DNA of 64,000 bases from Zootoca vivipara. Lineage: Eukaryota. Every line of letters begins with the position of its first letter. Positions within the stretch are counted from its first letter, which is position 1. The notes under the pieces were generated by a model. That model worked only from the letters and a program-made list of their open reading frames with translations, ran no database searches and was not told the origin of the DNA. Of the stretch, positions 1 through 64,000 are shown in pieces. The DNA is taken from contig NC_083282.1 of assembly GCF_963506605.1 (NCBI RefSeq), positions 49,042,001 through 49,106,000 of the forward strand, in the 5' to 3' direction. Made by a program: the position numbers and the translations under genes.

Positions 1-38
1 GGCAAAGATCTTTCTTGCCCCCTCCCCCAAAGCTGCTA

Positions 39-254
39 CAGTGGTGTCTCAAGTTAAGAACTTAATTCATTCTTAACCTGAAACTGTTCTTAACCTGAGG
101 TACCACTTTAGCTAATGGGGCCTCCTGCTGCTGCTGCTCCGCCGCCGGAACATGATTTCTGTTCTCATCCTGGGGCGAAGTTCTTAACCCGAGGTACTAT
201 TTCTGGGTTAGCAGAGTCTGTAACCTGAAGCGCCTGTAACCCGAGGTACCACTG
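39..254. mobile_element. Tc1/mariner-type (pogo/Tigger-like) non-autonomous MITE
   Basis: Termini CAGTGGTGTCTC... / ...GAGGTACCACTG, flanked by TA on both sides; internal TTCTTAACC repeats. Confidence 0.75.
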
Positions 255-2256
255 TATTTGAACCAGGAGGGAAAGTGCTACTGGCATCAATGGAAGCTTC
301 CCTCCTTGTCATGTCTCGTGCCCCTTTCCATCCCTGTACTGATGTCTGCACGTGTACCCTGCAAACATGTGAAGAGAAATACAAGAATGGAAAAGGACAA
401 AAACAAACTAACATGGAACAAAAGGCAATAGTTTGGGCTCAGCCCAAGAGATTTGGCCCAGATCCCTGCCCTTATCTGTATGCACAGTGGCACAGAATTC
501 TCATTACTGGTTGAAGCAGAGAACAGGGCAGTGCTTTGCTCTCTTTCAGCCTATGCAAGCAATTCCCGGTAGCCAGCTGTCACTATTTTTAAAACAGTTC
601 ACTGGGATAGTAAAATTCTTGAAGGAGGAAAAATGACGTAGTAAGTACAATTCCAGATGGAGTTCAGAAGGGCAACAAGTGCTACTTTTCTGTAATGAAA
701 GTCAAGTCCAAGAGGTCTCAAGTGTAGCAGCTACAAGCTGAGCTTTCAGGCTGGATCCACTGTATTTTAACGGAACCTACCCTGCAGAGGCTCAGCTGCT
801 GAGCACTTGCTTTGCAAAAATGCCGCCCCAAGACCGAGAAAGGCCTCTGTGGGAGAGCAATTCCCAGTCACGGTTAATGATGCTGGGTGAGATGCACCGC
901 TGCATCCCAACCACCTGCGCTTGTTTAATGGGTACAGTGCCTTCCCTCCCACCCTTCACTCTGTGTGCCTAATTCAAGCTATTGCCAGAATATCCTCCAG
1001 ACCTATCAATTTGCCTCCTTGAATGCTGGGGGGGGGGGTTGGTTTAATTTTTGCTTCAGTCTTATATGCAGCAGCATTCAACATTTTGAATTAGATAGGG
1101 AGCTAGAGCAGCCTACAATGCTTTTAAACCTGTGTTTGTTGAATGTAAAAAAATGTGGGAATACAAAGTCAAGAACTCAGTTTCATGCATTCTGTCACTT
1201 AAACACCCAACTGAGATTGCAACCTGTGCTTTTTTCCATTGCAGAGAACTGTATCTTTTTACCTGGCAAAACACTGAAGGACAAGCCATTAGCAGCTCAC
1301 ATATATTCATTCGTGTCTGGATGTTACGCTAAACCAGTGTTTAAAAGCAATGTGAATAAATTTAGCTTCCTTCAGGGCTCTCCCCACCTACCCACGGCTA
1401 ATAGAAGGAACATGTAAGCTCCTGCTTTGCTTTTAGTAAACTATGACTTCCTGCGTTGTCAAAACTGAGAATAGTAGTTTAGCACTAACTATGGTTAGGG
1501 TTTTTATGTAAAATCAAGACAGCTTCATAACTCACAATTTGAAGCTGACTTGTTTGGAAACTAAGCGCAGTTAGTGAGAAAACATTATTCCTGCTTCAGA
1601 TAAGCAAGGGAAGTCAGAGTTTACAAAAAAGGAACAGCCTCTGGACTCATGTTCTTGGATGTATGGGAGGAATAGAGTTGGTCAGGAAGAGGGGAGGCTG
1701 ATTCATGCAGTGTTAAACCATAGCCTAATGTTACATCTGAACTTGGTCATTGCCTTACCATTTTCTGTAAGGCATAGATGATTCTGTCTGTTCACCATCC
1801 CTTTATTTGCATGTATGCGTGCACACCCATCACTCAAGAGCAATAGTTTAGCACAGAGTTTGACATTTCCAGGCTATTAAGGAAATTCCACTTTTAATGA
1901 GCAAGAACTTCTGTGCGATTCATGAGAATTCTCCTGGACATAAGCTTACTGTACATATCCATTTATTTTCCTTGGCAAGAGACTGACATTTGCTCCTGGC
2001 ACTTGTCTGAGCTGTTCTTTATTTGGCACATTGTAAGGATAACCTACCCAAGTGCAATGAATAGCAGGTAAGTCAGAAAAAGTGGGGAGGAATAAAAAGA
2101 ATTCTACTGACAAACCACCTTTCCAAACAAGAACATTTACTAAATATGAAAAAAATAAAATAAAACACAAATGAGGGGTATATTATGCAAAACAAATAAC
2201 AGTCATGTAAAGAAAATATACTTTTCTTCTGTAGAAAATAAATGGTAGATAAATTT

Positions 2257-2258
<2 letters not shown>

Positions 2259-2302
<44 letters not shown>
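2259..2302. repeat. (AC)n microsatellite
   Basis: Uninterrupted AC run. Confidence 0.95.
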
Positions 2303-2305
<3 letters not shown>

Positions 2306-5300
2306 GTCTAACACAATGGGGAAGGGCTATTGTTTGACTCTATGTTCTGCATACAAAACGTCCCAGATTTAACCCCCTATGTCAAAGCCTTTTCTTCAGT
2401 GTACGGTTGGACAGAAATGAGGAGTTGGGGGGAAACTGTACCATTAGAAAACTGATCATGTGAAGTTTGAAAAAAGGGGAAATTAGACATGTGAGGCATA
2501 AGTGTGTATTAAGCAGTTAATTGACATGAAACGTCAGGGACAGCATGTACCCAAATTGTATCAGGGTAGAATGTGCTCAATTTCCATACTTAAAATAAAC
2601 TGCCCAAACCAGATTAAAACATCATCTTTTGGGTGGGAACCACCTCTTCTTCACTTTTATCTTTTGGCAGGTAACACTTTCTTTTATCCTTGTAGCTACT
2701 CTTAAAATATTCCTGTTTTTGCACCTGTCACCAAACTAAGGCAGACTCATAAATGAACCATCACTATATGGTAGATAAGAACTAGTGTCTCCTATGGAGA
2801 AACTGCAATTGATACAGGGTGTAAAGCATGCTTTGTGCATGCAGGGTGTAAAGCCATTGCTTTTTCGGTGTGGGGGGTACAATGGGGAATTGGTGCAGTT
2901 GCTTTTAAAAAAAAAACCTCCCAGTGTCTCCAAGCAGAGCTGGGAAAGACTTCTGTCTGAAACCCCACCAGACAGTATCAAGCAGGTGTGGCAGTAGATT
3001 GGAAACTACTGGCAGATCCCTGGGTGATTTCCAGGAGCGTGGTAAGGGATTCCAACTGCCTAGTAATAGCAACACCAAAAATAGGTGGGGCAACCTAGCC
3101 AGATGGGTGGGGTATAAATAAAAAATGAATAAAATAAAATATCACACACACACACACAAATCCTAAATTAGGCTGCTGAAATAAAGAAAGCCTGCAGGGA
3201 AATCTAGGCTGAACATATGTTAAGGGGCACTCTGTCCCTAATTCTTAGGGGTTGTCCACACTTCTGCTTGCCCCATGCCTAGAAAGCATGGGTCCAAGCA
3301 AGTTTCCCCTTGCCCCGCTCATTTCCCAAGAAAAACCTGCTCTTTAGCTTTAAACTGGCACAAATGGCAGTTCACGGAAAACCTGAGTGCCATTTGCTCT
3401 GACTGAGCACAAAAGAGCATTTTTTCCCAGCGGAAAGCAGTGGGACAAGAGGAAGTGGATAAGCCCTTAGCTAAATTTATTTTGCACCTGGCTCTGGGTT
3501 GGGGGATCTCAAGAGTTCTAGTACAATAATATGGTAGATCCTGCAAGACTAATGACTACCTTCCCCTGGTATACAACGTAGATGACTCTGAGCTGGATGG
3601 AACAGTGGTCTGAGTTGGTTGGTATAAAGCAGCTTCCCATGTTCTCAATCCCTGCTTTCTCCCACCTGCGATGATCAATCAATAGTACAGAGACCCTTTT
3701 AAGCAGAAAGTGCTTTCATACCAGTAAAGGTCACTTAGCTGCTGTAAGGAATGCTAAGTTTATCGCAAATGTGGAAAGGGGTATTTTCAGGAAACTGCAG
3801 CATTCTTCCAATGCACTCAGAATAATTCTACCTCCAGAAAGCTGGACCCAGAACCTTGTACTAAATAATAATAACTGAAGCATAGTTGAAATACAGGCCA
3901 ATCTTAAAAGCCGTCCAGCTGCCTCTGTAAGGAACAGGTTGTAAAAGCAGCTAAGGAAGAACAAGGAGCTCTTATCTGGACCCGCCATGTACTCCTCCTC
4001 CAGGCATTCTGAACCAGGAAGCAATCACAAGGCTGCAATCTGGCACTGGGAGTGTACCTGCCATTCCAACTCCACTTCCTTCTCCCTCATGCCCACAGTA
4101 TCTCTGCTGTTTGCAGTGCCTCTCAATACCATTTTATAAGTGGTTTTGTCACTGATGACCATACAAACAAGTACTATTTCCTCAGAACATTATGCTTTTT
4201 TAAATGAGCAATTCAATCTGTCTTTAAGAGGCATGCAGACATTCTGTGAGAAGATTAGACACATGCCTATTATGAAGCATAAGTGGTCCGTTTCCTGGAA
4301 CTGTGTTAGAAGCCCAATCTTGTTTGCAATCTTCTGGTTTCACTGTACTTCTGCTGGCAACTCTCCTCATCCCTCGATTATCAGAATCAGATCTCTTCAT
4401 TAACTTCCCTGTCTGAGATGGCACAATAGCAAGTTCACGGAATGCTGCTTTACAGCAAATAAAACTGCTGGTCCAAGCAAGCAGGGATTCTCTATCCTGG
4501 CTGGCACAACTCCTTCCCAGCCCAGATGCCTGGGACTAAACCCGGATACTTGTTTCACACAAAGCTTGTACTTTAGTACTGACCTGTGTCCCCTCCTCTC
4601 TTGCTTTGCTAGTGGGAAAATATTCTGATGCAGGATTAGGACTTCCTGGGCCACATAGTACAAAACTTATCTAGGGCATCCACTATACTCATTTCTCCAC
4701 ACACATCCTCAGAAACCCCTGGGCAACCATTTATGGATTAAAAGTGGCTTTTCCAACTCAGCTGAGCCTCACAATGTTAGATAGCCTAGGCCCCTGTCGG
4801 TTACAAATCCTCCAAGCTACTGGTTTTTCCAGTTTTACTTCATGTACACATAAACCGCCACTCAGCCGCTGAAACCAGCGGCCTGTAAAAGGCGAAAATC
4901 AACATTTTAAGTTTCATTTATTGTGTGTTCACCCACCTGCTCTCCTCATCAGGTTGATTCTTCACTTTCTCCTAGCACTAATTTCCAGAATTTTCTTTCT
5001 ATACGTGTTTCCTCTCTAAACCGCTTCTTCATTTAATTGAAGAGATCGAAGGTATGCCATTTCATCTCTGTAGCAACAACTTTGAAAACGTGTGCGAGCA
5101 CAGTGGTGTGTGTGTGTGTGTGTGTATAATGCATGCACTACCTTGAGATATTGGCAAACTGGGTTTTACAAAGGTCAGAATCACCCTTTTCTTGTCTCTA
5201 CCAGAAGAACTTAGCAAGGGGTTTGTGGTGAATAGGTGCACAAGATGCTAGTCATAGATGCCAACATGAAGAAAACATTGGAGGTGGGGTGCCTCTCCTC

Positions 5301-7404
5301 ACTTCTCCCCTCTCTCCACACCACCTTCCTTCACCATGAGGATGCAAGCCTGTAAAAGAGGGTGGTGTCCAGCTAGGAGGTACCAACGTGGAAAATAGGG
5401 GGGGGTCGGCTCCCCCTAAATATTTTATTGAAGGACCAAAGAGACCAGGACCTCACAGAGTTGGCACCTATGTGCTGGACTGTGTACACTGCCCCCAAAC
5501 AGCATGAGTTGCTCCTATCCCAATCTCCACTCCCAATCTCCACAGCATTAGAACCAGTGTCTGTTGAATATACCAGCGGGATTCTCCCTTCAGGCATCCA
5601 GTCTAAAGAAAGGTTTAGAGAAGAGGCAGCCATGCACACTCTTTAGGCCCTGATGCATTCAACTAAACATCTGAATAGGGCTTAAGGAAAAATGACTATT
5701 TGTTGCAGGAATACACAGGGCAGAAACTGAAAGGAACTGAAAAGAAAAATCTAAATGTGGAGACAAAAGGTTCTAAATTTAACTCCATATTGGTAGGATG
5801 GCTACAATGTGTTTGAGGATGGATTTTTATTTTTTTTATAAAGTGAGAAACGGAAGTTACACCTCTATGATGTGCAACCAGGTGGCTAGGTGGAAGAGGT
5901 GGATATATCACAGAATGTGTAAGTATCTACTGGTGAAGCAACATTTACCGCAGACCAAGCCAACCATTATTGCACTTCAGCACACATTTAAAAACAGGTG
6001 AACTTGTGCAAGTTTGCCAGTTGCTAAGTTGGTCATCTGTATTGTTCATTCATTGCTATGGGGCTTCAGCTCAAACAATAAAACATTATCCTGGAAAGGA
6101 CAGTGCCTCATTAAGGAGGCAATAGTTGCACATATGTAAAACAAAGAAAAGTGCTAATTAGGCTGTTCTTGCTATTGTCCATGACAGGCCACAACAGAGT
6201 GAATTCAGCAAGATCCATTCTCCGGTTTGCTATGGCTCCATACCTTTTCATACGTAAGCTCTGAGTGTGGATGTAAATGATAAGCAGACACATTACACAG
6301 AGAGCATTTTAAACTGGTGTCTCATGCAGAATGTCCAGTATTGGAACATCAGTTATTTGTAACACTTTGCCTTACAGGCCACTACACACCTTTATGTCTT
6401 GCAATAACGTGGTACACAATGGGGACCACACGTGATGCTCACCCACAAGGAGCAGCACTCATGTGCCTGGATTTAAAAGCAGCCACTATATGGCTGTTCT
6501 TCATTACAAAGTCAAAGACTTGCAAATTCTAAAACATTGCGTGTATAGCAACGGTGATTGGCAGCCTTTTCAGTTTAGCTTCTTTATGCCAAAACACCTG
6601 ATCCAAAGACTAGCTGCAGCAGCACTTAAGTGTTAGGAAGGATGTGCCAGCAATACAAAATTATAAAGCATGAAAGTTACATCAGCACTACAGTACTGCT
6701 GATTGACATCTATGCAGAAAAATGATGTAAATTAGGATATACCTGTATTATTTAAAATAAATTACCAGGGGATTTTCAGTCCCCTGAGGCTCCAAGACTC
6801 ATACCTATTTAGATTTTGGAAGTTGCAGTGTGGCTTGTCTGAAGAGATTCCTAAAACTTTAGGACAGCAAGCCAAATCCAGTTTTACAGGATGTTTGGCA
6901 GCCAAAAGCAGCACACACTGCAAAACTGAGTATAGTGTCCAGGACCTCCTGCTTCTTTTATACATGAAGATAAGGATTTCTACAGAATGTAATAATTTTA
7001 ATTGAGGTATATGGACCTGAGTCATCTCAAAAAGCAGAAGAGGGTGGTGCAGTGTAAATATACAGCGATATACTGTACATAGTTCCAAGAGGGAAGTAGC
7101 TGGGATTATGGCTTGGAAAATGGCACATTACCTGGAAAATAAATTGCTATCATTTATCTTCTGCAGGTTCCAATTGAGTAGCAAATTATGTGAAGGAAGT
7201 AAAATGTCAGTTTATGTAGGAGAAGCATTTACACAAGGCAGAGACGCTTCTGGAAGAGAGCTGAGAAGCAGGTAGGTGAAGCAGGTGGGACAAGCAGCCA
7301 ATCAAAAAAGATGACCAGAAAAAAAACACAACTCCAACTGAAAGACAAGCCTGGCTATTTGTGGAAAGGGGTGAACAGGTAAGGGAGCTGATGAAGCATT
7401 GCAG

Positions 7405-7754
7405 GGGTAAGGGTAAAGGTAAAGGGACCCCTGACCATTAGGTCCAGTCCCAGACGACTCTGGGGTTGCGGTGCTCATCTCGCTTTACTGGCCGAGGGAG
7501 CCGGCGTACAGCTTCTGGGTCATGTGGCCAGCATGACTAAACCACTTCTGGCAAACCAGAGCAGCACACAGAAACACTGTTTACCTTCCTGCCAGAGCGG
7601 TACCTATTTATCTACTTGCACTTTGACATGCTTTCGAACTGCTAGGTTGGCAGGGACCGAGCAACGGGAGCTCACCCCGTCGCGGGGATTCGAACCGCTG
7701 ACCTTCTGATCGGCAAGCCCTAGGCTCTGTGGTTTAACCCACAGCGCCACCCGC
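7405..7754 (-). mobile_element. Sauria/Squam1-type SINE, near full length
   Basis: Minus strand has a tRNA-derived head (GGTGGCGCTGTGG..., B-box GGTTCGAATCC), core GTGCAAGTAGATAAATAGGTACC and 3' (ACCTTT)n tail. Confidence 0.9.
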
Positions 7755-9044
7755 TAATAAGCCTGACGTTTGGCAACAATTTTCTAACTTGCTTTCCTTG
7801 CTCTGATATATTCCTAGAACCTTGGGCAACTCAATGAAGCTGCACGTTGGAAATTTCAGGACAGCGAAATAAAGTACAACAGATAATTAGAGGATGGAAC
7901 TGACTTTCACAAGATATGGTGATGGCTGCAACCAGCCTTAAAAGGGTGATTTGATAAATGCATGGAGGATAAGGCGACCCGTGGCAAACAGCCATGAAAG
8001 CTGTATGCTACCTCCATGTCTCTGAATACCCATCACTGAGGAATATGAGTGCAGAGATTGCTCTAGTGCTCATGTCTTGCTTGTAGACTTTCCAACAGGC
8101 ACCATCACTGAGATAACAGGATGTTGGAGTAGATGGACCTTCAGACTGATCCAGCAGGGGTCTTCCTATGTTCTTAGCTCTACAGAAACTGACCTCATGA
8201 TCAAGAATATGAAGTAGCACTATGTAACAGATCCCCTTCCTTGTATGTGGGTATTCAACAGCCCAGTAGGGAGCCAGTTATGCCTTCTTGATTTATGCGA
8301 TAGTTGCCACCACCTATTTCAATCTACAGCCTTTCCCACCACCCCAAACAAGGAGGGATCTGGAGATGCCCCATTAACTATTAGGTCCTGGGTTCCCGGA
8401 CCAATGAATCTTGTGCCTCCAGCCAATCCCCTGCTCCTGGTGTCTCCCAAGGATAGATTAATGTACTAGTCTATAAGAGCTCTGATCCTAAATTCCTTGT
8501 AGCATTAATTCCAAGCAGTCTGAGCGCATGGGGATGACTAGAAACCTGAGATTGGCAAATGCACACACTTCAGTGGTCAAGTTATGAAAGTATTAAGAAT
8601 AGAAGAAAGAGGGGAGTAGGCAAATGTTCAACAGAATACTGTAAACAAAATGAGAGCCCAGTGGCTCAAGCCCCTAACTGATCTAACCAGTTAGCACCGT
8701 ATTTCTAGTTGCTTATGAGTAAGCTGCAATGTGGTCAGCTTCCCAGTGCATAGCAAAATGCTGTGTGGCCCTGGCGCAGAAAGGTCACAGGCCCCGAGGT
8801 GGGGAAGCAAGAACAAAGGGAATGATCCTAGTGTCGCCTTTTCATGGGATTCCTAGCCAATGACCAATCAGACCTCAAGTCACATTTTACAGATAAATGG
8901 GAGATGCTTTGTCAGAGGAAGGTGACAGGCTGAGGAATCATTTAGGGTTTAAATTAAGACCCAGATTTTCCCAACTTCCCATCAGACAATTTTAATCTTT
9001 CTCCTGTGAGATAGCCAGTTGGGTGGGGAAGCTGCGAGGGCTTT

Positions 9045-9420
9045 TGAAATATACTCGGAGTCAAGAGTGAATTTCATGCTCTTTATTCAGCTCATAGTCA
9101 TCAAGGAGGAGAAGAGAAGACGAATGGCTCTTTTCCCAAAACCATCTGCTTATATACATTATTTACACAATGGGCCTTGCGTGATTGGCTACTTCAGGGC
9201 TACACCTGTGGGCCAATTATATTGTGGATTGACTTTTGCCTGCAGCCTGATTGGCTGCTCCTACAGGCCAATCAGGTAGCAGATTCACTTCTGCCAGCCG
9301 CCTGATTGGCTGCTCCAGCAGGCCAATCAGGTTGCGGATTCACTTCCACCTGGCGTTGGATTGGGTAGCTCCCGCTGATTCTGAATCCTATTGTTCTAGG
9401 ATTCAGCTCAGTACATAACA
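9045..9420 (-). repeat. 3' LTR of Gypsy element
   Basis: Direct repeat of 13630-14005; preceded in element orientation by polypurine tract AGAGGGGAGGGG; TATATAA at 9156-9150, AATAAA at 9087-9082. Confidence 0.97.
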
Positions 9421-9430
9421 CCCCTCCCCT

Positions 9431-12400
9431 CTAAGTTCCAGTCCTGCCCGGGAAGTTGCATTCGTAGTCCCCAAGGTCTGCTGGCCGCCTCCGTGTGCGT
9501 TGTGGCCTGGGGTGTTCCTTGGTCAGGGGTTCTGGTTCTGGCTCGTGTTCCGAGGCTGCTGGCTGTGCCGGGGCTGTCTGGTCTGGCGCCACTGAACCAC
9601 TAGGTTGTAGCTCTGGTTCCGGTGTCCTTCCAGCCTCGGGGCGCCCCTCTGTGCCTACTGCTTCTGCTTCCTCTGCCCACCCCTCTCGCTCTACAGGCCT
9701 CACTGCCCTGCTGTCCCCTTGGGACCCCTCTGTCCCGCTCTCCTCCCGGGTTCCTCCTGGGAATCGTCGCCGTATCTGGTCGCAGTGGCGGCGCCAACAT
9801 TGCCCCCCTTCCGTTAGTACCTCGTACGACACGGGACCGGTCACCTTGGTGACTGTGGCGGGTACCCATGCTGGGCCTGCCCCAAAATTCTTTGCATACA
9901 CTGGGTCCTGGGCCACAAATGTCCGGGGGTTCCTGCCTTTCCCCACCACTACCTCATCCTGAGCTCTGTCGGGGTGAAGTCGGTCCAGTCTAGTTGCAAG
10001 GCGCCGGCCCATTAGTAATTCAGCTGGGCTCCGGCCCGTCGTTGTGCTTGGGGTGCTGTGCTGTGCTAGAAGAAATGCGGCAAGGCGGTATTCCCAGTCC
10101 CCTTGTGTCATGCGGCGGAGGCTGTCCTTGGTGGTCCGCACCATGCGCTCCGCTTGGCCATTGGTGGCAGGGTGGAATGGTGCTGAGCGGATGTGGCGGA
10201 TGGCGTTCTGCGCTGTGAAGGTCTGGAACTCCTCTGACGTGAATGCGGTTCCATTGTCCGAGACGAGGGTGTCAGGGAGCCCGTGGGTCGCAAACAGCTT
10301 ACGTAGTACCCGGATGGCTGCCGCCGTAGAAGTGGATGGTACCAGTGCGACCTCCAGCCATTTGGTGTAGGAATCCACCACTATGAAGAATGTTTTTCCC
10401 TGGAAGGGGCCAGCGAAGTCCACGTGCAAGCGTGACCATGGATGTCGGGCGGACTCCCAGGGCTGGACTGGGGCCCTTGGGGGATCCGGGCGGGATTCTT
10501 GGCAGGTCTGGCAGTGTTGGACCCAGGCCTCTATCTCTCTGTCAATCCCCGGCCACCACACATAACTCCTGGCAAGGGCCTTCATCCTCACTACCCCTGG
10601 GTGTGTCTCGTGTAGGGCTGTGAGGACCCTTTTGCGGAGGGGCTGGGGAACAACAACCCTGCTTCCCCATAACAGGCACCCCTTGTGGGCCGACAGTTCA
10701 TGTTTGCGGTTTGTGTAGCCAGCGAATTCTGGCCCGGGGCTGCTGCTGGGCCATCCTCGCCACACCCAGTCCAGGACCCGGGAGATGACCCTATCTTTTG
10801 TGGAATGGTGCGCAACTTCTTGTGCCTGAATGGGTCGGTCGGGAAGCAGCTCCAGGGTCATAACCTCTTGCGCAGGCGCTGGGTCGGGGCCTGTTTCTGG
10901 TAGTGGTAGCCTGCTGAGGGCGTCTGCGTGGCCCATCGCCTTCCCAGGGCGGTGGATTAGTGCATACTGGTAGCCGGCAAGGAAAATTGACCACCTGAGG
11001 ACACGTGGAGACAACACTTGGGGGGTCTGCTTCTCAGGGGCAAACAGGCCAAGCAACGGCTTGTGGTCAGTCACTATGGTAAAGGGCCGCCCGTACAAGA
11101 AATCATGGAATTTTTTTACGCCCTTCACGATTGCCAGACCCTCCTTGTCAATCTGTGAGTAGTTTCGTTCGGCTGCAGCAAGCGTCTGGGAGAAGTATGC
11201 CACCGGCACCTCTCTTCCATCCGGGAGTTGGTGTCCCAGGACAGCGCCGATGCCATAGGGAGAGGCGTCGCATGCCAGCACCACTGGCAGCCTCTCGTCG
11301 AAGTGTGCTAAGACCGAGTTCGAGACGAGCAAGTCCTTGACTGCCTGGAATGCGGCCCTTTGTCGCTGGCCCCACACCCAAGGGGCCCTTTTATCTAGGA
11401 GTCTGTGTAGGGGCTCCGCTACCGCTGCCTTATGGGGAAGGAAGGCATGGTAAAAGTTCAATAGTCCCAAGAATGACTGAAGTTCGGGCTTGCTCTTGGG
11501 CGCTGGGGCCTCACAAATGGCCCGTACCTTGTCACCGGTTGGATGGACCCCTTCTGCGTCCACCTTAAATCCCAGAAAGTCCACCTGCGGCACTCCCAGT
11601 AAACACTTTTCCCGCTTCACCTTGAGGCCCGCCGTCTGGAAACGGTGCAGGACGGAGCGGAGGCGGTCCTCAAATTCCTCTGGTGTGGGCCCGGCGATCA
11701 GTACATCATCGAAGAAGGGGGTGACACCAGGAATCCCTTTAAGGAGAGAGTCCATTAGATTCTGGAATATGCCTGGTGCCACGCTAACGCCAAATTGCAG
11801 CCGCTTTACTCTGAATGCCCCTCTGTGCGTCACAATCGTCTGAGCCTCTGCTGTGGCTTCGTCCACAGGCAACTGTTGATACGCTTGGGCCAAGTCCAGT
11901 TTGCCAAAGATTTTTGACCCAGCCAGGGTGGCGAGGACATGGCTGACCACTGGCACTGGGTATGCATGGGCCGTGAGAGCCTTGTTTATGGTGCATTTGT
12001 AGTCTGCACAGATGCGGACCGAACCGTTAGGCTTGACGGGTGTGACAATTGGAGTTTCCCAGGGGGCGTTGGGCACCGGCTCCAGCACTCCTTGCTCCAC
12101 GAGCCGGTCCAATTCCTCGTCTATGCGGGGTTTCAGGGCAAACGGGACCCGGCGGGCCTTGTGCCTGATGGGTCGTACAGCGGGGTCTAGCTGTAGGGCA
12201 ATGGGGGGTCCAGTATATCGTCCCAATGCCCCATCGAAAACCCCTGGAAACTCTTTGCATATGGCGTCCACGTCCACTTGTAAGCTAGTGCGGTTCACCC
12301 CGGTAACGGCTAGCCCCAGAGGTCCAAACCATGCCAGTCCCAGTAAGCTAACGTAGGGGCCCTTAACTACCAGCAAGTCCAATTGTTGCTTTCGCCCTCG

Positions 12401-13501
12401 ATATTGCACCCTGAAGGTCCCCACCCCCATAGTAGGGACCTTACGTTTCTGGAAGTCCCGGAGGGTGAATGGGGCCGGCCTTAGTTTGGGACCCCCATTA
12501 GGGCACAGTTCCCTTAATGTTCGGGCCGAGATTATGGATAGAGTTGAACCCGTGTCCAGCTCCATGCGGCATGGGGCTCCCTCTATCTGTACCTCTATAT
12601 AAATTTTCTCTGTGCTGGGATGGGGCAACTGGAATACCTGGTAGTCCGTGATCTCTGTCGAGTTGCCTTGGTGCATGGTGCCATGTGACCTGGGGCTCCT
12701 GGGTCGGTCATCTGATGCTTGTCGACGGGTGAGTCGAGCCCGACACACCCGGGCGATGTGTCCCAATTTTCTGCACTGCCTGCACTCTGCGTTGCGGAAA
12801 CGACAGGTCCTCCTCTCGTGGTTCTCCCCGCAGCTTGCACAGTTCCCTCCTTCTCGTCGAGGCTGCTGTGGTGTGTGTGCTGCTTGAGTGCGCCGCTGTA
12901 CTTGGTGTACTTCCTCCCTGTCAGATTCGGATTCGTCGGTGAGGTCTTCGTGGTAGACCCTCGGTTGGGATGGCGGGGCCGGTCGTGCCTCTTGCGTTGA
13001 CCTCTCGGCGGCTTCGGTTGCCAGGGCTTCCTCCAGAGCAATCTGGAACGTGAGGTCTTTTTTGGCGTAGAGGCGTCGTTGCAACATCTCGTCCCTCAGG
13101 CCACCGACGAGGCGGTCACGAAGCATGTTCTCCAATTCTGAGAAGTTGCATAACCGGGCGGCTTGGCGGAGGGAGGTCACAAACCCAGTTATGGTTTCCC
13201 CCGGGGCTTGCCGTTTTGCGTAGAAGGCATTTCGGCAAGCTACCACCGAGGGCTGTGGTGAGAAGTGCTCCTTCAGCCGTTCCATTATTGTTTTGTAAGA
13301 GACGGTAGCGACATCTCTAGGTGCAAGGAGAGCCCGGGCGATTTCAAACGTCTCCTCTCCACAGACGCTGAAGAATGTCGCCCTCTTCATGGCATCGTTG
13401 GTGACTTCTTTCGCTTGCAGGAGGAAGTTGAAACGGGCGGCGTACCCTTCCCAGTCTCCTGATGCTGGTTTGAATGGCGAGAAGCTGCTGTCGGTTGCCA
13501 T
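9431..13501 (-). CDS. Gag-Pol polyprotein, 1356 aa (Gag, two CCHC knuckles, aspartic protease, RT, RNase H, integrase)
   Basis: CASCGENHERRTC and CRQCRKLGHIARVC knuckles; LDTGS protease; RT motifs RICADYK, KLDLAQAYQQL, LQFGV, FFDD; RNase H CDASPYGIGAVL and TDHKPL; integrase HHCC (HETH...CQTC) and D,D,E (VDFAG, SDNG, QAER). PR-RT-RH-IN order is Ty3/Gypsy. Confidence 0.97.
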   Translation of the reverse strand: MATDSSFSPFKPASGDWEGYAARFNFLLQAKEVTNDAMKRATFFSVCGEETFEIARALLAPRDVATVSYKTIMERLKEHFSPQPSVVACRNAFYAKRQAPGETITGFVTSLRQAARLCNFSELENMLRDRLVGGLRDEMLQRRLYAKKDLTFQIALEEALATEAAERSTQEARPAPPSQPRVYHEDLTDESESDREEVHQVQRRTQAAHTPQQPRREGGNCASCGENHERRTCRFRNAECRQCRKLGHIARVCRARLTRRQASDDRPRSPRSHGTMHQGNSTEITDYQVFQLPHPSTEKIYIEVQIEGAPCRMELDTGSTLSIISARTLRELCPNGGPKLRPAPFTLRDFQKRKVPTMGVGTFRVQYRGRKQQLDLLVVKGPYVSLLGLAWFGPLGLAVTGVNRTSLQVDVDAICKEFPGVFDGALGRYTGPPIALQLDPAVRPIRHKARRVPFALKPRIDEELDRLVEQGVLEPVPNAPWETPIVTPVKPNGSVRICADYKCTINKALTAHAYPVPVVSHVLATLAGSKIFGKLDLAQAYQQLPVDEATAEAQTIVTHRGAFRVKRLQFGVSVAPGIFQNLMDSLLKGIPGVTPFFDDVLIAGPTPEEFEDRLRSVLHRFQTAGLKVKREKCLLGVPQVDFLGFKVDAEGVHPTGDKVRAICEAPAPKSKPELQSFLGLLNFYHAFLPHKAAVAEPLHRLLDKRAPWVWGQRQRAAFQAVKDLLVSNSVLAHFDERLPVVLACDASPYGIGAVLGHQLPDGREVPVAYFSQTLAAAERNYSQIDKEGLAIVKGVKKFHDFLYGRPFTIVTDHKPLLGLFAPEKQTPQVLSPRVLRWSIFLAGYQYALIHRPGKAMGHADALSRLPLPETGPDPAPAQEVMTLELLPDRPIQAQEVAHHSTKDRVISRVLDWVWRGWPSSSPGPEFAGYTNRKHELSAHKGCLLWGSRVVVPQPLRKRVLTALHETHPGVVRMKALARSYVWWPGIDREIEAWVQHCQTCQESRPDPPRAPVQPWESARHPWSRLHVDFAGPFQGKTFFIVVDSYTKWLEVALVPSTSTAAAIRVLRKLFATHGLPDTLVSDNGTAFTSEEFQTFTAQNAIRHIRSAPFHPATNGQAERMVRTTKDSLRRMTQGDWEYRLAAFLLAQHSTPSTTTGRSPAELLMGRRLATRLDRLHPDRAQDEVVVGKGRNPRTFVAQDPVYAKNFGAGPAWVPATVTKVTGPVSYEVLTEGGQCWRRHCDQIRRRFPGGTREESGTEGSQGDSRAVRPVEREGWAEEAEAVGTEGRPEAGRTPEPELQPSGSVAPDQTAPAQPAASEHEPEPEPLTKEHPRPQRTRRRPADLGDYECNFPGRTGT

Positions 13502-13610
13502 TCTGGGTTCCTTGGGTCCTGGAGCTGAAGCCTGGATGCACGGTGCGATGCAGCGGTGCAGCAGGTGGCGGTGCTGCGGTGCAGTGCGTGGTGGCGGTCA
13601 GCTCAGCAGG

Positions 13611-13628
13611 ATCCCATCCTCATCGCCG
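13611..13628 (-). promoter_or_regulatory. Primer binding site, tRNA-Ser(GCU)-like
   Basis: Minus strand CGGCGATGAGGATGGGAT lies 1 nt after the 5' LTR; 16/18 match to the complement of the vertebrate tRNA-Ser(GCU) 3' end (TGGCGACGAGGATGGGAT), as recalled. Confidence 0.8.
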
Positions 13629-13629
13629 G

Positions 13630-14005
13630 TGAAATATACTCGGAGTCAAGAGTGAATTTCATGCTCTTTATTCAGCTCATAGTCATCAAGGAGGAGAAGA
13701 GAAGACGAATGGCTCTTTTCCCAAAACCATCTGCTTATATACATTATTTACACAATGGGCCTTGCGTGATTGGCTACTTCAGGGCTACACCTGTGGGCCA
13801 ATTATATTGTGGATTGACTTTTGCCTGCAGCCTGATTGGCTGCTCCTACAGGCCAATCAGGTAGCAGATTCACTTCTGCCAGCCGCCTGATTGGCTGCTC
13901 CAGCAGGCCAATCAGGTTGCGGATTCACTTCCACCTGGCGTTGGATTGGGTAGCTCCCGCTGATTCTGAATCCTATTGTTCTAGGATTCAGCTCAGTACA
14001 TAACA
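13630..14005 (-). repeat. 5' LTR of Gypsy element
   Basis: Identical to 9045-9420; seven CCAAT boxes, TATA and polyA signal; followed by the PBS. Confidence 0.97.
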
Positions 14006-14058
14006 GCTTTGCTCACAGAAATAGAGAAGCAGGAGACCAGTGCTCCTCTGTCACAGTA

Positions 14059-14299
14059 CAGTGGTACCTCGGTTTAAGAACAGTCCGGTTTAAGAACAAT
14101 TTGGTTTACAAACTCCGCAAAACCGGAAATAGTGTCTTGGTTTGAGAGCTTTACCTCGGTTTAAGAACAGAATCCGAATGGTAGAAGGGCACCAGTGGTG
14201 GGAGGTCTCATTAGGGAAAGTGCACCTCAGTTTATGAACGGTTTCAGTTTAAGAACGGACTTCCGGAATGGATTAAGTTTGTTAACTGATGTACCACTG
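14059..14299. mobile_element. Tc1/mariner-type MITE
   Basis: CAGTGGTAC... / ...GTACCACTG TIRs, TA TSD, internal GGTTTAAGAAC repeats. Confidence 0.8.
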
Positions 14300-14643
14300 T
14301 ACTTACATATTCAAGGGTTTACTCATACAGCATATGGTGAGGCTAACTGCTGGTGGGAAAGGCAGGTGTGTATCTGAATATCTAATAAATCTAGTAAAGC
14401 AAGGACAGTTAGGCATCCTCAGCTAAGTCCAGGCTTCCGGTAAGAGGAAATGCACAGTCATCAGTGTGTGACATGGAATTATACATAATGACTGGAATGA
14501 AATACCAACTCATTTTTTTAATGTTATTTCACAACTTACCCAAGTCCCTAACCATGGTCAGGCTTTGTCTGTTCAAAGGCCCTTCCCTTGATGCTGGGTT
14601 TTCATATTGAAAGAAGAAAAACACTAAGGATGCAGCCCTAATC

Positions 14644-15393
14644 TAGGGTTACCAGACGTCCCCGTTTCCCAGGGACAGTCCCTGGATTTGCGAATAATTC
14701 CCCAGACAAATTCCATCCCCGAAATGTCCCCGGATTTCATCTAATGTTCCCGGGAAATGCAGTCTCAGCAGCCTGGAGCATTTGGCTCTGGCTGGCTTCA
14801 GGAGCTGCTTGGAACTCCCCATATGATGATAGTGCAGGGGCTATAAGATGCAGCTTCCAGGCTGCCTCCACCTTCCCTCATCCCAGCTACTAAGCTGTGA
14901 AGGGGGGCTTCATGCTGCCTATTGGAGCAGCCTCCCAACTCCTACTTGCGTGCAAGCAGGAACGGGGCAGGGATCTCTCAGTTAGGCAATGAGAAGCCTC
15001 CCTTCCCAGCTGAGGGATCCCCGCCCCCTCCTGCTTGAACACAAGTAGGAATGGGATTGGGGCTGCTCCGATGGGAAAGGAGGCATCGCGCTGCCCGAGC
15101 CTCGCCGTCGCTGCCGCTCTTGGCCCTCCTTCTCCGCCTTCCATGCCTGACCCACCACGCACTGCTTCCCCACCACTACTACCACCGAAGTACCCAACAA
15201 CTCAGGGGCTTCCCAGGCTCATTGAGAAAGTAGATAGAAGCCTTGGAGGAAGGGGAAACGTGGTGGTTGAGGTCAAGGCAGCGGCCGCCCCTCTGCCACC
15301 GCCATCACTGCAGCATCAACATCCCAAACGATTTATTTATTTATTTATTTAAAGTGTCCCCGGATTCATTGGAAAAAAAATCTGGTAACCTTA
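14644..15393. mobile_element. Non-autonomous hAT DNA transposon, 750 bp
   Basis: TIRs TAGGGTTACCAGA / TCTGGTAACCTTA; perfect 8-bp TSD CCCTAATC at 14636-14643 and 15394-15401; subterminal GTCCC repeats. Confidence 0.85.
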
Positions 15394-15832
15394 CCCTAAT
15401 CCCATTTACATGGGAGTAAGTCCTACTAAATTCAGTAGGATTTACTTCTAAATAGATAAGGGTAGGGTTACATTGTAAGCCTTTACCAGGCCTTTCACTT
15501 TTAGGAGATATAACCAAAACAAAAACAAAAACCCACATGCAGTATTCTACCAAATTGCTCATTAGGAAGAAAAACTACTTCCAGGCTCCTGTGCAATGCA
15601 TGCAAAAGCTTTGGGATATTTGACAAGCTCTTGGTACTTATGCTTATTAATCTTAAAATGGGAATATCTTTAAAATGCTAGAATATCTTTAAAATGCTAA
15701 TTGAATGAGCACCCCAATCCTATGCATGTCTACTCAAAAGTAAGCCCCACTGAGCTCAGTGGGACGTAGTCTAAAGAAAGTATGTGCAGCATTACAGCTG
15801 AAATAACTTTATTTTGATTTTCTTAAACTATC

Positions 15833-16136
15833 AGGTCGGCGGTTCAAATCCCTGTGACGGGGTGAGCTCCTGTTGCTCGGTCCCAGCTCCTGCCAACCTA
15901 GCAGTTCGAAAGCACGTCAAAGTGCAAGTAGATAAATAGGTACCGCTACAGCGGGAAGGTAAACGGTGTTTCCATGTGCTGCTCTGGTTCGCCAGAAGCA
16001 GCTTTGTCATGCTGGCCACATGACCTGGAAGCTGTATGCCGGCTCCCTCGGCCAATAACGCGAGATGAGCGCCGCAACCCCAGAGTCGGTCACGATTGGA
16101 CCTAATGGTCAGGGGTCCCTTTACCTTTACCTTACC
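15833..16136 (+). mobile_element. Sauria SINE, 5'-truncated
   Basis: Same core as the 7405 copy; ends GGTCCCTTTACCTTTACC. Confidence 0.9.
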
Positions 16137-17673
16137 TATAATTAGCTACATACTATTTTGTACCTCCTCCTCTGCCAAATGGTTGGTTACAGCCTGCCCA
16201 AAACACCTAGGGCCAAAGCAGACCAGACAAGAGATGCAGAAATAGAATCCCAGTTTTATTAAACTTCAGCAAATAGCAGCTGCATGGGAGCCCAATAAGA
16301 TGAACGGGCTGAAGGCTCCTCCCACCCTTGCTTAAACACACACACAAAACAGAGGGTGGTAGTCAACTACCGTAAGATTCACACACGGTCCATTATATTC
16401 AATGAGTCTTTTAGCAGGGAATTTTCCTAAGGTTGTCTGACCCCACCCCCATCAGTCACTCCCATGGCTCTGGACTCTGGTCCTGGATAAGTTGGGAACT
16501 AATATTTAAAACCTGAAGCCACATTTAATTTCAATCATCACATATCACTCCATGTTCTACCACCAGGGATGCATAACAGCTGCCTTTACAGGAGTTGCTC
16601 TTTCAAAACCTAGGCAGCAAACCTGATGCCAATCTCCAGTTTGTCCAAAATACATCTAGTCATTTCTAAGGCAGAACTAATTTTGCTGATATTCTGAAAA
16701 CCTTCAACGACACTCTAATCTTGAATACATTTATTATTCCTTCCTTCTCTCTCCCCCAGAACACTGCACATTAAAACCAGAAACACTGCTCCAGTGAGGG
16801 CTGCGGGAGATTATACATTTAAATAAAACATGCACAGAATTGATAATAAAAATTAAAAATAGAGAAATTAGTCAGCTTGAGTTTGGTGCTTTTTGAACCT
16901 GGCACTTTCTGTTGCTATGCAGGGCAACAGAAAAGGGTGCTAGATTCGGATCGCCCAATTCAAACAGAGGTTGGGAAGGGAGAATCAGGAGCACCCATAA
17001 GAGAGCACTCCTGAGTCTTCCTTTTCAAGCTGGCATCTCAACTTTACCTGTGCAGCACCTCAAATCATATGATGCCAGGTGATTAACTGGCTGATGTGTT
17101 TTTCCCCTAAATGGCCTGGTGGGCATAATTAGGCCCATGAGCCAGAGATCTCCCGTTGCTGCTGCAAACGCTTCAGCAACACATTATTCCATTGTATGAG
17201 AAGGGAGACAAAAAGTACCACCCACACTCCAGCCTCTGAATTCATGAGTGGCAACTGTCACAAGCCCCCACCTTGCTTGCTCCAGTTTACTCTGGACACC
17301 CAGAAGTGATCTTGTTTTAGCTCACCCCTGGGTGATTTCCACCCTCAGTCACAAGAGCTGCCTGAAACTGGATTGCAGAAAGGGTTGTGTTTTATATAAG
17401 TTTAGACAAATTTGTGAGGTTTCTTTTCATGGCTGTGCTACATATGCTATGTACTGGTGTGATAAACTGCATCAAGGTATGATACTTTAAAATGGTAGCA
17501 GTGGGCCTCCTGGAAAGATGAGCAAATGAATAAAGTGAAATAAGCCCCACTGCATCTCAGGGAGGAGGGATGTTTTCCTACCTGCCTGGGATGGCAAAAA
17601 TGTGAGGGTAGTCAAAGATCTGGCTGCTGGGTTGCCTTTGGCTGAGTGGGTCATTCAGCTTACTCTTTCTGTA

Positions 17674-17955
17674 CAGTGGTCCCTCGACTTACGAATTACC
17701 CGACATCCGAAGTTTTCAACTTACGAACGGGACAAATGGCCGCACGCTTATGAATTTTTCCACATCCGAACGGAAACCGTTGGTGGTTTTAAATGTGGTT
17801 TACTCGACTTACAAATTTTTAAATGTGGTTTCCTTGACTTACGAATTTTTCCGAATATTTTTTTTCCTATGGGAATCTGCTTTTCAACTTATGAAATTTT
17901 CGACCTACAAATGTGCATTCGGAACGGATTAAGTTCGTAAGTCAAGGGACCACTG
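17674..17955. mobile_element. Tc1/mariner-type MITE
   Basis: CAGTGGTCCCT / AGGGACCACTG TIRs, TA TSD, repeated GACTTACGAA; same family as 35243-35538. Confidence 0.85.
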
Positions 17956-18778
17956 TAATTGGTTGAGCAAGACTAACTTAAATCCTTTGATTTCAAAGAG
18001 TCTACTCTTTGAGTATGACTAGATTCAACCTTCAGTTAAAAGGCAGTTGATTAATCAACTAAACATGATTTAATTGGCTGACAGGCCTAAAGCAGTGTTA
18101 TTGCCAGGTTCATCTCTATTTGGCTGTGAGAATAGTCATCCTCCTGCTGAAGCAAGTTCCACCAACACCTATGAGATTGACTTCCAGTAGGGATGGGCCA
18201 CGCGGCATTTTTGAATGCATAATCAGCATTCATACCCTGAGATTCATGCTTGTGAAGAGATGGGGAAGTGCAAAGAACACCTCGGCTTGCCTCCTATAAA
18301 TATATCATTCAGTCATTTCACATAGTTGAAGTCACATGCTTCTCACGCTAGTAAAATTTGAAGGAGAAAGAATCAGGGAGAACATTCATTCTCCTCACCT
18401 CCAAGGACCACTTAGGAACAGAGGCCTAAGCCTCCCTTGGACCCTGAGGGAACTGTTGGAGGGTAGGTTTGCTGCTCCTGGTGTTATTTGGGGGAACCAG
18501 CCACCCATGGGGTGCTCACTTTGCTAACAGATGGCTCAATAATGGTAAATTCAAATTGCCTGCTTTAGTTTCTTCTCAAGTTCCTTTTCAAGAGTTCCAA
18601 AGTAATCAATTTTGTTTGCATTATTTAAGTCTTGGGAGCTGCAGGCACAAACAATTATGCACAGCACTGCACCCCCAATAGAACACTATTGTTGCTACAT
18701 TTTGGCACAGACAAAAGCTACAATAAAAACATCAAAATAGTACGGTATTTCTTGGTTATTTTGAAGAAGGGATTAGAA

Positions 18779-18914
18779 CAGGCATAGGCAAACTCAGGCC
18801 TCCAGATGTTTTGAGACTAAAATTCCCATCATCCTTGACCACTGGTCCTGTTAGCTAGGGATGGTGGGAGTTGTAGTCCCAAAGCATCTGGAGGCTTGAG
18901 TTTGCCTATGCCTG
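18779..18914. mobile_element. hAT (Buster/Charlie-type) palindromic MITE
   Basis: TIRs CAGGCATAGGCAAACTCA / TGAGTTTGCCTATGCCTG; 8-bp TSD GATTAGAA/GATTAGAC. Confidence 0.85.
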
Positions 18915-19905
18915 GATTAGACTGAAGAAGAGCTCTATCCATGGCTATGATAGCCAAAATGGAATTCCTAAGTCCAGAGACTATATGCCACGAAATACCA
19001 GTTGCTGAGGGACAATCAGTTGTGCGGGCTCTTGCCTTCAAGTCTTTCTGGTTGGTTTCCAGAAGGTATTTGGTTGGTCACTCAGGGAAAACAGGATGAT
19101 GGCATTAGATAAATGTTTGGTTTGATCTATCAGGCCATCTTTGTTCTTAACAGAGAAAGAACTGTCAAGGGTGGGGCTCAGACAGATAGTTACACCCACA
19201 GCTTACATGCAGTACAAGAAGGCATACAAAAATGGAATGAAAGTGCATTCTGGCTGTTGTACCAGCTTTTTGCAAGTGCAATTTTGGGTGTAACAAGATA
19301 CAAAAAAAAGAGAAACCAGTAACAAAATTGCAAGAGAGAAAATGTACTTTTACAGATGAGTTAAATTCAGAAAGCCTTGACATTCCCAGAATTTTAAAAA
19401 GCACATACAACATACAAATGCAGGTACTGTATATGGCAATCGTTGTGAACTGCCTCACCCATTTCAACCAATGGAATGTAGCAATGGTCTGTATAATGAC
19501 CAGAGATTAAACAGTATTAATACCCATGCACCTGGCAGCTATTTACGTGCAATTTTCCTCTGCTTTGTTTCATTGCCTTTGATTTTTGTTTCGCGTACTG
19601 TTCATATCAGTTTTCATTAAGGAAAAACAGGCATGCTTCGGAGCAATTAAAGTCACTCTTTGTTTACATACTAGAAAGTTACTGCGATCTGACTCACAGG
19701 CAACCTGCCATGTTACATAGGAGGGGGAAAAGGAGCAAACACAGTCAGTTTCCCAAGGTAGATTCCAGTCAGCGGTCAATGGGGGTGGGGTGCAGGAAAG
19801 GGACTACAGTGCCAGAAGGTTGGACAGCACTGATCCTCCAATTTAAAGACAAACAAACACTCTTCTTCAGGTTTGTGAGATGTACCCTTATCATTACTCC
19901 TTAGT

Positions 19906-20043
19906 TAAAACCAGATTATCTGTTCTAACTAGTTCTAAACTGCCCCTTAGGGCAGGTGGTGGTGGTGCTAGAAGTCCCTAGCACCACCACCACCTGCCCT
20001 AAGGGGCAGTTTAGAACTAGTTAGAACAGATAATCTGGTTTTA
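19906..20043. repeat. Perfect inverted repeat, 66-bp arms, 6-nt loop
   Basis: 19906-19971 is the exact reverse complement of 19978-20043; loop AAGTCC. Confidence 0.95.
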
Positions 20044-20789
20044 TAGCTACTAAAACAATAATCAGTCATGTGGTATCTAAGGACTAACAAACTGATCAAA
20101 GTGTAAGCCTATGGCATGCCAAGTGTGTTCATTCCATAAATTTACCTTTTTCTCTTTTTTTGCTACAACAGAGGCTACCCTCTGGAATGGGTCACTAAGA
20201 GGCACCAACAACATAAAGAACACCATGTCCAGCATATAGGAAACCTCGAGCGTAAGGATCAAACAATGAAAATCACTACCCATTACAGTACTGTCCTGGC
20301 TTCAGTCTGTTCTAGGAAAACTAGAGATTTCCTCCACCTTCCCCAGTGGTGGCTTGAAGTTAGCCTCACCCGACCCGATTTAAACATTCCCACAAACCGC
20401 CTGCCAGCCCTCCTGTAGCAGGGGCTTGGCATACAACACTCCAAGTAGGTTTTGCTCACAACAAGCTGCTGTTAGCATGCTGGCTAGGTAGTGTTCTGGC
20501 CCCCACAAGACCCCTAGGTGAAAGGCAGCCAAGTGTGCCTGCCTCGCTCCAACCCTTCCTAGGGCTACAGCATTCATTGATGCCGAAGAAACAATGGTCT
20601 TCTAGGGTGCCTTTTGCTCCACAAGCATCGCAGACTACTTTGGCGTCGAGTTTTATTCTAGTAAACACAATTCGATTCTATTTAAGCCAAGTGTTTTTCT
20701 AAGGTGTTTCAAATTTAGATACCCCCAACCACTCTGCTCCAGTCCTCCTGACTAGGACATGAACGCCCCCTGCTCTTCCCCGCCGGTAC

Positions 20790-20966
20790 CTCTTTGCAGG
20801 CGTGCAGCTCCTCTCCCGGAGTAGCGGCGCCTGCCCAAAGCAGCAACAGCAGAGAAAGGAGGAGAAGCGGCAGGCGCCTCCGCCCGAGCTCGGCACCAGG
20901 GAGCCACCGCCAGCACCCAGCTGTATCCGGCCGAGAAGGATGGACACCGCCAGCGGCCCCAGCCAT
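20790..20966 (-). CDS. ELAPOR1: ELAPOR1 (KIAA1324/EIG121) exon 1, signal peptide; remaining exons lie left of the window
   Basis: MAGAAGG...RRRLPLLLLSLLLLLWAGAATPGEELHACKE then a GT donor; resembles human LLLWAG...GPELHACKE at the end of exon 1; CpG island; head-to-head with CFAP276 as in human. Confidence 0.9.
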
Positions 20967-21646
20967 CGTGGCGCAGGAGCAGCCCCAAGGCACCGATCAG
21001 CTTCCCCGCGCGTCTGGATGAGGCGGCCACCGACTCACAGGTGCAGCGGCGGCAAGAGCAGCCAGCAGCAAGCAGCGCTCTCAGGCGGAGATGGGATGCG
21101 GGAGCCCCGCCCCCTGACCGCCTCGCGCCGCCCACACCTCGCTGCCTAGCAACCGCAGCTGCCTCCGCCGCGCCGGCCTCCGGCTCCCGCGCACCTGAGG
21201 CGGCTTGAAAGATGCGCCTGGGGACAGAGGCCGTTTGCTGCTGGCGCGCGCAACTTTCGAAGGGCGCGAGAGCCTCTTGGCGCGCTCGCCGCGGCCGCCG
21301 CGTGAGAGGCCGCGCGAGCATAACAAACAATAGCCCGCCTAATTCTGAACAATAGGAAACGGCGTAGCCGGAGGGAAAGAGGCTCAAGGGTTAGGGTGCA
21401 ATCCTAACCTCCTTGGCCTGGGAGTCAGCCGCGTTGGATTCAGCAGGAGTTGTTTCTGAGTAGACACGGTTAGGCTCGCTCTGGGAACGACTAGGCCGAG
21501 GCGCAGCCACACCACCTACTCAAACCACTCCAAGGGGTGAACAACTTGAATTTGGGCGGGGGCGATTAAGCCCCACCCCACATATCGATCACATGACATA
21601 CACACTATTTGAATGACGATGCCCATCAACTCTGCGGGGCCGTTCC

Positions 21647-22087
21647 CAGTGCCGGATTTACGTATAAACTATAATTTAGGGCCCCACTCTCTTGGGCCCC
21701 CCAAAATATTTAAAGGGGGAGTGGAAACATTTCCAAAATACAAAATAAAATAAAACCTACATACAGCAACAGTGTTTTGTGTTGTGCAGGCTCCTATGAT
21801 GTAAATCATGGGCCCCCAATCATTTTAGGTTAGAGCTTAATAATTATTTCACTATTAATATACTTCTTAATTGTATTTCAGTTCAACAATTACTTTGATA
21901 AAATACATATTTTGTTATGTGCAAATGGCTTTAGATACCTACTAGGTCCATAAATTACCATATACAGTAGCATATATTTAACAGAAAAAACAGCGACAAT
22001 TTGTTGTTGACAAAGGACAGGTGGACATATAAATGGCCCCATTACCTTCAGTAGCTTAGGGCCTCATCAAACCTAAATCCGGCCCTG
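21647..22087. mobile_element. Non-autonomous DNA transposon nested in an older MITE
   Basis: TIRs CAGTGCCGGATTTA / TAAATCCGGCCCTG around an AT-rich interior; no clean TSD. Confidence 0.65.
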
Positions 22088-22520
22088 TTCAGCCCCTTCA
22101 AATATCTCACTGAAAAGTCAAAGGGACCTCGGGGCCCCTGGGAACTGGCTCCTGTGAATCACTCGCAAAACACTTCCGCTCTTTAGGCTTACAGGACCTT
22201 GAATATTACAGGTTTATTGAGACAGCTGAGATTTTTCTTCTTCTCTTCTAACGGGTCTCTCGACCACGTTATGCCCACTGATGTGGTTGGTGTAAATGAG
22301 GTGCTTTCGGTGCGGGAAGCTTAGAACTAGGTACCGATCTATTTGCAGCACAGATGTTTCATGATCTTTCCCTGGTTTGTGGTTTATTCGAGAGCACCAC
22401 AGAAGTTGCAGCGAACAAATATACGAATTTAAAAGCAGCAAACCACGGAAAGCCAGGGGGGGTGTTTTTAAAATCAGTTTTTATCTGGAAAACAGCAAGG
22501 AAGAAGCCTGAGCACTCTGC

Positions 22521-22639
22521 ATTGGAAGAGTATTTTATTTTTATTTTTTTATAAATCATTTTTATTGGTTTTACAAATACAAAGTACAAATAAACACAAA
22601 TTAGAAAAAACGCATCTACAGTATATTGGAAGAGTATTT
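22521..22639 (-). mobile_element. Very short retroposed (L1-type 3' end) insertion with 15-bp TSD
   Basis: ATTGGAAGAGTATTT at 22521-22535 and 22625-22639 flanks a T-rich tail and TTTATT (AATAAA plus polyA on -). Confidence 0.7.
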
Positions 22640-23467
22640 CAGACCCGCGGCGCAACCAGCGAGGAGGTCATGTTTCTTGGGTCTCACCAAAAGCCCGTCG
22701 TTTCTAACTCCATGCTATTGCCCAGCCGCGTGCCTCTGTTGCACGAGCGTGCTCCTTGGAATGGCGCGTGTCTTTGCACCAGGCCCTCTCTGATGTCTCT
22801 TCCTTTCTTTTCCCGGGAGGTAGGCGGCCGGGATATTGTTTTAAATTTAGAGGGCAAATGCTCATGCCCGCTTTTAGCATACCCACGCGGCTGTTATAAG
22901 CCGGTTTTCCTCGCAAACGTTATTAACACAGGGAACCCACTTGCAAGTCTTTAAATAGGAAAACTACATATGCAATTAAGAGCGAGATTAAATATTCAGT
23001 GCACTTGAACTACCAGCTATACAAAATCCTAAAAAAAAAAACCCCAAACCTATTTTGGTAAATAAAATAATAATAATCCGCCAACGTCTTTTATTTCTCG
23101 CGGCGTCAAGTCAGGAGCATCTCTCCTCCCCGCCCCCGCCCCTCCAGATCTCTGTGCTGACTAGTCAGCCAGTTACACGTCTCTCTCTCAGAAGACCAAT
23201 AGCCTTGCGCCCTCCCATTTGCACCGTCCTCCTTTCCTGCTGTTTATCCCTCCAGGAAAATTCTGACGTTTCCTTCCCTGCGCCGCTTTTTGTGCTACCA
23301 TTTCCAGCCATTAGAGGGCGCCTTAGAGAATGTGCTGCGGGCTCTAAAAGCCCGGGAAGACGGTCGCTTAGCAACCGCCGCCGGTTCCTAAACAAACCTG
23401 ACACGCGGCGAGAGGGAACCCGCGATCTGCTTTTGCTACCGCCACTGGATCGCCCATCCTCTGGAGC

Positions 23468-23548
23468 ATGCCAACCACCAGGGACCCCTTTCCATTCCCA
23501 CACTATGAAAATGAAGAGACCTGCACGGGCAACAACAGATGTACCCAG
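23468..23548 (+). CDS. CFAP276: CFAP276 (C1orf194) exon 1
   Basis: MPTTRDPFPFPHYENEETCTGNNRCTQ (human starts MPPTRDPF); CAG|GTAAG donor, phase 0. Confidence 0.9.
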
Positions 23549-26500
23549 GTAAGAGGGCCACCTATTTAGAATGCCCTCACCCATTTAAAAACATTTTTAA
23601 ATGCACCCCTTTACATTTATATTAACAAAGTGCCTAAAGTCATCCTCATCGGAGGGCTCATGCCATTGAACCTCTTTGGCATTATTGCAACTCTTGCTTC
23701 TACCTGACCTCTGAATTTGGGACACCACTTGCAAATCTAAAACTCTGTGTATATATCTAAGAAGTGCAATTTGTGCAGGCGGGAAATGTTATTTGATTGA
23801 ATTTTTTTATCCTGCTTTTCAGACAGATATTGCCACCTAAAGAAGCTCAGGTCTATTGTTTGTTTCATTTTTCGGTAGCTTTTAGAGGAAAAAGTCTCAA
23901 AACAGTTTGACAATAAAATTCAGCATGTATAAACTATTTAAAAGCAGAGAGGAAAAAACACTGTCAGAGAAGTCTGAACCTGGCAGCTAACAGATTTTAT
24001 TGCTTTGTATTTTTTATTTCTTTGAGGTTTTTTATGATCAAGCAGTGTACTAATTTTATGTAACAAACAAATAAATAAAAACTGGCGAAGATGTTGGCAG
24101 GCATCTCTCCCTAGCAACAGCATTCCATAGACAGGAACACAATGGAAAAGGCCTTTTGTTGTGGTTAAATTTTTTTAAAGAGACACAGGACTTGACCTCA
24201 GGCTTACAAACTTAAAAAAGGGTAGTGGTGGAGAGATACACAACAGTTTCAAACCAGGCATTTAGGCCAGCCCAGGCCATTCTTCGCTTGTAGTGTTCTT
24301 CACAGAAATGCAAAGGAAGAATGCAAAAAAAGGAGAGCCCATTTATGCTGAAGTTCAGCCAAACTATTAACATGGATTTAAAAGGGTTTTGAATGAGAGG
24401 AATGTTATAGTCCTGCTTAACCTTCACTGGGTAGAGGAAACTTCGTATAAAAAATAAAGATTGATAAAAAGGAAACAGGGAAAGCCAAGGCAAGAGGGTT
24501 AGATATCTTCAGAACACTTGGGGGTGGGGGAGGGTTATCCAAAACTACAGTAATAGAAGCTGAGCTAGTACTTATACTGCAGATCAGGAAAGACATCACG
24601 AAATCCAATATAAGGCCAGAGTGATTAATCAGCAGAGTCAAAAGAACCTGTAAGTTAGAGGCAAGAAGGCTCCTCTCAGAAGACTTGTGCAAATGAGAAC
24701 AGAAAGAAAGACAAATTTTGGTAAAACAAATGCAAGCACACAATGCAAAAGAAAGGCATTGAGGAGCAAATCACCAAAACCATTAGGGCTAACAATAATA
24801 AAATGCTTTCAATACACCAGAATCTGGAAAGCAACTAGAGAAGACCCTTGGTTTACAGATTTAACTGGCCCTTGGACCTCTCCTCAAGCCACTCCAGGGC
24901 CACCCCTACTTGGCTCCCTGAGCATTTTTCCCTGATTGCAGTTTGTCCTGGAACTCTGATAATGCCTCTTGCTTGCTTGTGTGCGCAAACCTGCCTATTG
25001 TAGAAAGGTGAATGTGCGTATGTTGCTTTGCCTACTTTTGTCTCTGCCTCCAGCCACCACTGGCATATGGCCCTCAGAAGGTTGCAGAGAAGGGAATGTG
25101 TCCTGGTTTACTGGCCGCACTAAGCCAATCTTTGTCTTTGCACAAAAATGCAGGGTTACAGAGAGGAACCTGCAGCCACTTTCTTCCTCCACACTCTTTA
25201 TTTGCTGCAAAAAAGGGGGCTGTGAGAAGTGGCCCAATGACCTAGGCAGCACTTTCCTTCTTCTCCACTGTCACTCACCAGGAAATCTATTTTCATGTGG
25301 TCATAAATCTACCTCTCTGCATCCTCAGATTAGGATGCACATTACTGGTAGTCCTGGGAACATCTGAGAACCCCACCTATCCCATAAATCTACCTTAACC
25401 TCAATTGAATTTGACCGGCTGGCTCCAGGTGTGAATCAGCAGTGACTTGTGTGTTCCTGGTCAGATTGACTGGATCAACATAAGGAAGCAGCCATTTAAA
25501 CTGACTTTTGAGTGCCAGGTGGCACTTTGGAAGACAGAAGGTGATACTGGAAGATGTTGTCACAATGCACTACCCTCAGATAAGAATGCACATTATCAAT
25601 ACATTCCTTTTCCAGGCAAGATAAAGGACTCCATCCATTCCCTTTCAACAACCTGGGTGAGGGAGCACAGAGAAGCTCCCTACCCCATACATTATACTCT
25701 TTCCAATAATGGAAGAAAGTGTAAGTACATTGCTAGGGGGATTGTGGGAATAGAGAGAACACCAAATTTTATCAAAGGATGGTTCTAAAATCTCAAAGCG
25801 TCACAATATATTTTGGGGCTGCTGAAGCCACCAATTTTACACAAGTGCACTTTATGAAAAAGTACTTTTAAGACTAACTTGGAGACTCTAGACGACAAGA
25901 CTACTACTCTCTACAAATAAATGTAGCCTCAGCAATATATAAGTGCTCCTCACTTAAAACACTTCTCGCCGTTCTCTTTAAACCAGAGACTGCTTCCTGG
26001 TGGCCTGCACACAGCAGCAAATCCACAGCACGTGGTCCATCTGCTGCAACCTGTTGCCATGCCAAGGCTGTCTTGCCAGGCTTCACTCACTCCTTTTGGG
26101 GAAGAACAGTGGCTCAGTGGTAGAGATTCTGCTGTGATTGATTGATTTAATTTCTATACCACTTAATATCTTAAAAATATCTCTACTGCTTAGTATATTA
26201 AAATATCTCTAAGTGGTGTACAAAGCATGGCTGGCTAGCATCCATTGCCACAGCTGTGTCCCATTCAGCTGCATTCTCCACTCCCAGTTCCAGATACAGT
26301 AGGTTTGTTGCGTTTCCCAGGGTGTAGAGAATGGAAAAAGCCCCGCCGCCCCGGGTTGTTCCTTCACCCTCTTGCTCTGTCCTACTCCAGCTGCTTTGCA
26401 TGCAGGGGGACCCAGGTTCAATTTCCAGACAGAGAGACACAGACCTCTGCCTAAAACACTGAAGACCCTCTGCCAGTCCATGTTGGCAATGCTAATCTAG

Positions 26501-27372
26501 ATGGATGGAGGGGGTCTAATTTAATATAACATAGCTTCCTGTGTTCCGGTCTCAACGTATAGAAATGATGTGAGGTGAAAGAACTCATGATGCAGGCTCT
26601 TCTGCCAATGTGCTGTCCTCTACTCTGAAAATATGAGAATCAGCAGGTTGGGAGTGTGTGTGTGTTTGTTGACAGGAGGGAGGTCATTTTAGCTAAAGGT
26701 CAGAAGAAGACAACAAATTTTTACCCTCATGTAAATCATCCCGTGGACCCTAAGGCAGCACAGTCAGGCATATCAATTTTAGCTTTATAGATTTGATTTT
26801 ATTCACTTAGCTTACTCATAGCCATGTTCACGGTTGCACAAACCTTTATGAATGTGCACGGGTTACTGTTCACCCAGAAGAAATACTGATAATGAGCACT
26901 GAAATACACCCACAATTTGCTGATGGCTGAAGATTAGCAAATGTGGCATCAGTTCCCCAGAACACAGACACAGCATCCATACCAAGAGTTTGTGGAAAAC
27001 AGAAATGTCTAAAACAGAGTAGGCCTGGGTCCAAAAGGCAGTGGGAGAAAAGGGTAAAAGCAGCACCCAATATACGACCTCTTCTACAGCAGCTTCTATA
27101 TGCACTTAACAAGAGCTCCAGATGCACATCCCGACTACTTTAGTTGCTCCCTGGGTAACTATGAGAAAGGGGCATAAGCAAAAGTGTGATTTTAGAATTT
27201 GAACAATTATACTCCTCAATGAGGCCCAATGGTTTCAGGTTGGTCATTCTGAAATAGCACTGCACAGCGTTGGCCCACCTCACAAGTAACATGACTGGCA
27301 GGGTCCATCTCCTCAGGCTGAATAAGTTTATAAACCACTCCTTTAAGTCTCTTATACTTCTTATTGATCCAG

Positions 27373-27489
27373 AAAACTCCCTACTGTATGCCTACCCACC
27401 TTGCACAGCAACGAGACCCCTGGAATCGACTACATGGAACACCTACGCTAGCAAGCATCAGAAGAGAAATTTGGTATAGAGAACCTGAG
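27373..27489 (+). CDS. CFAP276: CFAP276 exon 2
   Basis: KTPYCMPTHLAQQRDPWNRLHGTPTLASIRREIWYREPE; AG/GT bounded; resembles human PTHLAQQQEPWSRL. Confidence 0.92.
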
Positions 27490-27714
27490 GTAAAATATTC
27501 ATCTGATGCTACCATCCTTTGCTTGTGTTGCAAGGCTCTTTTGCTTTGCCCTCAATACTGGTAGAAATAGGTTGGCTTTCATGCACTGTCAGCTTTGCTT
27601 TTAAATGGGCTACACTTTGACCCCTCAACACCTGTAGTTACACTGTGTACTTAAAGCAGACTTATAAAAACATCAATACTGATTTCCCCATGCCTCCTTA
27701 TACCCCATGCCTAG

Positions 27715-27830
27715 GTTTCCAAAGACAGTCTGGATTTTAACCTCAGTGCCCTGTACAATCACCACAAAGACCTGCTTAAAGACAAAAGCAAGGTAGTTCT
27801 CCATAAGGAGACCCTATTTGATGACCATGG
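27715..27830 (+). CDS. CFAP276: CFAP276 exon 3
   Basis: VSKDSLDFNLSALYNHHKDLLKDKSKVVLHKETLFDDH; GG|GTAAGT donor, phase 2. Confidence 0.92.
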
Positions 27831-28398
27831 GTAAGTGTAATTCATTGCTTTTGTAGAATTCAGCAAACAGCATGACTCTCCACAGAGTTTGCATGAGCCA
27901 AAGGTGCAACATGTGTAGCTATGAGGCAGGTTGTTTCCGTACTTTGCTGAAAACGTTTCTTCATCGTATGTGCAGATGAGACACACCATTCTCTTGCCAC
28001 AGTATACAACACAAAAACAGTGCAGGAACTGCTTCTACTTTGGCTTTTATTGCATGGGTATCCCATATCTTATCCATCTGCACTTGCAATAATGGGCACG
28101 TGCAGACAATGCTGAAGCAAGCAGCTTTGCACTGCACACTGGAAACCCAAGCCAGTGATTATTACCTTGGCAAAATATGGGTCTCTACTTACTTAGCACT
28201 CTATACTGTATTGTCTTAGGGTGCTTCTCAATGAGAGCAAGCCTACAGATTTTAAATCACTTTAATGCTTACAGTTACAAAACAATGCTTACAGATACAA
28301 ATCCATACTGCAATGCACGGAATATGGAAGTGATCGCCTCTGCCCGGAATTTATTACTTTCTTACATAATAACACATGTTCTCACTCTTGTTTTTGAG

Positions 28399-28532
28399 AC
28401 AACTGAAGGGTTTAGAGCCTGTGAAGGAACGCACAGCATCTCTGATTCAGCATCCTACTTCCAAGGGTATATCTGTGAGACATTGGGTCAACCCAGTAAG
28501 AGAGTCAATCCACAACATTGATGGAGCTATTG
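28399..28532 (+). CDS. CFAP276: CFAP276 exon 4
   Basis: QLKGLEPVKERTASLIQHPTSKGISVRHWVNPVRESIHNIDGAI; phase-compatible acceptor TTTTTGAG| and donor G|GTAAG; resembles human IRHWINPKKESIHSIQGSI. Confidence 0.88.
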
Positions 28533-28589
28533 GTAAGCACAAGTTGTAGACATTCATTTTACCTCAGGGGTCCCTTTACCTTTACCTTT

Positions 28590-28843
28590 AAGGAGCTCCT
28601 GCCAACCTAGCAGTTCGAAAGCACGTCAAAATGCAAGTAGATAAATAGGAACCGCTATAGCGGGAAGGTAAACGGCGTTTCCATGTGCTGCTCTGGTTTG
28701 CCAGAAGCGGCTTTGTCATGCTGGCCACATGACCTGGAAGCTATACGCCGGCTCCCTTGGCCAATAATGCGAGATGAGCGCGCAACCCCAGAGTCGGTCA
28801 CGACTGGACCTAATGGTCAGGGGTCCCTTTACCTTTACCTTTA
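28590..28843 (+). mobile_element. Sauria SINE, 5'-truncated, with its tail duplicated upstream
   Basis: SINE core and (ACCTTT)n tail; 33-bp direct repeat at 28564-28596 and 28817-28849. Confidence 0.88.
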
Positions 28844-29387
28844 AGGAGCAAGAACATAAATCCATAGTGACCAGCTCGTGTTCAGCAAATCTAACTCCCT
28901 ACTCTCCCAGATCCTTTTTTAATTATTTTAAATATCAAGCTTCTTTTATTTACATTATATAATCATATTCTTCAACCTATCCATGTGTTAAAAACTAATG
29001 CATTCAGAGTAGATATACTTTTAAAATCAGGGTGGTGAAAGCTCTACATGTTTATATTCTGCTTGAGAAGCCACTGAAATGAATGGTGTGGATCGCACTT
29101 TAAACTAGACTGGAGAAAAGTCTTCAGAAACATTGTTGGCCACTAATTGATAAGAAATTTAGAGCTAAGCAGAACACGTGCAGGTTTTGTGCATCCATTC
29201 AGATCTCCTTTCTGTTACACTACTTAACATAATCTGGAAACTTTTGAATTGATGGCTTTCAGCTTACCACAAGAAATTAAGAGCTTCCTCTTAAATTGAT
29301 GTGTGGTACTATTTAGAGCTCTGATTGGAAAATTTCTCAGTGCATGGAATACTCAGAAAAAGTTGGCTGTGACTTTTGTCTTTTCAG

Positions 29388-29458
29388 AGTCTCATCACAC
29401 TGCAGCCACTAACAGTGGATATTCACGCAAAGAGAATGGTGGGATCTTCTACCACTAA
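29388..29458 (+). CDS. CFAP276: CFAP276 exon 5 (stop); total 172 aa
   Basis: ESHHTAATNSGYSRKENGGIFYH*; resembles human SPHTAATNGGYSRKKDGGFFST; the five exons sum to 519 nt in frame. Confidence 0.92.
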
Positions 29459-30683
29459 GAGTTTTGCATGGCCATGATGCTGCTTCTGTCCTTTCAGCCT
29501 GTGTTTACATGTACTGTACCTGAGTTAAGTCTTCAATGTTTGCTTTCCTTTTAGGATCCTTGATTAAACCACCCAACTTCACTGAATTCTAGTAGCAGCA
29601 CAGCTATACTGTTCCCCAGTAACGTACTGTACTTGAGAGGAACAAACTGCTTCTTGCCTATGAGCAAAGTCCACGTTATCAGGCCTGGTAAATCCAGAGA
29701 TTTTGGTTAGGAATTGAATCAGTTAATCTGAATTGAAGTCCTAAAAGGATAGCATTTAGAAACTATCACTTTAGGCAGGCAGTGCACTCTCACAATGAAA
29801 GATGCCAAGGTTAAACTGCTGCAAAAGCAATTTCTCTACGGTACTAATCCAGGCAGCTAGCTAGTTTCACTATGTTTAAAAAGGGCACTGCACACATGGA
29901 CAGGAATGCCCATCTTTATTACGACTGAGTCTTTATTACTACTGAGTCTTGGCTACCCAAACAAGTCCAAGGGCTGAACTCTTACAGAATTAAAGCCAAT
30001 AGTATGTTGAACATTCAAGAAAAAATACACTCAAATGACAACAGGTCAATTATTTCTCAATTTAGCCTAGCAAGCAATCTCCGTAAGTATGTCTTCCTCC
30101 TCTCAACTCCAAAAGCACATGAAAATGCTGACAGGTAGAAGGAATTGTAGATTCCCTTTGTCATTTTGAGAACTTAAAATTAGAGGAGGCCTGCTTTCTG
30201 AAATGTTAACCACCAGAGGCCATTTTAATTGTTAGTGTATTATCAGCCTCCACATGACGGGCACAATTTGGGAAACATTGCACAGCTCCACAGAAGGAAC
30301 CACGCAACATGCAAACGTTGTGAACTCTTTGAATAGAGCATGTGTCCGTCTATAGCAGAAGCTTATGGCACCTTAAGGACTTAACAAAGCTTTGGCGGAC
30401 TACAACCCATCTCACCATCAGTCCATTAGATGGAATGAAGTCTAGGGGCTAAAGCATGCCAGAATTAATTGTTCCAAGTTGTTTTCGCACCGCAAATTCC
30501 ATTAGCATTTATTGGGAAGGCCTTTTCAAGAAAGCCAGCATCCTTGTGCTGCCGAACGAAGGAAAACTGGGAGGCAGCTTCTGCGAGGGACGGAGATGGA
30601 GAGCGGGAGGCGCTATTGCAGCAAAGGAAGACGCCCGAGGCAGGAACAAAAGAGCGGCTCAGGCAGAGCTGCTGCGGTCGAGC

Positions 30684-31080
30684 CGGATCAGAATCGCTCC
30701 GATACACATTGGCCAGGAGGAGGGGGAAGGGCACCCCCCCCCCCGCAGCCTCCAGCCTCATCTATCTGATCAGTTCATCACCTCCGGCTTAAAACTGCCG
30801 CCCGCTCGCTTAACCTGCTTCACTGCACAGCGCCCAAGGGCTTCGCAGGGAGAAGGGTTCTTCTCATCTCAGGCCTGGGGAGGCGGCAACAGCCCGGCCC
30901 GATCAAATAAGATCAACGTGTAAATGGGAGAAAGAAGCGCAGGGGCTCCACACGCGCGCCACTCACCACACACATACACGCCTCACGCAGCGCACACACG
31001 TCCTAGCATCCCCACACATACCTTCCGCGCCCCACCACAGCCACACACCACTCGCTCTGCCCCTGGCTACTCACTGAAGA
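30684..31080 (-). ncRNA. SCARNA2: SCARNA2 (mgU2-25/61) box C/D small Cajal body RNA; ends approximate
   Basis: GU-rich 5' domain. UUGAUCUUA (30916-30908) plus UUGA box pairs with U2 nt 22-30, putting G25 at the D+5 position. Box C GUGAUGA (30781-30775); AUCAGAUA plus AUGA box pairs with U2 nt 58-65, putting C61 at D'+5. Terminal CUGA at 30691-30688. Syntenic between TMEM167B and CFAP276. Confidence 0.93.
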
Positions 31081-31103
31081 AGGGCCTCGCGCCCCGCCTC
31101 CAG

Positions 31104-31111
31104 CTTTTATA
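31104..31111 (-). promoter_or_regulatory. TATA box of the independent Pol II SCARNA2 promoter
   Basis: TATAAAAG about 25-30 nt upstream of the inferred 5' end, next to a GC box (GGCGGGGC) in a CpG-rich region. Confidence 0.8.
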
Positions 31112-34100
31112 CTCCTGCCCCGTTGCATGATGGGAACCGCGCAGATCGCGTTCTCGCGGTCCCTGCTGAGTACCCCGCCTCTTTCGAGTCACCCGGCGGG
31201 GTTTGTGGATTCGCAGGCCCTGTTCGCTTATAGGGGTCCCTGTGGAAGCCTCCCCATCCCCGGAGACTCCGGGATGCAAGTGGGGAAGATCCCTGAAGGA
31301 AATCGGGTGACCTTCAGAATTCTGGAGTAGTCTGTGGCGTTTGGCCGGACAGCGGCTAGTGTTCCCTCCCAGCCCCCAAAACAGCAGCAAAACTTAGAAG
31401 CGCTCGTGCTGCTTCAAGAATGATTCCCCACCCCCCGCCAGCTGCCGTCACCACCAGGGGCAAAATAACTGACCTTTATGGGAATAAAGTTATGGTAGAC
31501 AAGCTAGCCGGCCGCAGTTTCGCTGCCCTGCATTTTCACTGGAGACTCGAGGGCAAACTTTATAAATCTTTTTCTTCTTCGTCCGTTGCCATGCTGCCGA
31601 GAGGAAAGCCATGGTCTGGGTTATCTTTGCATCCAAAACCAGCTTGTGACTTGTCTCCCATACAACGCACTGTTAGCCAACAACAAATATTGGCCATGGG
31701 CCATGGTTTGTCTGGAGCAAGAAAGCCGTGTTTTATTTCCAAGTACGCACTCTCTCTGTTCACTCTGTTGTTTGGCTTAGCTGCAAGAACCGGACTTGCT
31801 TTCACTATTACAGGAGATACAAACATAATCAGAACAAAAGTCCCCCTTATGTTATATAAAATTGGTTTCCTAGTAAATTCTAGTAATAAATGTACTTGGG
31901 CTTGCGGCTGAAGTCTCTGTAATAACAGTAAGCTATATTAGAAGCTACAGCTGTTTTCATATCCATTCCTGAAGAATATCACTTTCCAATTATCCACAAT
32001 GGGAAATGGAAAAAGACCCACTGCATAAAGAGCTGAGGGGCTGTAAGTGAACACTTAAATGGTATGCAGTGCAATACTTCATTTGCTATAACTAGAATTA
32101 CAATTCTAACTATACTCACTCTACTAAATTTAGCAGCCCTGGTTTAGTATTATGAGATATTCCAAAACTCTGAAAAGGTATTCCATATCCTCCTGAAATC
32201 TGCCTCCAGGAGCACTAAAACCCTCCAGAACAAATTTTGAGGGGACACAAAGGGCTGTCAGAGGGGCAAAGAAAGGTAGAGACCATTCTGATCGTGCATG
32301 GACATCACTGGATACAACTCATAGAATTTTGCAATTCAGTGCTAGCTTTTCAATGGAAGGGCAAATGGAGTAACACCAAAATAAAGAACATAAACAGACG
32401 ACCTTCAATGGTGAACTGAGGATGGTTTATTTGCCCAATATATTTCTAGCTTGCTGACTTTCTCAGAGGCAGCTTTTACTCTTGTAAAAGCAAACAAACC
32501 AGATCAAAAATATGTGCTACCACCATCATGAATGCACATTTGAGGTCTCTTCTCAATATTCCTGCATTATTTTACTAAAAAAAATGAGTTTAAAAATAAT
32601 TTTAAGGTACTACACATTAATTGCCTAACACCCTTTGCATACTCACCTTCTCATGCTAACAATTAGTTCCAGCTTATGACCTGCCCTTTTAATGTATGCT
32701 TGTGTATGAAGTTGACATTCCACTCCATGCAAAAAATTGGGAGTATAAAGTCAAGCAATAAAAGCTTTTCAAGAGTAATAGAATGGCTCACACAATGATC
32801 TTGGTCCACTCTCCCAGCCTGAACTACATTGCAGGGTTCTTGTGGAGATCATGCTTGCCATACTGAGCTCATAGAGGAAGGCTAGAATAAAGATTTGATA
32901 AAAGAGATACATACCGGTAGTGGTTCATATCGATTTTTACAAATAATCACACTATACAACATGAATGACATAATAGCTGTAGTCTTTTAAGGTGTTAAAG
33001 ACTATTTAACTAGATGGAATTCAATATGTTGAGCTATAAAAACCAAGATTTTTTTAACAAAAGTACAGCAGTATTTAGGGATGCTCTCACTGCTATATCA
33101 ATTCATGCTCCCTTGAAGTGAACATGTGTTGAATTTCTTGAAGATATTTTTCATGAGTAAAGATTCCAATAAGCTTTCCTGATATACAGTATTGATTGAA
33201 AACTGAACTGAAAATACAGATGCAGCTGAGCAGGCTAGAACACTGTGAAGAAAACAGAAAAACACAATCTATTCCTATTTTTATATAATTTTATATTTAC
33301 TTTTTCAGCAGTTCACTAAACACATGCCTATAGTATAATCGTGCACATAACCTTTTCACACAGTGACAAAGGCTACCAATTTCCCGTTACGAAGAGATTT
33401 GGGGAAGCTTTAACCCTCCAGATGTTGCTGAACTACAACTCTAATTATCCCTGGCCATTGCCTATGTTTGCTGGGTTTCATGGGAGTTGCAGTTCAGCCA
33501 GGTGTACCAACACCTAGGGGTGCAGGGGTCTTCACCCCCCTCAATATTTGCTGGCAGGGTCCCCTTGATGTTGAGAAGTTGGAGGAAGCCAACTGCAACA
33601 CTGTTCAATGGCTAGCTCCTCCTGAGTGCAAGAGAGGAAGTCATGCCGCTCTGGGCTCCCCACTCAGCCTCCTCCCAACGTGACGTCACGTACATTGTGC
33701 ATCTGACAACACATGACCCATCAGGCACAAGATGGCACCTCCAAGTTCAGCAACATCTGGAGGGCCAAATGATTCCAACACCTGCTTTACAGATTCTGCA
33801 CCTCTTTAAACAGGCTTACTGGATAGGTGGCTCTTCAATTTATATATCCCTTTCTTGCATTTTTATGCAAGGAAAATCAGAATCAAAGCAGCATGCTAGG
33901 AAAACTATTTTTCCTGTAACTGTAACTGCTTGGAAACTCACACAATACTGACAACTCCACATCATTTTCTGTTAGCAGATCAAAATGATTTTGTACATAG
34001 CATGGCTTTGTTCATGAAGTATCACACTTTGTTACTGGGGATAAATTTTGCAAGAGTACCAAAACGTTACATTTTCTTAAGTGCACCAAACAGATCTATT

Positions 34101-34739
34101 TCAGTTATGGTATGCATTCTTCCTTATAAAAACACTTGCAAAACACTTTGGCATGGTTTCTCTCAAGTTGGACCCATGAAATATATTGGGAAACGTAAAT
34201 TCTAATGTAATATTAAAGTACATTTTTTACGTCGTAAATTATTATATAGCACCATTAGTATAAAAAATACTGACAAGCTGAATGCTGTGTTCAATTCCTA
34301 CACTTCATGTCCTCTCAGAGGGAAAGAAAAGGACTAAAGGAAGACAGGATATTTCAGATTTGTCCCTGGCACATTTATGGAACACTCCCAGCAACAGCAG
34401 TCTTTGCTTCTTGGCTAGATTTTTGGTTGGTGTTATGACTTACACATCCCCAGAACATGTACGTATTAACTAAACTTGTTATTATGGGTTCTCAATCTCT
34501 TGTAAAGTTACTAACATTCCTTGGGGAAAACAGAACAAATGATCCATCTTTACAAGGATTTAAGGCCCAGATCTTTCCTCCAGTCACTAGATAAATATAG
34601 GTATTTGGCTTACATAGCAGAAATTAGAATACTGATTAGCAGGCAAAGAAAAAACTTGCCTTATTTGCAGCACTGCATCCTAAACTGCAGCAGAAATGTT
34701 TGGCTAATAGTACTGTTTTATCAGTTGGTAGATATAACT

Positions 34740-35124
34740 GATACGTGGGTGGCGCTGTGGTCTAAACCACAGAGCCTCTTGGGCTTGCCGATCAGGTTGG
34801 TGGTTCGAATCCCTGCGACGGGGTGAGCTCCTGTTGCTCAGTCCCAGCTCCTGCCAACCTACCAGTTCGAAAGCACGCCACAAGTGCAAGTAGATTAATA
34901 GGTATTGTACTGCTCCGGCAGGAAGGTAAACGGTATTTCCATGTGCGGCTCTGGTTTCAGTGTTCCGTTGCGCCAGAAGCGGCTTAGTCATGCTGGCGCA
35001 ACATAACTCAGAAAAACTGTCTGCGGACGAACGCTGGCTCCCTCAGCCTGTAAAGCAAGATGAGTGCCGCAACCCCAGAGTCGTCTGCGACTGGACTTAA
35101 CTGTCAGGGGTCCTTTACCTTTAC
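34740..35124 (+). mobile_element. Sauria SINE, longer subfamily
   Basis: tRNA-like head, core and CAGGGGTCCTTTACCTTTAC tail. Confidence 0.9.
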
Positions 35125-35242
35125 TAGATACCGTACAATTTTATTTGTTCTGTATTGCATTGAGTCTTGCTTTTACTGTATACTTATTTTGAAGTTGAAA
35201 ACATCTTTATTTTAGTATCAGAAAACCACTTCAAATCAAATA

Positions 35243-35538
35243 CAGTGGTACCTCGACTTATGAACGACTAGACAACCGAATTTTTCGACTTACGAATGGG
35301 ACAAATGGCCGCACGCTTATGAATTTCTCGACATCCGAACAGAAACCGCGGCGGTTTTAGATAGGGTTTTTTCAACTTACGAATTTTTAGATGGGGTTAC
35401 TTCGACTTACAAATTTTTCCATTTCCAATGCATTCCTATGGGAAATCACATTTCCAATAGCGCTTTTCAACTTACGAATTTTTTGACCTACGAAGGTGCC
35501 TTCGGAACGGATTAAATTCGTAAGTTGAGGCACCACTG
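35243..35538. mobile_element. Tc1/mariner-type MITE
   Basis: CAGTGGTACCTC / GAGGCACCACTG TIRs, TA TSD. Confidence 0.85.
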
Positions 35539-37013
35539 TACCACTCTAAACAGGAACTGAACATTATGTGAGCAATAAACTTTGTTTTTGCTTTCTCAGT
35601 TCCCTGGAACATGCAGCTGGTAGAATTCATTCATATTCCTTCAGTCCCCCCCCCCAATGAAAATAAGAAATAAAATGTCAATAGGCTATTAGATACAAAG
35701 TATGGGGAAGAAAAATAAGGCAGGTTTATTCACGCACATACTTCTGAAATACCCAAAGGCCCAGTTAGGGATCCAGTGTACTTCTTGCCAATTTATAAAA
35801 ATGTGGTAAAAGACAATTCCTGTCTGTGATGACAATACAAACTTGCCTTTTCAGTTTCATACAAACTATGAATTTTTAAAAAATGCCCCAGTCCTGAAGT
35901 TACTTGTGAATTTCTGTCCATCACATGTTTTCAACATTGAAAACTTAAAATAAAACATGCACTTTTACTGCTTCTACTATAGCTGCTTCTACTCTAGATG
36001 ATAACCTCCTATAATGTAAGGACACAGTTAAAAGGGAGGACAATTCAAATAAGGACAGTGAAGAAAAAGAAGAACATAGAATGGTATCATTTTTAAAAAA
36101 GCAAACAAAAATCTTTCACCTTTAAAGTCTATACACTTTCCAAAATATACAAGTTACGATCTTTAAATGTAATTTAAACATTTTAACATTTATTAACTTA
36201 TGTAACAGCATATGTCCCCATTGCTTTCTCCTACACAGTAACATCCAAAAACTGGGTAAGTTTGAATTGTTGTTGATTGTTAATTGTGTGCCACAGAACT
36301 TGCAGCATTTCAGCCATTCTTGGCTATTTGCAAGAGGTGGTAAGGCTGTTAATTACAGCAAATATATCACCAAACAGCATTTTATTTCCTTTGTGATTCA
36401 GATTGTTTTTCTCCTTCAAGGGTAAAAAGTGCACAAACACTTTTCTAAACTGTGCAAAGATTTTATTCTATTACTAGCTAGTATACCATATCCAGTTACT
36501 AATTTTTATGATAGCTTTATCCTCCGATCTTAAAAGTGCATTAATAAAAGAGAAAAGCCAATGAAAGCAAAATCCACATCTGTACTTTGCTATTCATTAT
36601 TACATTTTTGGGATTTAGAGCAATTCCCTTTAAAACACCAGGAATGCAAATCCTTCCCCCCCTCTCCCTCTATACTGTGCCAGACTCTGGAAACACATTA
36701 TTCACTTCCATTTGCCACAAACATTTGATGGTTTTCCTTGTGCAGATTTTAATAAATGATTTCAAGAATCTGCACATAAAACCATATTTGTTGATCATGT
36801 TCAAGCTTACTAGAAATACAGAGGATGGTTGCTGTTATAAAAGCCACTCCCTTGGTCTCAAAAAAGGCTTGGTCATAGAAGAATTTCCCCTTGACATCTG
36901 TGCAGGGTTCTGTGTCAGTTCCTCTAAGAGATATTTTGTCCTCTGAAGCAAAAGAAATATGCCTTCTTTAGCATCTTCATTCAAACAACACTGTCCATCT
37001 GAAGCACCGAGAT

Positions 37014-37096
37014 TCATTTTATAAAGAGGACATAAAAAGCCATTACAATGCAGGATATTGCCACTGCTGCATGGAGTCTAGTACCAATCACTGCCG
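37014..37096 (-). CDS. TMEM167B: TMEM167B (Kish-B) exon 3
   Basis: [27 protein letters not shown]; acceptor TTTTCCAG|. Confidence 0.95.
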
Positions 37097-37754
37097 CTGG
37101 AAAACAAAGAGACATTTACAAGTTGTAACAGTATGGAGCACACATTACTTCTTCGAATTTTTGTGAGAATTAAGCATAAGCACTAGATCGTCTTTATTAC
37201 CACATAAACTAAAACAAGGGCATCAAACTCAACTATGCTGGAAATCCAAATTCCCCACCAAGTAATTGCCCAGTGACCATATTAGTAATGATTCACGGGG
37301 TGGGGTGGGGAGATGCAAATTCTGTCTGAATTGAACAATAAGTAGTTCTACCTCACTGAGTACTTGCTGCTTACCACTTACTAAGTTCTGCTCTACTGAA
37401 GTTAGTATTTTTTTACAGCAGCTTTAACAATTTTGTTTGCTCTTAAGCAATTAAAAGAATGAAGCCGAGAACCAAGATTTATTATGCACTTGTCCTGTTG
37501 TAACCTAGAGATCCTAGGAACAAGTGGTTCCCCACGCCCCTTAAAAAAAAAACAGCTATCAAAACTCACCATAGAACCAATCAACAAACCCACACTCTCT
37601 GAAGCGACCGATCACATAAACAAGCCTGTTGTGATGTATCCCAAGTCACAATGCAAAGGCTTCCTAAGCTTAACTCCATTCTGCCAACTGTCAGGAACAT
37701 TTCCTTGAGGGTTTGTTTGTTCAACAATCCAACGGTGTATATACATTTTATTCC

Positions 37755-37934
37755 TTCCAGTAGCACCTTAGACTCGAGACCAACTAAGTTTGCCATTGGT
37801 ATGAGCTTTCATGTGCATGCACACTTCATCTCATACCAATGACAAACTTAGTTGGTCTCTAAGGTGCTACTGGAAAGAATTTTTTTATTTTGTTTCGACT
37901 ATGTCAGACCAACACGGCTACCTACCTGTAACTA
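37755..37934. mobile_element. Penelope-like element pseudo-LTR remnant in inverted arrangement
   Basis: TTCCAGTAGCACCTTA...GAGACCAACTAAGTTTG..ATTGGTATGAG is repeated in inverted form around the GTGCATGCAC spacer, followed by CAGACCAACACGGCTACC, typical of squamate Penelope repeats as recalled. Confidence 0.65.
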
Positions 37935-38074
37935 TACATTTTATGGCATGAAACAGGCAAATAACTTCCTCCTCTCCTGGCAGCTTGTGAAGGCTGCCCA
38001 GACTTGTTCCTACCCATTTCGCCCTCCCTCCTTTCCTCCCCTTTGACCCCTGGGGATGAGAGCGAGAGGCTTAC

Positions 38075-38206
38075 CTTTGTAGAATACCCCCCAGACGCCC
38101 CTCTTCTCCGACAGCAGCCAGACTTTCAGCCGAGGCACCTTCCGGAAGTAGGCGCAGGTGCACACGAAGAGCAACCCGAACACCAGCAGCCCGTCCAGCG
38201 AATACA
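38075..38206 (-). CDS. TMEM167B: TMEM167B exon 2
   Basis: [44 protein letters not shown]; near-identical to human Kish-B; AG/GT bounded. Confidence 0.96.
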
Positions 38207-38460
38207 CTGCAAGGGGAGAGAGAGAGAGAGGCCGTCTGGAGTCAGGGCCTCCCAGCTCTTAAGGGTGGCGGCCAGCAGGGAGGGGGGGAAGGGGTCTAGC
38301 GAATAAGCCCCCAGGCCAGCCTCTGGCCCTTGCCCCGAGGGCCGCCCCGCTCTGGAAGTTGGGGGTGGTGGCAGTTAGTCTGGGGGTAGGAACAAGGCGA
38401 AGGGTCACTTTGCGGGGCAGCCCACGCTGAGGCAATCCCCCCCCCCCGCACCCGTCTCAC

Positions 38461-38470
38461 CGTTAGCCAT
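38461..38470 (-). CDS. TMEM167B: TMEM167B exon 1 (ATGGCTAACG)
   Basis: M-A-N-(V) followed by GTGAG donor inside a CpG island; 10+132+83=225 nt gives 74 aa. Confidence 0.92.
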
Positions 38471-41041
38471 GACGGAAACCCGCAAGGCCCAGACCAGGTC
38501 TCGTCACCGCATCGCCCAGAACGAACGAACGGCCAGCGCGGCACCGGAACTTCCAGTGCCGCCAATTGAGCTCCGGCGAGGGAGCGCTCTCTATGGCTCT
38601 CCTCTTCCTAGAAAAGCCGGCGCGAGTGTGTCGAAATTCAAGGCAGCACTAGCAGAAGGACGGCTGGTCGATTTGTTTCGAGAGCGCGGTAGCTTGTCAA
38701 CGGCGCGTCTCGCGACCGGATTTCCTGCTGTCTTTTGTTTCACAGCGGCAACGAGGACATCTGCTCGTATGAAAAGGCAGTGCAGAAATCCGGGACTGTG
38801 TTGTTGAAGTGCTGTTTGGCAATGGTAGCCACACGCCTTAACCTTCTTTTTTTAAAAGGGGGGGGGCAGTATTTTAAACTCGATCTTCTTGTGGGATGCG
38901 AACATGTGGATGGGGCGGGATCACCTTTCTTCTAGCTTTTTTAAAAATCGCCCTGCAGATGATTCTGTAGTAGCAGAAAAATAAACTGCTCAATATTGTT
39001 ATAATTTTCTCATAGCTAATGCGGGAAGCGACGCTTACAACAACCCTGTCATGTAATCCAGTGTTACTTATCTCCATATTATAGATATGGGAGTAGGAGT
39101 TACGGTTACTGTGCATTATAATCGTCCCTCAGACGGGCTTATACTTCCAAGAGCTGTCATCTAATCGAGCACTACTGATGAAATAATCTTTTCTAAAATA
39201 CTGCAATGCTGCTCAATATTCACATATAATTAAAACAAAAACAATCTATATAAACTACTTACAATACAATATGTCATAGACCAGCATAAAAGGGTGCGAT
39301 ACTTAAAAAATATAAAACCACTTAATTAAAAAATTAAGCAGTGTGTAAGAATATAAAGTAATTACTAATAAATACAGTAGATAAAATCAGGACATACACA
39401 CACACAATAATGTCTGGGTAGGCTTGATGGAATATAAACATTTTCAGCAAGTGTCTACAGCAATATAGTGTGTCAGCTTAAATATCAATAGGTAGGGAGT
39501 TCCAAAGATTCAGAGCAATCTCAATCATCCATTCAGCCCCATTCCCCAAATCCACTGCTTACTTGTATGAAGATACATTGCATTCTTACCATTCTAAAAG
39601 AGGTCAATAGGGATCCACATTATTCCAAGATTGACTGAATTTTTATGATGTTTTTAACTAGGCAAGGGTTCTTTCTTATCTTCATGGGGTAGCGTAAAGG
39701 GCTCAGAGCATGTGAAACCTTTTCCTCACAGAAGTTCTATGGATAGGGCAAATACTAGTGGGAGAAAGAAGAGAAGGGATAATGGACACAATAGAAATTA
39801 TGCTTTCACTTAGAGGGATGAGTACTGGTAATTGTGCATCTCCAATTTAAGCCATCTGGCCAAAACAGAAGCCTCATCTGGTAGGGAAATGGCAAGACAC
39901 CTCCCCCCTGCCCCCTCCCCCGCCATACAACACTAAAAATAGTCCTGTAGCAGTAGCATTCTAATCTCTAGTCACACAGCTATTCTACCACATGCACAAA
40001 ACTACTAATGGAGTGTCCAGTCCTATCAATGAGAACTCAGAAGGAAGTCCCATTGTGAATAAGGTTACAGCCTTAATGTGACTTTTGTGTGGATGTGTAT
40101 AGGATTGTGCTATAAAATAAAATAAAATATGTGGGTTCTACAAGCTGCTTCCCCATCCTCCCTTTACTGAGAATTTTATTTGTTGAAAAGAAACTGAAGG
40201 CAGTTCCAGAATCCCAAAGATTCTGGATTCGTTTAGGAATGACAATTTTTCATACACTGGTACAGAATCACAAAATGCAGTGTAACAAAATGTAATCTTC
40301 ATAAATGGCATGAACAAAAATTTCCTGCACCGGGGTCACAACCGCAGTGAGTTAACTGGCTACCGCTGTATGGGGGCAGCAGGTGGGCATTGGCAGCAGC
40401 ACTGGTGAAGCTTCTAGAGATGCTATGGGGATGTCTGCCATGTTCCCACCAATTTGGTATTTTCTACCCATGTGTACTCCCCTTTCTCAGCTGAGCTATA
40501 GCAGTGATAGCAAATCCCCAGACCCGGCAACGTAATTGGTGTTTAGGATTGCTCTGTTAAGATGTTAGCCCAAACAACTTTATCTGATTTGTAATCATCT
40601 AAAGGGTGCATAATCAAGTACTGTACCGGTAATCCATTTTCTGCTGAACCTTGTTGATACCTTAAGAAATGTTTCAGTGCTCCAGACTTGGAAAATGACA
40701 TCCTCTGCTTAATCAGCCAAAGGTTCTTAAAGGAACATGTCACATGACACCTGTTCCCCCCCCTTTATTTTTTACATCCAACAACACACCCAGGGATTAG
40801 TCTAAGGGCTTTAATGGGTTTTGTGAAGAGCCTGCTAAAAGAAGCAGGGCCCATCCACAATCACATTACCGTCTCCACTGCCAAGAAAATCAACAGGAGG
40901 ACTTGGTTCACAGGTGTTTTTCTAGAAGAAAGTGAAGCCCAGTGCTAAACTGTTCTGGCACAGTAAGTACTTCAGAGACAACATTCCACAGCTTTAAAGG
41001 AAAGGAAAGTGAGGAGGGAAAAGCTTCCTTCAGTCAGCGCC

Positions 41042-41065
41042 ATGGGGGCCTCCCAGTCAAAACGG
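41042..41065 (+). CDS. FAM107-family gene, predicted exon 1 (MGASQSKR)
   Basis: Strong Kozak GCGCCATGG and consensus donor CGG|GTGAGT; phase fits the next exon; the link to the gene is inferred. Confidence 0.6.
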
Positions 41066-41825
41066 GTGAGTAGCTTTCTTGTTGATGGTCTGATAAAGGG
41101 GATGAAACAGGTGTTTGTCATATCTCGGAGGCTGCCCCCCTGACATCATGATGAGATCTTTTTGATCAGTCGGTCACATTCTGTTGCGTATACAGTCTTT
41201 GAACTAAGTCTATATGACAACAGAAGCATGGCAAGACTGCAATCGATAAAGCAATCTCTCGAGAGGCAGAGGTGTTTCTGATGGCTGACAACTGTGGAAT
41301 ATTCTGCTGGGGACTCTTGGAAGCTTAACCCTGAGCTTTTCTTGGAAATACTATATGACCTTTTTATTTGGGCTTAATCGTTTCATCTTGACTGCTTCTA
41401 AACTGATGAGTGGATGGGCTTTGTATAGCATGAATGATTAATTAAGTATAATAATTTAGATCTGAAATGAACAATATATATATTAGACCTCAGGGCTGGC
41501 CCATTTTGCTTCCTGAAGCGAAGGACAAGATGTCATCCCTTCTATTCCATGAATAGCAGCCACCCAGCCTGGACATTGAATCTTCCTTGACCAATGGGGA
41601 TGGAACAGGCACCGTATGGGGTACAGGGCAGTCTGTACTCCCTATAGCTGCACCATTTCACTATTAGAACTTCATTAGGGGCTAAGTACTCCCCTCACTG
41701 GTGTCCTACAGTGATGGGAGCAAAGGCATTTTTTAAATAAAAAATGTGAGCACCAACAAGGCTGCTTCTGCCTCAGAAGCAATTTCTCTTTATATTTCCT
41801 CTCCTCCTCTGTCTCCTGTATCTCC

Positions 41826-41884
41826 CGCACCCCATAGTCGCCTTTGACTGGACTTAACCGTCTAGGGGTCCTTTACCTTTACCC
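41826..41884 (+). mobile_element. Sauria SINE 3' stub
   Basis: CCCCATAGTCGCCTTTGACTGGACTTAACCGTC..GGGGTCCTTTACCTTTACC. Confidence 0.75.
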
Positions 41885-43463
41885 TCCTCTAGCACTGAAC
41901 CATACATTTCTCTTACATTTCCTAAAAAGCCAAGATAGGGAATAGACGTATTGTTCAATTGTTATGCCACTCGCAGGAAGACTAAACCCTCCATTACATC
42001 TGGACCATGTAGAGGATGTGGTATCTCACACACTAGAAAATGGTGCTGTCATATTTCTCAGAAGTGCAAAAAATGGGAACTGTTGTTCAGCGACAGTGCA
42101 GATGGACATAGTGTCATACAAATGCTTTGTGTTAATCCTCTGGTGACAGTGACCTCTCTTCAACACAGGGCTGTAATGGTGCAAAAAGTAATTGTCTCAG
42201 ACCTGTCCTGTTACATACAGGTGAAAGAAACAGCTCTTGCCCCCGTAAAACAGCCTCCTGCAGGGATAAACTCCTAGATTATACTTAATCCTGCTTCTAT
42301 GTGTAGTCATCATTTTCACTCTTACGTTGATCCACTGAACCTATCCCCTTTCCTCTCCATAGCCACCTAACCAAAATCCTAATTGAAAGAGATGAGGTAG
42401 ATCTGCCAGAAAGGCTACTTTTAGAGATAGTTTGTTCACACTTCAGCTGAAGTTTGTCTTTCTTAGGGCTCGCTCAAACTGTTGCTTAATGTGGGTAGTA
42501 AGTTTCCTGTACCTCCATGAATTCTCCACCATCCATGTGATGATCTCCATATCACTGCCTTCCCACATGTTCCCCTCCCTCAACCTGGTTTTGCTCATAG
42601 GGATGCCCTGAAAAGGAGAGGGTGTGAGAAAATCCAGATCAAGGGAGGGGAAAGTGTGGGAAGGAGAACGTCATATGGACAATGGAGAATTAATGAGGGC
42701 ACGGGAAGCTTAGTATCCACATTAAACAACAGTATGGATGAGCACAGAGCAAAGGACCACTGATCAACATTTCAAATCTAATAAAAGGGGAGAGATTGGG
42801 TCTAAAGGCAGAAGGAATACTGATGAAGCTGCATTTATGTTCCTGAACTTCATAGGCATGGAGATGATGGTTTTGAGGACAACTTTAAAGCAGCTGAGCT
42901 AGTTTTCCAGGGAAAGAGCCACATCAGATGAAGGGGAGCAGCACATACCACTCTTTAAGCATAACTGCTGAAACTTGGCATCTAAGAAATCCCTAACAGG
43001 AATGTTTGTCTTTCCCCTGAAGGATGCATTCAATCTGTTGCTGCTGCAGTGCATTCCTCCAGCAAATGTGTTGTTTGTCTTTGGAGATTTAAACCTGTAA
43101 GGATCAGGCAGGGCCAACCCTATGATTAGGTGGAGGGAAGCAGCTGTCTCAGGTAGTGAATGCAACTGCCATGCCCCCGTTGTTCCATTTCTCCCATCCT
43201 CCTGAACTGACACCCTGGCAGCGGCCAGTGGTCTCACCTAGTGATCTCCCAGTGCAGATCCTTGACCTAGCAAGCAGGAAGAGAGGGAGCCAGCCCAGGC
43301 TACACAGCCCAGTAGGCCCTATGTATGTAAATGCATTTCTTGGCACACATGACTGATGCTGAGGGAGGCATCCTTTGTCTGAGCAGCCAGCAAATGGGTA
43401 CCAGACAGGGCAGTGACTGAACAGGCAGCAGCAAGGTTTTTGAGGACAGAGCATGCTCTAAGC

Positions 43464-43599
43464 CAGGCATCCCCAAACTTCGGCCCTCCAGGTGTTTTGG
43501 ACTACAATTCCCATAATCCCTGACCACTGGTCCTGTTAGCTAGAGATCATGGGAGTTGTAGGCCAAAACATCTGGAGGGCCACAGTTTGGGGACGCCTG
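43464..43599. mobile_element. hAT (Buster/Charlie-type) MITE
   Basis: CAGGCATCCCCAAACT TIR; perfect TSD CTCTAAGC. Confidence 0.88.
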
Positions 43600-43991
43600 C
43601 TCTAAGCTAGCCTGTTGCCCTCAGTTTCAGTGGTGGACACTGCCTCTCCACAAGTGTTGAAGACTCTCTGGTCAGCTTCTGTATGGTGGAATATGTGGTG
43701 GGGAGATTGTGTGTTATCATATCCTTTGCCTCAGGCAGCAAAATGTATTGGACGGGCCCTGGATATGTGCTAGGGATGCTCTGCTTTGCCCTCAATTCCA
43801 TATGATTAGGATGTAGAAGAAATAGATGTTGGGTTTGTCTGACCTGCTGAAAGTCTATGTGCAGGTAGATTAACAGCAGCACTCATTTGCTCCTCTGTAA
43901 GACCATGCAGGGGGAAAGTAATGAGGATGCCTGTGCAGAAGCTCAGTACACTCTTGTATAATCTGCCCCCCTAGTCTCTCCTCGGTGTCCA

Positions 43992-43992
43992 T

Positions 43993-44043
<51 letters not shown>

Positions 44044-44150
44044 TTATTATTTATACCCCGCCCATCTGGCTGGGTTTCCCCAGCCACTCTGGGCAGCTTC
44101 CAACCGAATATTAAAAACAGTACAGCATCAAACATTAAAAACTTCCCTAA
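43992..44150 (-). mobile_element. L2-clade LINE 3' end with expanded (AAT)n tail microsatellite
   Basis: (AAT)n at 43996-44043 followed by TATACCCCGCCCATCTGGCTGGGTTTCCCCAGCC, shared with 52021-52390. Confidence 0.75.
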
Positions 44151-44648
44151 ATGTCTGGGAATAGGCAGGGTAGGCCTGCTGGCACCTATGCCATTATAAT
44201 AGTCTTGCATTGTTTACTTTGGATGAGGCGGCCACAAACCTGAGCCTGACAGATGACAGGCTAATCAGCAGTGGCTTAAAAGGGAAATCTCATTGGAGAT
44301 GGAAAACCTAATCTTTCAAAGCTGCACAGAGAGACCGAGGGATCCAGAATAGCTTCATCGGGTTGAGATGATCCTGTGTGAATGATCAGGGCAAAATATA
44401 AGAGTTGGGCAAATGAATGTCGTGCAGAAAATAACATGGAGTTAGGAAAATGCACAGGCATCAGACGTAAGGCAGCCTATTAGCACTGTGGATGGTGGAA
44501 AAGCTTGATTTGCAAAGGAAGGAAGGTCTGTGGGCAGCATCTGGGTATTCCAGAGCCAGAAGCGAACTGTAGTATCTGGACTCCTTTCCAATAGAAGGCA
44601 GGCAGGTGATTACGAGAGTTATTCTAATGATTTTGGGTTCTGCTAGAG

Positions 44649-44784
44649 CAGGCATCCCCAAACTGCGGCCCTCCAGATGTTTTGGCCTACAACTCCCATG
44701 ATCCCTAGCTAACAGGACCAGTGGTCGGGGAAGATAGGAATTGTAGTCCAAAACATCTGGAGGGCCGAAGTTTGGGGATGCCTG
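44649..44784. mobile_element. hAT (Buster/Charlie-type) MITE, inverted relative to the 43464 copy
   Basis: Same TIRs; TSD TGCTAGAG/AGCTAGAG. Confidence 0.88.
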
Positions 44785-45189
44785 AGCTAGAGGGTATATT
44801 ATAGTGACTGGCCAAAATATGGTCTGCGTTTTATTCTGTCTGGCTCCTTTCACCTGCTAATTTCATAACACTTTAGTAACATTGGCAAAGAGACTTATTT
44901 TTCACAGAGACTTTGGTATAAAACCTTCATGCATTGGCCAGTGAAAGAGCTGGAGATCGAGCATCAGGCAGTGGAGTGTGCTGCTGGAGTGTTTCAGCTG
45001 TTCGCCTCCACTTGTATATTTGTAAACAAACTGCAATATTACAAAATGCCATAAGCCTCCCATGATTTCCTTTCAAAGGAAACCGAACCAGGGTGAGCAC
45101 TATACCCCTGGGACGCAAGTGTGGTGAAAGCAGAAGTGCAAGCATTTGTCGATCCATTGTTTTTTGAAATGCTGCCTTTTCTGTTCCAG

Positions 45190-45226
45190 GGTGAATACAG
45201 AACTCAGAAGAGCAGTCTGAACCCAG
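45190..45226 (+). CDS. FAM107-family gene, predicted exon 2 (37-nt microexon)
   Basis: Polypyrimidine-CAG|GEYRTQKSSLNP G|GTAAG; phase 0 to 1 bridges exons 1 and 3. Confidence 0.62.
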
Positions 45227-46186
45227 GTAAGAGTATTTTACAGCAGGGTGGGAGTACCCTCTTCAAACCAAGGCTACCTTCTTTTATGTGGGGAGTGCAT
45301 GCCAGTGGTGGGTGTGGCCAAATATAAAAGTGGGCAGTGCAGTGCAGTGCAGGGGAAGTGGTTATAAAAATGGGGAGAAACTATGCAAGCATTGCGACCT
45401 CGGGGACTCACCTTTAGAGGGATGGAAAAGTGGGGGTTGTGTTCCTCTTACTCATTTAATGCATTAATTGGCCATAGCAGCAAAAGTCTGTTGTATTATG
45501 CATAGAAGGATGGCATCTATTCAGCCTGTGACTATTGGAACTTGTCCCAAGTACTCTTTTGGGGTCTAAAGGGTTTTGCATATGATCCAAATAAGAGTGC
45601 ACCTTTATTTAGCTTCTTGTTGCTGAAAGCTCTGTGCTGGTGGGGGAAAACTGCCTTGTTAGAGGTAGGGAATACTGGATGATTCTCTCCCAAGTCCTTG
45701 CCAGTATTGCACGTGTTCATTCATAAGCCCATTCTGTCTAGCTTTTCCATCACCTTGTGAAACTTTTTTTAAAACCCACATAAAAATCCGTATTCTAAAT
45801 GTCATTCACGTGGTCATTTTTTAATAGAGTTATAAACAGTTTATCAAGGTTTTCATGGTTAAATAATGGTATAAATGCGCCCCGGAGTGGTGAAAAAAGA
45901 GGTAGCAATACTCACGTAATGAGACGTTCAGTGGTGGAATTTCTGGTTTTGCCACATGGGGGTGCATTTGTATAATAATAAGAATCTGTGCAAGACTTAA
46001 CATAACAGAAGTCTTGATGGACCATCTGTGACTGACCTGATGTGTCATTTGCATTACAATGCCAACCCTGTCTTAAAGGATCCCAGAAATGGAAGTGCAT
46101 TCAAGCCCACACTTCAACTGCATGTGAATTGCCTTGTTCTCAACCAAGTCATTCAGTAAACCCCAGTTATTGAGGAAGATCTACAC

Positions 46187-46428
46187 TAGGGGTAGGCAAC
46201 CTAAGGCCAGGGGTCTTCTCAATCTGGCCCACGGACGGTCCGGGAATCAGCATGTTTTTACATGAGTAGAATGTGTGCTTTTACTTAAAATGCATCTCTG
46301 GGTTATTTGTGGGGCATAGGAATTTGTTCAATTCCCCGCCCCCCCCCCCCAAAAAATAAACTCCGGCCCACCACATGGTCTGAGGGATGGTGGACCTGCC
46401 CATGGCTGAAGAAGGTTGCTGACCCCTG
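46187..46428. mobile_element. hAT-Charlie-like MITE
   Basis: TAGGGGTAGGCAACCT / AGGTTGCTGACCCCTG TIRs; TSD ATCTACAC/ATCTATCA. Confidence 0.75.
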
Positions 46429-46871
46429 ATCTATCACTATGATACGCCTATCCAAGCCATTTCATTAACATTTAGAGATCTTTCCACAGCTCACGACTGG
46501 AATAGTTAGGGGACAACATGGTTCAAGAAAACATTGTAGCAATGGGAAGACCAACCTAGCCCCACCCACAGACCAGAGAGGGAGCAGCTTCAGGGTGTTA
46601 TGACCCTGGGGGTCAGACTCCCCCATCTTGAGTGGGTGAGGCCTGGGATTCAGAAGGGAAGAGAGAATTACTCTTCATGGGGACAGTGCTGTTGACATCA
46701 GGTCCTACTTTACACCACTCTGGAATCCTTAATGAAGAGCAGGTTAAAAATACTTTCAACAAACTGATGCTGAGCAGCTTTGTAGCCACCTTACAGTATG
46801 AAAGCAGAGAGGAAAATGTGTAATGAATTTTCTGAAGGCTTCAAAACTGTTGTCATGCCGTTATGTTCCAG

Positions 46872-47019
46872 AAGGAGACAGCAGAAGCTTTGAGCATGGC
46901 ACCTACCAGGCATCTGAAAGCCACAGGAGCCTCATTGAGCCTAAGAAACTGCCAAACCCAGTGAGGGAGTCCAAGTACCATCGGGAGTTGCACCGGGAAC
47001 TGATTTTCACTCAAAGGAG
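46872..47019 (+). CDS. FAM107-family (DUF1151; FAM107B-like) gene exon 3
   Basis: ...LIEPKKLPNPVRESKYHRELHRELIFTQRR, the FAM107 signature (cf. LIKPKKLLNPVK..HQELHRELL); AG|GTGAGT donor. Confidence 0.9.
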
Positions 47020-47361
47020 GTGAGTGTCTTTAATCCAGGAATTGCAGTAGTTTAGGCACTGAAGCTATGAACAGAGAACATACAATGCCTTTAAACCATA
47101 CATTGGCACCTGAGGTGAACCAGAAAATGGTGCTACCCTGGCCAAGGAAGAAGAGTTGAGTGAAGATCTGCATTGGGAACAAGGCGGGGAATCAAATCAA
47201 TCTTACATGACTGTTGACGTGAGAATTAAAGGCTGTCAGAGGGCAGGGGCTGCTCTGAATCATACCAGGGTGGTGCAGAACCCAGGAGATCCCAGAGGGT
47301 TGCCAGGACGTGTCCTCTTTTTCATGGGTAGAGTCGTCATAGCAATCCATAGTTATAAGTA

Positions 47362-47726
47362 AAGGTAAAAATAAAGGTACCCCTGACTGTTAGGTTCAGT
47401 CGCGGAAGACTCTGAGGTTGCACGCTCATCTCACCCTATAAGCCGAGGGAGCCGGCATTTGTCCACAGACAGCTTCCGGGTCAAGTGGCCAGCATGACTA
47501 AGCCGCTTCTGGTGAACCAGACCAGTGCACGGAAACACCGTTTACTTTCCCGCCGGAGCGGTACCTATTTATCTACTTGCACTTTGACGTGCTTTCAAAC
47601 TGCTAGGTTGGCAGGAGCTGGGACCTAACAACGGGAGCTCACCCCGTCGCGGGGATTCGAACTGCTAACCTTCCGATCGGCAAGCCCTAGGGTCTGTGGT
47701 TTAGACCACAGCGCCACCCGCGTCCC
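47362..47726 (-). mobile_element. Full-length Sauria SINE with 13-bp TSD
   Basis: TSD ATAGTTATAAGTA at 47349-47361 and 47728-47740. Confidence 0.92.
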
Positions 47727-48631
47727 TATAGTTATAAGTAGAAGTCTGCAAATGTGTCTTCTTTTTTGCTCTTCAAAATCTGGCAACCCTAAGAGGACAG
47801 CCCCCGCCATTTCCTCCCTAGAGGTGGATGGAGGCCAGTAATGCCTCCTATTTGCCGAGGAGGAGGCAGATCTAGCAGCCATTCCTTGGATGCCCAATCG
47901 GCTGTCCTTTTGGATCCTGCTGCCCAAGGTGGTGGCCTCACCTTGTCTCATGGGTGGCCAGCCCTGTGTTTAAAGCACATTTAAGGCATGTGACTTCCCC
48001 CAAAGAATCCTGGGAGCTGTAGTTTAAGAGTGCTGGGAAGTGCAGATCTGTGATGGGTAAAGTACAGCTCCTATTATTCTTTTGGAGGGGTGCTTTAAAC
48101 AGATGGAATGTACACAGTTCTTCAAGGGAGTTGGCCCTCCTGTTCTACCTGCAAAATCAGGGGAAAGGATCCTGCAGGGACCAACAAACCAAGACACAAG
48201 ACACCAAGTATAAATAAAATAAGTAGCACAATCTCTGTTGGGTGTGGGCCCATGAGATATCTCTCAAAAGCACCTAAACCTAGCATCCAGTATGGCAACT
48301 CGGGATGCCCACTGAGCTAAATAAGAAAGGGGGTTTTGCCCAATATACAGGAGAGAAACCACCTTGGGACTCCCAATCAACTTGACTGGGCACTGGAGGA
48401 GGAGGGCTTGGAAAATAACAGTCCAATTCTTACAGAGCCCATATTTAGCTCTTCATAGGTCTGATAAGCTAAGCATGTGCCCATACATAATATAGTTGAT
48501 TTATTTTGTCAGGAGAACCCTGGGTTATCATGAAATGTGGTGAAAGGAGAGGGGAGTGGAATAACAGACATTGTGGAAGGGAAGAAAGGCCCACAAACGT
48601 CTGCTTTCGTGCTGTGTTGTCCTTTCTGTAG

Positions 48632-48776
48632 GGGGATCCTTCCAGAACACAAGCCTGAGCTTCAGAGAGTTCTAGAAGCCAGAAGAATCAAGCAGCTGAA
48701 GCAGCAGGAAGAAACCCAAAAGCCCTTGACAGATCTGGAAGAAGAGCTGAGAAAACGACAGCAGAAGCTTGACCAG
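48632..48776 (+). CDS. FAM107-family gene exon 4
   Basis: GILPEHKPELQRVLEARRIKQLKQQEETQKPLTDLEEELRKRQQKLDQ; KPELQRVLE motif and coiled coil; phases match. Confidence 0.9.
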
Positions 48777-49278
48777 GTCTTTAGCATCTGTTCCCCAGTT
48801 AGCTTTTCTGGATGTACCACAACATCACGTTTGTCTTATAACCTCCTTCATCCTGCTGTGATCAGTCCATATTATTAATCCCTAACACACACCCAGCTCA
48901 GCAAGGCTCATTTGTCTTCCTAGCAAAAACAGCATCTAATCACAAAGAATCCACTTTACCCCTCACAGAGCTACAATTCCCAGCACCCTTAAACTACAGT
49001 TCCCAGGATTGTTAGGGGGTGTAGTGTCTACATTGTATTGTACCCTTCTCCCTTGTGCCAGCCTTCCCCTCAGGTGTGACCAGCACCTCCTCTCTCAGTT
49101 CCTTCTCCATCATTCATCTGGAGAGGTAAAGATAGCCAGTTCTCCTTCCAGGCCCAAACGCACACACACAGTTTTGATATTACGCAGACCCTGTCCTCCA
49201 AACACCTCTTCCCTTCTGGTAAGCAGATATTGCTGTGTTTTTACTGTTTCAAAAACACACCAAATCAGTTTTAATCAG

Positions 49279-49731
49279 AAGTGACAATGGGACACAAAGG
49301 TGGAGAGCAAGTATAGTACCCGCTAAGGAAGAAAGGCAGTTAAAACATTCAAATATGCTGTGAACTGGCTGGTCTGAGGACCAGGATAAGAAAAAACGAA
49401 GATAATGAATACAAGGAGGAATGGACAATGTTTACTGACTATTTTAAGAACCAGTAGAAGCAAAAACATAGCTTAGCAGGTCTCGAGTAAATCCAGCAGA
49501 GTTGAAATAGAGTATTTAATAGATAACAAATTGGATGATTAAAAAGATGCGGATTAAGCGGAGTAGTAGAAAAGCAAAGGAACCAGGAAAAGGGTGGAAG
49601 GGAAGTCATATGGTATATTTATACTGCACATGCTGTATTTGGTACAACGTTGTAAGTGGGACAGGGGGGGGGGAGGGAGTTAAATATGCTCTCTGTTTTT
49701 GAAAATGCAAAAAAAAAGTGACAATGGGACA
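49279..49731 (+). mobile_element. 5'-truncated L1-type LINE with 16-bp TSD
   Basis: AAGTGACAATGGGACA at 49279-49294 and 49716-49731; A-tail; degenerate ORF2-like end RIRKNEDNEYKEEWTMFTDYF. Confidence 0.7.
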
Positions 49732-49734
49732 AAA

Positions 49735-49737
<3 letters not shown>

Positions 49738-49781
<44 letters not shown>
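49738..49781. repeat. (TG)n microsatellite
   Basis: Uninterrupted TG run. Confidence 0.95.
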
Positions 49782-49784
<3 letters not shown>

Positions 49785-49996
49785 CCATGGGGAGCAATGC
49801 CTTTCAAGCATTTTCAGTCCTATCAGAATTGTTGCTAAATCCAGTGTCAATGAAGCTCAGGAGTGAGTATACGACTTTCATTTAATCAAACAGTAGGGGT
49901 GTTTGGTTTTGCAATAGGCTGCAGCCTCATGTTTGTGCAGAATTGTCCCTCTGGCTAGAACCAATGAAAATATGTTGAACATTTCCTCTTTTACAG

Positions 49997-50113
49997 TATG
50001 AAAGAGAGCTGGTCTTGAAGGGCGAGCAAGATGGCCGGCCTGAGTTCATCCTCGTCAAAGAGAGCCTGAGGAAGATAAAGCTGTCGACAGAAACGGACAT
50101 CAGGCAGACATGA
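49997..50113 (+). CDS. FAM107-family gene exon 5 (stop); predicted total 156 aa
   Basis: YERELVLKGEQDGRPEFILVKESLRKIKLSTETDIRQT*; PEF-x-x-V-K-x-x-LR C-terminal FAM107 motif; acceptor TTTTACAG|. Confidence 0.9.
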   Translation, partial: YERELVLKGEQDGRPEFILVKESLRKIKLSTETDIRQT

Positions 50114-51147
50114 GAGCCAGGTGACCGCAAGTGCAGTTTCTATCCAAATGGCTCCTTGATGGAAGATCACACGGAGGAATCCTAAGATGCACCACAGCCT
50201 CCCCTTGCTGGCCTGCAGAGCCCCTGCTCAGCTTAACCTCAGGCACTGGGCAGCAGGAGAAAGTCGGAAGCAAGGACTAGCCCCGTGGTGGCTTTGGGTG
50301 GAGGCTGGCTGTCATTCAGCCATGACAGTTAAGGAAACATGGGGATGAAAGGGCAGATTGGAATCGGCAGAGGAGGCTGTGACTTGGCATGGCTGCCTTT
50401 TTAGTTTTTTAGTTTGCTGTTCAGTAATGCATCATTACAAAGAAAATACCTGTACTCTTCTTTTCATTTGTTTGTTTGTTTGTTTGTTTGTTTTGCATTC
50501 CAAGCCTTACTAGGCTCCCACCTGATCCAGGCCTCTCTTTTCTCTTTGTAAAAAAGTTGCTAATGCTCTTACCTGCTAGCTCCAGTGTCAAATTTTCTAT
50601 GCTTAGATTGAGATATAACCCACCATTAAAGCTAACTTTGGCATGGAGAAATGTGAATGGTCTGGTGGGGAGATGTATGTTTGCAACTGTATTAGGCTCA
50701 TGGATCTAATATACATGCCAGATAGTGTTTTCTGCTGGCCTCAATTTCCTACCTATGGAATTAAGGAAACTATTTCAAGTGTCTCACAGGTCACCATCCA
50801 GGAGAAAAGCATTAAGGATGGTGAGATACTCAAGTAGAGGCACAAATAGCAGGCGGATGAACTTGGGATGGTTTGAGATGGTGGGAAAGGGTTGGGAAGC
50901 TTCCTTAGCCTGACAAAGAGTTAGAAATGCAAGCTTAGCCTGGCAAAGAATAAAAAATGCAGGTGTGGAGGCAGGACTGGTTGTTTATCTTATCTGGAAG
51001 TACTGGTAAGAACCACAACGAAATTGCTAGCAGGAGGTGAGTTACAGTTCATGATGCTATTTGACTTGTTCATCTGGAGATGCTGCCATCAGTTGGTTTC
51101 AGCATACGTTACACTTATTGCTCTCCTTATTATTCATCATTTATATA

Positions 51148-51501
51148 CAGGTGAAACTCGGAAAATTGGAATATCGTCGAAAAGTGCATTTATTTCAGTA
51201 ATGCAACTTAAAAGGTGAAACCAATATATGAGATAGATGCATGACATGCAAAGCAAGACATGTCAAGCCTTTATTTGTTGTAATGATTTGTCGTTAGGCG
51301 GGTCAATTATAAATGGGATGTAATTAATGAAATGTAATAGCGATGTTTATTTTTGTATTGTTGTAACTATTTGTTTTATTACTGTGGAATTTTCAAAAGA
51401 AAGCATTTGTAAAAATTAAAAGTAAAATAAAAAATAGAAAAGTTGCATTGCTGAAATAAATGCACTTTTCGACGATATTCTAATTTTCCGAGTTTCACCT
51501 G
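51148..51501. mobile_element. Tc1-like MITE with about 60-bp TIRs
   Basis: CAGGTGAAACTCGGAAAATT..AATATCGTCGAAAAGTGCATTTATTTCAG..ATGCAACT mirrored at the right end; TA TSD. Confidence 0.88.
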
Positions 51502-52020
51502 TAGATCTCTCTTCGAGACAGGCTGCCCATGCACCTTTTCACACTCCTCTCTTTGAAGGCATCCACTGTTGGATGGGCTGGCCAGTCCAAGCCCAGTTTG
51601 AAGAGGCAAGCATACTTGGTACACTATGACCATTAAAACATTGCTGATGAAGAATTGTCGAAACAGGGCCCTGGTCCTGGGATTTTTTCACTGGAATTTA
51701 TTTTTATTGGCCTCACTATCATACTGGAATTGATTCCTATTTGAATTCATCATTACATAAATAAAGCCTTTTGAAGACTTACTTGAAATTCGTCTTCCTC
51801 CTGGCCCGAGTTCTTGCAATTTACTGTTTATTTCCAGTTTGAAGACAAAGCAGTGAAAGAAGAAAGAGGAGGGCGTTGAAGTTGCCCATCAACAGCCCCC
51901 AGGCAGCAAACTGAACAGGCGCACACAGGCCACCTGGCCACAGCCTTCCTCACTATGGTGGGCATTGTATTTCTATTTAAATGATAGGAATTATTTATAT
52001 ATTTACATAGGAAGCTGCCT

Positions 52021-52390
52021 TATAATAATTTATAATAATAAATTATTATTTATACCCCGCCCATCTGGCTGGGTTTCCCCAGCCACTCTGGGCGGCTTCC
52101 AACAGAAAGATTAAAATACACTAATTTCTTAAAGATTAAAAGCTTCCCTAAACAGGGCTGCCTTCAGATGTCCTCTAAAAGTCTGGTAGTTGTTTTTCTT
52201 TCTGACATCTGGTGGGAGGGCGTTCCACAGGGCGGATGCCACTACCAAGAAGGCCCTCTGTCTGGTTCGCTGTAACATGGCTTCTTGCAGCGAGGGAACC
52301 GCCAGAAGGCCCTCGGCACTGGACCTCAGTGTCCGGGCAGAACGATGGGGGTGGAGACGCTCCTTCAGGTATACTGGACCGAGGCCGTTT
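52021..52390 (-). mobile_element. L2-clade LINE 3' fragment
   Basis: Minus frame reads NGLGPVYLKERLHPHRSARTLRSSAEGLLAVPS...RAFLVVASALWNALPPDV, like the L2 ORF2 C-terminus, then 3' UTR and AAT tail. Confidence 0.8.
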
Positions 52391-53148
52391 ATGCTGAGTT
52401 TATGCTGAGTCAGGCTATGAGTCCCTCTATCCAGTATTGTCTACATTTACTGCCATCAACTCTCCAAGATTTCCGACGGAATCTTTAGCAGGCCTACCTG
52501 GAGAGATGTCAAGGATTGGACCTTGGACCTTTTGCATGCAAAGCAGATGCTCTACCACTAAGCTAAGGTTCTTCCCAAAAGGGAATGCAAATTAGCACAT
52601 GCAAATCTATCTTTGTCCTTTGGGGGGGGGGTGAAATTTCATCCACTTTGGCAATGTCTAAATGACCACCATACTTCTAGATGAGCTCAGAAAAAACATC
52701 TAGCCAAGGATCCAATATCTGGGGTGGGGCAAAGGGTATGCTCATGTATAGGAGGCACAGTGAACACCTATACCACACTTAAATCATGTACAGTGAGGTC
52801 ACACACACATTGGGGGGGGGGAGATTTCCCAGCTTTAGTTGTGGAAATAACCAAAGGAAGTGCCTGTCCTGAAGCAGAGCAGATGTGTTAGCCAACCTTA
52901 GCCCCACAGAACCATAATGAGCGGTGGGCATCAGTGGTTATCTGAATGGGCAGGAATGTAGGCCAAAGAGCCGATGTTGCCTTGCCCAGTGCTTCTTTCC
53001 TCATCTTAAGTATATTCTGCAGCTGGTACTGTTTGGTGATTTCCTTAAAAGGAAAACAAACCAGCCTCTCAGGAACATTTGTGTTCATTAAAGATGCTCT
53101 TTCAACCCTCCCATAGTACTATGGGAGGAAACCTGATGTTCCTAGTGG

Positions 53149-53540
53149 GTAAAGGTAAAAAAAAAGGTAAAGGACACCTGGACGGTTAAGTTCAGTCAAA
53201 GGCGACTATGGGGTTGTGGCGCTCATCTTGCTTTCAGGCCGAGCAAGCTGGTGTTTGTCCACAGACAGCTTTCTGGGTCATGTGGCCAGGAGGACTAAAC
53301 CGCTTCTGGCACAACGGAACACCGTGACAGAAACCAGAGTGCACAGAAACACTGTTTACCTTCCCACTGCAGCGGTACCTATTTATCTACTTGCACTGGC
53401 ATGCTTTCAAACTGCTAGGTTGGCAGGAGCTGGGACAGAACAACGGGAGCTCACTCCGTTGCAGGGATTCAAACCACTGGCCTTCCGACCAGCAAGCCCA
53501 AGAGCCTCAGTGGTTTAGACCACAGCACCACCCGCGTCCC
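53149..53540 (-). mobile_element. Full-length Sauria SINE with 10-bp TSD
   Basis: TSD TTCCTAGTGG at 53139-53148 and 53543-53552. Confidence 0.92.
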
Positions 53541-54575
53541 TATTCCTAGTGGATAGTCAGCCTCAGACCTGTGTCCCACATCCAGTGGTGCCATCAAGGC
53601 AGGATTTGGGGACAGAAGTCCAGGGCCCTATTTCAACATAATGAGCAGGAAGCAGGAGAGGAAGCATGAAGGATTTGTGGGAAAACATAAGGTCTAGGAA
53701 ATAATTTTTTTCCCGGTGATTGCAGGCAACACTTATTTTCTTCTTTTTATTCATTAAATTTCTATACTGCCTGTCATCTGAGGATCACAGGGCGGTTGAC
53801 AATATAAAAGCACAAAACACATACCATAGTAACAAAGAAAAGGAATAAACCCGCCCCTGCATACTTTAAAAAGCCATCAATTGTTTAATTAGCCAAAAGC
53901 TTGGGTTTTTTCCTGGCGCCTAATTTTGCACTAGCAATTTAATAGCTTTGAGAGCTCAGGTGGAAACCCTATTGAAAAATAAAGCAGTACAGTAGTGCTA
54001 AAGAGCAGAGCTTGACATTATACTCTGTGTGAAGACAAACAATTTTGTATATGCTGATCATTTCGTTTAAGAATCACTTCACATGAGGCATCCAGAAAAC
54101 AATTTGCTATTTACAGTAATAAAAAACATATATAAAACTATATATCCAAATCCATTATACTAACATCTCCATCTAAAAGGCCTGTTTTATGCATGCTTAT
54201 GGCCAGTAATTCATCTCACTAAAATAAAATCAAAATCAAAATTCTGCAACGAAAAAAGCAGTTGTCATTGAGTTTGCACATCGTGGCACACTCCACCTCA
54301 CCACTGAGTGCATATGTGCCCCTGGCCACACCCAGGAATGCCAATACCCACTTTTTGCAATCTTGGGTTTCCAAAATTAGGCTGATCTGATACCTTCTAG
54401 CTTGGCCCCACCCTTAACTCTTCTTGAAAACAAAAGGAAGTTAAAAGCAACAAGAAAACAACTTCTCAATTTTTTTTTTAAAAAGAAAGACACCCAGCCT
54501 GATACAGATCAAAGTGCTTTGCCCAGCCTATGCAGTAGCAGCACTTAATACTCTTTGGTTGGTCCTTGCCAAGAG

Positions 54576-55697
54576 ATGGAACCTGCTCAGATGGTGACTG
54601 GATCATCGATGACTGAAACCTGGAGTGGCGATTTTGAGTCATCCACTATAGACAATTATGGTGACCTGGCGAATTATGACATTTGCCACCTGCAAGAACT
54701 ACCATTTGCCTATATTTTTATCCCCACCGTCTACTACATTACTTTCCTCATTGGTTTCTTTGGGAACCTCTTTGTGATCCTGTTGATGGCACGAAAGGAA
54801 GGCCGGAAGAGGCTCGTGGACACCTTTGTCCTCAACCTGGCCGTGGCTGACCTGGTCTTCGTATGCACTCTGCCTTTCTGGGCTGTATCAAAAGCTCTTG
54901 GTTACTGGTGCTTTGGCGAGGGGCTATGCAAGTTCAGTAGCTATGCCATCACTGTGAACCGTTGCTCTAGCATCTTGTTCCTGATGGGCATGAGTGTGGA
55001 ACGCTTCCTCGTGATGACCAAGCAGTGGGATTCCAGGACCGTCAGCACCAAGAAGAGCATAGCTATGAGCTGTGGTTGCATCTGGGTGTTCTCCCTTCTG
55101 TTGGGAATGCCATCTCTATTCTACAGAAAGTTGAACCTGGTGGATGACAGGTTTTTGTGCCATGACAAGCCCTCCCCCACCTTCAGCTTGATTATGCTCA
55201 TCTTGACCTTCCTCCTGCCTTTGGGAGTAATCTTGTTCTGCTATTGCTCTATCTTCTCCAAGCTTCGGAGCCATGTCCACCTAGGCAAGAGGAGAAACAA
55301 TGCCCTCAAGATCATCTTTGCCATCGTTGGAGCATTTATCTGTTCTTGGCTGCCCTTCAACGTGTTAAAGGTATTCTTCGTCTTCACCATGGCCCAGGAC
55401 ATCCATCCCCCCTGCTCAGCAATGATGGCTCTCACGTGGGGGCTGACCATCAGTGCTTGCCTGGCATTCGTAAACAGCTGTGTTAACCCTATCATCTATG
55501 TCTTTATGGATCAGCAATTCCGACAGCAGGCCCTGAAGCATTTCCCTGCTTTCTGCAGCAAAAGGGGAAATGTGCAAAGTTCAGCCCTGTCCTTTTCATC
55601 CACAGACACAAGCCTCCTATTTGCCAGCAGAAAGAAGCCCACACCAGCAACATCAGCTCGGGTAGGAGACCCAGAGAGCAAAGGGGTAGGTTTGTAA
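54576..55697 (+). CDS. GPR25: GPR25-like class A chemoattractant-type GPCR, intronless, 373 aa (orthologue vs paralogue unresolved)
   Basis: 7TM motifs GN, LAVAD, ERF (DRY), W4.50, SWLP, NPIIY. RLVDTFVLNLAVADLVFVCTLPFW and FGEGLCKFSSYA...RC...GMSVER resemble GPR25 most closely. First ATG at 54576 has Kozak GAGATGG. Confidence 0.82.
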   Translation: MEPAQMVTGSSMTETWSGDFESSTIDNYGDLANYDICHLQELPFAYIFIPTVYYITFLIGFFGNLFVILLMARKEGRKRLVDTFVLNLAVADLVFVCTLPFWAVSKALGYWCFGEGLCKFSSYAITVNRCSSILFLMGMSVERFLVMTKQWDSRTVSTKKSIAMSCGCIWVFSLLLGMPSLFYRKLNLVDDRFLCHDKPSPTFSLIMLILTFLLPLGVILFCYCSIFSKLRSHVHLGKRRNNALKIIFAIVGAFICSWLPFNVLKVFFVFTMAQDIHPPCSAMMALTWGLTISACLAFVNSCVNPIIYVFMDQQFRQQALKHFPAFCSKRGNVQSSALSFSSTDTSLLFASRKKPTPATSARVGDPESKGVGL

Positions 55698-58343
55698 GCC
55701 TTCAAGAGTGGTACTGTATAATGTTGGCTGGACTGCTGCAAAAAGCCAGCAAGATTTCTGAGCTACGCTATTTGGGGAAAGGAGGGCAGGGAGATGAGTT
55801 AGAAGCATGTACTAAGTATGTCAAAAGAATGGGTATAAAGATTCTGTCCATTTGATGTAAATCACAGTAATATCAAGGAGGTAGAATTCAGTTATCCAAA
55901 CATGTATATCAAATGCATAAAATCAGCTCCCACTTATGTAAATTGCCTACCAATTGCTACTGCACAATAAGCAGGCAGATTTAACCTACCAGTATGTAAG
56001 ACTTCATAAAGTGATTTCAACTGTCTAAAATGGTGGTATTATAGATTTAAATAGTTGCAATTACAGTAATATATGCTGGTGAAAAGTGAATGCTTTTAGC
56101 TGTATGTACAGTTGCTTCCCATCTGCTTATCTCCCCATATCTAGATTTCATGTAGCTTTTACTAGTTTGATGAACAGCTGTTGATCCTTGGTTGAAAATA
56201 TGCTTAAATGAGTAGAGAAGGAAAATGAAAAAAGTTGTTGTGTAATTCTATAGCAAATATTCTTTGAAGCAATAATGTGAAAAAACACCTGCCAAAAAAG
56301 CAATAAACGTATGTTTAACTAAACCATAACTATGTATTTTATTTTACTTTAAATGTTCTGTTACCATGATGAAGCTGTTCCAATTTTGTTTTCCAAACAG
56401 TTTTGTTTCCATGAAGTCTGGGTTTCTTACAGTAAGCTTTCTTAATTTTGATTAAGAAATATATAACTCTACGTATTTGTGTTAAGGTTCTTCCTTAACC
56501 AAAAGCAGGAGGACAATATTACCACAGTGGACAGCTGCTGGGGGTCACATTTCAGAGAGGGCAAGGCTAGTCCCACATGCAATACACGTTTTTCACACAT
56601 ATATACGCATACACCTATTTCCTATTGAAACAGAGGCCCATATTTAATTCTTAAGCTATATACCTTTAATGTACCTTTAAGGTATATTCAAAGCTCCCCC
56701 CACCCCAAGAATCCAGGGAACTGTAGTTAAAGGGTGCTGGGAACTGTAGCTCTGCTTGGGGTAAACTACAGTTCTCAGGATTCTTTGAGAGAATGTGCTT
56801 TGAATGTGCTCGAAATGTATTTAATATTCTTCTTCTTCTTCTTCTTGTTGTTATTAGTCATCACCATATACTGTACACAAGCATCTCATGGTGATGTACA
56901 ATTAAAACAGCAAAAAGTGTTTTAAAGCACCACAGATATATTTAAGAAACAATACAGTACAAAACAGGCACCCATGCCAGAGACCCATTCATCTAGCTGG
57001 GAAAGCCCATCAGACAAAAAGGTCTTCAGTTGTTTCTGGGAAGTGCAAAGAATAGGTGTCCGACATATCTCATACTATTCTGAAGAACAGAGGCAGCTGC
57101 ACCCAATTTGCTGCTTCCAGTTACCGTGGAACAGACTTCTGACATCTTTGGAACCTGCAGAAGCTCTGCTGCAGACCTCATTGACTTACTAGGTATATAA
57201 GGGATAATAAGGGCGTCTCTCAGGTTGCCTGGTCCTGAGCTGTACAGGCCTTATATGAGATAACTCATTTCATGTTATGGTGTAACTCCACTCGCCTTTT
57301 CCTAACAGACTTTAAAAATAAAACAATAAAACATGTTTTTTTAAAATATAAGGGGAGAAAGCTCTTCAACTCTGGCACAATTCCCAGCAGCTTTAACAAA
57401 CTACAGTTCCCAGGATTCTTTGGGGGCAGATACGCTTTAAATGTACTGTGCGGCTGCAGCCAAGTTAAAAAAAACAAAACACACACAGCAAGTTTCTATT
57501 GCCAAAAAAGAAAAAGAAATGACTGGGTTAGGGGTGTGGGAGAATGCCTCTTCTTAGACCTGCATTGACTAATTATGAAACACAATCTTTCACAGAGACT
57601 TTGATTTTTTTTTAACAGGTTCATCATAAGGTTTGCTGAAACTCAGGTTCTTAAAATTTAGCTCCGAGGCTAAATGCACTTAGAGAACAGAACTAGCCCG
57701 AATCACTGCTTGTTGGTTGCAATGCAATGATCTGTCGAAAATCTATTACTGTATGCAACAATCCATTTCAGCTTTGTTGTTTGCATTAAAATAAAGCTGC
57801 AATCCTAAGCATTTTTACTTGAAAGTTACGGAAACTCTACAAAAATCAGAAACATTTACTTCAGAGTAGATATGTTCAGGATAGTAACATTAATGTAAAA
57901 TATTTTCCCTTAAGAAATCTGAAACCCACGCATTTTTCAACCTCTGTGGCTTTTCTGGTAGCGATGATCCCACTACTACATCAAAGAGAATATACGCTTG
58001 ACGACCCTCTTTTGTTTTTTCTATAACAAACACGGCCACCCACCTTAAATTTAGGAGAAGCACATATCTTTAACGGGACGGCGAGGGGGGGGACCCAAAA
58101 AAGAATTAGAAAAAACTCAAATATGGATAGGGTTTTTCTTTTTCTTTTTTAAAGGAATGAATAATTTCGAGGAGAAAAGCCCTGGCACATTTTACTGCAG
58201 CAGTGTGGACGCTTTGATATGCCAGACAGGAAGCATCCTGGGAGAAAGGAATCCTCGGCATAGCTGATTCTGCGCGGGGACATGTCCTGCCTTCAAAATC
58301 TCAAAGCCCAGGGGGCAGATCCACAACACCATACATTTAGAAC

Positions 58344-58509
58344 CAGTGCTTTTTTTCTTTTAAAAAAATGTTTAGGGGTACTCGAGAAAATCAGCATTTT
58401 ATTGTTCAAATCGGGGAAAATAAATACAGTAAATGAACAAAAGTACAAAGATTCACAAAATGTCTAAGGGTATGCTTACCCCTGCGCAACCCCAGGGGAA
58501 AAAGCACTG
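58344..58509. mobile_element. hAT (Ac-type target) MITE
   Basis: CAGTGCTTTTT / AAAAAGCACTG TIRs; perfect 8-bp TSD TTTAGAAC. Confidence 0.85.
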
Positions 58510-60586
58510 TTTAGAACACATTCAAGGCTTAGTTCACCAGCACTTTTTCAGAAAGAGGAGAATTTTTTTAGGGAAGATATGACCAGTGCTCTGTATAAAC
58601 AAAGCTCCTGAGATATTCCCACCCTGTCTGAAGCCTAATCTATTATCTTCTGATTTTGAGCATCTGCAAGAACAGGCAGCGTTATTCCATGAGATGCCAA
58701 GGTATGAATGAGCCCAGTCTCAAGTTTCGGAAGTTTGCTAAAATAGTATGATATTGATCTAAAAACTTATATCCTGCTCCCCCCCAAAAAATTTTTTTAG
58801 AAACTCTAAGCATATTGCAATAAAATAAAACCCCACAAAATACATTGACAACCACCAGAAAATATCAACATCGTAAGAACAGAAATCCAAAATTGACAAA
58901 ACTAACAAACAACTCAACACCCAGGAAAAACAAAGCGAGGGCAAAGAGAAAGGAATACAATTTAACATAGTCATAATAAGTGGAGAAATGTTTTTCAGCT
59001 GAAGGCCTTCCTACATACTCAGATTTGGGCCAAATCCCTAAACCCGAAAAACATCAAGGCTTGATGAATTTCAACAGGAAGCAGACTCCATGGGCTGCGC
59101 CATCATAGAGAAGGCATTATTTGTAACTGCTTGGCTGGTCCTCAAACAGCCACTCTCTGCCCCCTCTGTGTTATCAGCTTTGTTGCCCTCCACACATTGG
59201 GGTTGGACTTCTGCAGCAGGGAGCTTCCATACTCATGTTGGTAAATCATGTAGGAATCCCACATGAGCAGAGAAAAGGTCCTGATGCAGAAGTTGGGCCC
59301 CAATGCAGGCTGTAACAGTGATGTGACAGAGAGAGGTGAGGCCAGGGTGTGCATCTCCCTTGTACAACTGGAACGCCTGAATAGGCAGTGCTGGCACAAC
59401 ACCTTTTCCTGCCTGAAGCAAAAGACAGGATGGCACCCACTTTGTGTTCTGTGCACAGAAGGTAACCAGACTGCCAGCTGAATCTTATGTCAACACTGGT
59501 GATAGGGCAGCACCTGAGAGTAGCAGGCTAATTTAGAAGAAATTAGGATTACCTTAGGAAAAAATAGGATAGGCCATGTGGCACATGCCACTCTGTCCTC
59601 CAACATCCTACCACTGCTCCTTGCCCTGCAGCACCTGAACCATCTCACCCTGCCCAATGGTAGAACTGGCCTGTGAATAGGTCTAGAATTGTACTTGGAA
59701 CAAGCAGAAAGAAACCAAGAAATACAGTACGTTTAAAACGAATCAACACAGACCACAAAAAATTATTTGGCAGTTATCCTGTATTTGGATCACCTTATCA
59801 GGTTTACAATTCTGCAGTTTCTCAGTTCTAAAAGGGTAACATTCATTCATGTTAGCTATACTGTATACCAGCAGCATCAAATGACAGAAGGTCCTCCAGA
59901 GGACTTGTCTACTGAGTATTCCCTTGATTTGCTTACACAAAGTTTATATGGAGTTTAGATTACGGTACACCTGATCTTTATTCGGCATTTGTTCTGATTT
60001 GTTTGCTGGGAGGTTGCATTTGTGTGGCAGTTATACATCTTCCCATTAATCATTCATTCATCTGACATTTCTCAGTGGGTTTCCCTGTTGCTTTCCTAAT
60101 TGCAAAAAAAAACCCATTTCTGTTCTTTTAAGTGGGTTTGAAGTGCTAGGACAAGAACACCTTAATCCTACAAACCTACATTTGCACTTGATTCCTTCCC
60201 ACAAAATACTGACCAATTTGGAGGTGACCAGAAAATGTATAAACACCCTGGGATGGTCTCTTGAGCTGAAACTGCTCATAAACCTGTTTTCTTCAGAGCA
60301 TTATGTGCTGAGGTGGGATGTAGGCTATTGCGGTCACAGTGAGTTGCAAATAACTGCACAGGCTCCCCCTCATCCACCACAGCTTTAGGCTGTCAGGTTG
60401 CACACCCAGTGGAAAAAAACAAGCATTTGGTCTGCAGCGTATTTGTGGGTTCAGAATAGTCAGAAATATGCAGCCATAATCCTACGCGAGTCTGCTCAGA
60501 AGTAATTCCCACTGAACTGAAAGGAACTTTCTCTCAATTCAGTGTGTTGATTGCAGCAGCCTTACATCCCAATCCAATGTATGCTT

Positions 60587-60929
60587 AAAGGTAAAGGAAA
60601 AGGGACCCCTGACCATTAGGTCCAGTCGTGACCAACTCTGGGGTTGCGGCGCTCATCTCGCGTTATTGGCCAAGGGAGCCGGCGTACAGCTTCCAGGTCA
60701 TGTGGCCAGCATGACAAAGCTGCTTCTGGCGAACCAGAGCAGCACACAGAAACGCCTTCCCGCTGTAGTGGTGCCTATTTATCTACTTGCACTTTGACAT
60801 GCTTTCGAACTGCAAGGTTGGCAGGAGCTGCGACCGAGCAACGGGAGCTCACCCCGTCACAGGGATTCGAACTGCTGACCTTATGATTGGCAAGCCCTGG
60901 GCTCTGTGGTTTAACCCATAGTGCCACCC
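60587..60929 (-). mobile_element. Sauria SINE
   Basis: Same core and tail as the other copies. Confidence 0.9.
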
Positions 60930-61989
60930 AGGAGTAATTCCTACTGTGCTACTCCTAGGTGAGCCTGCAACACTTTACTAGACATGTCTCAAACTGCTGT
61001 TTTGTTCGGTACCTGTTAAAGACCTCTGTGTGGTCCCTGAACATTGCAGTGTTTCTACAATGCGCAAGCTTTTAAACAACACACACAAAAGTGGGGCTTC
61101 CTTCTGAATGACAAGTATAGGCTTGCATTGTGTGTTTAGGATGGCAGTTTTAAAGTCCAATGTTATGCATGTTTACTCAGAAGTAATTCTCTCTTGTTCA
61201 AACATCACATTTTTAATATGTTGTGGGTCTGTAATGCATAACTGCTAAAATCGTAACCTGAAGTGGATTGTAAGATTCGTGTCTGACAAAACCCAGGTTT
61301 TCATAATTATGCTGGCTGGTAACCTAGGATCTCTCTCTGTGTGTATTCTTTCAGAAAGAAGAACATGTGATGTTGAAGTAGCAGCAAACAGACAGGCACC
61401 CTGCAGTACCATAAGCATTAGGGTGTCACCTAGTGTGCATGTGGAAAGGGAAGGGATGTGATCTGTGCCCATTGTTTTGCAATTATGTAGATCCTAGCGT
61501 TATCCCCCACTATTCTACATGGGAATCATGGAAACAATTCTGATGCTATGGGGAATCTGGCACATAATATACACAATGCAAAAACATGTCAGAAGATTTT
61601 AAAAGCATCATTGCACATGCACAGAGACTACTGGTATGTTATAACAGCTGGAAATGCAATTACCTGCATTATTGCAATAGCATACTGGAGACCCTTGCCT
61701 AGAGGTGTCCTGAGTAGTGTCAACTCTTTCTATGCATATATGGAGGGCTCTGTTCACTCTGCTGTGGAATGCGAATGTGAAAAGGGATTTTGGATCTCAA
61801 ACTGGAAGTTTCAGCAGAACCCAAAAAAATAGACCAGGACTGCAATCCTAAACACACCTACGAGGGAGTAAACCCCAAGTGAACATAATAGGAACTTTAT
61901 TCTGAGTAAACATATGCACAGGATTGTGCTATAAGTCAGCTGAAACTAATCAATTGGAATCAAATGATTCTTCCCATTGTAACATGGAA

Positions 61990-62200
61990 AGTGTGAGATG
62001 GGAGAAATTCTTCTTCACAAGAACCGAATAATTCAGGGTCATCTACTGAAACTGATTGGCACTAAGTCAGGGCAAGCAAAAGGAAGAACTTCGTTGCACA
62101 TAGTTTATTGCTGCATGGTATATAATTCATTGCCACAGATATAACTACAGTACTGCCATTACCTTAGATTAGTTTTAAGGGTTTTAGACAAATTATTAGA
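61990..62200 (+). mobile_element. Old CR1 LINE 3' fragment (approximate)
   Basis: Degenerate AGGGTCAT..TGAAACTGATTGGC...AAAAGGAAG..CTTC...AATTCATTGCCACAGAT, like CR1 3' ends; a similar remnant lies near 7810-7970. Confidence 0.5.
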
Positions 62201-63296
62201 CTACAAATAGTCATTATCATTAGCAGCAAAATAATGGAGCCTCCCTAATCAGACCTAGTATATCTTTGTTTGCTGCACATATTATGCATCTCCATCAAGC
62301 CTTGCATATGAGCTTCTCGGGGGCATCCAGCTAAAGACAGTTAAAAAACTGGGTGGAGTCAGCAACCTTTGTGCTTATCCAATTTAAAATAAACTTCAAT
62401 ATTTCCAATCAATTCTTAATGTTCTCAGTCTGGTGCAGTAGAGTAGGGTATCACTCTTTTGATGCTTACTTCCTTTTCAGTGCTAAAACAGTAAGCCTAT
62501 GCAAGATGTAGATATGTCCTACTTACTGAAGTATTTTAAGATTATAGATGTTCCAAGGCAGTTAACAATATACAATTTTTTTCAGTAAACACTGACTTAT
62601 AATTCAAATGTCAATCAATAAGACTGGCGCGATGCAATTCAACAGCAAACAACAAAAAACTCCAGCAGTAGCATATATATGGTGAAACCTTCAATTAAAA
62701 GCCACAGAAAACAAACGAGTTTTTAAAACTTTCTTAAAAGCTTGAACTGATGGAGCCATACATATATTGAAAGGAAACCCCCCCCCCAACAGAGTTTGCC
62801 AGCCCAGAGATTTTATGTCCCAAGAAATGCAGAGGAAGCGTGGTGATTGCTTTTAGTGGCCTAACTAGTCATTTAAATATTGCAAGAAATTTTTCAAGCT
62901 ACAGGTTCTCAAAGAAGGCAGCATTAAGCAAAAAAAGGGTTTTCATATCGCTTGATAGGAGTGGAAAGATGAAACTAGAGGGGGCACAGTCTAGAGAATG
63001 GCATGACTAACAGCCCAGTGGGGCTCTGTACATGACTCCCATTCTCTCCCCCACCCCCCACAACAAAGAGCGGCTCCCCACACCACTTGTGGTAACATTT
63101 CATTTGGGTTTTTTTTTTTGCAGGTGAGTTTGCAATATGCAGGCAATTAAGAGTTATGCATCCCACAATGGTCTATTGATGTTTGTTTTAAATTTCTTTT
63201 TGCTTTTAATCGGTTTTTAACTTTTTGTTATTTTATTGCTTGGTTTTATGTTTTTATATTGTTGTAAACTACTGTGATGTATTTTTATGATACAGC

Positions 63297-63298
<2 letters not shown>

Positions 63299-63331
<33 letters not shown>
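63299..63331. repeat. (TA)n microsatellite
   Basis: Uninterrupted TA run. Confidence 0.95.
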
Positions 63332-63336
<5 letters not shown>

Positions 63337-64000
63337 ACAAATAAATATGGCAAAGAAGTCTCCCGCTTCCCATAGAGACTTATGGTGCCTGTATAATTAC
63401 TTATCTGCAGACATGCTGGTTGAGCAGCCATAGGAGTGCAGAAGGCATTGCACAGCCAGGCAGTGCTAATCCTAAAGCCACAAAAGTTCCATGTCGTAAG
63501 GACTCAAACAACTCATCCTTCTCTCTAAATGGGGTTTGCAATAAAATAAAATAAAAATTAGCAAATGGTGGCAGATGCACCCAACGGGCTGCCTAGCACA
63601 ATGCTGAAAATCACCAGCTGTGTGTACTGGCTTTTTCTCATAACCACCATATGTCAAAGTTGTTGAGAGAATGGGCCTTAACTCTATGATGCTGCAGTTC
63701 TAACTGCAATGCATAAGCTGATGAACCAACAGCCAGAACAAGCTATAAGAAGAAAGCCCCCAGAACTCACCGTCTTGCAATGAGGATACAAGTCTCTTAT
63801 TCTTCCTCCTGATGTTCCATTGCTATTGCATGAATGTTACAGGATGTTTACAGGCAAACTGGTACATAATCTACCGTTATATATTTTATTTAAATTGTGG
63901 CTTTGTCTATACCAGCAGTGTTCGGATGGCCCAAGAGACAAATTTCCTACTGCCTACTCTGCCAGCCACTCAGGATGTGGTCAGCTCAGCAAAAATCTCA

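What the first reader, a model, noticed from the sequence alone, without database searches (positions are those of the whole stretch)
41042..50113. A third FAM107 paralogue, absent from the human locus, with a predicted myristoylated N-terminus
Seen: five phase-compatible exons (24+37+148+145+117 nt = 156 aa) with all FAM107 motifs and an MGASQSKR start matching the MGxxxS(K) N-myristoylation consensus. Known: human FAM107A (DRR1, actin-bundling, 3p14) and FAM107B (10p13) lie elsewhere, and I know no FAM107 gene next to human TMEM167B. Inference: an ancient paralogue kept in squamates and lost in mammals, possibly a membrane-anchored actin regulator. It is split across fragments in the ORF track and easy to miss.
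Basis: partly seen in the sequence, partly recalled or inferred. Interest (0 to 1): 0.72.

Follow-up and report, generated by a model that had tools for sequence, protein, structure and literature searches.

The report
Vertebrate FAM107 copy missing in mammals
This lizard gene is an intact, ancient copy of the FAM107 family, one of four copies in this genome, found from sharks to birds but not among the mammal proteins we could search, and it likely makes a lipid-tagged actin-bundling protein; databases already list it as 'FAM107B-like'.

Summary
The five exons are real (all GT-AG, 471 nt, 156 aa, Pfam DUF1151). It is not a moved FAM107A or FAM107B: both sit elsewhere in this genome, trees give it its own clade from chimaera to birds (100/97), and AU tests reject nesting in A or B. 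Four corrections. (1) It is not squamate-specific; databases call it FAM107B-like or Zgc:195245. (2) It is one of four: a further FAM107 gene lies on contig C16, and the CUPID and PFKFB families map to the same four contigs, as expected of whole-genome-duplication copies. (3) The MG-xxx-S-K start is old, not new: FAM107A has a matching 24-nt first exon, and lamprey proteins start alike. (4) It lies between TMEM167B and GPR25, which are on opposite arms of human chromosome 1, so no single human locus corresponds. Transcript contigs of relatives fit splicing of exons 2-3-4-5 to the base, but in two samples intron 1 is unspliced, and no exon 1-2 joint was listed. No mammal member among 32 named mammal rows. 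Myristoylation and actin bundling are inferred only. New member of a known family.

The parts
41042..41065 (+). Coding exon 1 (8 codons, MGASQSKR; predicted N-myristoylation signal), donor phase 0
   Evidence: same start in orthologue models from chimaera to birds; FAM107A has a matching 24-nt exon
41066..45189 (+). Intron 1; covered unspliced by contigs of two samples of a related species
   Evidence: X1 records 1-3, X4 records 5-8
45190..45226 (+). Coding exon 2 (37 nt, phase 0 to 1)
46872..47019 (+). Coding exon 3 (148 nt): start of DUF1151, HRE motifs, first helix
48632..48776 (+). Coding exon 4 (145 nt): PEL motif and central helices; weak donor (6 of 9 consensus positions); NCBI model P0001 uses a donor at 48797 instead
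49997..50113 (+). Coding exon 5 (117 nt with TGA): PEF motif and last helix
50114..50412 (+). 3' UTR as far as the spliced contigs reach; candidate poly(A) signals at 50625 and 50949 (not tested)
38075..38470 (-). Left neighbour, head to head: first two coding exons of a TMEM167-family gene (name TMEM167B from recall and from its place beside SCARNA2 and the DUF3695 gene)
   Evidence: DUF1242 hit; spliced joint 38206-38461 in reads; translation
54576..55697 (+). Right neighbour: single-exon class A GPCR, GPR25
   Evidence: 7tm_1; in one 90% cluster with four proteins named GPR25

Best explanation
This is an intact FAM107-family gene of its own lineage ('FAM107C'), one of four copies in this genome that likely date from the early vertebrate genome duplications; it is likely lost in mammals, and its full-length protein is predicted to be N-myristoylated and to bind and bundle F-actin near membranes. 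Shown: gene structure, family membership, a separate clade from cartilaginous fishes to birds, four FAM107 loci on the same four contigs as the four CUPID and four PFKFB loci, splicing of exons 2-5 in relatives, and a homologous MG first exon in FAM107A. Inferred mechanism: Met is removed, N-myristoyltransferase acylates Gly2 (Ser6, Lys7 fit), the myristate plus a few basic residues gives weak, reversible membrane binding, a ~40-residue unstructured tether holds the helical core, and the core binds actin through its two ends as mouse DRR1/FAM107A does, stiffening cortical actin. Splicing of intron 1 may be the step that decides whether this protein is made. Odds by step: real, separate ohnologue 0.95; absent from mammals 0.85; exon 1 used 0.85; myristoylated 0.65; actin bundling 0.6.
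For: Gene. FAM107A-type and FAM107B-type loci on C2 and C10 of the same genome. Trees: C clade 94/74 with N-terminal columns and outgroups (74 rows), 100/97 on core columns (48 rows), 100/97 under the mixture model (33 rows), each with shark/ray/chimaera rows; AU rejects amniote C + tetrapod A (p 1.0e-4) and + tetrapod B (p 1.7e-5). Fourth locus C16:39.785-39.792 Mb with three open exons and the same intron phases. Splicing: 294 letters between 45222 and 49994 in X1 and X4 contigs (expected 4+148+145-3) and 144 between 47017 and 49994 in X9 (expected 2+145-3). MG-xxx-[S/G/A]-K starts in C and A clades and in lamprey proteins P0222 and P0217; FAM107A first exon C2:21219501-21219478, 24 nt, phase 0. 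0 of 32 named mammal rows fall in C (25 B, 7 A). [quoted passage not shown]
Against: No exon 1-2 joint among the listed rows (100 and 166 further joints were not shown); X1 and X4 contigs run unspliced through the exon 1 donor and through intron 1 into exon 2, while introns 2-4 are skipped. Three raw-read RNA runs (about 6% of each read) give near-zero depth on the exons. By the rule in PMC4692089 (passage) Gln at the fourth place after Met removal is not among the residues listed as allowed, and the older forms have Gly or Ala, not Ser/Thr/Cys, at the fifth. No cysteine and net +3 in residues 2-20: no strong second membrane signal. Most teleost C models seen lack the MG-xxx-S/G/A-K start. The C-terminal part, one of DRR1's two actin sites, is only 11/27 identical. 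The structure model is weak (pTM 0.25). Clade A is poorly resolved (30/29; split by D). Absence in mammals rests on protein records, 120 listed of 291 and 120 of 931 hits, not on genomes.
Confidence: 0.5

Rival explanations
1. Same ancient paralogue, but the usual RNA keeps intron 1 (perhaps starting at the CpG island shared with TMEM167B), so the myristoylated form is rare; the RNA is non-coding or decays, or a non-acylated protein starts at an internal ATG (in-frame ATG at 45169, 21 nt before exon 2).
For: X1 and X4 contigs cover about 39250-45222 unspliced at depth 11-27 and then splice exons 2-3-4-5; read-through of exon 1 stops after 33 codons; 36 ATGs lie in 39250-41041 and 93 in intron 1.
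Against: An 8-codon MG exon is kept from chimaera to birds and matches FAM107A's first exon, which needs translation; contigs drop minor forms and carry no strand; the runs are only guessed to be RNA; X1 and X4 are one study; the internal starts in database models differ between species.
Confidence: 0.22
2. The protein is made but works mainly as a nuclear or cytosolic coiled-coil adaptor, like the roles proposed for FAM107A/B with TADA2/3, not as a cortical actin bundler.
For: PMC3990222 (part 1 of 3 read) reports TADA interactions and nuclear staining; PMC6321462 reports nuclear DRR1 (figure legend). In the core, C is about as far from A (56%) as from B (52%) and is sister to B.
Against: The conserved MG..K start points to acylation, which favours membranes (inference); the HRE, PEL and PEF motifs are kept (their link to actin is recalled, not from a call).
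Confidence: 0.2
3. A translocated FAM107A or FAM107B orthologue, or a lizard-specific duplicate.
For: Database names: 'FAM107B-like' (NCBI), 'member A' (UniRef for Podarcis, Anolis, turtles).
Against: True A and B exist on C2 and C10; AU tests reject both nestings; orthologues reach cartilaginous fishes.
Confidence: 0.02
4. A decaying pseudogene.
For: Near-zero reads in three RNA runs; faster change than A or B in the trees.
Against: Open frame, canonical splice sites, 78-90% identity to other lizards, spliced contigs.
Confidence: 0.03

Closest known systems
FAM107A / DRR1 / TU3A (actin bundling and capping; PMC6321462)
   Same: DUF1151 core, 56% identical to this genome's copy; same intron phases; a matching 24-nt MG first exon in an alternative isoform (MGVAHGKK here; platypus P0268, frogs, duck, fishes)
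   Different: Separate clade and chromosome; 4 residues shorter in the central helix; Ser rather than Gly at position 6; the DRR1 work read used the 144-aa form, which lacks the MG exon
FAM107B / HITS (PMC3990222)
   Same: DUF1151 core, 52% identical; same core intron positions; sister clade in the mixture-model tree (97/97); lies beside a CUPID gene as this one does
   Different: No MG-xxx-small-K start among the jawed-vertebrate B rows retrieved; far more conserved; kept in mammals
Database entries 'protein FAM107B-like' (NCBI) and 'Zgc:195245' (UniRef, chimaera and coelacanth)
   Same: These are this gene's orthologues; P0001 is the same protein but for 7 residues
   Different: Named as B or A in many species; no paper found under 'FAM107C' or 'zgc 195245'
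Fourth FAM107 copy (C16:39.785-39.792 Mb; P0246 agamid, P0248 frog, P0243 coelacanth, P0229 gar)
   Same: Same three core exons and phases; same paralogon; no mammal row seen
   Different: Only 33% identical in the core; lacks the L-I-x-P-x-K-L stretch; proline-rich tail; first exon not found; missed by the Pfam scan of the genome

Membership tests
FAM107 (DUF1151) | DUF1151 above Pfam's cut-off | tested here: met
   39.5 and 45.8 bits on exons 3 and 4, cut-off 25
FAM107 (DUF1151) | Small, mostly helical protein with central long helices | tested here: inconclusive
   Model of orthologue P0005: four helices, pLDDT 69-92 in the core blocks, pTM 0.25; no solved relative
FAM107 (DUF1151) | Shared exon-intron layout with A and B | tested here: met
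   Phases 0,1,2,0 as in C2 copy; same core introns in C10 and C16 copies
FAM107A orthologues | Nests with tetrapod FAM107A | tested here: not met
   p-AU 1.0e-4; true A on C2
FAM107B orthologues | Nests with tetrapod FAM107B | tested here: not met
   p-AU 1.7e-5; true B on C10
Ohnologues of the two vertebrate genome duplications | Duplication older than the shark/bony fish split | tested here: met
   A, B and C each hold cartilaginous-fish rows; none was found for D
Ohnologues of the two vertebrate genome duplications | Copies lie in a four-way paralogon | tested here: met
   CUPID and PFKFB families each have four loci on C2, C7, C10, C16; the two families were chosen from recalled human maps
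Ohnologues of the two vertebrate genome duplications | Single gene in invertebrate chordates on the ancestral linkage group | not testable with these tools
   No amphioxus or tunicate genome held; one brachiopod protein (P0234) served as outgroup
N-myristoylated proteins | Gly2 with Ser/Thr/Cys at position 6 | tested here: met
   MGASQSK; rule from PMC4692089 passage; Gln5 is outside that review's list; the benefit of Lys7 is recalled
N-myristoylated proteins | The MG is the true start of a spliced mRNA | tested here: inconclusive
   Strong context and conservation, but no exon 1-2 joint listed and intron 1 unspliced in two samples
N-myristoylated proteins | Myristate attached in cells | not testable with these tools
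   Needs labelling or mass spectrometry
DRR1-like actin bundlers | F-actin binding at both ends, bundling and capping | not testable with these tools
   Only sequence likeness: 20/32 and 11/27 identity in the N and C parts

The most novel reading that the evidence does not exclude
FAM107 is a four-member vertebrate family of which mammals kept two. Its ancestral form carries a separate 8-codon myristoylation exon, switched on by splicing or promoter choice, that tethers an actin bundler to membranes; the exon survives in this gene and in an alternative isoform of FAM107A/DRR1 (seen here in platypus), so the stress-induced tumour suppressor DRR1 has an overlooked lipid-anchored form. This gene was lost in mammals when the chromosome broke between TMEM167B and GPR25, through or beside it.
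Probability: 0.35. Interest if true: 0.65.

Novelty: new member of a known kind. Interest (0 to 1): 0.42.

Why it matters
It corrects the family picture (two genes in mammals, four in this lizard) and the database names, which hide two orthologue groups under 'FAM107B-like' and 'member A'. It gives a cheap test that reaches mammalian biology: the MG first exon shared with FAM107A predicts a myristoylated DRR1 isoform, while the DRR1 biochemistry read here used the 144-aa form with N-terminal tags. And it offers a candidate case of gene loss at a rearrangement breakpoint. Lost ohnologues as such are common (general knowledge), so the base finding is modest.

Tried and rejected
A possible 14-nt micro-exon at 45079-45092 with an alternative acceptor at 45201 keeps the frame but has no support: contigs run through it unspliced and orthologues match the 37-nt exon; rejected. 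NCBI's longer exon 4 (to 48797): would give 315, not 294, letters; rejected as main form in relatives. The look-up of sequencing runs listed no holder on record as RNA: no evidence either way. A simple one-inversion model with TAF13 beside CAMSAP2 in the lizard failed: TAF13-family hits are on C16, C4 and C3, the C7 CAMSAP hit is 32 Mb from the window. First guess that the GPCR was an apelin receptor: PMC6315173 passages gave nothing; it clusters with GPR25. A degenerate pattern for the FAM107A first exon found 0 matches because this genome has Val for Ala; found by translation. First exon of the C16 gene not found in 39.76-39.81 Mb. PDB sequence search: 3 matches, all E>0.07; no fold search run on a pTM 0.25 model. 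ESM Atlas only returned DUF1151 clusters. Homodimer prediction: no verdict, job not run. Myristoylome supplements of PMC6317481 could not be read; PMC12858966 passages gave no consensus; bioRxiv 10.64898/2026.05.18.725876 passages gave no GPR25 neighbours, and its closed supplements, like those of related GPR25 preprints, might show this gene in synteny figures. Earlier scan findings: none.
Full report
Observation. Exons 3 and 4 each pass the cut-off for DUF1151. NCBI already holds this protein as 'protein FAM107B-like' of a lacertid lizard (P0001, 100% identical over exon 3, seven residues longer at the end of exon 4).

Is it transcribed and spliced so? Three raw-read RNA runs under the same species label as the best DNA holders, about 6% of each read, gave near-zero depth on the exons while the neighbouring TMEM167 joint was seen in one of them; one contig of a fourth run covered exon 3 with unlike flanks. 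Contigs of four further runs (RNA guessed, three studies, related species) were more telling: in X1 and X4 one contig goes from 45222 to 49994 with 294 letters between, exactly 4+148+145-3; in X9 one goes from 47017 to 49994 with 144 between, exactly 2+145-3; X5 showed only the last exon. No exon 1-2 joint is among the listed rows; 100 and 166 joints were not shown, and contigs drop minor forms. Use of exon 1 is therefore inferred from conservation, not seen.

Which gene is it? A DUF1151 scan of the genome gave three loci: C2 matches FAM107A, C10 matches FAM107B, C7 is this one. Homologue searches (120 listed of 291; 120 of 931; 150 of 397) found its closest relatives in lizards, turtles, alligators, birds, salamanders, coelacanth, sturgeons, gar, bowfin, teleosts, sharks, rays and chimaera; UniRef names the chimaera and coelacanth proteins Zgc:195245. 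Three trees on hand-picked subsets (74, 48 and 33 rows; truncated and near-identical models left out) hold these together at 94/74, 100/97 and 100/97. On 28 rows, AU tests reject amniote C with tetrapod A (p 1.0e-4) or B (p 1.7e-5) and do not reject A as one clade (p 0.28).

Not third but one of four. Divergent proteins from gar, sturgeon, coelacanth, a frog and an agamid form a further clade (99/97, 100/96, 100/97). Searching the genome with the frog protein found a fourth locus at C16:39.785-39.792 Mb (E 0.036); the agamid protein matches it at E 1e-12 to 1e-17 within the fetched stretch, with three open exons in the family's phases. The CUPID family (INAVA, FRMD4A, FRMD4B, CCDC120 in human; PMC6226287 passage) has four loci here, on C7 (50 kb from this gene), C10 (0.43 Mb from B), C16 (3 Mb from the fourth) and C2 (6.9 Mb from A); PFKFB has four, on the same contigs. 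The mixture-model tree pairs B with C (97/97), leaving A with D. This is what two rounds of genome duplication leave (inference).

Loss in mammals. Of 32 rows named as mammals (monotreme, marsupials, placentals), 25 score best with B, 7 with A, none with C or D; of 12 frog and caecilian rows 6 are A, 5 B, 1 D, none C. No row named as a snake or as a chicken C appears, but clusters hide members and I opened only some. PMC3990222 (part 1 of 3) says mammals have two genes. No other vertebrate genome was available, so loss rests on protein records.

The locus. The window reads: DUF3695 gene (+; CFAP276 by recall), SCARNA2 (-), TMEM167 gene (-), this gene (+), GPR25 (+), and 34 kb beyond the window a CUPID gene (INAVA by position and recall). 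Human 1p13.3 has WDR47, TAF13, TMEM167B, CFAP276, ELAPOR1 (PMC9582330 passage, no FAM107 in the text); human 1q32.1 has CAMSAP2, GPR25, C1orf106, KIF21B (PMC8776955 passage). So this gene fills the 16-kb gap between the last gene of one human block and the first of another. Since FAM107 and CUPID genes are linked in all four copies, the lizard order is likely the older (inference). Loss at the break is a possibility, not shown; apparent absence in frogs suggests the gene can also be lost otherwise.

The N-terminus. MG-x-S-Q-S-K-R is kept in lizards and birds, MG-G-S-H-A-K-K in gar, bowfin and paddlefish, MG-G-S-Q-G-K in chimaera and rays; many turtle and teleost models lack it. It is not special to this gene: FAM107A isoforms from lizard, duck, frogs, platypus and fishes start MG-x-x-H/Y-G-K-K, two lamprey proteins start alike, and this genome's FAM107A has a 24-nt, phase-0 first exon 36 kb upstream of its second. 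Gly2 and Ser6 fit the rule in PMC4692089 (passage); Gln5 is outside its list. The protein has no cysteine and net +3 in residues 2-20, so any membrane binding would be weak and reversible (general knowledge of myristoyl anchors).

Mechanism. By likeness to DRR1, which binds actin at both ends, bundles and caps filaments and probably dimerises (PMC6321462, section 2.1 and passages), I expect a myristoylated, loosely membrane-held actin bundler with a ~40-residue unstructured tether (pLDDT under 60 for residues 1-40 of the orthologue model). None of this was tested; whole-statement confidence 0.5. Rivals: intron-1-retaining RNA as the main product (0.22), nuclear adaptor (0.2), moved A/B (0.02), pseudogene (0.03).

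Novelty. 'FAM107C' and 'zgc 195245' gave 0 papers; searches on family phylogeny, synteny, ohnologues and myristoylation (listings only unless cited above) showed no title on extra paralogues or on myristoylated FAM107; two papers hold 'myristoyl' once and were not read. The library lacks most subscription journals. The gene is annotated but misnamed; it is a new member of a known family. Interest 0.42, raised by the fourth copy, the breakpoint position and the testable FAM107A isoform.

Noticed in passing
G000:C16:39784635-39791793 (L035, L036): A fourth FAM107-family gene, three open exons in the family's phases and a proline-rich tail, missed by the Pfam genome scan; relatives in agamid, frog, coelacanth, gar, sturgeon and teleosts; first exon not found
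   Followed up: partly
G000:C2:21219501-21219478 (L014): FAM107A's own 24-nt MG first exon (MGVAHGKK), matching exon 1 of the window gene; same start in a platypus isoform (P0268)
   Followed up: yes
window 38860-54576: Seam between genes that lie at human 1p13.3 (TMEM167B side) and 1q32.1 (GPR25 side); no TAF13-family hit on this contig
   Followed up: partly
window about 39250-45222: Continuous unspliced cover in contigs of two samples of a relative, starting about 400 bases from the 5' end of the TMEM167 transcript: possible shared two-way promoter with retained intron 1
   Followed up: partly
window 9045-13929: LTR retrotransposon of Ty3/gypsy look with one open 1388-aa frame (protease, RT, RNase H, integrase hits) and two identical 300-nt direct repeats, so a very recent insertion; probably in intron 1 of the ELAPOR1-like gene
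   Followed up: partly
window 30683-31082 (-): SCARNA2 with its own CpG island, between the DUF3695 gene and TMEM167
   Followed up: no
window 20715-20996 (-): ORF that looks like the signal-peptide first exon of ELAPOR1/KIAA1324 (recalled motif only), head to head with the DUF3695 gene
   Followed up: no
G000:C16:4116809-4117075: TAF13-family match in a single uninterrupted frame, beside a two-exon copy on C4: possible retrocopy
   Followed up: no
P0234 (Lingula): Brachiopod FAM107 relative with a long N-terminal extension that looks like an SH3 domain by eye; not scanned
   Followed up: no
P0083, P0130, P0163, P0179: A fast-changing teleost group starting MG-V-T-H/Y-G-K-K that groups with fish FAM107A, probably the teleost duplicate of A; often named FAM107B
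   Followed up: partly
window 52509-52566 (-): Weak tRNA-like match inside a repeat-rich stretch, probably a SINE head
   Followed up: no
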